A DNA stretch of 64,000 bases from Balanoglossus misakiensis (Eukaryota; Animalia; Hemichordata), in contig CM082590.2 of the NCBI GenBank assembly GCA_040954595.2, forward strand, positions 2,914,001 through 2,978,000, in the 5' to 3' direction. Of this stretch, positions 1 to 64,000 are shown piece after piece. The notes beneath the pieces are model-generated. The model had not been told where the DNA came from. It was given only the letters and a program-made list of their open reading frames with translations, and did not search any database. The first letter of the stretch is position 1. Each line of letters begins with the position of its first letter. The position numbers and the translations under genes are program-made.

Positions 1-910
1 TCATTACCAAGATTATCAAAATATTTGGATTATGTCCTGGCAGCAATAAAACTCATGTGAACAAAATCATGACTGTTGTGCCTTTTAACAAGAGACATAT
101 CCAAGTAGATCAAGGGTCATTGCCAAAATTATCAAAATATTTGGGTAATGTCCTGGCAGCAATAAAACTCATGTGAACAAAATCATGACTGTTGTGCTTT
201 TTAACAAGAGACATATCCAAGTAGATCAAGGGTCATTGCCAAGATTATCAAAATATTTGGGTTATGTCCTGGCAGCAATAAAACTCATGTGAACAAAATC
301 ATGACTGTTGTGCTTTTTAACAAGAGACATATCCAAGTAGATCAAGGGTCATTGCCAAGATTATCAAAATATTTGGGTTATGTCCAGGCAGCAATAGTAC
401 TCATGTGAACAAAATCATGACTGTTGTGCTTTTTAACAAGAGACATATCCAAGTAGATCAAGGGTCATTGCCAAAGTTATCAAAATATTTGGGTTATGTC
501 CTGGCAGCGACAAAACTCATGTGAACAAAATCATGACTGTTGTGCTTTTTAACAAGAGACATATCCAAGTAGATCAAGGGTCATGGCCAAAATTATCAAA
601 ATAGTTGGGTTATGTCCTGGCAACAATAAAACTCATGTGAACAAAATCATGACTGTTGTGCTTTTTAACAAGAGACATATCCAAGGGATCAAGGGTCATT
701 ACCAAGATTATCAAAATATTTGGGTTATGTCCTGGCAGCAATAAAACTCATGTGAACAAAATCATGACTGTTGTGCTTTTTAACAAGAGACATATCCAAG
801 TAGATCAAGGGTCATTGCCAAAATTATCAAAATATTTGGGTTATGTCCTGGCAGCAGTAGTACTCTTTGAACAAAATCATGACTGTTGAGCTTTTTATCA
901 AGAGCCATAT
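1..910. repeat. 116-bp tandem satellite block A (~8 copies; continues off the window's left edge)
   Basis: Unit TCATTGCCAAAATTATCAAAATATTTGGGTTATGTCCTGG...GTAGATCAAGGG recurs at 1, 117, 233 and onward (period 116). Confidence 0.97.
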
Positions 911-1440
911 CCACATAAAATTAAGTTATGGAATTACTGGATCAAAGGACATGCGAGAGTCGCCAACAAATTGTTTAATCAAATACTGAAAAAAAACTGG
1001 ATCAAAGAACATATGAAAGTTGTCAAAAAATGTAACATATTCTAGTCATATGGTGACTCGTATCCACAGAAAGAATTTGTGTGCTTTCAATGAGTAGGAT
1101 AAAAAAAGGAATTTTAGCTTTTAATCGGAGTTCAGAAAATCCAATTTGGCTCTGATAAGGTTAAACCAATCACAATTCACTTGAAAACTTGATTAGAAAA
1201 AGATTTTCGTAATTTTTGAATGAGATTTTTAAAAAATCCAATAAGGCACCAAAAGTCACATGACCACTAATGATATTTTATCAAACTTTCAACCGCACAG
1301 TAAATTAGAACTTGATTGGCCCTGTAGTTTATGAAAATGTCAACCTTTAAAGCTTATTAGAAAATCCAATATGGCCGCCATGAAGAAGACAATTACAACT
1401 AAAAGTAGCATTGGAGGGACCAAGGTTCCAACAGAAAGCA

Positions 1441-1945
1441 GACCCCATCAAAATTCCAATTAACAAAATCAGGTAGGGGCACCATACCACACATTCCTAC
1501 CAATTTTCAGCTCCATCGTACATGTAGTTAGGGAGAAGAAGATTTTTTTACCAAAATTTTTATTTTTAGATCTAATTTGCATATTCATGACCCGATCAAA
1601 TCCAAATTAACAAAATTAGGTAGGGACACCATAACACACATTCCTACCAAATTTCAGCTCCATCGTACATGTAGTTAGGGAGAAGATTTTTTTACCAAAA
1701 ATTTTATTTTTAGATCTAATTTGCATATTCATGACCCGATCAAATCCAAATTAACAAAATCAGGTAAGGGCACCATAACACACATTCCAACCAAATTTCA
1801 GCTAAATATGCCAAGTAGTTTTATAGAAGAAGATTGAAATACCAAAAGTTGACGGACGACGGATGACGGACGACAGACGACGGACAGACATTTATCAACC
1901 TACTGCTACAGCTCGGCTGACACAAGTGACAGCAGAGCTAATAAA
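1441..1945 (+). mobile_element. Helentron-associated (CvA/pearl-like) non-autonomous element fragment
   Basis: ~2.6 copies of a ~145-bp core (about 1447, 1595, 1739), then a GACG/GACA microsatellite (1851-1890) and a 3' hairpin GCTCGGCTGACAC-AA-GTGACAGCAGAGC before an A-rich end. Confidence 0.6.
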
Positions 1946-1980
1946 AGCTGTATCTGCTGTGCATGCCAAGTTTTGGAAAT

Positions 1981-4900
1981 GTAGATCAAGGGTCATTGCC
2001 AAAATTATCAAAATATTTGGGTTATGTCCTGCCAGAGTAGTACTCATGTGAACAAAATCATGACTGTTGTGCTTTTTAACAAGAGACATATCAATGTACA
2101 ATTAAGTTCTGAAAGATCTTGATCAAAGGGAAAATGAAAGTTGCAAAAAATTGTATAATTAAGTGTTAAAAAAAGGATCAATGGACATGTGAAAGTTGAC
2201 AAATTTTTTTAACATTCTTGTCTTATGTTGACTCTATCCATAAAAAGGCTTGGTGTGCTATCATTCAGTAGCCTACAAATAGGAAATTTTAGTTTTTAAT
2301 CGGAGTTCAGAAAATCCAATTAGGCTTCAATAAGGTTTAACCAATCACAATTTACGCGAAAGCTTGATTAAAAAAGATTTTGGAAATCTTCATGAGTTTT
2401 TGAAAAAATCCATAATAAATCCAAATTCACATGACCACTATTAATATAATTGAAAAAAAATTGGAACGGCCAGTAAATTAGAACTTGATTGGCCCTGCAG
2501 TTTAGAAAAAAATGTCAACTTTTAGAGATTATCAGAAAATCCAATATGGCCCCCATGAAGAAGACCCAACTATAAGCAGCATTGGAGTGACCAAAGTGGT
2601 TAGCATGGTTCCAACAGAAAGCAAAGGCTGTATCTGTTATGGATGCTGAGAAATGGTAAGTAAGCCAGAGGTCACGCAAATTTGTGCCAACAAATTTTGA
2701 CATCAAACTGATAAGTGTCCAACAAGAACCAAACTTCAAAGCTCAATTGGTTAACTTTAAATAGGATAAGTACATAACGATTGTGTTAAAGATTAATACT
2801 TCATTAGGTGTTCCAGTCCTCTAAATTTGAAAGCCGTATCTGCTGTGCATGGCAAGTTATGGGAAAGTAGATCATGGCCAAAATTATCAAAATATTTGGG
2901 TTATGTCCAGGCAGCAATAGTACTCATGTGTACAATATCATGACTGTTGTGCTTTTTAACAAGAGACATATCCAAGTAGATCAAGGGTCATGGCCAAAAT
3001 TATCAAAATATTTGGGTTATGTCCTGGCAGCAATATAACTCATGTGAACAAAATCATGACTGTTGTGCTTTTTAACAAGAGACCTATCCAAGTAGATCAA
3101 GGGTCATTGCCAAAATTATCAAAATATTTTGGTTATGTCCTGGCAGCAATAAAACTCATGTGAACACAATAATGACTGTTGTGCTTTTTAACAAGAGACA
3201 TATCCAAGTAGATCAAGGGTCATTGCCAAAATTATCAAAATATTTGGGTTATGTCCTGGCAGCAATAAAACTCGTGTGAACACAATCATGACTGTTGTGC
3301 TTTTTAACAAGAGACATATCCAAGTAGATCAAGGGTCATTGCCAAAATTATCAAAATATTTTGGTTATGTCCTGGCAGCAATAGTACTCATGTGAACAAA
3401 ATCATGACTGTTGTGCTTTTTAACAAGAGACATATCCAAGTAGATCAAGGGTCATTGCCAAAATTATCAAAATATTTGGGTTATGTCCAGGCAGTAATAG
3501 TACTCATGTGAACAAAATCACGACTGTTGTGCTTTTTAACAAGAGACATATCCAAGTAGATCAAGGGTCATTGCCAAAATTATCAAAATATTTGGGTTAT
3601 GTCCTGGCAGCAGTAGTACTCATGTAAACAAAATCACGACTGTTGTGCTTTTTAACAAGAGGCATATCAACGTAGAATTAAGTTCTGAAAGATCTGGATC
3701 TAAAGACGAATGAAAGTTGCAAACAAATTGTATAATTAAGTGTTGAAAAAATGGATGAAAGGACATGTGAAAGTTGATAAAAATTGTTTAACATATTTTG
3801 GTCTTATGGTGACTCGTATCCATAAAAAGGATTGGTGTGCTATCATTCAGTAGCCTTGAAATAGGAAATTTTAGTTTTTAATCGGAGTTCAGACAATCCA
3901 ATTTGGCTTCAATAAGGTTTAACCAATCACAATTCACTTGAAAGCTTGATTAAAAAAGATTTTGGAAATCTTCATGAGTTTTTGAAAAAATCCATAATAA
4001 ATCCAAATTCACATGACCACTATTAATATAATTGAAAAAAAATTGGAACGGCCAGTAAATTAGAACTTGATTGGCCCTGCAGTTTAGAAAAAAATGTCAA
4101 CTTTTAGAGATTATCAGAAAATCCAATATGGCCGCCATGAAGAAGACCCAACTATAAGCAGCATTGGAGTGACCAAAGTGGTTAGCATGGTTCCAACAGA
4201 ATGCAAAGGCTGTATCTGTTATGGATGCTGAGAAATGGTAAGTAAGCCAGAGGTCACGCAAATTTGTGCCAACAAATTTTGACATCAAACTGATAAGTGT
4301 CCAACAAGAACCAAACTTCTAAGCTCAATTGGTTAACTTTAAATAGGATAAGTACATAACGATTGTGTTAAAGATTAATACTTCATTAGGTGTTCCAGTC
4401 CTCTAAATTTGAAAGCCGTATCTGCTGTGCATGGCAAGTTATGGGAAAGTAGATCATGGCCAAAATTATCAAAATATTTGGGTTATGTCCAGGCAGCAAT
4501 AGTACTCATGTGTACAATATCATGACTGTTGTGCTTTTTAACAAGAGACATATCCAAGTAGATCAAGGGTCATGGCCAAAATTATCAAAATATTTGGGTT
4601 ATGTCCTGGCAGCAATATAACTCATGTGAACAAAATCATGACTGTTGTGCTTTTTAACAAGAGACCTATCCAAGTAGATCAAGGGTCATTGCCAAAATTA
4701 TCAAAATATTTTGGTTATGTCCTGGCAGCAATAAAACTCATGTGAACACAATAATGACTGTTGTGCTTTTTAACAAGAGACATATCCAAGTAGATCAAGG
4801 GTCATTGCCAAAATTATCAAAATATTTGGGTTATGTCCTGGCAGCAATAAAACTCGTGTGAACACAATCATGACTGTTGTGCTTTTTAACAAGAGACATA

Positions 4901-6015
4901 TCCAAGTAGATCAAGGGTCATTGCCAAAATTATCAAAATATTTGGGTTATGTCCTGGCAGCAATAAAACTCATGTGAACACAATCATGACTGTTGTGCTT
5001 TTTAACAAGAGGCATATCCAAGTAGATCAAGGATCATTGCCAACATTATCAAAATATGTAGGTTATGTCCAGGCAGCAATAAAACTCATGTGAACACAAT
5101 TATGACTGTTGTGTTTTTTAACAAGAGACATATCCAAGTAGATCAAGGGTCATTGCCAAAATTATCAAAATATTTTGGTTATGTCCTGGCAGCAATAAAA
5201 CTCATGTGAACAAAATCATGACTGTTGTGCTTTTTAACAAGAGACATATCCAAGTAGATCAAGGGTCATCGCCAAAATTATCAAAATATTTGGGTTATGT
5301 CCTGGCAGCAATAAAACTCATGTGAACACAATTATGACTGTTGTGCTTTTTAACAAGACTAGAGACATATCCAAGTAGAACAAGGGTCATTGCCAAAATT
5401 ATCAAAATATTTGGGTTATGTCCTGGCAGCAATAAAACTCATGTGAACACAATCATGACTGTTGTGCTTTTTAACAAGAGACATATCCAAGTACAATTCA
5501 GTTCTAACAAATCTGAATCAAAGGACATGTGAAATTTGCCAAAAAATGTAACGTATTCTATACATATGGTGACTCGTATCAATAAAATGAATGTGTGCTT
5601 TAAATGAGTAGGCTAGAAATAGGAAATCTTTGTCTTTAATTAGAGTTCAGAAAGTCCAATTTGGCTCCAATAAGGTTTAACTAATCACAATACACTTGAA
5701 AACTTGATTACAAAAAGATTTTGGAAATGTTAAATGAGATTTTTCAACAATCCATAATGAATCCAAAGTCGCATGACCACTAACAATATTATTGAAAAAA
5801 ATTGGAAGGGACAGTAAATTAGAACTTGATTGGCCATGTAGTTTTGAAAAAATGTCAACTTTAAGAGGTTATCAGAAAATCCAATATGGCCAACATGAAG
5901 AAGACAATTAAAGGAACATGCAACATTACAGGGGCCAAAGCAGTTAGCATGGTTCCAACAGAAAGCAAACTCTGTATCTGTTGTGGATGGCTAGAAATGG
6001 TAAGCCAGAGGTCAC
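1981..6015. repeat. Macro-tandem of 116-bp satellite blocks (1981-2095, 2866-3670, 4448-5490) alternating with ~780-bp conserved spacers
   Basis: Spacers at 2095-2865, 3670-4447 and 5490-6015 are homologous to each other and to 915-1440. ORFs 2515..2739 and 4097..4288 are near identical at a 1582-bp offset. Confidence 0.95.
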
Positions 6016-6239
6016 TATGTCTATGTATAATTAACTTCTTAAAACATAGCGTATAGGAAACTGTTGTGCCATTTGGGGATTACACAGATTTTAGGTATTC
6101 ACCAGAATTAAATCGCGGGCGACATTGGCAAGCATATATGGCAAAAATATTCAAATACTATGGAAACATAAAAAAATTCACCATGCTCAATCAAGTGTTA
6201 TGTGTCACTGCAATCTTACAAGCAGCACTAAAAAAAACA

Positions 6240-6650
6240 GATTTTTGTCCAAAAACTGTCTGTAAAATACATGCGAGTATGACAAGCTAATTAGTCCAAT
6301 CAGACAGAGGCATTCACTGACCTACCACCAGTTTATAATAAAATAACCGGTGGTCTCTGTAACAGCTGGACCACAACTGATTTTGGTCCAAAAACTGTCT
6401 GTAAAATATATGCGAGTATGACAAGCTAATTAGTCCAATCAGACAGAGGCATTCACTGACCTACCACCAGTTTATAATAAAATAGCCGGTGGTCTCTGTA
6501 ACAGCTGGACCACAACTGATTTTTGTCCAAAAACTGTCTGTAAAATATATGCGAGTATGACAAGCTAATTAGTCCAATCAGACAGAGGCATTCACTGACC
6601 TACCACCAGTTTATAATAAAATAGCCGGTGGTCTCTGTAACAGCTGGACC
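6240..6650. repeat. 139-bp tandem repeat, 3 copies
   Basis: GATTTT(T/G)GTCCAAAAACTGTCTGTAAAATA... at 6240, 6379 and 6518, near identical. Confidence 0.95.
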
Positions 6651-9600
6651 GGTAAAATTATATAAGGCTGTTTATTTTACTGATAAAAAATTTTATAGGT
6701 CTTTGTAGGTTATAATAAAGAAAATTATCAAAATCGGTTCACCAGTTTTCAAGGTACAAAAGCATCAAAAAATACTGATATTCTCAAGTATCTTCAACAT
6801 TTTTCAAAAAATTATGCACGATTCACAGAAGAATACTTCTTTCAGTTTTACAGGAGATCATCTAAACTTGTAAAGAAAATCTCTCTATTTTTTGCATGGC
6901 ACCATGGGAAATATGAAATTTTGCAATGTTTGATGTTCCGTGTCTCAATCATAGTTGATCTAATTGTAACGAAATTTTCAGAATATATTACAATATATGT
7001 GCAGATACAGATAGTGACTTCAGTTTTTGATATCTGGATTACAATTTAAATTCCCAGGTGCTCAAAAAAGGAAAAACCTAGCATTTTACCATTGCAAATG
7101 GGCGGCCATATTGGATTGATATTTCATTAGATGGCAATATCTGTTTATACACTGCAATTTGCTGAAAATCAGTTCAATCACTGTAGTGAGTGGAAATATT
7201 TAAATTCTTGTGTATTTTGAGCAATAATACTACTACCATAAATATTTTATACAGTTACTTCTGGACAGCAAAAATTGCCATCATTCAAGTCAAACTCTCA
7301 GATCGGCCCTTTTGCTTGCCTGTGTTGGGCAGATATCAAAAGTGGAGAAAGTTGGATAGTGTAATGTCTACATGTATTTGTACTATCCTTGTAGTCTATT
7401 AACATTTACACGATTTTCATATTAATTTTGGTATGATATGCATGGAAAGACTGGCTGGCTATAAATCATAAAACTGAACGTCCTTGCACCATACAGTTTT
7501 TACTGCATACACATGTAGTTTAAGCAAACTGTGTATTTCATGTATTCCACTTTTCTGCCTTCCTTGCTGGCTTTCTCCATTTATTTTCTTACTGTTTCTT
7601 TGTAACATTACTGATTTTTTTTTCTGGTAATTCAATTTCTGGCTGAAATAAATGTACTAGAGCTGGTAAGGTTTCCTGAACATTAATCCCTGTATCTTGA
7701 AGGCAGGTGTGCAAGTTCATATAAAGTTCATTGGTTAAAGGAATATTATGAGCTGATAAATCTTCTAAGCTCTTCTTTCTGGCTAGAAGGTCTGCTATAT
7801 TATCGAATACTCTTTATGCTACTTCCATAATGTTGCCTGTGCAAATTAACAATCAAAGTACCCACTTGCTAGACAATTGTAAGACAAACATTTTTGTTGG
7901 GTAATTACAGAATAATTATTTTAATTCCATGCATACTCTACCTAAACACAAATTAGAATATATAACTGAAATTATAATTATACACAGGTCTATGAAATGC
8001 AAAGAAAATGTATTTCTAGGAAAGAACACCCATGGGCATTCAGCTCTAAGCAGATAACATCAGTCACTTTGAAGACATGTCACTTCCCAGACTTGACTAA
8101 ACAAACTTCCAACCCTGAAGTGAAACGCATCTCCGAGTTGCATACACAATATGATCATATAATGTTAGATATTTATCATGGTTTAAGTGAAAACAAATTA
8201 GGAGATGTAAACACCCCTGCCATTTATTCAGTGCCATATAATGCTGCCATTATGCACATATTGACTCTAGCCACTTTCCCAGTGGGAGGAAAAAGACTTT
8301 AATGGACACCAAGCGGGAAGAAACGAAAGTTACTAAGTTTTTGGCATTTCATTTTTATTTGTGAGATCGAGAAATTAAAATATGACAAGTTTAGAAAATA
8401 ATCAGATTACACAGTATGTCCCAGTTCGTATGGCGGCCATATTGGATTCTGAACTCTCTAGTGATATAAACATATAGTGTACTTGGCGAGTCTCAGTATA
8501 GGGAAATCAACACAATCAGACAAAACTTGGGTTACCCATTGCAATAATACTATCAAATTTCAAAGCAATCCCATATGCAGTTTCAGAAAAATCAGTATTT
8601 TCACCAAAATTGTACAATATCTTACGTCAATCGCTTCAGGGAACATGCCTACCAAAGCTCAAGGCAATCTGACAATCAGTTTGAAAGAAAATAATTTTTA
8701 ATGAAAAATTCCAAAACTATCACACACAAAACGCAAATATGCATATTTCAAGTATTTTTCTAAAACATCTCACTTAATTATTCCCAAGGAACAACCCTGC
8801 AAAATTTGAAAGCAATCTGACAAGCAGTTTTAGATAAAACAATTTTTGACCAAAAAAGACAAAAAATTCTACAAAATTATAAATATGCACATTTTTCATC
8901 AACCAGGTTTTCATCAAATGGGACCATATATCCAAATGTATGCTTCAAAGCAACACGACTCTCAGAGAAAAAAATGCTTGTCACCCTGGTCAAAAATTTG
9001 GTTTTACTAAAACATCAAATCGGTTATCTCTCAAAGCTAAAAGGGTTATCACCAAACAGATTACAATTTTCTTTACTTGTGGTGGTTTTGGTTTTATCGG
9101 TTTGCCCAATAAAAATTAGGATAATTGTTTAAGTATGCCAACAGTGAGGTGGAAATCACACCAGAAAAGCGAAAATACGCCAACAACATGTAAACAGTAA
9201 AATGTTACGAAAAAACAAACAGAAAAGCGAAAATACACCAACCACGTTTAAACCGTAAAATTAAAAAAAAATGCAAACACTGGCTCTACGTGCGCTTAGG
9301 CAAGAGGCCTAGCAATAAAATTCTCACAGAGTATAACCCTATAAATATGTCTAGACTTTCTCGATTATGACCTCAGGGTCAGCAGCGAAGCCATACACAG
9401 AATGGCCGAGAGGCATGGCTAGCTGCACGCCCGTAGCTCGGATTTTTTTCTGGAATAAGACCTACTTCTGTTCAACTACAAGGTGTTGAACGGATAGCTG
9501 CAAATCACCTAATACCAGACTAAACAATCGAGCGACGGTAACGTAGCTACATAGGCTATGGTACTAAAAGCAATGACTGGATTATGAGCCTACCGAAAAG

Positions 9601-10999
9601 ACGTCTTGATCCCGCGGCAGTAAGAAGGAAAGTGGTCGAAACCCGGCGTCGCACACCGGAAACGGGTCAATGATCACCTGTTGTTATGGAGAGTGGGACT
9701 TGTTACCCAATCACAGACCATAGTTAGCATTACGACACACTAATGAATATGCATACATGCTATAGCTGCATATTTTATTATTTTAGAACGCACTGGAACA
9801 TGCTCGCATTCGAAGGAATATTCCATTTGTATATGCAAATAGCAAACCTATGTTCTCGAGTGTGAGTGCACCATTGTCTCAGGGGGGTGGCTCACGTCCC
9901 AAAGAACAGGGGGTAATTTTCTACCACAGCCGCGCATTTCAAACCGAGCAAGCAAACTGCTAACTTCCGTTGTCTGGGCAACATTTTGATGTGCGTTAAG
10001 TTTTGCACCTATTCGACTTTGAGGAAACAGACCTATAATACTTCCTAATGTGGTTCTCTTTCTGGGTCATTTTGTTGGTCCAACCACGATCCACGAGATC
10101 GTAAACTGCTTGGATTAGGGCGCGTTAGGAAGCTGCAGCTGCGGCCGCAGGTCAAGTCGGTGTGTGTTGTATTTAACAAACATGGTGAATGTGTTCGGCA
10201 CAGCAACATGCTCGCTCTACCCACAGCCACTGTACCGTACTGTCGATCGTTTCCATGTCTGTTTCACGCTCGCTCTTTATAATGCCCTTATCACGCCTCC
10301 CGTATTGTGTTCATGATATGACAGTCCCACTAATCTGACAACACGCTCGCTTTTATTATGTCAATTTGTCCCGTTCGCTAGCACTGCGTTCAGGCCTGCA
10401 TTCACCATTAACAGACTATCCCATTCGCCAACTTTACTGAACTACAAAGTGAAGAACCAGTTTGCGTCTTGGCCGAAACAACCGGGGTCATGGAAATTAA
10501 AGGCCGAACCGAGAAGATTAAGTGCCATTCCCGAAGTAACGACCAACCAATGTTTACAGAGAAATCAGATGACATCAAATAGCGGAGTTCTTATCCTGTC
10601 GGGATGCGTTTACCTCGGAATCGGCGAAGTTTTTTTGTCGTCGAGTTTGATTTCATGGACGATGCAGTCTAGTTATTTGATGATCCATAATTGATATTTT
10701 TTTTTGGGGGGGGGGTCCTGGTGTCGATAATTCGAGGCAGGAGAAGAAATGTGCCGACAGCGCAAATTGCCGTTTTTCTCGCTCTGTTTAGTCGATTTTG
10801 ACAACTTCAAAAGTATTAAACTTCACTCTGCGTTGGTCGAGAGGTCTTAAATTTTACCCATCCAACAAAACAAACGTTTGTAGTCAATAAAGTGTTCTTG
10901 GCGGGAATTAAAATTGATTCAATGCAATTCAAGTTTGAATTTGATCAAATTTTCTAAATATAGATAAATCGACAGGCCAACACTGTCCATGCACCAAAA

Positions 11000-11900
11000 A
11001 GAACAGCTGGTCGCGGAGATGAATTTTGTTTTTGTATATAACAAAATACCCTACAAAATATAAAAGTTCCGAATTACCTATAATTTGATTCCATTATAAT
11101 TCCAATACTATTAACTCAATTTTAGAGTAATACACTGGGAACTATTATTTTTCAAAATTGGAAAATATGCCCCCAAAATACAAGATATTGCCAACAAAAA
11201 GCATTGACACTTTCATCATTGGTTTTGTAAATTATCATGACAACGCACCCAGGAACCTTTAAATCAAATTTGAAAGCAATGGAGTAGAGGGTTCTGAGAA
11301 AGAGTTTTGACCAAAAATGGCAAAAATCACCCCAAAAATATAATATTAAATTCTTCTAGTTGATTTGACAAACATACATGCAAATTTCCAAAGCAATCTA
11401 TGAGCTGTTTTACATTTAAAAAATGATCAAAAAGGTAAAAATTGCTCGCAAATTTTGCAGCAATTTAAACAAAACTTTAGTAACTCAGATCACCTATATG
11501 AAGCTCCATACTAAATTTCAAAGAGGTGGGCTGATTAATTCCAGAAAGGTAGTTTTTTTACAAAAATGTAGAAAAAGACAAACAAATGCGAAAAATAGAA
11601 AATTCAAAGTATTACCTCAAAACATACAGAATCATTATGACCAGGGGTTGCTGAGTTTCTGAGTTTTGACCAAATTAAGGTTTTTCCCAGAAAATTTGCA
11701 TATTTTTGGCAATGTCAACTTCGTTTGAACAAACTCCCATCTACAACCCGGTATGCATCTACACACCAAATATCGAGGTTGTACGCGTAGCAGTCTTCAA
11801 GTTTTTGATGTGGATGGACATACTCCCATACATCCATACAGATGCAACGTACCGATCTCATAAGGTCCCACTGGAATATACCAATACAAATGTGACATAA
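11000..11900 (+). mobile_element. Degenerate Helentron/CvA-like interspersed repeat; related fragments at ~8500-8960 and ~12060-12660
   Basis: Recurrent degenerate core motif (AAATTTCAAAGCAATCTGAC...TTTTGACCAAAAA) and a GGAT/CATA microsatellite-like stretch near the 3' end. Confidence 0.45.
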
Positions 11901-14653
11901 ACACTTGACTTGCGGGCGCTGTTACTCCTCAATGAAAGCAGATAACGCGACACAAACTGGTCATTTTTTTCAAACTTGTGCTATAAGTAATATGTGTGAC
12001 CAACTCTATGACTTAATTTTTTGTTAATGACCTAATACCAAACAAATAGATATGATCTAATTTAAAAAAACTGTCCCAAAACTGCCAAACACAAAAATGC
12101 AAACATCACCAAAATTATACAATATCTTACTTCGATGAGAACATGCTTACCACAGTTCAAAGCAATCTGACAAGTGGTTTCAACGAGAAAATCACAAGTT
12201 ACCTCAAGAACACAAATAAGCAAATTTCAACAAAATTTTCAAACAACTTACAATTGCTTAACCCTGAGAACATGCCTACCAATTCCCAAAGCAATCTGAC
12301 AAGCACGAGGTTTCAGAGAAAACGATTTTTGACCAAAAATTGCAAAATTTGGCTCATAATTACAAATGTGCAAACTTTGCAACAATTACACCTATAGGAA
12401 GATTTATACTAAATGTTAAAGAAATCAGCCAATTACTTTCATAGAAAATATTTTACCATTGTGTTAAAAGACAAAACATTCATAAAAAGTAGACAATTCA
12501 CGATGTTTGCTTAGAACTTATATAGCTCTATGATCTTGGCATAAGAAACATGCATACCACTTTTCAAAGCAATCTGACCAGTAGTTCCCAGCTAACAACT
12601 GAGAACAGAATAGCCAAAATCATCACCAGCGCCTAACACTACATTTGATTTTAATCAGATGAAAAAGGGAAGTAAGCAGACCATTTGTTGGAGCGGCTGA
12701 TCCTCACCTGAAATCAAAGAGACAGACAAAAGCACTCATTTTATCAGAATATTTATTTTATGTATGCAAAAATCCTAACATGATATCTCTGTCTACCTGT
12801 TTATCCTGATAGGAAAATTGTTAGAATAAAAATATCAAAGATATTTCTTCCTAACGCTGCATACACTATGTACATACTCTAGCAGTCTTGAAAGTACACT
12901 GAAATGTTTGTCAAAAGCTCTTCTTAAAAACTGCATAACATACCAAACTTTCAGTACAATATAAGCAATATCCGGAAAAAAATTAAACCAACTTAGCATC
13001 TTATGCAAAATGAAAGAAATTGAGGAATCGTGTCCCCCCTTCCCTTCAGCACTATACATGATTCTACAGCCTCAGGGTGTCATTCTTCACACAAACATAA
13101 AATGAATGGCTGAAATTCTAGAAATGTAGAAACAATGACATGTGAATATTGTTATTAAAAATGTGATTTTAATCGTTTGGCAACTATGGTCACTTCCTAA
13201 TAATTGACTATATTTCTTAACATGCATCTAATAGTTTGATTCTACCATGCTTGTCACGGATTTTGCCGATCACCAAACACAAAACACAACAAAATGGTTT
13301 AACAGTTTCACAAGCCATATGCCTAAAACAGGGACATCATCAGTTCATATGTATGGCCAGTCTGGCTACAGAGGTGAACTGACTATGTATATGCATGGGA
13401 TTCTTTTATATCCCTTTGGTCACGTGACCAGTTTATATATTTTCTGCTATTTCCCCAAGGGATTCATAGTCGATTCTATTTTCTTATCACCTGACGGATT
13501 CTGGCGAATCATGACACAGTGTTAGCATGAGGTATGTTATAAATACAGATATTACATACATACCGGTATTCAAATGAACTAATGGTTCGGTCCAAATCCA
13601 TTGTTTCTGTTGGAAAAGTTGGATGTCTACACAGGGAACTGGGGGTGAATGGTGAGAGTGCTAAGAAAAAAGACTGATGGTAATTTTCCATTTTTATCTA
13701 ACCTGTATACATGTGTGTGCTTAATCTTTCCCAATAATGCTGACACACAACAAGTTAATTGTTTTACAAAACTCTCCTTGAGAGTCAAATGAAGGCACCT
13801 GATATAAGCCCAAAGACTTCATTCTTTTCCACACACCACTTTTCTCTTTTCAAAGAGCTCCATTTCAAATTGTGTACACAAACAATGTCATTGTCACTGC
13901 CCAAGCCCAAACTTTCAAATTACAATGTGACATTTCAAAACACTGTTAGACTTCCCAATGAAACATTAACTCTGGATCGGTATCCATTCAAATTAGTGAC
14001 AGCCCCGGGGTTAGATTGTTGTTAATTTTGTTATAATGGTGATATTTAATTGTTTGGCTTTAACAAAAATTATGACATGGACGTATAAACGTGTTATGTC
14101 CACACATATGCTGTGAGTTCAGCTTCAATCCAATTTCATAACAAATTATTCAACAACAAAAATAGAAAATGAACATCAAGAGCTAGTGACTTCGTGGCTT
14201 TCACATGATAAATATACATTGCCCCATGCTAGAGTGTAATATTAACATGTCTCATACAACCTACAATTCTCTGTATATAACCAAACACATTCATTATAGC
14301 TGCATTAGTTGGGTCACATAATCTGGAACCAGATAGGCTGACCTGAGCAATCCATGTTTTTGCAAGTGTTGTATTGTCACTGTTATAGTGTGACTTCTTT
14401 GGTGTAATGCTCCAATGAACATGTGAGTTTCAATTGGATAGATAAATGACCAATAACACAAAGTCTGTGATTGGGTAATACAAATGATTGGTATACAACT
14501 GGAAGTTCTGACACTGAAAGAGCCGTCTATTGCTCTCTTCCCTGAGGGAGCGATAGAGAGTAACTTTAGAGATACATTCTCCAATGATCAGGAGTTAATA
14601 AGGTATTAGTCTAGTATATAGCTGTATTTTATCTGCTTTGCTTTCAAAAAACT

Positions 14654-14942
14654 ATGCATGCCACTGGCCCAATAAAGCATGATACCCCTTGCAGGGAATC
14701 GTGATGTAATTAGCATCCCTTTGAAGTCAATCACGGACTTTGTTTTTCCAATGATTGGTCAAAGGATACATATGTGTGATTAAGGATTGGTACCATTTTA
14801 AATTTAAATTAGCCTTGCCTTTACTATAACCTTACACACAATCGCCATTGTTCAGTTTATGTCAGTGACTTTAAGGGGGATGGTAGTTACATCACAATTC
14901 CCAGCAAGAGCTATCAGGCTTTATTGGGCCAGTGGCATGCAT
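14654..14942. mobile_element. MITE with ~30-bp terminal inverted repeats
   Basis: ATGCATGCCACTGGCCCAATAAAGCATGATA ... TATCAGGCTTTATTGGGCCAGTGGCATGCAT. Confidence 0.75.
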
Positions 14943-15681
14943 CACTCTTGATGTTAGTTTTGGAAGTGGAAAAAATATGGCTATATAGTGTAAAACATGA
15001 AATTTTCGCAACGGGAAATTTTCATAATATCAAATGTGGCAACTGTTATGCAACGATTAATTTTCGCATTCTCGAATTTCAATTCATCATTATTTCTGAA
15101 AAACATGTTTACGCGACTTTTTAGTTTCGTGTTTTTTTAGCACTTGCATGATTCGGGCGAATTTATCTCTCATGAAAATTTCCCATTTTACATACATCCT
15201 AAGTATCATTTTTTCACACCAGAAGACAATGCACAGTTGCTTTGTGTATGGCATACTTTGTATTACAATAGACACTGACAACTAGTTACATCCTCCCAGC
15301 ATACAAATATGGTTATATTGAAATAAGGCATTATGATGGAAACAATGTAAAGCTAATGCAAGAATTAGTACAGACCGAGTATATTATGTTACTACACTGG
15401 AATAACAATTTCGTGTTATTTGATCTGTTTAAATTTTTTTTTTTAAATCAAGGAACACTGAAGAATGAGTGGAGGTGATAGCTTTGGAATGGATATGTCT
15501 GTATACAGTAAATGAGAGTGATAAATATTCCAAATCCCCAATACTTGACTGTCTGGAAAAAACCTTGAGAATTTTCTGACATTTCTTTGGGCATCTGGGT
15601 TTCATTTAGTATATAGAAGTTACAACGGTAATGAAGGCATGAACAGTCTCCTGTTCATTATAGTCAGTTTCCTGTAAGAAT

Positions 15682-15930
15682 TTATTGATTCGGAATATCA
15701 AAAAGACTCATGTCAACAGCCAGCAGATTACTACATGATTGTTGCAGTGTTTGTTGCATGCTGGGTGCCAAGTCCATCTGAGGTACCTGTGGTCGCGGCC
15801 GTGGCTGTTGTCCTAGTTACAGCTGTTGTTGTTGTTGTTGTGATAACTGTTGCTGTTGTTGTTGTTGTTGCCATGTTTGTTGTTGTGGTGGTGGAATGGT
15901 TGCTTTTGTTCCGCTGGCTTGTTGCTGCTG
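15682..15930 (-). pseudogene. MED25: Putative terminal Q-rich exon of the MED25-like gene, with a premature stop
   Basis: Acceptor ...ACTGCAG| then QQQQASGTKATIPPPQQQTWQQQQQQQLSQQQQQL*LGQQPRPRPQVPQMDLAPSMQQ. In-frame TAA at 15817-15819, likely CAA>TAA. The assignment to MED25 is contextual. Confidence 0.55.
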
Positions 15931-17495
15931 CTGCAGTTAAATACAAACAAAACAGTTTTCTTTTAAAGTCACTTCACAGCAAATGGCAATGTATCAGGAG
16001 ACACTTCTTTTTAATTTTCTTTACATTTGTCAATCAGACTGAAATTTAGGGCGGCATATAGTTAGTTACTGTACAATGGGAAATTGATTTAGGCTGTGTC
16101 TAAAATTGATGGTTAGTTTCAAGACACCTGTTGACCTAATTAATTATGTACACTCCTAATTCTAGGCTAACCAATAGATCTAGAAGTTTAGATTTTGTAG
16201 GACATAGATCAGTTTAGGATCAAAACTTTTTGACAAAATTTTGGGTATCCACAGCAGATAATCCTTAGCATTCTGTAGGAACCCTGGGAATTGCTTGGGC
16301 CCAGTGAACACTGCTTGCAGCTTTAATTCACCATGTTCTCAGATGCAGACATTTTGAAGAGAATATGATTTAAATTCTAAGCAGACTTTTGTTAAAGTGT
16401 AATGTTCATCTAACACACATTTGCCAAAGCAGAGACTCTAGTTACAAAATTGTTATCTATGCCACAAGTGCTGTCTTAACAACAGACAAGGTGGCGGCAA
16501 CCATAGTCTGTGTCATAGATTAGGAAAAGACAGCAAATTGAGTGAAAAGAAGAGACAAAACTAAATTCTTCTTATCTGGCATGCAAGAAATATAGAAGGA
16601 AGCGAAGGCAGTCCACTATATGAATGCACGCACATAAAATTGTGCAGAATATTTGGATTGGACGTTATTTTGTACACACAAAATTAACGCATATGTGCAT
16701 AAGAGTAAGATGATTGTCGTCATTTAAAACTGTCTGTCAGAGGTTATCATCAGTGCTTCCACACTGGTACCATGGAAAAACTAGAGGAATTGAAAATAAG
16801 AATGAGACAAGATTTGTTGTATTTCTTTGTCGGTAATTTAGGTCTGCTTTCCTTCCAGCTTTTCCCCCCACACTAAAACTGAACAGGTTGGACCAGTCAC
16901 ACCTCCCTTAATCCTATTGGTCCCAATGTTTATTTCATCAATATATCTATGGCATGCTGACTTGGACAATAATTCTGACACAAAATTGATCATGAGTGTG
17001 AACTGATTGCATAAACATTTTTCGAAAGTACTTCCTGTAAAAAGGGAGGAGGCTCCACACACCAGACTATTTTTGTTTATGTACATGACTTACACATGCG
17101 GGGGTTGTCAACTTGATGAAATAGCCATTCTCTAGATTTCCTATTGTTATAAGAGTGTACATAAACATGAAAAGTAAAATCATGAATATTAATAGATGTG
17201 GTGCGTATGGCCGATTTGAGGCAAATCAGCCATACCCACCACGTCTAAATCTGTGTGGGGAAAAGTTGTCATGTTGGGCAAATAGTTCATTGAATTTATT
17301 CTGTGTGACTGTCAGGTCTTCAATACATTAAAATCATTTTGGGAATGGCACAGACCATGTTATTTGTACCATCAAGAAAGCTCCTTTTTGAGAAAACTGA
17401 TTTCATTTTTCCCCACATAACAATTCCCAGAAGTGCCACTGGTACCAGTCTTGGTTTTCAAAATATTCACTGTACACATTATTATGACAACTTAC

Positions 17496-17750
17496 TTGTA
17501 AGAGGTGTTTTAGTTGTTGATTTGTTGATTGTATATTGGATGGCTGTGCTTGCACTGCTTGTTGTTGTTGTTGTTGTTGTTGTTGTTGGGCTCTCTCTTG
17601 TTGTAACCTTTGTAATTGCTGTTGTTGTTGATGTTGTTGTCTTAGAGCTATGAGTTGACTTTGTCTGGCATGTTGATCTTGCTGTTGTTTCAATTCAAGT
17701 TCTTTTTTCTGTGCCATCTCTAGATTCTTCTGCAGTGCTTGAATATTCCT
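17496..17750 (-). pseudogene. MED25: Q-rich exon ending in an LxxLL motif (MED25-like C-terminal region)
   Basis: TTTCAG| ... |GTAAGT, 255 nt, phase 0-0. Translates RNIQALQKNLEMAQKKELELKQQQ...TNQQLKHLLQ, resembling MED25 NPQLRSLL. Confidence 0.6.
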
Positions 17751-18864
17751 CTGAAAGATCAAACAAAGAAAAGTGTAAACATTCAAACATTGTCATCTGT
17801 GTCAATCTACCTACATGTAACATGACTACAGGAGCTTCAGCCAAGCCAAGCTTTTCACTTGGGAGATTATTGAAATCAATTTAAAACTCAGCAACTCCAA
17901 CTTCGGGTTATTTTCTCAATACTTTTGTTTTGGCGGTCACCTTTCATTGAACAATGAATGGGCAAGTGCTCGCTCACTTCTTCACTGAATTTCACTGTTT
18001 GTTTATCTTATCATAAAAAAACTTGGGCATCGCAGTCCTTTGGACAAAAATATTCATGTGTGGTGATTTAAAATCAATGTTGCAAGAAGAAGAATTAATC
18101 ACAGGATTAACGGTTTCTGATTGAAAAATACTAAATGCTTAATATGCCATATGCCGTACACAGAGTGATCACATTAGTCAATAGGACAGCTGTTCCAAAG
18201 GACTAAAATGATGGCAACGTTTTAATATTATATTTATTTTACAAAACCTTGCATCTGAGCTTTACTTTAAAGTACTTCCATTTACTAGTAGTACAAGTGC
18301 ACATCAGTTAACATTGACAGCTAGGCATGACGTCATAGATGTAGGACTTCAAAATGGACATTCTGAACAGTGGGGGCGCTCTATCATGGTGGATTTTAAT
18401 GAACATGTGTATTTAATTTCATCACTCACATTTGTCCATGGAAACTGTATTTTAACATACGCTTATAGTTAAGGCATTTGCAGTATCTAGTCATATTACA
18501 GTAATACACCAGACATGTTCTTAACTCAACTAAATGTGTGTAAGTTCAATTTCTGACCTCACTCAGATTACCCAAGTCCATGTGACAAACTCTACTGCAA
18601 GTATACAGACTTGAACTCCGGAAAAACTAGTCACCTACAATACTTGAAATGGAGCCACATCCAAAACTTGACTTTGAGATCTTTTATCAAATCAGTTTTC
18701 CTTTTAGAATTAGAACTCCCATGCAATTTTTGTGACAGAGGAAATAAATAGATTCTCAGAAAAAAACAGTTTCCTCTTTAAAGATCCAACCTTACCATAG
18801 AAAATAAAAGGTTTAGACTGAACCATAGTGGTGAAAGGGTTAAGCCAGAGCATGTATCAAAATA

Positions 18865-19034
18865 CAGTAAAACCTGTCTCAACCGAACCCTGTCTAATCT
18901 GGAAACCTGTCTATTTCAAAGACATTGTTCAAACCTTTTGACATAGAACCACATGTTGAAAGAACCTCTTTAAATTGTACACCTGCAATCTGAACAATTT
19001 CTTCAGTCCCTTTGGTGTTAGACAGGTTTGACTG
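18865..19034. mobile_element. Tc1/pogo-type MITE (TA TSD)
   Basis: TA|CAGTAAAACCTGTC ... GACAGGTTTGACTG|TA. Confidence 0.75.
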
Positions 19035-19492
19035 TACTTGAAAGTGCAATTGAACAAAAATGCTAAAAAATATAATTGCAGAGAGTCAGTATTTTAGGCT
19101 GGGCATCATCTACATAGTTCCCAGAATCAATACTGTCACAGTAGTCCATTTCTCTATGTACCAAATTTTTATAAAACATTGCTATGCAGTCATGTTACCC
19201 TTCCAAGATGCAAACATGAGGCCAGTTGGTCACAAAGTAAAAACTTGATTGTCTTGTGTATCAACACTATAGTTGGGACTTATGTTCGACAGCCACATTT
19301 TATTGTAAGGTCAGTTTTACACGCAACTTGTATCATGTATACAACAAACTAGATGAGCTCGAGCAGTACTCTACTGACCGCCTTTTTCACATTGTCTGCA
19401 TTGAGATGACACTTTATTTTGGAAGGCTGCCCTCTTTATGAAAAATGTCATGATTGTGTTACACGTAAAAAAGACAGAAATCAACACAACAG

Positions 19493-19677
19493 CAGTCAAA
19501 CCTGCTCATTATGGCTAGTGAAGGGACTTTTCTAAACTGGCCTTTATAGATAAGTGGCCATTATACCTTGTAGAAAGTCAATTAATGTACATGTAAATTG
19601 CACAGGGACTAGAATAAAGTGGCCACTATATAGAGGTGGCTGCCTAATAGAGGTGGCCACTCAAACAGGTTTGACTG
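19493..19677. mobile_element. Tc1/pogo-type MITE
   Basis: CAGTCAAACCTG ... CAGGTTTGACTG|TA with internal GTGGCC..TATA repeats. Confidence 0.75.
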
Positions 19678-19818
19678 TATGTTGATTTGTGTCATGAATA
19701 GCCGACATTTACCAATGACTGATTGTACAATATATGATTTCAGTGTCACATATACATGTATAAGACACTAAGTACAAACCCATACATCTTACTTTCTCTC
19801 CAAATTGTAGATACTCAC

Positions 19819-19928
19819 CAACGCATGTATGTTGAATCCTGGTCTGCAACCACACTGGTAACTGGTTGGTGTGTTGTAACATACTCGTTGGCATGGTGAC
19901 CAACCAGCTTGATCGCACTCATTGTCAT
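19819..19928 (-). pseudogene. Calcium-binding EGF-like exon with a frameshifted end
   Basis: CTGCAG| (D)DNECDQAGWSPCQRVCYNTPTSYQCGCRPGFNIHAL |GTGAGT. The sixth Cys (TGC GTT G|gt) lies out of frame. Confidence 0.8.
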
Positions 19929-21782
19929 CTGCAGGGAAAACACAAATATCATAAAATGTATTAGAATGAATACATGTGAATTACAGTTGTCTTTGAGTGC
20001 ACATTTGAAAATATACGACAAGAGAGCAAAATTGTGTGAAACTTAATAAATATCATCTGGCATACAACTTGGTCATATCATATGTTTATCTGTACCAGTA
20101 CTGAATACTGATAAACAAACAATGTAGTAACCAAATAACATTTAACAAGGTAGTGTTTGAAAGCCAAAAATATCATGCATAAGACAACAAACTCATTGTT
20201 TTGGCTCCGAAGTGTAAACAGAGGAGTCTGTCAAGTTGGGTATGAGCTACTACTTCCGTCTGTCAAACTACTTCCGTCCGTCAAGAATTCATACCATTTT
20301 CTAGTAGGGGTGTGTAGCTTTATGTTTTTGGCGGTGGTGTGTAGCTTTGAGGTGTTGAGGAAGAATTGGAACAGTGACAGAAATCGGAACGGATTAGCCA
20401 GCAGTGTTTTCACTACCCGCGAGAAAACAGTTGTGTTTGGCGAGACGATTTTCATACAAATTGGTCAAACTTGTGAAGAACTGCTATCTAACATCGTCAT
20501 TTGTTTTGCCATGATCAACTTGCCACGATCAGTGCACTACAATGCGTGAAATTGGACCGCTGTTCTGTTCATTGATCATCACCCCCCCCCCTGTATCATG
20601 AACATTGTAAGGCAATACATTGAATTCAGCTCTTCCAGCTAGTGGCCGCACTCGCTTGATTTCCTGTGTGTGTCTCTGGGGACACAAATAATGCATATGC
20701 GTCTTTTTCTAATTTGCATATTTTGAATTGGTTAGGTGTGCCTTGACTTGAACGCGTCAAGCGTACAGGTTGTTATGGAAGTTTCTTTTTAGAACGACTA
20801 GTGTTAGTCTGTGGGCCCAACCAGCAAAAATAAGTTCTAGAAATGTCATTATGTTGTATAAGAGTTTTGTTCTACATGAAATTAGCTGGAAATGACAGGT
20901 GGGAAACTATTGATGTGAAATCAGGTCACTTCTACCGAAAATGATGGACCAGAGAGCAATGACTTTTTAAAATTATTTCATATACTATGTTCACAACTGC
21001 TATGCTCCCATAAACTGGGGAAACTAAATGATTGAACTTTCTGTTTGAACAATTCATGTATTTTTTTGCTAACACCTACACTACTATAGTCAGCACATGA
21101 CATTACCTATATACTTGAAAATGGAGAACTTTTTATCAAAACACTTAAGCTGATCTTGAATGCTGTCTGATATTTTTTTTCAAAATATATTTCTTTCACG
21201 TTTAGACTAGTGCTTCTACTTGCACTGTTTTTTTTTTCAAAACACATTTCTCATAGCTTGCACTGGTGCAATTTGATACGACAATACACAATGAATTCCA
21301 TCAGTATAACATAAGATACAAAATCTGAGAGGGAAATGACAGAATATATTTGTGTGAGGCCATTTGTGTGTGCGGGCCATTTTAAGACTAAATTTAAAAC
21401 AGTTATTAGAGCCATTGACAAGTGGTTTTTCCCTCTGCCAAGCACCCACCTTATCAAGCTTCATTCAATATTACATGAGCAAAACAGTTCAGCATTTCAC
21501 CTTGGTGTTTGCAAATTGTTCCTTTCACCCATATACCAAACCACTGTTCTCCAAACATGCTGCTCATCAGCCACTACACACTGAGAGAGCACCAGGTGTC
21601 CTTGACGCTATTTTTTTAAATTTCTAACTATGGAAAGTGCCTGATAACTTTTAATTATTTTCTGTTTTAACATGGTGACTGACTGTAAAGTCTGTCACTT
21701 ACAACTTCTGTAAGCGCCCTTTTGAAGCAGGAAATGCAAATCCATTGTTGACCTATCCCCTCCCCACTCAAAAAAAACTTAC

Positions 21783-21902
21783 CTAAACAATTGACATGCT
21801 CTGCACTCAGAGAGAAACCATCATCACCACAACTACAGCTGAATCCACCCTCTGCATTGAGAAAACCTCCAGCACAAACAGAATCTGAACACTCATTCAC
21901 AT
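21783..21902 (-). pseudogene. Calcium-binding EGF-like exon (phase 1-1, one Cys lost)
   Basis: TTTCAG| (D)VNECSDSVCAGGFLNAEGGFSCSCGDDGFSLSAEHVNCL |GTAAGT, 120 nt. Confidence 0.85.
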
Positions 21903-22214
21903 CTGAAAATAGAGAGAAAAAAACATCCGTTGTAATTATTCAAGTCAATACCAATCCTCCCTTCCTTTAAAAATTTCCATAAAGTGAACAAATTCACATG
22001 GCTTTGAAATTAGTATTAACAGTGATATTTATAATATTTCTAACAGGCCTGACTTTTCTAAACTTTGAGTTTCTTTGTGGATTTGTAGAAATGATCTACA
22101 AACTGAGCTGTCAGGTCATAACTGTTTGTGCTTTGGCATGTACACATATCCCAGTATGCCCTACATGGTTGGCAGTGAAATTGATAAAATCTTCACCTAA
22201 GATTTCAAACTCGT

Positions 22215-22630
22215 AGATCTTAATAGATTCTCACACTCCTGGCATGCTGAGAGTGTGGGATCAGAGTGTGAGAACAAATCAATCCCACACACTCACTGAA
22301 TCGAAAGCTGTATATGACGCGAGCGCCGATTGGATGACAAAGCGTTTTTTAATAATGTGCGCTAAATGTTATCCAATGACACGATAAAGAAACTACATGC
22401 CAGATGACAATTCAAGAGTCATTTATTCAATGTTTTAAGACGAATTTAGCTAATTTGTGCCCGTGTGAGAAATATAATCTCATACACAAAGGACCTAGGA
22501 TCATATTTCCCACACTCGTCAGGGATATTTTGTCCCACACTCGCCTGCGGCTTGTGTGGGACATAAAATCCCCAACTCATGTCAGAATTATGACCCCTAG
22601 TCCTTGGGAGTGTGAGATTCTATTAATCTC
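22215..22630. mobile_element. MITE-like element with ~25-bp imperfect inverted ends
   Basis: TTAATAGATTCTCACACTCC ... GGAGTGTGAGATTCTATTAA, with an internal hairpin GTCCCACAC...GTGTGGGAC. Confidence 0.6.
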
Positions 22631-23589
22631 ACAACCTTAGGACCTGGGATAAGATTTCTCAGATGAGTTGGTGATATTTTGGCTTGTGTTAGTCAACATA
22701 TACCTGATAAGTGTAAAAAATTGCGTCAAGGACACAGTGGTCCCATTCAGTCTACACGGAGTACATATACACAGTCAGATCGCACGGTGCTCATTTGCAT
22801 ATGAAAGTTCATCAAGCGAGCGACCGTTAACTTTCAAACAGACGGCAATAGGCCAGTTTTCAAGGTGATTTTCAACTTGATTTTTACGCTCTGTTGTGCA
22901 ATAAAATACCATGTTAGCTGGATAAATTACGAAAGTGATTCCCATTTTTCACTGCATACGTAAATTTTATGAAAATCTGTGGTAATAGTAAAAGTTTTTA
23001 ACGTGTTTTCGGTGGTATGTTGGTGACCCCGAAAGAGACGTCCACAAACGTGTCAAAAATCATTTGAAAACGACCTCAGAAAGTAACCAAACTTTCCTGA
23101 TAGAGAGGTCTAATATCGGTCCCAACATCCGTGAAAAGAAATTAATTTGAAATGCTTGCGTAACAGGAAGTGTTGCATTGATCGTGAAACGATAAGTTTA
23201 CCATGGGGAAACAGTCTTTGAAAGGCAATTCTTAAGTAAAACAGTTACTGGATAATGGATAACACCCTAAGGTAACATATTAGCCAAGTTTTAACTTAAT
23301 TACTGGCCTGATTTCGACACAACATCGATCAATCGCCTACAAATGTAGGTCCCATATGGACAGAATGCCAGGTTTACCATACATGACTACGTACGTGTGA
23401 GGAGCACAGCTGGTGTATTTTTTTTTCTCCGTATCATGGCCTGGGATATAAGTAGATGTTTCGAATATGCAAAATGCCAACTGTAACTTCGAAACCATTT
23501 CCCTTTATTCGCTGATGATATGTGCAATAAATATTTGTGTCTGAAGGCAAGCAATTTTGTTTTGACTTTTGTTGTCATCATTGCATTGG

Positions 23590-24430
23590 GCTGAACATGA
23601 CAGAGTTTGAGCTGATCAGCTGACTTCAAGTTTCGATTTGGAACATATAATTTGATCATATCAGACAGATATGATGGTCCAAGTCTATGAATGAATTCAA
23701 AAATAAGAAATAACATCTTGAAAACAATACGATCAGACACAGGTAACCAATGCAACTGAAATTGCATTGATGTAAAAGGTGATTTTGGAACTAGCAGCAA
23801 TATTTTGAACTTGAATACGACTGATCTCGTACTTAGGGAGCCCAAATAAAAGTGAATTACACAAATCTATTCGAAATGCAACAAAAGCAGGAACTTTATT
23901 GCTCTGTGGCGGCTTGAGATAAATATTTACAGACAAGTGCAATATGCTGCAAATGAAAAGCGACTGAATGGCAGATCTGTGCAATCATTGTCAGACAATG
24001 AACAGGTTTCAGAGCATCACATGAATTTCTGTAATCCCTCTGGCAGATAGATTACCCGAAGTAGCAGAAAAAATAACAAATTCAGTCTTATCGTTATTTA
24101 AACACAAGACATTTTCAGACATCCAGTACCGCATAAAGCATTCTGGGAGCATTCTCGTTGGTAAAAGACAATGAAGAGCCATCTGCATAAAAGCTATATA
24201 CAGGCATCCATGACTAGAAACTAATTTCCCTAATGGAGAAGTGTACATATTAAAAAGTAGAGGACAAAGAAGTGATCGTTGTGTTACCGCAGTGTCAAGC
24301 GGATAAAATGGTGATTGTTTGGAACACGGTTATAGTAACCATGTCTGAAATTAACACATACACACTGGGTGCGATTGAAAAGGTATGACTGAAACCACAA
24401 CAGGGCTGCAACCCCCAAAAGACCAAATCA
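23590..24430 (-). mobile_element. L2/CR1-clade LINE ORF2 fragment (degenerate RT and C-terminus)
   Basis: Frames give WFQSYLFNRTQCVCVN, LLCPLLFNMY, FYADG (YADD-like), WMSENVLCLNNDKTEFVIF and LHWLPVSDRIVFK...GPSYL. Confidence 0.85.
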
Positions 24431-24447
24431 ATTTCTTTGATGATTCA

Positions 24448-25885
24448 TTAAATGTCATCACAGTCACCATCATTGGAATCACAATCACCATTCTTTGAAT
24501 TATCAGTTTGTTTTTCTTCCGTCCAGTTATATTCATCAGTCAGTTCGTCAAAGTCAGAATCAGTCTCGTAAATATTTCCCTCTTCTTCTCTTAAAATGTC
24601 AAATTCATGTGACTCCTGTAAAATTGCATCAATGCTATTTTCCATATTATGATGTTCAGTATCAGTGATTGGTGATGGTGATTCTAATAGTGGTGACTTA
24701 TCTGTATATTTTGGGCATACCCCATACTTTTTCGATGTGGTACAGAATCCAGGATTCCCATTATGTGGATTACTGCAGTCATTACATCGACACGCAGGGC
24801 CACAACCATTGTGGGTCTTATAACATTTACAACATCTGCTATTACAAGTTGGCATCTTTTTGCAGCCACACCCTTTTGTTAGCAACTCCAAATTATTTTT
24901 CACTTTTTCCAAATTGGCATCACTGTCCTAAATAATATCAAGTTCGCCGTTGCTTAGTCTGTATCCATAATTATTGAATAAGGGAAACGTAACATGGCAC
25001 TGATCGGCCTGGGACCATAACTGAGAGACTCAGCATGATCTTTTCCAGTGCAGTTGTAGGGCTTCAAAGGAAGGGATACATTCTTCCTCATACTGGATAC
25101 GTGGGCAAATTGTTTCTCGTATATATGTAAGCCATTTGATGTGGTTATCTTTAAGACTGTTAGTGACACTGGCTACTTGTCGATAAAGTTCAAAAGGATG
25201 AGATGCATCAAATGCTTGGAAATGTTTCTTAACATAAACACTACCTTTTAAACGTATGAAAGCGAAAATTCCATTCCCTACACTGTCTACTGTTGTGTCT
25301 ATCAGTGTTCCAGGTATAAGGGTGCCACTAGTTATAAATTCAGAGTATTGAAAAAATGTCTTGTAGAAAGATTTCCTTCCGATGCCTGCAAAGTATAGTC
25401 ACAACCTGTGCATATGAACAGTGTTTGAAATATTTTGCCTAAATATTGGAGGGGAATATGTTGCAAATCAGGGTCTAAATTTAAATCTGATTTGAATTGA
25501 TTCATGTCTAAATAAGTGAGATTTGATAAATCATTATCAAGTTGTACAAATATCTCCTTTTGAACATGTTGATATAGTACTGGGAGGAGAACATGATAAG
25601 TATCGGTATCAGGGGAGTAAATAACACCTTTCTTGTAAGAGGACTGAACTGCATGAAGGATGCATCTACTGTCAGCTTCTTCATGACAACTTTTGGCTTC
25701 CCACTCAGACACAATTCCATTACTACCAACGAAAAGACTCTTGTCCCTATTTTCTCCATCAAAGCCACCTGCTGTAATGAGGACCTGATCACCTTGCAGA
25801 GCCGGCACAATTATTTTTAAAGATGTGGCTGACAAGAAGTTCACTAGTTTTCTCTTGTTTGGCTTACAATTGATGTATGTTTTGA
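24448..25885 (-). pseudogene. Academ transposase C-terminus: XPG/FEN-like nuclease fold plus Cys-rich CXC domain
   Basis: NKRKLVNFLS, CHEEADSRCILHA, YSPDTD, LFICTGCDY, then KGCGCKKMPTCNSRCCKCYKTHNGCGPACRCNDCSNP and an acidic tail. Several frameshifts. Confidence 0.85.
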
Positions 25886-26730
25886 GCTAATATTATTGAT
25901 TACCTATTTTTTATGCATTTTTTTGTATTTTTCCATGTTATTAGTAAAAAGTCTTCATTTCTGAAAGTGATGGGCTTACTTCTTTGAAATTTAGCATGAA
26001 GCTTCCTAATGGTTGTCTGAGTAACCATAGTTTTGTTCAAATTGTTGCAAAATTTGCATATTTATAATTTTGAGCAATATTTGCCATTTTTGGTCAATTT
26101 ATTTTTCTTTAAAACCGCATGCCAGATTGCTTTGCAATTTGGTAGGCATGTTCGTAGGTGTAAGTCAAGTAATATGTTGTAAAAAATGTGATATTTTCAT
26201 AAATGTGTTATCGGGGAAACTTTTGCAATTTTTGTCAAAAATTGTTTTCCTGAAACTGTTTGTCATATTGCATAGAACTTTGGCAGCATGTTCCTTGTAG
26301 TGATTGAGGTAAGGTATTGTACAATTTTGTGTTTTTGCCACTTTTGAACAAATATCTTTTGTGAAACTGCTTGTTGATTGCTTTGAAATTAGTTTTTTCT
26401 CTGATTGCTTTGAAATTTGGGATATAATTTCATAACACATACATGTATATGTGCAACTTTTATTCAATTCTGATATCAGAAATATTCAATATTTAGCGAG
26501 TTTTTATGAAAGTTTCTTTGTTTTTGGTTAGCAAATCTTCTCCTTAACCAATTATCCAGTTGTTTTGAAAGTTACTGTTTACAAGGAGTCGTTACCCCCA
26601 ACTTAGACATGTTTACATAACTTCAATAAGCCAGCTGTCAGAGAGACCATGGGCTATTAAATTTTTAATTACCAGTGGCAGGTCAGTGTGTGTGTGTGTG
26701 TGTGTGTGTGTGTCTGTCTGTCTGTCTGTT
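25886..26730 (-). mobile_element. Helentron/CvA-like repeat inserted in the transposase, accompanied by loss of coding sequence
   Basis: Same degenerate core as the 8.5-12.6 kb repeats, on the opposite strand, with a (TG)n(TCTG)n microsatellite at ~26687-26730. Confidence 0.5.
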
Positions 26731-26864
26731 CCAGGGCTGACTGAAAGAAGTTGCTTCTCATATGTGTTTGTACAGACAATTTTTGGTCAATTTTTGGGCA
26801 TGTTCCTTGTTAATGTTTTTACATTCCATATTTCTATATCGTAAGATCATATCTGCTTGCAATG

Positions 26865-27531
26865 TCACCTGTAATTTTTATTCTGGTGTGTCACTGTTTC
26901 TACATAATCCTCAAATGGGACCACAGTGTCCTTGACGCTATTTTTCGCTGTGTCATCTGAAAATATATTAGTTAGCTCCCTGGCGGTATTAAGTGGTGAA
27001 AATACATCAGCACCTTCAAGACAATTGATATACAACCTGCAGTTTGACTCATTTATTTTATGTACGCTAACTGAATTATGGGTTTCATTTTGGAAAGGAA
27101 ATAACTGATCTTTTAGATTCTTGGCAGCCATAGCTCTATAGGGTAAATAAATTGCTATTCTCTCCATTAACCCACCTGTAGAAGTATGCAATGCAGCTTT
27201 AACATCTTTATTGACACACATTTCATGGGCTTCATCTAGTGCTACATTAACCCAAGTTGAGCCTGACAAATTGCAAACAAAACCACCTGCTTTGAAATGT
27301 AACAACAGAGAGTTTGGCATCTTCAGAAGGTCAGCGAGATGTCTGGGAATTAACCTCAAGTACAGGGATCGGTCATATGCATGGAACAGTGGGTTCATTT
27401 GTTTCAAAGCCAATATTCGAAGGTTCCAATTTCCTGACCTTATTGCAATGTACAAAGACATGTATGCAAACAAATCTTCCTCTATAAATCTAACCCAAAA
27501 TTTGAAAGTTTTGTCTGTATTTGCCCTTCTG
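26865..27531 (-). pseudogene. Academ transposase core, region with the third catalytic residue
   Basis: FWVRFIEEDLFAYMSLYIAIRSGNWNLRILALKQMNPLFHAYDRSLYLRLIP ... VALDEAHEMCVNKDVK. Confidence 0.85.
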
Positions 27532-28146
27532 CACAGTACGTGAAATATCCCATGATTCATTCTGATTTGTACAATCATTTACTCAGTCAAACCAGGCAAA
27601 GTTAACATGTGTAGAGAGAATTGTACACCACTAATATAAATTTTGAGATCTTACTTTTAAGGTGAATCTTATTGTCAATTACCATTTCAAATGATTTAGA
27701 AAATTATGCATTATTGAGAGAGGAGATACGAATTTTATAAAATAATCAAGCAATTGCATAGCCAGCCATACAAAAAAGTTTGGAGTAAAACAGGGTCACT
27801 TGTAAAACCTGTTTAATCAAACAAAAAGATATTGATTTTTTCTATTGACAGAACAATGGAAATTTACATGTTAACTTTCAACAGAGACTGGCCACCTCAG
27901 TTAGTCATTGCTTGTTTCCCCTAAAGTGTGACATTTGCAGTACATTGATACTTTGATTTCTATGGCTTTTAAATTTTGATTTTGAAATTTACATTCTAAT
28001 TCCTCAACGTACTTTTCCTAGATAAAAATAAATAGATTTATATGTACTTCATATCATTGTTAGTATCTAAAACAGAAAAAGTTATTAAATGGGCAACCTT
28101 CGATGATACAAATAACGGAGACTTGTGGGTAAAATATCGTACTATG
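27532..28146. mobile_element. Non-autonomous Transib/RAG-like element, 615 bp, 5-bp TSD TTCTG
   Basis: TTCTG|CACAGTACG ... CGTACTATG|TTCTG. Precise removal restores the transposase frame ...FCDRRANTDKTFKFW. Confidence 0.7.
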
Positions 28147-28478
28147 TTCTGTCACAAAAAATCTGAAATTCCTCTTGCAAGCCAGTAAGTTGAGCCTTAA
28201 GGTCACCATTAATTTTGTCAATATGATCAGCTTTATCTTCAGTACATTCCAAACATTTTGTGACAGCTTCTAGTAAACATTTTTGGACTGTTTCTGTATC
28301 TAAGGGACAGTGCTGGGTATTATGGGTTTCACCCCTCTGATTCAAAAAGGAATTGACAAGACATCTAAACATACGTTCCCAAATTTGTGTTGGGAAGCGA
28401 TGAGTTAGCTTGAAATTTGTACACTGAACTAGGGTTTCCGAAGTTCCCCTTATGATTGAACCCTGCCAGATGTTTTAA
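28147..28478 (-). pseudogene. Academ transposase fragment
   Basis: LKHLAGFNHKG, a frameshift, then TLVQCTNFKLTHRFPTQIWERMFRCLVNSFL...EEFQIFCDR. Confidence 0.75.
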
Positions 28479-29274
28479 GATGGGTCCCTAGGATCTTTTT
28501 GCTCGTTGCTATGGGCCTTTATAGGACATTACACCCCGATTTGGACTAAGCCGTTTTCAGAGTCTAACAAGGGGCTGGTAACTAGTTGAAAATCTGCACG
28601 ATTGTGAGCGCGCGCCCCCTGACGCCATTGATATGCAAATTAGCTAGGTCAAATTTCAAAAGCCTAAGGCTTTTTATTCCGTGACCTCAAAAACGAACTT
28701 GATACGTATTCATTAGTTGCTTGAACCAGGGAAGATCGTGACGGATTTTGTTTTCGAATATTATCGTTGTATCCTACGATTTCAGCATACCCGTACCACA
28801 TCTGAAAAAGTCATCGATTTTGGGTGTTTTTGGACGCACTCTTCCACCGGTATCGCTTCTTAGCACGACGAAAACAGAACAAAACGATCCGTCACACTGT
28901 GCGGAAGTACGTTCTCAACAAGCAGGTCAAATTTGACTGGCGTACGTGGCCTATGAAAAAAGCCTTAGGGATTTTCGTGAACGGTACAAAATCTCTGTGT
29001 ACAAAACATTGGATTTTTAGCGTTCGATCCAGTTACTGTGGTTACAGGACGCGCACGCTATCGCTGACCGCTGCTTTGCCGTATTAGCGTGGCGGCCTAT
29101 GGCCGGGCGGTAGCTGCCGTAAACATACTCGGACATGGGGTGTGCACACAATCGTGCAGATTTTCAACTAGTTACCAGCCCCTTGTTAGACTCTGAAAAC
29201 GGCTTAGTCCAAATCGGGGTGTAATGTCCTATAAAGGCCCATAGCAACGAGCAAAAAGATCCCAGGGACCCATC
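28479..29274. mobile_element. Kolobok-like non-autonomous DNA transposon, 796 bp, ~128-bp TIRs, TTAA TSD
   Basis: TTAA (28475-28478)|GATGGGTCCCTAGGATCTTTTTGCTCG... and ...CGAGCAAAAAGATCCCAGGGACCCATC|TTAA (29275-29278). Termini are RR...YY, not the CCC of piggyBac. Confidence 0.85.
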
Positions 29275-29801
29275 TTAAGTCAGCATCCCAGAATATTTTC
29301 ATGATGACTGGTTGGTAATTTTTTAGATTATGCCAGTCTCCGATAAAAGGCTGCAACCAGTCTAAATCTGCACCATACATGTCTTTTAACTTTATCAGGT
29401 GATGGAAAGTTTTCCCATCACCAACCACAACCAGGTATTTTATTCTTACACCAACTCTGAATGTAACATATACAGCTTATTGATAATGTTATGGACAGTT
29501 TCAATAGAGTCTGCGTGTTCACTTGATATGCCCAAATAAATGACATTTGAGCATTCACTGTCATTACTGTTAGCAGTTGTTGCTAATGTTGATTTAAAAT
29601 CCCCAAATACTGTTTCTATATCAGCTCTGTGCATTGTATTTTTTGTAGAGCAAAAATGAATGCGTCAGAAAACAGTTCTGACCAAGCAATGGCTTCTTCT
29701 TGTTTAATGTCAAAATCTGACAGCGAAATTGATGACTGTGGTTGATGTTGTCTCAGTAGAGGTGGTTTAATTAAATACTACATCATCATGAACAGTATCA
29801 T
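29275..29801 (-). pseudogene. Academ transposase core, region with the second catalytic Asp
   Basis: SNVIYLGISSEHADSIETVHNIINKLY, then VVGDGKTFHHLIKLKDMYGADLDWLQPFIGDWHNLKNYQPVIMKIFWDADL. Confidence 0.85.
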
Positions 29802-31517
29802 ATGATAAACCTGGGGGTTTTATGTGGGAGCAACAGCCTATAAAATCCCATGGGGTTTTCTTTGGATACGATCGACTGAAATGTCTACTTTTGAAATGGG
29901 AAAAGAAAATTGAAAGGCTTAAAAGCGTGCTCAACATCTGGTCACGACGTAAGCTGAGCCTTTATGGCAAAATTACGGTTTTAAAGTCTTTGGCACTGCC
30001 CACAATTTACTACCTTATGCTTAATCTTGGTGCTTTTGAAACGTGGCTCACGAATATCAACCGTCTTATTTTCAAATTTCTGTGGAATGACAAGCCAGAC
30101 AAAATCAAAAGGCTCACACTCATTGCCCCTTATGATTGCGGGGGACTAAACATGCCTGACATTTTTGCCATCCATGACGCCTTTTGTTCATCATGGGTTC
30201 GTAGATTATGTGACAATTCCTCTGCCAAATGGAAGGCCTTGCCACTGCATTGGCTCGGGCACTATGGTCCAGATTTTCTTATTTTTCATTTCAATTTTAG
30301 CAACATTTCCTGTTTCCCATTTCTCGAGAGAATTCCCTTTTTCTATAAACAAGTAATTTCAGCTTGGCATAGTGCAAAAGGTGGTTGCGTCACTTTCTCC
30401 AAACTCAGTAATTTAGATGTGCGTAATCAAATTATCTGGGGTAATGTCAACATTTCAGATAATGGTAAGACTCTTTTTTTCCCTGGTTGGATTCACTCAA
30501 ATATTATCTATGTCCAGGACATTGTCGATACCAACGGCGATTTTCTTCCACCTACACTGTTGTTACAAAAACTCGAGAATAAGTCAAATTGGATAGTTGA
30601 ATGGATGAAGTTGCGGAATCTTATTCCCAGAGAATGGAAGTCTGTGTTGAAAGGTACTCAGTTGCATCAGATGCGTAGAGAAAAGAATTTTCTTCATGTC
30701 AATGGAAAAGTTTTTGTTTTACCTAATGATCTGTCTCGCCTTACTTCAAAATTTTTTACAGTATTTTTGTGCAAAATCGTTTTATTCGTCCATATTGTGA
30801 AAATACATGGAATCGTCGTTTGACCATGACTACTCCACTACAGTGGAGAACTATATGGGTTAACCAAACGACTGGATTGTGTTGTGATAGGAAACTTGCT
30901 GAATTTAACTTTAAGATTATGCATAACATTTTGCCATGTGGCATCAATCTTTTAAGATGGAAAATTAGTAAAAATGATCTATGTTGTCTTTGAAATGTAA
31001 CTGATTCTTATGAGCATCTATTTTTAAAATGTCAACGTTTAGGGGATTTTTGGCAGCGTTTATCTGCTTTGCTCAGCAAACTTGGCATATGTCATGAGGT
31101 CGACTTAGAAACTATTATTCTTGGTTACAAAACTATGTACAGTCATCCTCTTTATAGATTTGTAAACATTGTCATTACTATTGCAAAGTATTGTGTATTC
31201 GCTTCATGGGTCCATTTACAACATGATATTAACAGCATTAGAGCAAAAACCAATTTCGATATATTTTACAGATATCTACATCTTATGCACCAAATACTCA
31301 AAAGGAATAATAATCTAGATTTCACCCATTATTGGAAGAAAATCCTTGCTTCCGTCTGAGATGTAATTATTTTGTTAAACAAATGTACCTGGTGAATCTC
31401 TTTTTATATAGTATTATTTTTTATTTATTTATTTATTTATTTATTTCATCAAAACACGATTTATCTTTATGATACATGTAAGATTAAATGAATGGAAATA
31501 AAAAAAAAAAAAAAAAA
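29802..31517 (+). mobile_element. 5'-truncated L1-clade (Tx1-like) LINE with poly(A) tail and 14-bp TSD
   Basis: ORF2 C-terminus WSRRKLSLYGKITVLKSLALP...YDCGGLNMPD and a CCHC-like segment (CCL*...EHLFLKC). Poly(A) at ~31500-31518. TSD ATGAACAGTATCAT at 29788-29801 and 31518-31531. Confidence 0.93.
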
Positions 31518-33560
31518 ATGAACAGTATCATTGAATTTTTTCTCCGTAAATGTACAGGCTTTACTCACAGGTGCACTCAAACCTGTACCAGTATTTTTTG
31601 AGATAGATCTGTCAACCATGATTTTAGTATTATTTCCACAAGGAAAATTGGCCAAAATTTTATTCATTTCAGAGTCTACTGTATTTTGTGAACAAAAGCC
31701 ACTGTTTAATTCCTGACACCGTTCAAATGAATTCTTTGCATTTTCACTCACCAGACTATCTTTTCTTTTAATTAACTGCCTGTTAAGAAGCAAATCATAA
31801 TGGCCTGGTTGACCTGGCCTGTCTGGTGTGTACAAGAGACAGACAGGCTCAGTCTTGGAGAACACATCACCATCACCTCTTGCAAATATATCATTCTGCT
31901 TGGTGTATATATGTCCTTCAAAGTATATATGATTGGCACGCATTATGTCTACTGTATCTGCTCTTAACTTGTCTGTGAATATTTTCTCTCGGTCAGCTAA
32001 AATTGGGTCAGAAGGGAGTCCATTAAGTAGACGATCACAATTTCGTAATGCAAAATCATTTCTCACAGAGATGCTCCTGAAAAAGCACCTTCCATCACCA
32101 TAAATGTTGATTAGCTGAAAATCTTTGACAGTTGAATGTTTGTCATGACTGCCAAAAACAATATCATCAATACTGTTCAGAATTGACTTTGATTTTGGTT
32201 GGACCATTCGATAAGAAGTACCGTGGAAACCTCTGTCCTTTGGATCAGCTCTAACAGCTGCATATTTAGCTGATTTATCAATATTGTCAATGGAAGTTAA
32301 ACAAAATGCATTATTTGCAATATTTTCCTCTGTGAAATCAGCTGATGTTCTTTTGTTGATCACTCCCAACATGTATCTATGCAATGTATCTCCAGAACAA
32401 ATAATACCAAATCAATTTAGAATTTTCACTAGAGTAGATGACTTACTATAACCTTCAACAATGTCAGCCAGGTAAGTATGCAATGGGTAAGTACAATGAT
32501 CAGAACAAATGAACAATAGCATACACACAAAAGAAACGCCTGAGGAATCATGCTCTACTCTCCATAGAGTGCCGGTCATAAAATCCATAGTTGTGTTTAT
32601 TCCATACAAAGTTGGAGCTTTTTAATTTATTGCGTTCACTGTTGTTCAACGTTAAATATACAACAGTGTTCCATAACATAGGGTCAACCTCACTGACAAT
32701 ATATTCAACATCAAGTGTACTCAGATCAACATTGTTTGTTTTGCAGTAATTACTGAATTCTTGAGATTGCTGATAAATGCTGGCATTTAATTTCACAGCC
32801 ACCAAATCAAGCATTTTGAAAAAGTCAACGTCAACTTTACTCAAGTTTCTTACTTGCTTTTCAAGCCTCTCTATCTGTTTCTCAGCTTGCACAACATACT
32901 GAGGATGTTCGACAAGTGCATTTTGGAGGGCAATAGTGAGATCTGAACCTGTTCGGTACAAAAAGGTGGAGAACTTTCTACTCACTTTTGATACAACAGA
33001 AAGGTGAATTGGAAAATACACACATAGCAATTCCCGAATAAGCCAGCTATTAGGTTTTCTGTGGAATTCCACTCGTTGTAACTTGACATTGGGTCGCAAA
33101 GTCTGATATTCATTGTCTAAACAATCATTGAAATATTGCCTGACATCAAACAATAGAATGGCATGTTTTCTGAGGAGCACTTCTCCTAAAAAGACAACAG
33201 TTTTCCAGCATGCAAAATTCACCAAGTCGTCGTCACAGCTGCATCCTTTATTGTAGCATTGTGACATATTTTTTAATTTCTTCAGCAAGTGCTATATCAC
33301 TCGACATAATTAAGCCTTGTTGAATACTACACCTGGCTTTTTCCGCTAAAGCAACAAATGTTTTATAACATTTCAAACAAATCAGGCTGTCTTGAGTAAG
33401 GGCAAATGGTGTGTTAGTTTGTTGGTGAAATGTTTGCACCATTTCAAAATCAGGGATTTTAAACAAATTGTTTGCCCGTGATAAGCACGAAGTACACAAG
33501 GGATGGCTTTTTCTCATAGCAAGGATGTAGTGACGTTGACACAGTGGAAATGATGAAACA
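31518..33560 (-). pseudogene. Academ transposase N-terminal half: Zn finger, helical region, first catalytic Asp and inserted OTU domain
   Basis: PLCQRHY..CTSC...ICLKC; VDPMLWN; PLHTYLADIV; TSIDNID; GFHGTSYRMVQPK; then IYGDGRCFFRSIS ... VCLLY...GHYDLL. Confidence 0.8.
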
Positions 33561-34449
33561 TCCTTTAAAACCTGAGTTGTCTATACTCAATTTTGTACAC
33601 AGTCCTCCTCGCCTGAAATCAGCTCTATAATGTCGCGTAAAAAATGGCCTATTTTGCGACCCTTCAGCGGGGCCCACTCTAACAGCTACATGGTTTGAAG
33701 TACTTTCCCTCATTAACATATGTTAATGAGTACCGTGCGATCTGACTGTACAGACAGAATAACACACATCGAGAGATTAACAGGCAAACACTGGCTGACC
33801 CATAAGCGGCCAATGGCATGTGTACTGTACACACAGCAAATGGTCTCTTTAACATATAGCCAGTTATGTAAACATGCAGTTACCAATCACTGTTATTATT
33901 GACAAATTGCATCCAAGTCCAGACACAGGCTTGAATACAATGTTTAAACAATAACAACATTGCTTACCCAGCTTCACCGAGCTGAAATGATCGTTGACAA
34001 CCAGAATAATACTGAATAAAAATTCAAAAATTACAGATACAGGACCTTTCGTTGCCCACATTTTATATTACCGTGGTCTGTGCGTCGCATTTTAATTGGT
34101 CAAGATGAACGACATCACTGACCACAAATACCCAGTAATGGTTTGTTTACATGCCCGTAAATCTGAATAGTAATATTAGCAAACAGTTCAGTGAACACAA
34201 CATTTTGCATAACACAAGTTCCGGGGCCCCAAGTCTTGTGTGTGGGACATTTTCAGAAATATTGACGGTTTTCTTGAGATTGTTGGTAATGTAATGGAAA
34301 TAAATGCAGGGCTCGGGCTCTAGCTAAGCTAAAATTAATGGGCTCGGAAGCCTCGCCCATGAATTTTTGGCTTTCCCCTCGCCCTTGCCCATAAACAAAC
34401 ATTAATGGTCATGGCGTCGTGCATTATTTCTATATTGTGTTGATCTTAC

Positions 34450-34566
34450 CTGTACACTCTCCATTGACCAATCAATATTCCACAGCACAAGTGAAATAAA
34501 AAGAGCCTGCTGTATTCACACACTGGCCTTCACAAAGATCTGCTCTCTCCATATATTCATTGACAT
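34450..34566 (-). pseudogene. Degenerate calcium-binding EGF exon with an in-frame stop
   Basis: TTTCAG| (D)VNEYMERADLCEGQCVNTAGSFYFTCAVEY*LVNGECT |GTAAGA, 117 nt, phase 1-1. Confidence 0.8.
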
Positions 34567-34889
34567 CTGAAATCAAAGATAGTTATTATTATTTATTTAT
34601 TTTATTATTATTTATTTCCTAACAAATGTAATACACATACATCTTCTACAGAAAATAATAAAATTAGAAAACAAGTGAAAGCTTAAAGGATAAAAAATTA
34701 CACTTAAAAACCCCAAACAAACAGAAACAGTTCTGAAAGACAATCCCTATAAACCAAAAAAGCAATGGAATGAAATAGTGCTGATTAAAAAAAGACGAGT
34801 CTTTAAACCCCTTTGAAAACTGTCAATAGATCCAGCATTGTGGATAGAAGGTGCACAAACACTGAATCCTATTTAGCCATATGCCTTGT

Positions 34890-35103
34890 CAGTGTTCAAA
34901 ATTCATAGGAAATATCAAGCAGTCATTGTTTCTTTTAATTGCAATACATGAACCTGGGAAAGTCTAAAAGATGCCATGATACCACTAGTCAACTCCCACG
35001 CTAAATTCAACCTGTCTGTCGGACTGGTAACATTTTATTTTTACCAGTCCTACAGAAAAACAACCAGTCTCGGACTGTCGGACAGGCTTTATTTCGTACA
35101 CTG
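34890..35103. mobile_element. hAT-like MITE
   Basis: GCCTTGT|CAGTGTTCAAAAT ... ATTTCGTACACTG|GCCTTGT; 7 bp of direct repeat are visible. Confidence 0.6.
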
Positions 35104-35823
35104 GCCTTGTTAAGTTTTGAAATGCTCATTCATGGTGATGAGTTATCAAGAATATACCCGTTAAAAATTACTGTACCCTCAGAGAAGCATTTTGTAATGT
35201 CTTTAAAATGAGATGAAAACTATATGAATTTTCTAAGTGTATATTTATTCTTTGCAGAGGTAATTTATTTAGCTATAGGTTGATAATTTATGCTAATTTC
35301 ATTAAATTATGCAAATAAGTAGTGAAAATACTTGTACATGAATATATCAGACAGTCTTATAGTATCGTGTGAGGTTGATGACACATATTCTTAACCACAT
35401 ATTTCTTGATCAATTAATTGTTTTTACACCAAAGTCCTCAATATCCATGGCGATCCCTTTCTAGGAATTTTAACACTCTCTATCATTCTCATTTTAACAA
35501 AATCCCCTGAAACTTGTGTACCCTGTCAGCAAAACTTTGTCTGATTTTTAAAATACAGATTACTTTTTCTCCCTTGCAAACAAATTTTCAAAGATAAGTT
35601 TTCACATTTGTTAATTTGTTTATATTATGCATAATTATAATTGGAAAAATTCTGAGATACAATTTCAACAAACATGTGTTCAGTACGAGTGTGCGGTTGA
35701 TTTCAAATTTTAAAATGTGTGCAATGGACAGACAGGATGTGTGTTTAGCTGATTGTAACCGTAGCAATATACAATCCCCAAACAATGTAGCCACAGAAGA
35801 TATCAATATCCACAGTTACATAC

Positions 35824-35946
35824 CGGCACATGCATGGCCATCCTCCAGCAGATAGAATCCTGGTCTGCAAGTGCAGAGATAACTACCATGGGTATTCTGA
35901 CAATAGTGTTGACATGCATATCCACCACTGTGACATTCATTCATAT
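35824..35946 (-). CDS. Intact calcium-binding EGF exon (phase 1-1)
   Basis: CTCCAG| (D)MNECHSGGYACQHYCQNTHGSYLCTCRPGFYLLEDGHACA |GTATGT, 123 nt, all six Cys present. Confidence 0.85.
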
Positions 35947-36196
35947 CTGGAGGGTAAGAAGAAATTAGAAATTATTTACAAGCATTGAATTCACTTTAAT
36001 TCCTTGGATTAAAAATACAGAAAAAATAGCCAACAGCTACTACAGCTAACTTAGCAAAAATGTCGACAAAATTTTACAGTGACACTGGCGTACTCTGCCA
36101 CTGATATGAGGATATAAGAAAGGGAACTGGAATATTTTTTCCTCTGTATAATCAAATTAACAGTAAATGACTGCCATGGCAACATAACAGATGTTA

Positions 36197-36529
36197 CAGT
36201 CAAACCTGTGTTAGGTGCCACCTCTATATAGTGGCTACTCTGTTACAGTCCATATACATTGTGTTAGGTATTGGTATTTACTGTTATGTATAAATTTGCA
36301 GTGTACGAGGCTGAACGAGTGAGCATGTGCAGTTGGCAATAAAAAAACAGCATGGCTGTCTAGTTTGTACACACATGTCCTGTGTCGTCTAATCACTCTG
36401 GTATAAGCCCACAATAATATAGCAATATATTACACATTGCACATTAAATGACCTGACTGTAGAGGCCACCTTTCTATAAAGGCCAGTTAGGAAAGTCCCC
36501 TGTCTGGCCAGTATAGACAGGTTTGACTG
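36197..36529. mobile_element. Tc1/pogo-type MITE
   Basis: TA|CAGTCAAACCTGTG ... GACAGGTTTGACTG|TA. Confidence 0.7.
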
Positions 36530-36536
36530 TACCTAC

Positions 36537-36720
36537 CTCTTTGTGGCTGTGAATCTGTACCTGGCCATCTCTCCTGTGGCTGTGAGTTGATAGAATTCAC
36601 AGCAGCAATTGGTGGCATCTTACTGAACTGACTAGCATTTGCCATTTGCATGACACCCTCTGTGGCTTTCAGTGCAGCAGCTGGTGCCTGCTGGGAAGTC
36701 ATCTTTGGAGGTGAAGTTGC
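36537..36720 (-). pseudogene. MED25: MED25-like linker exon (phase 0-1)
   Basis: GGACAG| ATSPPKMTSQQAPAAALKATEGVMQMANASQF...QPQR |GTAGGT. Position and composition resemble the AAQVAAQNAVEAA region of MED25. Confidence 0.55.
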
Positions 36721-37146
36721 CTGTCCAAAAAGATTAACAAACCTAGTTAATATGGAGCATTATCAAGGCCAGTATTCAAAACCCCATTTTTAATTCATGA
36801 CTGCAATTTTTGATTCGATGTTGAGCTTGCAACTCTCAAAGTCCTATTTTCAACACACATTTGGATGGGATTGAGTTTTAGGGCTTATCAACATTAATCA
36901 CATTAAAAATTGAATTTGATTACTGAGTCTGTGGCATTATCCAAAAAAGTCTTAGCATTTACAGAGTGGGTTTCTAGCAACCAAAACAGAAGTTTTGAAT
37001 TTGTTTTGAAACAATAGTCTACTGTAAAGATAATGGTTAGACAAGGCTATGTGAAACAGTCATAAAAAGCTTTCAATTCACAGGATGGGTAACTAGAAAC
37101 AGCTATTTTATTATATAATAAAGTAGAAGGTAGACCACAACTGTAC

Positions 37147-37401
37147 CTGGGTGATGAAAATTGTCTCAATGGGATAAATGAAACAGTCACATTGGGTTGT
37201 TGTGTCCTGTTTGCTGTGACAGCGGATACTGGTTGGTTGGGTAAACTGGTAGGCTGACCAAAAGGCATTGATGACCTTTGACCTTGGCCCTGCATCTGGG
37301 GCTGACTTGGTTGAGTCAATTACTGTTGATTTGTGACTTTTAATTTGCATTTTTTGGTTCTCGCGAAGTTCACAATAATTTCCTGTTTGACAGTAATTCA
37401 T
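37147..37401 (-). pseudogene. Probable P/Q-rich linker exon of the MED25-like gene; reading frame ambiguous
   Basis: AATAG| ... CCCAG|GTACAG, containing QPSQPQMQGQGQRSSMPFGQPTSLPNQP. Confidence 0.4.
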
Positions 37402-37494
37402 CTATTGCAAACAAAGAAAATATGTCTACCTAGGATAGAATGACTGGAACAGGTGCAGATCACTAGTATACAAAGCCAGTTCCTCCAAAACAAT

Positions 37495-37625
37495 GAGAGG
37501 TAAAGTGCTGCGCTCAAGGGCACAATATCGCGGTCATGAAGTCACCATCCTCAAAACCCACGGCCATGTCCAGGTCTGGTTCTTGAACCCACAACCCTGT
37601 GCCCTCACCACAAGGCCATGATGTC
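37495..37625 (-). mobile_element. tRNA-derived SINE fragment
   Basis: GCTCAAGGGCACAA core and a B-box-like GGGTTCAAGAACC on the minus strand. Confidence 0.4.
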
Positions 37626-38650
37626 TCCTCAAACTCTCCTCAAAAGTCTCCTGCTTTAGTCTAATCATTGTTAGAAATACTTTCTGCTTTGACCTTTTAC
37701 ATGAAGGATTTGATGCATACACACAGGCCAGTTGACAAGGAAAGCCTCTCAACATTGGTAAAACTGCATAATAATGATACATTGTAATTGAATATATTTG
37801 TGAACAAAAACAATCATGGCCTTTACACTATTAGCTACAACATCTAACCCTCAAACCAATCTGATGAAAATATTTTTTGACCCAAAAATGGAGTAGAACA
37901 ATTTGCATCTTTTATAGAGCAGAAAAACAACAGTTCATAAAAACAATGAAAGTGTCCTTTTGATATCCTATGGCAAAATCTTTTCTTGGTCCCATCAAAG
38001 TTATAACTGCCTTTTTTATTTGAAAATTTGACAAAAAAGCCAGAGCGAATAATAATATGTGATGTGTAATAAATATTAATAAATATATTACTACCATTTT
38101 ATGGAAGTACCCATTTAGAGTAATGAAAACTTTAACAAACCACAAAAAAGGTTTTGTACATCACCACAATAGGATGAATTGGTTGTAAATGGCCATGTAA
38201 ACATGTTGTATATTTGTCCTGTGAACTTTAGAATCTGGATTGTATGATTTCAAATATTTGCTCAGCAACAGATACCCAAGCCGTCACGCAGTTACACCCA
38301 TTGGAAAATGGTATCACCCACACCAAGGTGGATGGAAGTTGGTCCTGGCGCTTTTTTTCCCATGATTCAAATTACAGTTAAGGCCATATTATAAATTCTG
38401 CCAACTTTCCCTCGATTTTGTAAAATACCTGACGTCTTATACTTGACGAATATGTTTTTTTTTTCTGAAAGAGTGACCTCAAAGCTACCAAATTATGTAG
38501 AAATCAGCTGGACCGGATTTCCCCTTTGAAAACAGTAAAACACAGGTGCAAGCTTTCTTTTATTATGGGTATGGCAGAGAAAGCTTTTGACTGCTGTCAA
38601 AATTCTCTGGCAAACACAGAAGGATTATGAAACTGAAAATGTTGATAATA

Positions 38651-39176
38651 CAGTGAAACCTGTCAATACAGACATCTCTCTAATCAGGACAGATTGTTCA
38701 AGACAAAAGTAATGGCTTGAATAGAATATTACATGCACATTTCTATTAAGGACACCTCTCTTTTAAAGGGACAAAGTCTCTCTCTCGCTGCCCTTTTTTC
38801 CATTAATAATGTTTGATACAAGACACTGTTTATGTTAATGTACATGTGTATATGTAGTGAATGAACATTCAACCATACACAACTTCCATCCCGCGTGTAT
38901 GATATGGGAGTAAAAACTCACCCAAAACGAATAAATGGTAGAGACTGATTATTCATTTTGGCGATTTTTTTCACTCTCATGTCCACAAGCAGGATGGACT
39001 TTGTGTGTGGTTGAATATTGATTCACCATATATCCACATGTAGAAAAAACATAAATGGTGTCTTGTATCAAATATAATTAATGGAATAAGGGGCAGCGAG
39101 CGAGAGAGAGAGCCTGTATCCCTTAAAGGACATGTTGTGTGATCCCAGAGGTGCCCTTACTTGGCAGGTTTCAATG
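38651..39176. mobile_element. pogo-type MITE containing a nested ~330-bp fold-back (38778-39112)
   Basis: TA|CAGTGAAACCTGTCAA ... TTGGCAGGTTTCAATG|TA. The internal arms CTCGCTGCCCTT..TTTGATACAAGACAC and GTGTCTTGTATCAAA..AAGGGGCAGCGAG are reverse complements. Confidence 0.7.
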
Positions 39177-39324
39177 TACTTCGCACATCAGTTGTACTCC
39201 ACTGTCGGTATCGAATCATTTCCTGGTTGACATGGTGAGTTTTACATAAACAGATAAACCACCTCAAAAAGTGGGGCCCATAATTAGAGAATGGTCTTTA
39301 ACCTCACAATTTTACCATAATTAC

Positions 39325-39423
39325 CTTGAAAATCGCAAAGTCTTCATATCGTCAAATAACTGCAATGCAGTACTCAGACCTTCAGAAATCATACCGTATT
39401 TCTCACCTGCTCCTGACAAAAAT
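39325..39423 (-). pseudogene. MED25: MED25 von Willebrand A domain exon
   Basis: [44 protein letters not shown], matching vertebrate MED25 [30 protein letters not shown]. Not in the ORF track. Neighbouring VWA exons were not found. Confidence 0.88.
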
Positions 39424-39587
39424 CTGAAATACAACACAGTACAATTATTTAACAAAAGGTGTATGTAAACAATGTCTACTCTGATTGTAGACAGATTTGA
39501 TTAAACATTTTATGAAACATTTAAAGGTAGGAACCTCTAATAAAAGCCAGTGAGTCAAAGGACAAAACTGAGACTTTGTCCCTTTAA

Positions 39588-39672
39588 TCCTTTCACCCCC
39601 AGTTCCTTCTATACAGGTCGAACCTTTTCATAGATAACAATGGGTTTAGACTGAACCTTGGTTGTGAAAGGG
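39588..39672. mobile_element. Short piggyBac-like MITE (TTAA TSD); a partial copy ends at ~18843
   Basis: TTAA|TCCTTTCAC ... GTGAAAGGG|TTAA. Confidence 0.7.
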
Positions 39673-40217
39673 TTAATGGGCTTCAATAATGAGTTTTCTT
39701 TAAAATAAGAGGGTGTTACTTAAGGGTTATTACACTAAGTTTGGTCGATAACGCGTCATATTTGAGTGATAGTATGCCAAACTTGCATGGTATGTACAGC
39801 GTGATTACTGCACACAAACATCCCTCTGCAATACACAAACACCATCCAACTTAAAATCAAATGCCTAACAAGTAGCTATTTGATATTTTGTGAATCGGTT
39901 TTATTCTATTCATATTATATTATTTTATATGTGATGTTGATTAACTTGCATTTTTGTCAGAATAGAGTGGTATACATACAAGGTCTTTCTAATGTCAGGT
40001 GTCTATAAAAAGATAAGCCTGTTGCATCATTGTATAAGTGGTATAAGTCCATGGTGCCAGTAAGAATTGGGGTAGGTCTTGTAATTGGAACAGTGCATGG
40101 GGGGGGGGGGCTGTTATGTGCACAGTATATGTTGTTGCAGACATTTGAATGAAATATGAAATAGCAAGAAATAGTGGGTGCATTTGTGCGACTCAATTTG
40201 TTACTATTATTTTGCAG

Positions 40218-41403
40218 AAGCTGAGAAAACACGCCAGTGCTGTGTACACACCTGTGCATCAAAAGGCTTCTCTGAGGATAGTCATTACACGCCCAAACGA
40301 GGGTAAATCATTCCCAGGGCAAACTATGTAAGTGTCAGTTCTTCATGTAAGCACGCCATCGCTCACACTTCTGCATCCCCCCAGTCCACGTCAGTATATA
40401 CATGCATAATACACCCCTTCTCTTTAGTACCTCATGTTATCCCATGCTTGCATTTTAATACACAGTTTAATTATGTAAATTTGTTGCTTTTAACAGGGAA
40501 ACATTTTTTTTTCTCAATGAATTTGTTGACATAGGTCATGTTTATTCTGAATGCAATCATTTAGCCTTCTCTTTGTAAGTAAGTGGGGATTGAATTTTGT
40601 GAGTACTAAATGACTTTCACACCAATGTAATAATTATTGGTACTCTTTTTAATTTCAATCAGGTGATTCTAGACGAGGGCGAGCCTCTGCCACTGCAATA
40701 TGAACGGCTTTCCAACTCCAACGTAGCGATTCCATCTGCCTGGTTGAGCATAACTTTAGGTAGATGCAAGAACAAGCCGCCATCTTACGTCATAAAAAAG
40801 CTGATGGATGGGTTGTTTAAAACCCGAACAACTGAGCGGGAAGAATACCAGCGCATTTATTGGAACACCCTACCAGCATGTTGTAACGGCACTGACTTGT
40901 AAGTAAAAGGTTTCTTTAAAATGTCGAAATGATTGTATTCTATGATAATGACATTTTTTGCATGTCCCTGGAGTGAAATTCTTTGATTGGCTATCCCATA
41001 TTCACTGGATTCAAAATAAATATCATTATAAAGGTGCATCTCATCCTTAAACATTTCATTTTATTTGTTCTGACCATCTACTACAAATACACTCGATGAA
41101 ATTTATCAGTTAGGTCAACAGTTTTTGTACCTGAATGATATTAAGTTTTTTTCCTGAATTTTAGTTGAATTGTGTGACTTCCGGTTGGTGGAAATTACTC
41201 GTATTGGGCAACTGCATATGTAACAATTATGCTTGGCAATCTTCTCCTTATTACTGCATGGTGTAACTGATATGTGTTTATTCTTCTCTTTTTCAGTATT
41301 TGGTGTCAACAAACTGAAGATGTCAACAAAAGAGCTGATCCATGCATTCAATGCGAAATGCGCCACATGCAAACGGGCTGTCTTAAATAAAAACAGAGTG
41401 TAG
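40218..41403 (+). pseudogene. Spliced BEN-domain gene remnant (exons 40218-40327, 40663-40898, 41297-41403)
   Basis: GT-AG introns. SYVIKKLMDGLFK, a frameshift, PEQLSGKN...HVVTALT|LFGVNKLKMSTKELIHAFNAKCATCKR fits the BEN pattern (LM..LF..EEL; I..A.N.KC). Confidence 0.6.
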
Positions 41404-41640
41404 TAGAGTAGGAAGTTTGTAGTGTAGTTTTTTATATTGGAAAAAAATTGTAGAGTAGCAAGTTTGTAGTGTAGTTTTTTTTATATTGAAAAAAAATTAG
41501 AGTAGCAAGTTGTTTGTAGTGTAGTTTTTTATATTGGAAAAAAATTGTAGAGTAGCAAGTTTGTAGTGTAGTTTTTTTTATATTGAAAAAAAATTAGAGT
41601 AGCAAGTTGTTTGTAGTGTAGTTTTTTATATTGGAAAAAC
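41404..41640. repeat. Minisatellite, ~47-50-bp units in alternating ~97-bp dimers
   Basis: TAGAGTAGCAAGT(TGT)TTGTAGTGTAGTTTTTTATATTG(G)AAAAAAA, 5 copies. Confidence 0.9.
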
Positions 41641-42489
41641 ATTTTTTGCAGAGGAGCAAGTTGGAAAAACATTTTTTGCAGAGGAGCAAGTTGTGGTGTT
41701 TATATTTGTAGTGTAGCTTTTTATTTTTTGAAAACCAATTTTTGTAGTGTGTAGTTTTACCATGTTGATTTTTTAGATTTCTTAACCCTGTGATTAAAAT
41801 AGATTTTTTTAAAAATAAAAACTGTTAATTATAGTTTGCTTGTCTCTGAGGTTTTATGGGGGGTGGGGGTGGGTGGTTCAATGGTACCCCTAGTTAATTG
41901 TCTTGCTGCAAACTCACTGCAATGTTCAAATTTTCAAGGTGGCAATCTTGATTGCTGTGAACTCACTGCAGTATTCAAATTCCTGTGAACTCACTGCAGT
42001 ATTCAAAATCTTGTTGCTGGAAGTTTGCAACAAATTTGCAAGTCCCCTAATTTGCATGGTAAAATCAGGACTGTTTGCCACTTTGCAGCAGCAGTTTGCA
42101 GTGAGTTCGCAGAATCCTGCTGCAGATTTGCGGGAGGAGTTTGCAGCAGGCCCTTTTTTCGTAAGGGATGTCCATATTATGGACATCACGAGGATGCGTC
42201 ACGTTATCGACCAAACTTAGTGTAATAACCCCTTTATCATACATGAACAGTAGCCCATAGCCAAGTGTGACAGGGCGATGCGATCAGGTGATCAACGTAT
42301 AGGCCGTAGTATCATTCTAAGAGGGTTGGCAGCTTTCATTATGATGGGCACATGTGATTCAGGTCCCTCCCATCTACCTTAGCTGAGCTTGGGATCGCTT
42401 CGCCAAAGTTTATATGACAAGGGTGTTAGCCCATTCCTATCACAATAGGCTAGCTATATCGTTTATATGCCTTAATGAATTAATTAATA

Positions 42490-42551
42490 TGACTGACTGA
42501 CGGACTGACTGACTGACTAACTGACTGACTCACTGAATGAATGAATGAAAG

Positions 42552-42582
<31 letters not shown>
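42490..42582. repeat. Compound tetranucleotide microsatellite (GACT)n(GAAT)n(CAAT)n
   Basis: Read directly from the sequence. Confidence 0.9.
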
Positions 42583-43779
42583 TACCCAGACATGGCATGG
42601 AGGGATTCACCTCCTGTTGAGATGTTCGCACCCCCTAGCAAATTGTCACAGGTGGGGTGGTCAGTGGCCCTTAAAATGATGTCACTCACATGATAGAGAT
42701 ATTAATTACATAACTCCTTTCCAGAGTGTGCTCTATTTATAGTCTGCACTATATACAGGTAAATGTGTAATGATATTTCAATAACTTTTGGAATCACAGG
42801 TCAGTAGAAAGGTTGATTGAACAAAAGGTTTTGAAATTCGTTCACCTTGTATTGGAACAGCTCTTACAGACATCACAACATCATTCAACGCTAAATCTTC
42901 GTAACTTTTACATACTGTTAATATAAATATAATTATTTTTCTTTAAATTCATCCAAATATTACAATGTTTCTAGCAATTTCATAGCTGTATTATAGTTAT
43001 TAAGATAATACTGTGTGTATGATATATACTTTGTGGATAGGATACAGATCTTTGCTTATTACCAAGAATATAACACCATGTGTTTGGATTTTAAATGCAG
43101 TTCGGAGCTGACTGTGTTGCATTTTGACTGCAAAATTAAAATATTTAGTTACATTTCCTTGCATTTAGTGTTGAAAATGTCACTTTCAGCTTTAAAATGA
43201 GCACTGATATCTATGGAACTAGAAGAATTGTGCTTTCTATTCTACAACATACAACATTTACATTTAATCAAACAACAGGATGATATTTGACAGTCAATCA
43301 ATAAATATAACATACGTGTGAGTTGCATGTACAAAACTAGACACATGTATGTATGTGATATTTAAAGGGACATTAACTGTTACACATGCTCTACACAGAA
43401 CTCCACTTGTCAGCATAACCTGTATGTGTGTAACGGCTATTGAAATGAATTCTAGTCCAGACTTGAATTCAAATTCACAATAACAATACTGAACAGACAC
43501 ACCTATATTTCATCATGATTCAGGGATCTGAAGAAGACACTGCAGTAAATACTTAAAACAAAAATACTGAAAACAAAGTGAAAAGTTACAGCTAATGAAG
43601 CTTTAACTATGTTCAGAAACAAGTAGAACAGGCAATCAAAACACATTATAAACATTGAGAAAAACACCCAAAGTTACATGTACTACCGGTATCTATGAGG
43701 GCCCGTTCTGGTCAAAATTGTAGTTTATTAATAAAACATGTTAGAATTAATTTTACCAGTATATAGAATTATTTTTTAT

Positions 43780-45295
43780 GTGCTTTAATTATTTTTTTGT
43801 AGTCATGCAGAATTAATTTTATGTGTTCTAAATAATTATTTTAGCTTATCTTTGTTAGAAATAATTCTGCCAACATCTCGAATTATTTTTATGTGTAGAC
43901 TCGAATTAATTTCACGTGTTGTGTCGAATTAATTTCACGTTGTCAAATAATATTGCCCTTACAATCCTTTGCGCGTAAATCAAGATGGCGGCGGCTGAGC
44001 ATGTCTTTCTCGCCGCATAAAGTTAAAAAAGGGGCCGTTGTACAAGTTGTGAAACGTTTTGGGGCGATTTGCTGTCCAATATAAATGCAGTGTGCTCGAA
44101 AACGGCGATCGGTCCACGAGTTTTGGTCTACAGACAGAATTTTCTAGTCAAACCACTCAAAACCACTACCAGTTGGTGTAATCGCCAGCCTTGCTATGGT
44201 ATAGCCCAGCTCTGCGTACAGTGTTCTTGGCGTGGAGGCCGTGTCATGGCGGGAACACACAGACCTGTACACAGAGCTAGCTGTTGCCCCGCGTTGCCAA
44301 TTCGCCTTGATTGAATAAATTTTGACATCTGAACATACAAAAATTGTGTTAATTTGTTATTTTCAGAACTAAGAAATAGCTGTAGGGCCCAGATCCCAGG
44401 AAACGGCGAATAAAATATTCCTTACAATTTCCTTGTAAACTCAAGTTTTGTTTAAATAAATTTAAATTAAAAAGACAAAGTCTCTCTCTACATAACCATA
44501 TTTAATGATAGCTTGCATTCTAGATTTACAACTGATAAGATAGGGTGTGGGGCATAGATAGTAAAGGGGCAGACCCCGAAGTCTCCACCTCCTCTGTAGG
44601 CTGCATTCACAAACACCATTGGAGGGTGGGGGGGGGGGGGTGGGCGAGAGAATTAAAAAATTTTACCGCTAATTTTCACATGCCCCCCCCCTCCCCCCGA
44701 CACAACCCGAAATATTTACAAATCCCCCTTCCGAACTGCCAAAATTTTAAACACCCTCCCCCTCCATTTTCTTTCACAGAGCAAAACACATCACCTATCT
44801 ATCTTGTAAAAGATGATATTAATTCGACACTACACCTGTAATTAATTCAAGTCTACACGTAAAAAGAATTCGATATGTTGGCAAAATTATTTCTAACAAA
44901 GATAAGCTAAAATAATTATTTAGAACACATAAAATTAATTCTGCATGACTACAAAAAATAATTAAAAACATTGAATTCCCCCCAAAACGTCTCACAACTT
45001 GTACAACGGCCCCTTTTTCGAACTTTATGCGGCGAGAAAGACATGCTCAGCCGCCGCCATTTTGATTTAAGCGCAAAGGATTGTGGGGGCAATATTAATT
45101 TGACACAATGTAAAATTAATTCGACACAACACGTGAAATTAATTCGACAAAACACGTGATATTAATTCGACACTACACCTGAAATTAATTCGAGTCTACA
45201 CGTAAAAATAATTCGAGATGTTGGCAAAATTATTTCCAACAAAGATAAGCTAAAATAATTATTTAGAACACATAAAATTAATTCTGCATGACTAC
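43780..45295. mobile_element. Fold-back element with ~270-bp inverted arms and a partial third copy
   Basis: 43797-44065 is the reverse complement of 44980-45295. Region 44818-44968 is an extra copy of the outer part of the arm. Confidence 0.8.
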
Positions 45296-46313
45296 ATGTC
45301 GGTCTCTGGCCCATGGACTATAACCAAACAATGATAGTCCCAAATAAAGCCAAGCCATCAACTCCAATTTTGGTTTATTGGTGATGTTTTCTGCGATCAT
45401 GCTGGATGCAATGCGGATATAATAAAACTACTCTGTGAAAAATATGTTTGTTTACAAATTTGTTCACCTTTGTGGGTATATTGAACAGAAAGGGTTACTC
45501 CCCTTAACCTCTCAACAAACAAACAATCTTGACAATATTTGTAAACATACATATTTTTGTCACACATTTTTATATTAAACAAACACACACACACACTGCA
45601 AAGCAGGAGGAAGAGCTCCCTGTGGTCTTCCCACAAACGTTGGAATCACACTGCAGTGGTCGCCTGATTCAACCAGTAAAGGTCACATGAGGTCATCAAT
45701 TGTTGTCGGTTTTCTGGTTGAATATTCTCTGAAAGCACGCCTTAACATTGATATTTTGCAATTGGTGTCAATAGTCATGAACTTTAAATAATGGAGCATC
45801 ACTCGGCCCCAGTTACTAAGTTGCGATAGGGCGAAATCAACAGCGGAAACTGATTGTCGATCGTCCATGTCTCAAGCTTACCTTGTTTACGGACTGAATC
45901 AGGGGACTACAGTAACGTTATCGCGATGAATGTGATTCTACCCACACATTAAGTCGTGAAAACTATCAGTGATATCTTAAAACACACTAAATACTGTAAT
46001 GTTTCAATACTCACTCCGCCAAATCTGTATATAGGAATAATGATGGTGGACAGTGTGGGGGGCCTGAACCCATGACTTGCAGAAAACAGCTGGTACTTGC
46101 TCGCTCCTTGGCTTTGCATGTTTTCCGCTATTCTTTCAGAGAAATATGACACCGTCCTGGATGTGTAACAAACACTGGCCAACTAACGTCCATAGAAAAG
46201 GCGACATTGGAGTTGACGACAGAAAAAACTGGCAGATTCTCTAGCCTGCGTGTCACACATGTGTTTACAACGAAGACACTGAACTGGTCAAAGGAAACGG
46301 GTCGAAGGTCAGC

Positions 46314-46331
46314 AACAGCGCCCTCTTGGGG
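46314..46331 (-). promoter_or_regulatory. CTCF-like motif
   Basis: The minus strand reads CCCCAAGAGGGCGCTG, close to the CTCF core CCnCnAG(A/G)GGGCGC. Confidence 0.4.
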
Positions 46332-46916
46332 TATATTCTGCGGAACTTTTGAAAGTTCCCGATCTCGTATCCTAAGGACGCCAGCAGAATTTCCTGCGGC
46401 ATTTTAATTCTCATTCAAATATGAAAGAAACAAAACTAACCCGGTGTGAATTAGTTGGTTTAAAGGGGAGTTGGGGCAGGGTCTTCTTTCGGTAGTTTTG
46501 ACCCCCAATAAGGCCTATTTACGGAGAGGATCTCTTATTCTTCAAATTTATTAATGGAAGTCGCGTATATGGGTAAGGGACCATTTAGTTTTTACGGCCG
46601 GGTGGGGCGGCAAAATCCAGGGGGGGGGGTCACTTAAATTTTGAAGTCCGAAAGTGGGGGTAATCTTTTTTTTAAAAACGTTTAGGGGGTCACATACTTT
46701 TGCCGCAAAACTTTTGCTTTGAGTCCACAAAATTGCAGTTTCGCGCCCTTAATTTTACAAGATTTTCTAATATGGGAGGGGGACACCCCATCCCACACCC
46801 ACCCCTCCATTCTTCGCTACATTTCATTTATTGTCTGGTTTGTCTAGTGTACAAGGGCAGACTACTTGCCACACCACCACACCGATGCTTACTTTGAGTG
46901 GAGTGGCAAAAGTAAA

Positions 46917-49900
46917 ATGCGCAGAACACATAGATAGGCCTATGCGCATAAGAACGTTTTCCACTAGACTCTGTGGATCGACGGATAGTTCCAAAATGCC
47001 CATGGTTGCTTCCAAACAGCCTCGTTTATTTACCGAATTCTGTTGTGAGGCACATAACACATAGATAGGCCTATGTGCATAAGAAAGTTTTCCACTAGAC
47101 TCTGTAGATCGAGAGATAGTTCTAAAATATCCATGGTTGCCTCAAAACACAGCCTCGTTTGTTTACAAAAATCTGTTGTGATGCGCAGAACACATAGATA
47201 GGCCTATGCGCATAAGAACGTTTTCCACTAGACCTTTTAGATCGACGGATAGTTCTAAAATTTCCATGGTTGTTTCCAAACAGCCTCGTTTATTTACCGA
47301 TTTCTGTTGTGAGGCGCTGAACACATAGATAGGCCTATGCGCATAAGAAAGTTTTCCACTAGACGCTGAAGATCGACGGATAGTTCTAAAATTTCCATGG
47401 TTGCTTCCAAACAGCCTCGTTTATTTACCGATTTCTGTTGTGAGGCGCAGAACACATGATAGGCCCATGCTCATAAGAAATTTTTCCACTAGACTGTGTA
47501 GATCGAGAGATAGTTCAAAAATTTCCGTGGTTGCTTCCAAACAGCCTCGTTTGTTTACAAAATTATTTTGTGATGCGCAGAACACATAGATAGGCCTATG
47601 CGCAAAAGAACGTTTTCCACTAGACTCTGTAGATCGATGGATAGTTCTAAAATTTACATGGGTGCTTCTAAACAGCCTCGTTTATTTACCGATTTCTGTT
47701 GTGAGGCGCTGAACACATGATAGGCCTATACGCATAAGAAAGTTTTCCACTATACTCTGTAGATCGACGGATAGTTGTAAAATTTCAATGGTTGCTTCCA
47801 AACAGCCTCGTTTATTTACCGAATTCTGTTGTGATGCGCAGAACACATGATAGGACTATGCGCATAAGAAATTTTTCCACTAGACCCTGTAGATCGACGG
47901 GTTGTTCTAAAATTTCCATAGTTGCTTCCAAACAGCCTCGTTTATTTACCGAATTCTGTTGTTAGGCGCAGAACACGTGATAGGCCTATGCGCATAAGAA
48001 AGTTTTCCACTAGACTCTGTAGATCGACGGATAGTTCTAAAATTGCCATGGTTGCTTCCAAACAGCCTCGTTAATTTACCGATTTCTGTTGTGAGGCGCA
48101 GAACACATGATAGGCCTATGCGCATAAGAAATTTTTCCACTAGACTCTGTAGATCGACGGATAGTTCTAAAATGTCCATGGTTGCTTCCAAACAGCCTCG
48201 TTTATTTAATGAATTCTGTTGTGATGCGCAGAACACATGATAGGCCTATGCGCATAAGAATTTTTCCACTAGACTCTGTAGATCGACGGATAGTTCTAAA
48301 ATATCCATACTTGCTGCCAAACAGCCTCGTTTATTTACCGAATTATGTTGTGAGGCGCAGAACACGTGATAGGCCTATGCGCATCAGAAAGTTTTCCACT
48401 AGACTCTGTAGATCGAGAGATAGTTCTAAAATTTCCAATGTTGCCTCAAAACACAGCCTCGTTTGTTTACAAAATTCTGTTGTGATGCGCAGAACACATA
48501 GATAGGCCTATGCACATAAGAACGTTTTCCACTAGACTCTGTAGATCGACGGATAGTTCTAAAATTTCCATGGTTGCTTCCAAACACAGTCTCGTTTGTT
48601 TACAAAAGTCTGCAGTGATGCGCAGAACACATGATAGGCCTATGCGCATAAGAAACTTTTTCACTGTAGATCGACGGATAGTTCTAAAATTTCCATAGAC
48701 TCTGTAGATCGAGAGATAGTTCTAAAATTTCCATGGTTGCTTCCAAACACAGCCTCGTTTGTTTACAAAATTCTTTTGTGATGCGCAGAACACATAGCTA
48801 GGCCTATGCGCATAAGAAAGTTTTCCACTAGACTCTGTAGATCGACGGATAGTTCTAAAATTTCCATGGTTGCTTCCAAACAGCCTCGTTTATTTACCGA
48901 ATTCTGTTGTGAGGCGCAGAGCACGTAATAGGCCTATGCGCATACGAAAGTTTTCCACCAGACTCCGTAGATCGACGGATAGTTGTAAAATTCCATGGTT
49001 GTTTCCAAACACAGCCTCGTTTATTTACCGATTTCTGTTGTGAGGCGCTGAACACATGATAGGCCTATACGCATAAGAAAGTTTTCCACTATACTCTGTA
49101 GATCGACGGATAGTTCTAAAATTTCCATGGTTGCTTCCAAACAGCCTCGTTTATTTACCGATTTCTGTTGTGAGGCGCAGAACACATGATAGGCCCATGC
49201 TCATAAGAAATTTTTCCACTAGACTGTGTAGATCGAGAGATAGTTCAAAAATTTCCGTGGTTGCTTCCAAACAGCCTCGTTTGTTTACAAAATTATTTTG
49301 TGATGCGCAGAACACATAGATAGGCCTATGCGCAAAAGAACGTTTTCCACTAGACTCTGTAGATCGACGGATAGTTGTAAAATTTCAATGGTTGCTTCCA
49401 AACAGCCTCGTTTATTTACCGAATTCTGTTGTGATGCGCAGAACACATGATAGGACTATGCGCATAAGAAATTTTTCCACTAGACTCTGTAGATCGACGG
49501 GTAGTTCTAAAATTTCCATAGTTGCTTCCAAACAGCCTCGTTTATTTACCGAATTCTGTTGTTAGGCGCAGAACACGTGATAGGCCTATGCGCATAAGAA
49601 AGTTTTCCACTAGACTCTGTAGATCGACGGATAGTTCTAAAATTGCCATGGTTGCTTCCAAACAGCCTCGTTAATTTACCGATTTCTGTTGTGAGGCGCA
49701 GAACACATGATAGGCCTATGCGCATAAGAAATTTTTCCACTAGACTCTGTAGATCGACGGATAGTTCTAAAATGTCCATGGTTGCATCCAAACAGCCTCG
49801 TTTATTTAATGAATTCTGTTGTGATGCGCAGAACACATGATAGGCCTATGCGCATAAGAATTTTTCCACTAGACTCTGTAGATCGACGGATAGTTCTAAA

Positions 49901-52900
49901 ATATCCATACTTGCTGCCAAACAGCCTCGTTTATTTACCGAATTATGTTGTGAGGCGCAGAACACGTGATAGGCCTATGCGCATCAGAAAGTTTTCCACT
50001 AGACTCTGTAGATCGAGAGATAGTTCTAAAATTTCCAATGTTGCCTCAAAACACAGCCTCGTTTGTTTACAAAATTCTGTTGTGATGCGCAGAACACATA
50101 GATAGGCCTATGCACATAAGAACGTTTTCCACTAGACTCTGTAGATCGACGGATAGTTCTAAAATTTCCATGGTTGCTTCCAAACACAGTCTCGTTTGTT
50201 TACAAAAGTCTGCAGTGATGCGCAGAACACATGATAGGCCTATGCGCATAAGAAACTTTTTCACTGTAGATCGACGGATAGTTCTAAAATTTCCTTAGAC
50301 TCTGTAGATCGAGAGATAGTTCTAAAATTTCCATGGTTGCTTCCAAACACAGCCTCGTTTGTTTACAAAATTCTTTTGTGATGCGCAGAACACATAGCTA
50401 GGCCTATGCGCATAAGAAAGTTTTCCACTAGACTCTGTAGATCGACGGATAGTTCTAAAATTTCCATGGTTGCTTCCAAACAGCCTCGTTTATTTACCGA
50501 ATTCTGTTGTGAGGCGCAGAGCACGTAATAGGCCTATGCGCATACGAAAGTTTTCCACCAGACTCCGTAGATCGACGGATAGTTGTAAAATTCCATGGTT
50601 GTTTCCAAACACAGCCTCGTTTATTTACCGATTTCTGTTGTGAGGCGCTGAACACATGATAGGCCTATACGCATAAGAAAGTTTTCCACTATACTCTGTA
50701 GATCGACGGATAGTTCTAAAATTTCAATGGTTGCTTCCAAACAGCCTCGTTTATTTACCGAATTCTGTTGTGATGCGCAGAACACATGATAGGACTATGC
50801 GCATAAGAAATTTTTCCACTAGACTCTGTAGATCGACGGGTAGTTCTAAAATTTCCATAGTTGCTTCCAAACAGCCTCGTTTATTTACCGAATTCTGTTG
50901 TTAGGCGCAGAACACGTGATAGGCCTGTGCGCATAAGAAATTTTTCCACTAGACTCTGTAGATCGACGGATAGTTCTAAAATGTCCATGGTTGCTTCCAA
51001 ACAGCCTCGTTTATTTACCGAATTCTGTTGTTAGGCGCAGAACACGTGATAGGCCTGTGCGCATAAGAAAGTTTTCCACTAGATTCTGTAGATCGACGGA
51101 TAGTTCTAAAATATCCATACTTGCTTCCAAACAGCCTCGTTTATTTACCGAATTATGTTGTGAGGCGCAGAACACGTGATAGGCCTATGCGCATTAGAAA
51201 GTTTTCCACTAGACTCTGTAGATCGAGAGATAGTTCTAAAATTTCCAAGGTTGCTTCCAAACACAGTCTCGTTTGTTTACAAAAGTCTGCAGTGATGCGC
51301 AGAACACATGATAGGCCTATGCGCATAAGAAACTTTTTCACTGTAGATCGACGGATAGTTCTAAAATTTCCATAGACTCTGTAGATCGAGAGATAGTTCT
51401 AAAATTTCCATGGTTGCTTCCAAACACAGCCTCGTTTGTTTACAAAATTCTTTTGTGATGCGCAGAACACATAGCTAGGCCTATGCGCATAAGAAAGTTT
51501 TCCACTAGACTCTGTAGATCGACGGATAGTTCTAAAATGTCCATGGTTGATTTCAAACAGCCTTGTTTATTTACCGAATTCTGCTGTGATGCGCAGAACA
51601 CATAGATAGGCCTATGTGCATAAGAAAGTTTTCCACTAGACTCTGTAGATCGACGGATAGTTCTAAAATTTCCATGGTTGCATCCAAACAGCCTCGTTTA
51701 TTTACCGATTTCTGTTGTGAGGCGCAGAACACGTGATAGGCCTATGCGCATAAGAAAGTTTTTTACTAGACTCTGCAGATCGACGGATAGTTCTAAAATT
51801 TCCATGGTTGCTTCCAAACACAGCCTCGTTTATTTCCAAATTCTGTTGTAATGCGCAGAACTCATAGATAGGCCTATGCGCATAAGAACGTTTTCCACTA
51901 TACTCTATAGATCGACGGATAGTTCTAAAATTTCCATGGTTGCTTCCAAACACAGCCTCGTTTGTTTACAAAATTCTGCAGTGATGCGCAGAACACATGA
52001 TAGGCCTATGCGCATAAGAAACTTTTTCACTGTAGATCGACGGATAGTTCTAAAATTTCCATGGTTGATTCCAAACACAACCTCGTTTGTTTACAAAATT
52101 CTGTTGTAATGCGCAGAACACATAGCTAGGCCTATGCGCATAAGAAAGTTTTCCACTAGACTCTGTAGATCGAGAGATAGTTCTAAAATATACATGGTTG
52201 CCTCAAAACACAGCCTCGTTTGTTTACAAAATTCTGTTGTGATGCGCAGAACACATAGATAGGCCTATGTGCATAAGAAAGTTTTCCACTAGACTCTGTA
52301 GATCGACGGATAGTTCTAAAATTTCCATGGTTGCATCCAAACAGCCTCGTTTATTTACCGATTTCTGTTGTGAGGCGCAGAACACGTGATAGGCCTATGC
52401 GCATAAGAAAGTTTTTTACTAGACTCTGCAGATCGACGGATAGTTCTAAAATTTCCATGGTTGCTTCCAAACACAGCCTCGTTTATTTCCAAATTCTGTT
52501 TTAATGCGCAGAACACATAGATAGGCCTATGCGCATAAGAACGTTTTCCACTAGACTCTATAGATCGACGGATAGTTCTAAAATTTCCATGGTTGCTTCC
52601 AAACACAGCCTCGTTTGTTTACAAAATTCTGCAGTGATGCGCAGAACACATGATAGGCCTATGCGCATAAGAAACTTTTTCACTGTAGATCGACGGATAG
52701 TTCTAAAATTTCCATGGTTGATTCCAAACACAACCTCGTTTGTTTACAAAATTCTGTTGTAATGCGCAGAACACATAGCTAGGCCTATGCGCATAAGAAA
52801 GTTTTCCACTAGACTCTGTAGATCGAGAGATAGTTCTAAAATATACATGGTTGCCTCAAAACACAGCCTCGTTTGTTTACAAAATTCTGTTGTGATGCGC

Positions 52901-55900
52901 AGAACACATAGATAGGCCTATGCGCATAAGAACGTTTTCCACTAGACCTTTTAGATCGACGGATAGTTCTAAAATTTCCATGGTTGTTTCCAAACAGCCT
53001 CGTTTATTTACCGATTTCTGTTGTGAGGCGCTGAACACATAGATAGGCCTATGCGCATAAGAAAGTTTTCCACTAGAAGCTGAAGGTCGATGGATAGTTC
53101 TAAAATTTCCATGGTTGCTTCCAAACAGCCTCGTTTATTTACCGATTTCTGTTGTGAGGCGCAGAACACATGATACGCCCATGCGCATAAGAAATTTTTC
53201 CACTAGACTCTGTAGATCGACGGATAGTTCTATAATGTCCATGGTTGCTTCCAAACAAAGCCTCGTTTGTTTACAAAATTCTGTTGTGATGCGCAGAACA
53301 CATATATAGGCCTATGCGCATATGAACGTTTCCCACTATACTCTGTAGATCGAGAGATAGTTCTAAAATTTCCATGTTTGCTTACAAACAGCCTCGTTTA
53401 TTTACGGAATTCTGTTTTGAGGCGCAGAACACATAGATAGGCATATGTGCATAAGAAAGTTTTCCACTATAGACTCTGTAGATCGAGAGATAGTTCTAAA
53501 ATTTCCATGGTTGCTTCCAAACACAGCCTCGTTTGTTTACAAAATTCTGTTGTGATGCGCAGAACACATATATAGGCCTATGCGCATAAGAACGTTTTCC
53601 ACTAGACTCTGTAGAACGACGCTTAGCTGTAAAATGTCCATGGTTGCTTCCAAACTGCTTCGTTTATTTACCGATTTCTGTTGTGAGGCGCAGAACACAT
53701 GATAGGCCTATGCGCATAAGACATTTTTCCACTAGACTCTGTAGATCGACGGATAGTTCTAAAATTTCCATGGTTGCTTCCAAACAGCCTCGTTTATTTA
53801 CCGAATTCTGTTGTGAGGCGCAGAACACGTAATATACCTATGCGCATTAGAAAGTTTTCCACAAGACTCTGTAGATCGACGGATAGATGTAAAATGTCCA
53901 TGGTTGATTCCAAACACAACCTCGTTTGTTTACAAAATTCTGTTGTAATGCGCAGAACACATAGCTAGGCCTATGCGCATAAGAAAGTTTTCCACTAGAC
54001 TCTGTAGATCGAGAGATAGTTCTAAAATATACATGGTTGCCTCAAAACACAGCCTCGTTTGTTTACAAAATTCTGTTGTGATGCGCAGAACACATAGATA
54101 GGCCTATGCGCATAAGAACGTTTTCCACTAGACCTTTTAGATCGACGGATAGTTCTAAAATTTCCATGGTTGTTTCCAAACAGCCTCGTTTATTTACCGA
54201 TTTCTGTTGTGAGGCGCTGAACACATAGATAGGCCTATGCGCATAAGAAAGTTTTCCACTAGACGCTGAAGGTCGATGGATAGTTCTAAAATTTCCATGG
54301 TTGCTTCCAAACAGCCTCGTTTATTTACCGATTTCTGTTGTGAGGCGCAGAACACATGATACGCCCATGCGCATAAGAAATTTTTCCACTAGACTCTGTA
54401 GATCGACGGATAGTTCTATAATGTCCATGGTTGCTTCCAAACAAAGCCTCGTTTGTTTACAAAATTCTGTTGTGATGCGCAGAACACATATATAGGCCTA
54501 TGCGCATATGAACGTTTCCCACTATACTCTGTAGATCGAGAGATAGTTCTAAAATTTCCATGTTTGCTTACAAACAGCCTCGTTTATTTACGGAATTCTG
54601 TTTTGAGGCGCAGAACACATAGATAGGCATATGTGCATAAGAAAGTTTTCCACTATAGACTCTGTAGATCGAGAGATAGTTCCAAAATTTCCATGGTTGC
54701 TTCCAAACACAGCCTCGTTTGTTTACAAAATTCTGTTGTGATGCGCAGAACACATATATAGGCCTATGCGCATAAGAACGTTTTCCACTAGACTCTGTAG
54801 AACGACGGATAGCTGTAAAATGTCCATGGTTGCTTCCAAACTGCTTCGTTTATTTACCGATTTCTGTTGTGAGGCGCAGAACACATGATAGGCCTATGCG
54901 CATAAGACATTTTTCCACTAGACTCTGTAGATCGACGGATAGTTCTAAAATTTCCATGGTTGCTTCCAAACAGCCTCGTTTATTTACCGAATTCTGTTGT
55001 GAGGCGCAGAACACGTAATATACCTATGCGCATTAGAAAGTTTTCCACAAGACTCTGTAGATCGACGGATAGATGTAAAATGTCCACGGTTGCTTCCAAA
55101 TACAGCCTCGTTTATTTACCGATTTCTGTTGTGATGCGCATAACACATATATAGGCCTATGCGCAAAAGAACGTTTTCCACTAGACTCTGTAGATCGACG
55201 GATAGCTGTAAAATTTCCATGTTTGCTTCCAAACAGCCTCGTTTATTTACGGAATTCTGTTGTGAGGCGCAGAACACGTAATAGGCCTATGCGCATTAGA
55301 AAGTTTTCCACAGGATTCTGTAGATCGACGGATAGTTGTAAAATGTCCATGGTTGCTTCCAAATACTCTGTAGATCGAGAGATAGTTCTAAAATTTCCAT
55401 GTTTGCTTACAAACAGCCTCGTTTATTTACGGAATTCTGTTTTGAGGCGCAGAACACATAGATAGGCATATGTGCATAAGAAAGTTTTCCACTATAGACT
55501 CTGTAGATCGAGAGATAGTTCTAAAATTTCCATGGTTGCTTCCAAACACAGCCTCGTTTGTTTACAAAATTCTGTTGTGATGCGCAGAACACATATATAG
55601 GCCTATGCGCATAAGAACGTTTTCCACTAGACTCTGTAGAACGACGGATAGCTGTAAAATGTCCATGGTTGCTTCCAAACTGCCTCGTTTATTTACCGAT
55701 TTCTGTTGTGAGGCGCAGAACACATGATAGGCCTATGGGCATAAGACATTTTTCCACTAGACTCTGTAGATCGACGGATAGTTCTAAAATTTCCATGGTT
55801 GCTTCCAAACAGCCTCGTTTATTTACCGAATTCTGTTGTGAGGCGCAGAACACGTAATAGACCTATGCGCATTAGAAAGTTTTCCACAAGACTCTGTAGA

Positions 55901-58900
55901 TCGACGGATAGATGTAAAATGTCCACGGTTGCTTCCAAATACAGCCTCGTTTATTTACCGATTTCTGTTGTGATGCGCATAACACATATATAGGCCTATG
56001 CGCAAAAGAACGTTTTCCACTAGACTCTGTAGATCGACGGATAGCTGTAAAATTTCCATGTTTGCTTCCAAACAGCCTCGTTTATTTACGGAATTCTGTT
56101 GTGAGGCGCAGAACACGTAATAGACCTATGCGCATTAGAAAGTTTTCCACAAGACTCTGTAGATCGACGGATAGATGTAAAATGTCCACGGTTGCTTCCA
56201 AATACAGCCTCGTTTATTTACCGATTTCTGTTGTGATGCGCATAACACATATATAGGCCTATGCGCAAAAGAACGTTTTCCACTAGACTCTGTAGATCGA
56301 CGGATAGCTGTAAAATTTCCATGTTTGCTTCCAAACAGCCTCGTTTATTTACGGAATTCTGTTGTGAGGCGCAGAACACGTAATAGGCCTATGCGCATTA
56401 GAAAGTTTTCCACAGGACTCTGTAGATCGACGGATAGTTGTAAAATGTCCATGGTTGCTTCCAAATACAGCCTCGTTTATTTACCGATTTCTGTTGTGAT
56501 GCGCATAACATATATATAGGCCTATGCGCAAAAGAACGTTTTCCACTAGACTCTGTAGATCGACGGATAGCTGTAAAATTTCCATGTTTGCTTGCAAACA
56601 GCCTTGTTTATTTACGGAATTCTGTTTTGAGGCGCAGAACACATGATAGGCCTATGCGCATACGACATTTTTCCACTAGACTCTGTAGATCGACGGATAG
56701 TTGTAACATTTCCATGGTTGCTTCCAAACAACCTCGTTTGTTTACCGAATTCTGTTGTGATGCGCAGAACACATATATAGGCCTATGCGCATAAGAACGT
56801 TTTCCACTAGACTCTGTAGATCGACGGATAGTTGTAAAATGTTCATGGTTGCTTCCAAATACAGCCTCGTTTATTTACCGATTTCTGTTGTGATGCGCAT
56901 AACACATAGATAGGCCTATGCGCATTATAACGTTTTCCACTAGACTCTGTAGATCGACGGATAGTTGTAAAATTTCCATGGTTGCTTCCAAACAGCCTCG
57001 TTTATTTACCGAATTCTGTTGTTAGGCGCAGAACACGTTATAGGCCTATGCGCATTAGAAAGTTTTCCACCAGACTCTGTAGATCGAAGGATTTTTGTAA
57101 AATTTCCATGGTTGCTTCCAAACAACCTCGTTTGTTTACGAATTCTGTTGTGATGCGCAGAACACATATATAGGGCTATGCGCATAAGAAAGTTTTCCAC
57201 CAGACTCCGTAGATCGACGGATAGTTGTAAAATTTCCATGGTTGCTTCCAAACAGCCTCGTTTATTTACCGAATTCTGTTGTGAGGCGCAGAACACATAG
57301 ATAGGCATATGTGCATAAGAAAGTTTTCCACTATAGACTCTGTAGATCGAGAGATAGTTCTAAAATGTCCATGGTTGCTACCAAACACAGCCTCGTTTGT
57401 TTACAAAATTCTGTTGTGATGCGCAGAACACATAGATAGGCCTATGCGCATATGAACGTTTTCCACCATACACTGTAGATCGAGAGATAGTTCTAAAACT
57501 TCCATGTTTGCTTCCAAACAGCCTCGTTTATTTGCGGAATTCTGTTTTGAGGCGCAGAACACATAGATAGGCATATGTGAATAAGACAGTTTTCCACTAT
57601 AGACTCTGTAGATCGAGAGATAGTTCTAAAATATACATGGTTGCTTCCAAACAGCCTCGTTTATTTACCGATTTCTGTTGTGAGGCGCAGAACACATAGA
57701 TAGGCCTATGCGCATGAAAAACTTTTCAACTTTAGATCAACGGATAGTTCTAAAATTTCCATGGTTGTTTCCAAACAGCCTCGTTTATTTACCGAATTCT
57801 GTTGTGATGCGTAGAACACATACATATGCCTATGCGCATAAGAAAGTTTTCCACTAGACTCCGTAGATCGACGAATAGTTCTAAAATGTCCATGGTTGCT
57901 TCCAAACAAAGCCTGGTTTGTTTACAAAATTCTGTTGTGAAGCGCAGAACACATAGATAGGCCTATGCGCATATGAACGTTTTCCACTATACTCTGTAGA
58001 TCGAGAGATAGTTCTAAAATTTCCATGTTTGCTTCCAAACAGCCTCGTTTATTTACGGAATTCTGTTTTGAGGCGCAGAACACATAGATAGGCATATGTG
58101 CATAAGAAAGTTTTCCACTATAGACTCTGTAGATCGAGAGATAGTTCTAAAATGTCCATGGTTGCTTCCAAACACAGCCTCGTTTGTTTACAAAATTCTG
58201 TTGTGATGCGCAGAACACATATATAGGCCTATGCGCATAATAACGTTTTCCACTAGACTCTGTAGATCGACGGATAGTTGTAAAATTTCCATGGTTGCTT
58301 CCAGACAGCCTCGTTTATTTACCGAATTCTGTTGTAAGGCACAGAACACATAGATAGGCCTATGTGCATAAGAAAGTTTTCCACTATAGACTCTGTAGAT
58401 CGAGAGATAGTTCTAAAATGTCCATGGTTGCTTCCAAACACAGCCTCGTTTGTTTACAAAATTCTGTTGTGATGCGCAGAACACATATATAGGCCTATGC
58501 GCATAATAACGTTTTCCACTAGACTCTGTAGATCGACGGATAGTTGTAAAATTTCCATGGTTGCTTCCAAACAGCCTCGTTTATTTACCGAATTCTGTTG
58601 TGAGGCGCAGAACACATAGATAGGCATATGTGCATAAGAAAGTTTTCCACTATAGACTCTGTAGATCGAGAGATAGTTCTAAAATGTCCATGGTTGCTAC
58701 CAAACACAGCCTCGTTTGTTTACAAAATTCTGTTGTGAAGCGCAGAACACATATATAGGCCTATGCGCATAAGAACGTTTCCACTAGACTCTGTAGATCG
58801 ACGGATAGTTGTAAAATTTCCATGGTTGCTTCCAAACAGCCTCGTTTATTTACCGAATTCTGTTGTTAGGCGCAGAACACGTTATAGGCCTATGCGCATA

Positions 58901-61900
58901 AGAAAGTTTTCCACCAGACTCTGTAGATGGACTGATAGTTGTAAAATTTCCATGGTTGCTTCCAAACAGCCTCGTTTATTTACTGATTTCTGTTGTGAGG
59001 CGCAGAACACATGATAGGCCAATGCGCATAAGACATTTTTCCACTAGACTCTGTAGATCGACGGATAGTTGTAAAATTTCCATGGTTGCTTCCAAACAAC
59101 CTCGTTTGTTTACGAATTCTGTTGTGATGCGCAGAACACATATATAGGCCTATGCGCATAAGAACGTTTTCCACTAGACTCTGTAGATCGAGAGATAGTT
59201 CTAAAATTTCCATGGTTGCTTCCAAACAGCCTCGTTTATTTACCGAATTCTGTTGTGAGACGCAGAACACGTAATAGGCCTATGCGCATAAGAAAGTTTT
59301 CCACCAGACTCCGTAGATCGACGGATAGTTGTAAAATTTCCATGGTTGCTTCCAAACAGCCTCGTTTATTTACCGAATTCTGTTGTGAGGCGCAGAACAC
59401 ATAGATAGGCCTATGTGCATAAGAAAGTTTTCCACTATAGACTCTGTAGATCGAGAGATAGTTCTAAAATGTCCATGGTTGCTACCAAACACAGCCTCGT
59501 TTGTTTACAAAATTCTGTTGTGATGCGCAGAACACATAGATAGGCCTATGCGCATATGAACGTTTTCCACTATACACTGTAGATCGAGAGATAGTTCTAA
59601 AACTTCCATGTTTGCTTCCAAACAGCCTCGTTTATTTGCGGAATTCTGTTTTGAGGCGCAGAACACATAGATAGGAGTATGTGAATAAGAAAGTTTTCCA
59701 CTATAGACTCTGTACATCGAGAGATAGTTGTAAAATTTCCATGGTTGCTTCCAAACAGCCTCGTTTATTTACCGATTTCTGTTGTGAGGCGCAGAACACA
59801 TAGATAGGCCTATGCGCATAAAAAAAATTTCAACTTTAGATCAACGGATAGTTCTAAAATTTCCATGGTTGCTTCCAAACACAGCCTCGTTTGTTTACAA
59901 AATTCTGTTGTGATGCGCAGAACACATATATAGGCCTATGCGCATAAGAACGTTTTCCACTAGACTCTGTATATCCACGGATAGCTGTAAAATTGCCATG
60001 TTTGCTTCCAAACAGCCTCGTTTATTTACGGAATTCTGTTTTTAGGCGCAGAACACATAGATAGGCATATGTGCATAAGAAAGTTTTCCACTATAGACTC
60101 TGTAGATCGAGAGATAGTTCTAAAATGTCCATGGTTGCTTCCAAACACAGCCTCGTTTGTTTACAAAATTCTGTTGTGATGCGCAGAACACATATATAGG
60201 CCTATGCGCAAAAGAACGTTTTCCACTAGACTCTGTAGATCGACGGATAGCTGTAAAATTTCCATGGTTGCTTCCAAACAGCCTCGTTTATTTCCCGAAT
60301 TCTGTTGTGAGGCGCAGAACACGTAATAGGCCTATGCGCATTAGAACGTTTTCCACAAGACTCTGTAGATCGACGGATAGATGTAAAATGTCCACGGTTG
60401 CTTCCAAATACAGCCTCGTTTATTTACCGATTTCTGTTGTGATGCGCATAACACATATATAGGCCTATGCGCAAAAGAACGTTTTCCACTAGACTCTGTA
60501 GATCGACGGATAGTTGTACAATTTCCATGTTTGCTTCCAAACAGCCTCGTTTATTTACGGAATTCTGTTGTGAGGCGCAGAACACGTAATAGGCCTATGC
60601 GCATTAGAAAGTTTTCCACAAGACTCTGTAGATCGACGGATAGTTGTAAAATGTCCATGGTTGCTTCCAAATACAGCCTCGTTTATTTACCGATTTCTGT
60701 TGTGATGCGCATAACACATATATAGGCCTATGCGCAAAAGAACGTTTTCCACTAGACTCTGTAGATCGACGGATAGCTGTAAAATTTCCATGTTTGCTTG
60801 CAAACAGCCTCGTTTATTTACGGAATTCTGTTTTGAGGCGCAGAACACATGATAGGCCTATGCGCATACGACATTTTTCCACTAGACTCTGTAGATCGAC
60901 GGATAGTTGTAGAATTTCCATGGTTGCTTCCAAACAACCTCGTTTGTTTACCGAATTCTGTTGTGATGCGCAGAACACATATATAGGCCTATGCGCATAA
61001 GAACGTTTTCCACTAGACTCTGTAGATCGACGGATAGTTGTAAAATGTTCATGGTTGCTTCCAAATACAGCCTCGTTTATTTACCGATTTCTGTTGTGAT
61101 GCGCATAACACATAGATAGGCCTATGCGCATTATAACGTTTTCCACTAGACTCTGTAGATCGACGGATAGTTGTAAAATTTCCATGGTTGCTTCCAAACA
61201 GCCTCGTTTATTTACCGAATTCTGTTGTTAGGCGCAGAACACGTTATAGGCCTATGCGCATAAGAAAGTTTTCCACCAGACTCTGTAGATCGACGGATAG
61301 TTGTAAAATTTCCATGGTTGCTTCCAAACAGCCTCGTTTATTTACCGAATTCTGTTGTTAGGCGCAGAACACGTTATAGGCCTATGCGCATAAGAAAGTT
61401 TTCCACCAGACTCTGTAGATGGACTGATAGTTGTAAAATTTCCATGGTTGCTTCCAAACAGCCTCGTTTATTTACTGATTTCTGTTGTGAGGCGCAGAAC
61501 ACATGATAGGCCAATGCGCATAAGACATTGTTCCACTAGACTCTGTAGATCGACGGATAGTTGTAAAATTTCCATGGTTGCTTCCAAACAACCTCGTTTG
61601 TTTACGAATTCTGTTGTGATGCGCAGAACACATATATAGGGCTATGCGCATAAGAAAGTTTTCCACCAGACTCCGTAGATCGACGGATAGTTGTAAAATG
61701 TTCATGGTTGCTTCCAAATACAGCCTCGTTTATTTACCGATTTCTGTTGTGATGCGCATAACACATAGATAGGCCTATGCGCATTATAACGTTTCCACTA
61801 GACTCTGTAGATCGACGGATAGTTGTAAAATTTCCATGGTTGCTTCCAAACAGCCTCGTTTATTTACCGAATTCTGTTGTTAGGCGCAGAACACATGATA

Positions 61901-64000
61901 GGCCAATGCGCATAAGACATTTTTCCACTAGACTCTGTAGATCGACGGATAGTTGTAAAATTTCCATGGTTGCTTCCAAACAACCTCGTTTGTTTACGAA
62001 TTCTGTTGTGATGCGCAGAACACATATATAGGGCTATGCGCATAAGAAAGTTTTCCACCAGACTCCGTAGATCGACGGATAGTTGTAAAATTTCCATGGT
62101 TGCTTCCAAACAGCCTCGTTTATTTACCGAATTCTGTTGTGAGGCGCAGAACACATAGATAGGCATATGTGCATAAGAAAGTTTTCCACTATAGACTCTG
62201 TAGATCGAGAGATAGTTCTAAAATGTCCATGGTTGCTACCAAACACAGCCTCGTTTGTTTACAAAATTCTGTTGTGATGCGCAGAACACATAGATAGGCC
62301 TATGCGCATATGAACGTTTTCCACCATACACTGTAGATCGAGAGATAGTTCTAAAACTTCCATGTTTGCTTCCAAACAGCCTCGTTTATTTGCGGAATTC
62401 TGTTTTGAGGCGCAGAACACATAGATAGGCATATGTGAATAAGAAAGTTTTCCACTATAGACTCTGTAGATCGAGAGATAGTTGTAAAATTTCCATGGTT
62501 GCTTCCAAACAGCCTCGTTTATTTACCGATTTCTGTTGTGAGGCGCAGAACACATAGATAGGCCTATGCGCATAAAAAACTTTTCAACTTTAGATCAACG
62601 GATAGTTCTAAAATTTCCATGGTTGTTTCCAAACAGCCTCGTTTATTTACCGAATTCTGTTGTGATGCGTAGAACACATACATATGCCTATGCGCATAAG
62701 AAAGTTTTCCACTAGACTCCGTAGATCGACGAATAGTTCTAAAATGTCCATGGTTGCTTCCAAACAAAGCCTGGTTTGTTTACAAAATTCTGCTGTGATG
62801 CGCAGAACACATAGATAGGCCTATGCGCATATGAACGTTTTCCACTATACTCTGTAGATCGAGAGATAGTTCTAAAATTTCCATGTTTGCTTCCAAACAG
62901 CCTCGTTTATTTACGGAATTCTGTTTTGAGGCGCAGAACACATAGATCGGCATATGTGCATAAGAAAGTTTTCCACTATAGACTCTGTAGATCGAGAGAT
63001 AGTTCTAAAATGTCCATGGTTGCTTCCAAACACAGCCTCGTTTGTTTACAAAATTCTGTTGTGATGCGCAGAACACATATATAGGCCTATGCGCATAATA
63101 ACGTTTTCCACTAGACTCTGTACATCGACGGATAGTTGTAAAATTTCCATGGTTGCTTCCAAACAGCCTCGTTTATTTACCGAATTCTGTTGTAAGGCAC
63201 AGAACACATAGATAGGCCTATGTGCATAAGAAAGTTTTCCACTATAGACTCTGTAGATCGAGAGATAGTTCTAAAATGTCCATGGTTGCTTCCAAACACA
63301 GCCTCGTTTGTTTACAAAATTCTGTTGTGATGCGCAGAACACATATATAGGCCTATGCGCATAATAACGTTTTCCACTAGACTCTGTAGATCGACGGATA
63401 GTTGTAAAATTTCCATGGTTGCTTCCAAACAGCCTCGTTTATTTACCGAATTCTGTTGTGAGGCGCAGAACACATAGATAGGCATATGTGCATAAGAAAG
63501 TTTTCCACTATAGACTCTGTAGATCGAGAGATAGTTCTAAAATGTCCATGGTTGCTACCAAACACAGCCTCGTTTGTTTACAAAATTCTGTTGTGATGCG
63601 CAGAACACATATATAGGCCTATGCGCATAAGAACGTTTCCACTAGACTCTGTAGATCGACGGATAGTTGTAAAATTTCCATGGTTGCTTCCAAACAGCCT
63701 CGTTTATTTACCGAATTCTGTTGTTAGGCGCAGAACACGTTATAGGCCTATGCGCATAAGAAAGTTTTCCACCAGACTCTGTAGATGGACTGATAGTTGT
63801 AAAATTTCCATGGTTGCTTCCAAACAGCCTCGTTTATTTACTGATTTCTGTTGTGAGGCGCAGAACACATGATAGGCCAATGCGCATAAGACATTTTTCC
63901 ACTAGACTCTGTAGATCGACGGATAGTTGTAAAATTTCCATGGTTGCTTCCAAACAACCTCGTTTGTTTACGAATTCTGTTGTGATGCGCAGAACACATA
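46917..64000. repeat. Large satellite array, ~130-133-bp monomer, ~130 copies, with higher-order repeats; continues off the right edge
   Basis: Monomer GCGCAGAACACATAGATAGGCCTATGCGCATAAGAAAGTTTTCCACTAGACTCTGTAGATCGACGGATAGTTCTAAAATTTCCATGGTTGCTTCCAAACAGCCTCGTTTATTTACCGAATTCTGTTGTGA repeats without interruption. Confidence 0.98.

What the first reader, a model, noticed from the sequence alone, without database searches (positions are those of the whole stretch)
31780..32130. OTU deubiquitinase-like domain embedded inside an Academ-type transposase
Seen: ORF 31467..32384 (-) reads TSIDNID...GFHGTSYRMVQPK, the first catalytic Asp region of the transposase. It continues in the same frame into QLINIYGDGRCFFRSIS...DKLRADTVDIM...PVCLLYTPDRPGQPGHYDLLL. 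Transposase motifs (VVGDGKT, GDWH, DEAHE) resume afterwards. Established: GDGxCxFR(A/S) plus a distal HY(D) strand is the OTU cysteine-protease signature; here Cys is at ~32085-32087 and His at ~31800-31802. OTU domains are known in Helitron/Helentron proteins. The usual Academ description is transposase + XPG-like + Cys-rich, and I do not recall an OTU insertion there. Inference: a transposase lineage carrying its own ubiquitin/Ubl protease inside the DDE fold, possibly to escape degradation or to act on chromatin ubiquitin at target sites. This copy seems to lack the central W..xxE helix of OTU, probably through an internal deletion near YFEG/HIYT.
Basis: partly seen in the sequence, partly recalled or inferred. 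Interest (0 to 1): 0.85.

Follow-up and report, generated by a model that had tools for sequence, protein, structure and literature searches.

The report
Deubiquitinase domain inside Academ transposase core
This is a broken copy of a jumping gene whose DNA-cutting enzyme carries, inside its catalytic fold, a protease domain predicted to remove ubiquitin; intact relatives in lancelet, starfish, brittle star and an annelid share the design, and it likely protects the enzyme from destruction by the host.

Summary
Confirmed. The ORF at 31467-32411 (-) holds the first catalytic Asp of an AcademX-type transposase followed in frame by an OTU protease domain (Cys 32085-87, His 31800-02). It is a lineage feature, not an accident: 17 relatives carry the OTU at the same site, several in unbroken 1,700-2,200-aa proteins from lancelet, echinoderms and an annelid. 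Cys and His are kept in 17 of 17 at 40% mean identity. A model of one relative puts the OTU between strands 2 and 3 of the RNase H core, with matches to OTUD1 (Z 12.1) and P-element transposase (Z 12.5). The window copy is dead: a sequencing run holds a form 144 bases longer at exactly the predicted junction, and frameshifts, stops and insertions break the rest. OTU and transposase diverged together, yet a sea-urchin clade lost the OTU, so it is dispensable. OTU domains are known at the ends of Ginger1 and in Helitron proteins, and this scan noted them on other transposases; I found no report for Academ, but the key Academ paper and Repbase could not be read. Activity is untested. New variant of a known kind.

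The parts
31782..32120 (-). OTU protease domain, internally deleted; Asp 32094-96, Cys 32085-87, His 31800-02, Asp 31794-96
31914..31914 (.). Junction of an in-frame 144-base (48-codon) deletion that removes the central OTU helices, including the Y-x-G-x-x-E helix
   Evidence: 203-nt versus 59-nt contig in run X4; 46-51-residue gap in the alignment
32192..32300 (-). RNase H strands 1 and 2 of the transposase; first catalytic Asp at 32286-32288, HGTS strand
   Evidence: homologous D445 in 56 of 56 rows; strands in model
32301..33550 (-). N-terminal Cys-rich and helical part of the transposase, with stops and frameshifts
   Evidence: tblastn with full-length relatives
31518..31781 (-). Linker after the OTU, up to the retrotransposon insertion
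29802..31517 (+). Inserted 3' piece of a non-LTR retrotransposon with poly(A) tail and 14-bp target duplication (29788-29801, 31518-31531); L1/Tx1 label is recalled, Pfam gave no hit
29279..29787 (-). Transposase resumes: strands 3-5, second catalytic Asp (VVGDG, 29417-19), GDWH (29330-38)
   Evidence: (DUF6589 E 6e-4)
28479..29274 (.). Inserted non-coding TIR element with about 140-nt arms and TTAA duplication
28151..28474 (-). Transposase, start of the helical insertion domain
26871..27545 (-). Transposase, end of the helical domain and DEAHE helix (Glu 27222-24)
24745..25886 (-). XPG/FEN1-family nuclease domain (EAD, DTD, GCDY motifs; one frameshift) and C-terminal CXC domain
   Evidence: TCR E 0.006; fold shown on relative P0003
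24448..24744 (-). Acidic tail and stop codon of the transposase

Best explanation
This is a dead copy of an AcademX DNA transposon whose transposase carries an OTU cysteine-protease domain between its first and second catalytic aspartates, and in intact relatives that domain likely acts as a deubiquitinase that would keep the transposase or its complex on DNA from being ubiquitinated and removed. Shown: one chain with Cys-rich N-terminus, D-[OTU]-D-E core, XPG/FEN1-family nuclease and CXC tail; OTU Cys and His conserved; co-divergence with the core; loss in sister clades; a 48-codon deletion in this copy. Predicted by a model: the OTU folds as its own domain in the loop between strands 2 and 3 of the RNase H sheet and leaves the core fold intact. 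Inferred: protease activity, ubiquitin as substrate, and self-protection as the benefit. The benefit is conditional, since OTU-less lineages persist.
For: Same-site OTU in 17 relatives, from Branchiostoma lanceolatum, Patiria, Acanthaster, Asterias, Amphiura and Owenia. Cys 17/17 and His 17/17 at 40% mean identity; the residue two after His is Asp in 14 of 17 and Asn, Glu or Gln in the rest. Pfam OTU above cut-off in 6 of 17. Model of P0012, pLDDT 81.5: all listed Foldseek hits are OTU structures; VIA-align gives OTUD1 Z 12.1, rmsd 2.9, 142 aligned, at 479-665 and P-element transposase Z 12.5, rmsd 6.5, 340 aligned, over 352-1179. D445 56/56, D898 49/49, E1161 34/34 flank the OTU. OTU and core identities correlate (Mantel r 0.80, p 0.0002, 15 proteins) and subtrees match. 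Helitron VTD domains are active K48/K63 deubiquitinases, and their authors propose the same protective role (PMC9741609 passages).
Against: No activity data; PMC9741609 states transposon OTU domains had not been tested. 5 of 17 relatives give no Pfam OTU hit and 6 fall below the cut-off. An 8-member OTU-less clade nests inside OTU-bearing ones with starred support, and 4 relatives hold remnants lacking the Cys, so the domain is not needed for transposition. D/D/E roles come from conservation and a model, not from mutants. No relative was shown to be a mobile copy with TIRs. OTU folds also cleave other ubiquitin-like modifiers (ISG15 complexes).
Confidence: 0.55

Rival explanations
1. The OTU is an active protease aimed at host proteins at the DNA: it would strip ubiquitin from histones or repair factors at donor and target sites so that breaks made by the DDE core and the XPG-like nuclease are processed in the element's favour.
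For: The OTU is tethered to the catalytic sheet beside the first Asp in a chain that also holds a FEN1/Exo1/XRN-fold nuclease. Bao et al. proposed a DNA-repair role for Ginger1 OTU/Ulp1 (PMC2836005 passages). An earlier scan note reports PHD fingers inside another Academ domain (unchecked), hinting at a slot for chromatin modules.
Against: No substrate data. The same OTU subfamily sits at the N-terminus of a hAT-type protein and near the C-terminus of pogo-type proteins, so position next to the active site is not required.
Confidence: 0.2
2. The OTU is a maturation protease that cuts a ubiquitin-like leader ending in Gly-Gly off the transposase itself.
For: Two lancelet proteins (P0008, P0082) share an about 80-residue segment ending in GxGGG just before the first zinc finger; the Atlas lists ubiquitin-like clusters at 0.87-0.89 for it (a lead only).
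Against: Seen in 2 of 26 N-termini examined; one of the two, P0082, has no OTU; Pfam gives no ubiquitin hit; both are automatic gene models.
Confidence: 0.07
3. The OTU is a passenger in a tolerant loop: captured once or several times, carried without benefit, and lost at random.
For: OTU-less AcademX proteins have a variable linker at this site (D1 to GDWH 179-273 residues in 21 of 22, versus 438-496 in 16 of 17 with OTU). Losses, remnants and two independent internal deletions exist (window, P0007).
Against: Cys, His and the GDGxCxxR motif stay nearly invariant while identity falls to 26-40%; OTU identity (40%) is close to that of the core (50%). My queries contained the OTU, which favours conserved copies, but degenerate ones were also returned.
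Confidence: 0.13
4. The fusion is an artefact of nested insertion or gene prediction in this window.
For: The element is full of insertions; no TIR or TSD was found.
Against: Unbroken 1,746-2,213-aa relatives from three phyla have the same junctions; the window's pieces are colinear with them.
Confidence: 0.02

Closest known systems
AcademX lineage of the Academ superfamily (Kapitonov and Jurka 2010; Kojima 2020). Neither paper could be read; known from passages of PMC10045372 and recall
   Same: DUF6589-type DDE core (Pfam), fused XPG/FEN1-family nuclease, C-terminal CXC domain, no helicase seen
   Different: An OTU domain of about 165 residues between the first and second Asp; TIRs and 3-4-bp TSD not found in this decayed copy
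Ginger1 DNA transposons with OTU or Ulp1 (Bao, Kapitonov, Jurka 2010, PMC2836005; passages and Table 1 seen)
   Same: A DDE transposase carrying an OTU cysteine protease in the same chain, in aquatic invertebrates
   Different: Integrase-type core; the protease is C-terminal, not inside the catalytic fold
Helitron/Helentron OTU and VTD deubiquitinase domains (PMC9741609 passages; PMC6431247 passage)
   Same: Transposon-encoded deubiquitinase folds with conserved catalytic residues; VTDs shown active
   Different: Rolling-circle RepHel proteins; their OTUs untested; not a DDE enzyme
OTUD1/OTUD3/OTUD5 and nairovirus OTU domains (solved structures)
   Same: Fold (Z 11-12), Asp-Gly-x-Cys loop, central G-x-x-E helix, His loop
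   Different: 15-21% identity; about 30 extra residues after the Cys helix; embedded in a transposase

Membership tests
Academ (AcademX) | DDE transposase of the Academ type | tested here: met
   DUF6589 weak hits in window ORFs, above cut-off in colinear relatives; invariant D, D, E; RNase H fold like P element and Hermes. That DUF6589 marks Academ is recalled.
Academ (AcademX) | XPG-family nuclease fused C-terminally (feature list recalled; 'nuclease' in PMC10045372) | tested here: met
   Model of relative P0003 matches XRN, Exo1 and FEN1; window ORF 25335-25886 aligns at 35% with invariant acidic residues
Academ (AcademX) | C-terminal Cys-rich domain (recalled) | tested here: met
   TCR/CXC E 0.006, below cut-off, in window; profile hit to lin-54 CXC
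Academ (AcademX) | Terminal inverted repeats and 3-4-bp target duplication | tested here: inconclusive
   No TIR pair found; the copy is decayed and no second copy is at hand
AcademH | Superfamily II helicase, 9-10-bp TSD | tested here: not met
   The chain continues into the nuclease and CXC domains; no helicase Pfam hit in full-length relatives or window ORFs tested
OTU proteases | OTU fold | tested here: met
   On relative P0012: Foldseek, VIA-align Z 12.1; profile hits to OTUD5 E 7e-07
OTU proteases | Catalytic Cys, His and Asp/Asn two after His | tested here: met
   Window and 17 of 17 relatives keep Cys and His; third residue Asp or Asn in 15 of 17. Spatial closeness was not measured.
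OTU proteases | Central helical lobe with the conserved G-x-x-E helix | tested here: not met
   Deleted in the window copy; present in 16 of 17 relatives. This marks the copy as broken, not the family.
OTU proteases | Cleavage of ubiquitin or a ubiquitin-like modifier | not testable with these tools
   Needs an enzyme assay

The most novel reading that the evidence does not exclude
An undescribed, cross-phylum AcademX lineage has grafted a working deubiquitinase into the RNase H sheet of its transposase. The strand 2-3 loop is a plug-in slot for anti-host modules, and the same OTU subfamily circulates among Academ, hAT and pogo transposases and a Mab-21-domain protein, marking ubiquitin-mediated removal of transposases as a host defence that marine-invertebrate transposons counter.
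Probability: 0.3. Interest if true: 0.75.

Novelty: new variant of a known kind. Interest (0 to 1): 0.5.

Why it matters
Why transposons carry ubiquitin proteases has been asked since at least 2010 (PMC2836005), and their OTU domains were still untested in 2022 (PMC9741609). This lineage supplies intact, soluble-sized OTU domains to assay and natural pairs of close OTU-bearing and OTU-less transposases (starfish versus sea-urchin clades) to compare. It also shows a loop of a DDE core that takes a whole folded enzyme, and it helps fix the likely catalytic triad of the poorly studied Academ transposase. The window copy itself is a dead relic.

Tried and rejected
No genome is held, so other copies could not be searched. 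The first word-index search with the window ORF found nothing among 873 candidates; the full HMMER search did. Window OTU alone: no Pfam OTU hit, only chance PDB hits. Atlas search with P0012 435-670 gave no usable hit. Complex prediction of the P0008 OTU with its own putative ubiquitin-like leader gave no answer (score 0.00, alignments not used); it is not evidence either way. TIR search found only a 33-nt inverted match (33717-33749 / 22771-22803) that does not extend, and a candidate TAG end at 34432 has no partner in the window. No RNA holder was listed; two RNA runs gave no reads and are no test. A single origin without later loss is rejected: OTU-bearing rows are not one clade (AU p 1e-76). 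The position of the window's own row is unresolved in both trees, so one old gain versus several gains at one site cannot be told. Literature: Academ+transposon+OTU gave 2 papers, one read in passages with no link, the other seen only in the listing; Academ+transposase+'ovarian tumor', Academ+transposase+XPG and AcademHP gave 0 each; a ubiquitin/transposase search gave nothing relevant in 15 listed of 165. Kojima 2020 is not held; Repbase, Dfam and supplements were not seen.

Full report
Observation. One stop-free frame on the minus strand, 31467-32411, reads TSIDNID, FHGTSYRMVQPK, GDGRCFFRS and GHYDLLL, with Cys at 32085-32087 and His at 31800-31802. On its own the segment is not significant: Pfam gives Peptidase_C65 at E 0.054 and no OTU hit, and PDB sequences give chance hits only.

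The element. tblastn with five long relatives maps colinear pieces from about 33550 down to 24600: Cys-rich N-terminus, first Asp (32286-88), OTU, VVGDG (29417-19), GDWH, helical domain, DEAHE (27222-33), a nuclease with EAD/DTD/GCDY motifs, and a CXC tail. The nuclease fold was tested on relative P0003 and matches XRN, Exo1 and FEN1. This is the AcademX layout (recalled; PMC10045372 passage, says AcademX encodes a nuclease and makes 3-4-bp TSDs). The copy is dead: stops, frameshifts, a poly(A)-tailed insertion at 29802-31517 with a 14-bp duplication, a TTAA-flanked TIR element at 28479-29274, two more intervening stretches, and about 210 residues without a match. No TIR pair was found. It lies between EGF-like exons on the same strand, so the host is an animal; no genome is held.

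Relatives. phmmer with the 215-residue window segment gave 111 proteins at E <= 0.001; a search with the matching region of P0012 gave 18, 10 of them covering 90% or more of it. Seventeen proteins carry first-Asp motif, HGTS strand and OTU in the same order and spacing. Named ones come from Branchiostoma lanceolatum (2,213 aa), Patiria miniata, Amphiura filiformis (two), Owenia fusiformis, Acanthaster planci and Asterias amurensis. Pfam OTU passes its cut-off in 6 of 17, is below it in 6 and absent in 5; UniRef already labels the Patiria protein 'OTU domain-containing protein'. Of 49 session proteins with the first-Asp motif and 235 or more residues after it, the script classed 18 as keeping Cys and His (the window's own ORF and P0007, both internally deleted, included), 4 as remnants and 27 as none; P0139 among the 27 does have an OTU, and 3 are cluster mates of P0082. 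These proportions are biased, as two of my queries held the OTU.

Conservation. Over the OTU of the 17 relatives, mean identity is 40% (26-88%), with Cys 17/17 and His 17/17; the residue two after His is Asp in 14, Asn, Glu or Gln in 3. A profile built without the window row hits the window ORF in two pieces, profile positions 1-64 and 138-166. A profile of 27 such OTU-bearing proteins finds OTUD5 (E 7e-07) and viral OTUs in the PDB, aligning the Cys loop and the central Y-x-G-x-x-E helix.

The deletion. In run X4, a 203-nt contig matches 31885-31914 with its first 30 letters and 31914-31943 with its last 30 (depth 1,808), while a 59-nt contig matches straight through (depth 1,405). A form 144 bases, or 48 codons, longer therefore exists, at the very junction between YFEG and HIYT. 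The alignment gap there is 46-51 residues. The extra letters were not shown, and this rests on one sample. A 1,098-base contig of run X2 is identical to the window across the junction and may be its source.

Position in the fold. AlphaFold2 on P0012 with 58 sequences gave mean pLDDT 81.5. Strand 441-450 holds D445 and strand 464-474 is HGTS; the OTU spans about 500-665; after a disordered linker come strand 856-863, helix 870-883, strand 893-897 ending at D898, strand 919-923 before GDWH, a long helical domain, and helix 1156-1172 with E1158 and E1161. D445 is kept in 56 of 56 rows, D898 in 49 of 49, both Glu in 34 of 34. Foldseek lists only OTU structures. VIA-align gives P-element transposase Z 12.5 over 352-1179, OTUD1 Z 12.1 over 479-665, Hermes Z 8.3, and integrase cores starting at 433-436. 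Reading these elements in the standard RNase H order (established knowledge), the OTU sits between strands 2 and 3. Which Glu is catalytic is not settled, and no residue-level structural alignment was returned.

History. In a tree of the core without the OTU columns (37 rows, 493 columns; proteins lacking either motif left out), eight OTU-less proteins, including Diadema and Lytechinus, nest inside OTU-bearing ones with starred support; the label needs 4 changes, and one clade is rejected (AU p 1e-76). The OTU tree (50 rows) repeats the main subclades of the core tree, and pairwise identities correlate (Mantel r 0.80, 15 proteins). So the OTU has been inherited with the transposase over long spans and lost at least once cleanly. 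The window's row and the Owenia OTU are not placed with support, so more than one gain at the same site is possible. The same OTU subfamily occurs on a hAT-type protein (P0036), pogo-type proteins (P0049, P0091) and three times each in two proteins, one with a weak Mab-21 hit (P0033, P0089). No donor can be named without a root.

Mechanism. Most likely (0.55) the intact domain is an active deubiquitinase that protects the transposase or its DNA complex. The fold and catalytic conservation are shown; activity, substrate and benefit are inferred by analogy with Helitron VTD domains, which cleave K48 and K63 chains and for which the authors propose this role (PMC9741609 passages). Rivals: action on chromatin or repair factors (0.2; proposed for Ginger1 in PMC2836005), passenger (0.13), processing of a Gly-Gly leader seen in 2 of 26 N-termini (0.07), artefact (0.02).

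What is known. OTU on a DDE transposase is known: 7 of 16 Ginger1 families in Table 1 of PMC2836005 have a C-terminal OTU, and Helitrons carry OTUs. Earlier notes of this scan list OTUs on Mutator, Spy, RAG-like and Ginger-type proteins, none on Academ (unchecked). I found no paper linking Academ and OTU; passages of PMC10294476, PMC9587614 and PMC10799480 have no OTU occurrence. Kojima 2020 could not be read, and Repbase, Dfam and supplements were not seen, so novelty is provisional. All papers were seen as passages or listings only.

Verdict. A real and well-supported architecture, new in host superfamily and in its place inside the catalytic fold, but one more case of a recurring transposon-protease pairing, seen here in a dead copy. 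New variant of a known kind; interest 0.5.

Noticed in passing
P0008 168-253 and P0082 228-301 (lancelet AcademX proteins): A shared segment ending in GxGGG before the first zinc finger, resembling a ubiquitin-like leader (Atlas 0.87-0.89, lead only).
   Followed up: partly
P0033, P0089: Proteins of about 1,450-1,500 aa with three tandem OTU-like domains of the same subfamily, most lacking the catalytic Cys; P0033 has a below-cut-off Mab-21_C hit, suggesting cGAS-like receptors with OTU repeats.
   Followed up: partly
P0036; P0049, P0050, P0091, P0136: The same OTU subfamily at the N-terminus of a DUF4371 (hAT-type) protein and after the DDE_1 domain of pogo-type transposases.
   Followed up: partly
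P0027, P0053, P0060, P0103: AcademX proteins with degenerate OTU remnants lacking the catalytic Cys at the same site.
   Followed up: partly
window 21785-21900, 34450-34566, 35824-35947 (-): EGF-like exons of a host gene flanking the element; the middle one has a stop codon and has lost cysteines.
   Followed up: no
window 46800-64000 and 1-5570: Satellite arrays with units of about 130-133 bases (higher-order spacing of about 1,600 in part) and of 116 bases.
   Followed up: no
window 28479-29274: Non-coding element with about 140-nt terminal inverted repeats and a TTAA duplication, inserted into the transposase.
   Followed up: partly
window 23560-24330 (-): Decayed reverse-transcriptase-like fragment just past the transposase stop (motif recognised from recall).
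   Followed up: no
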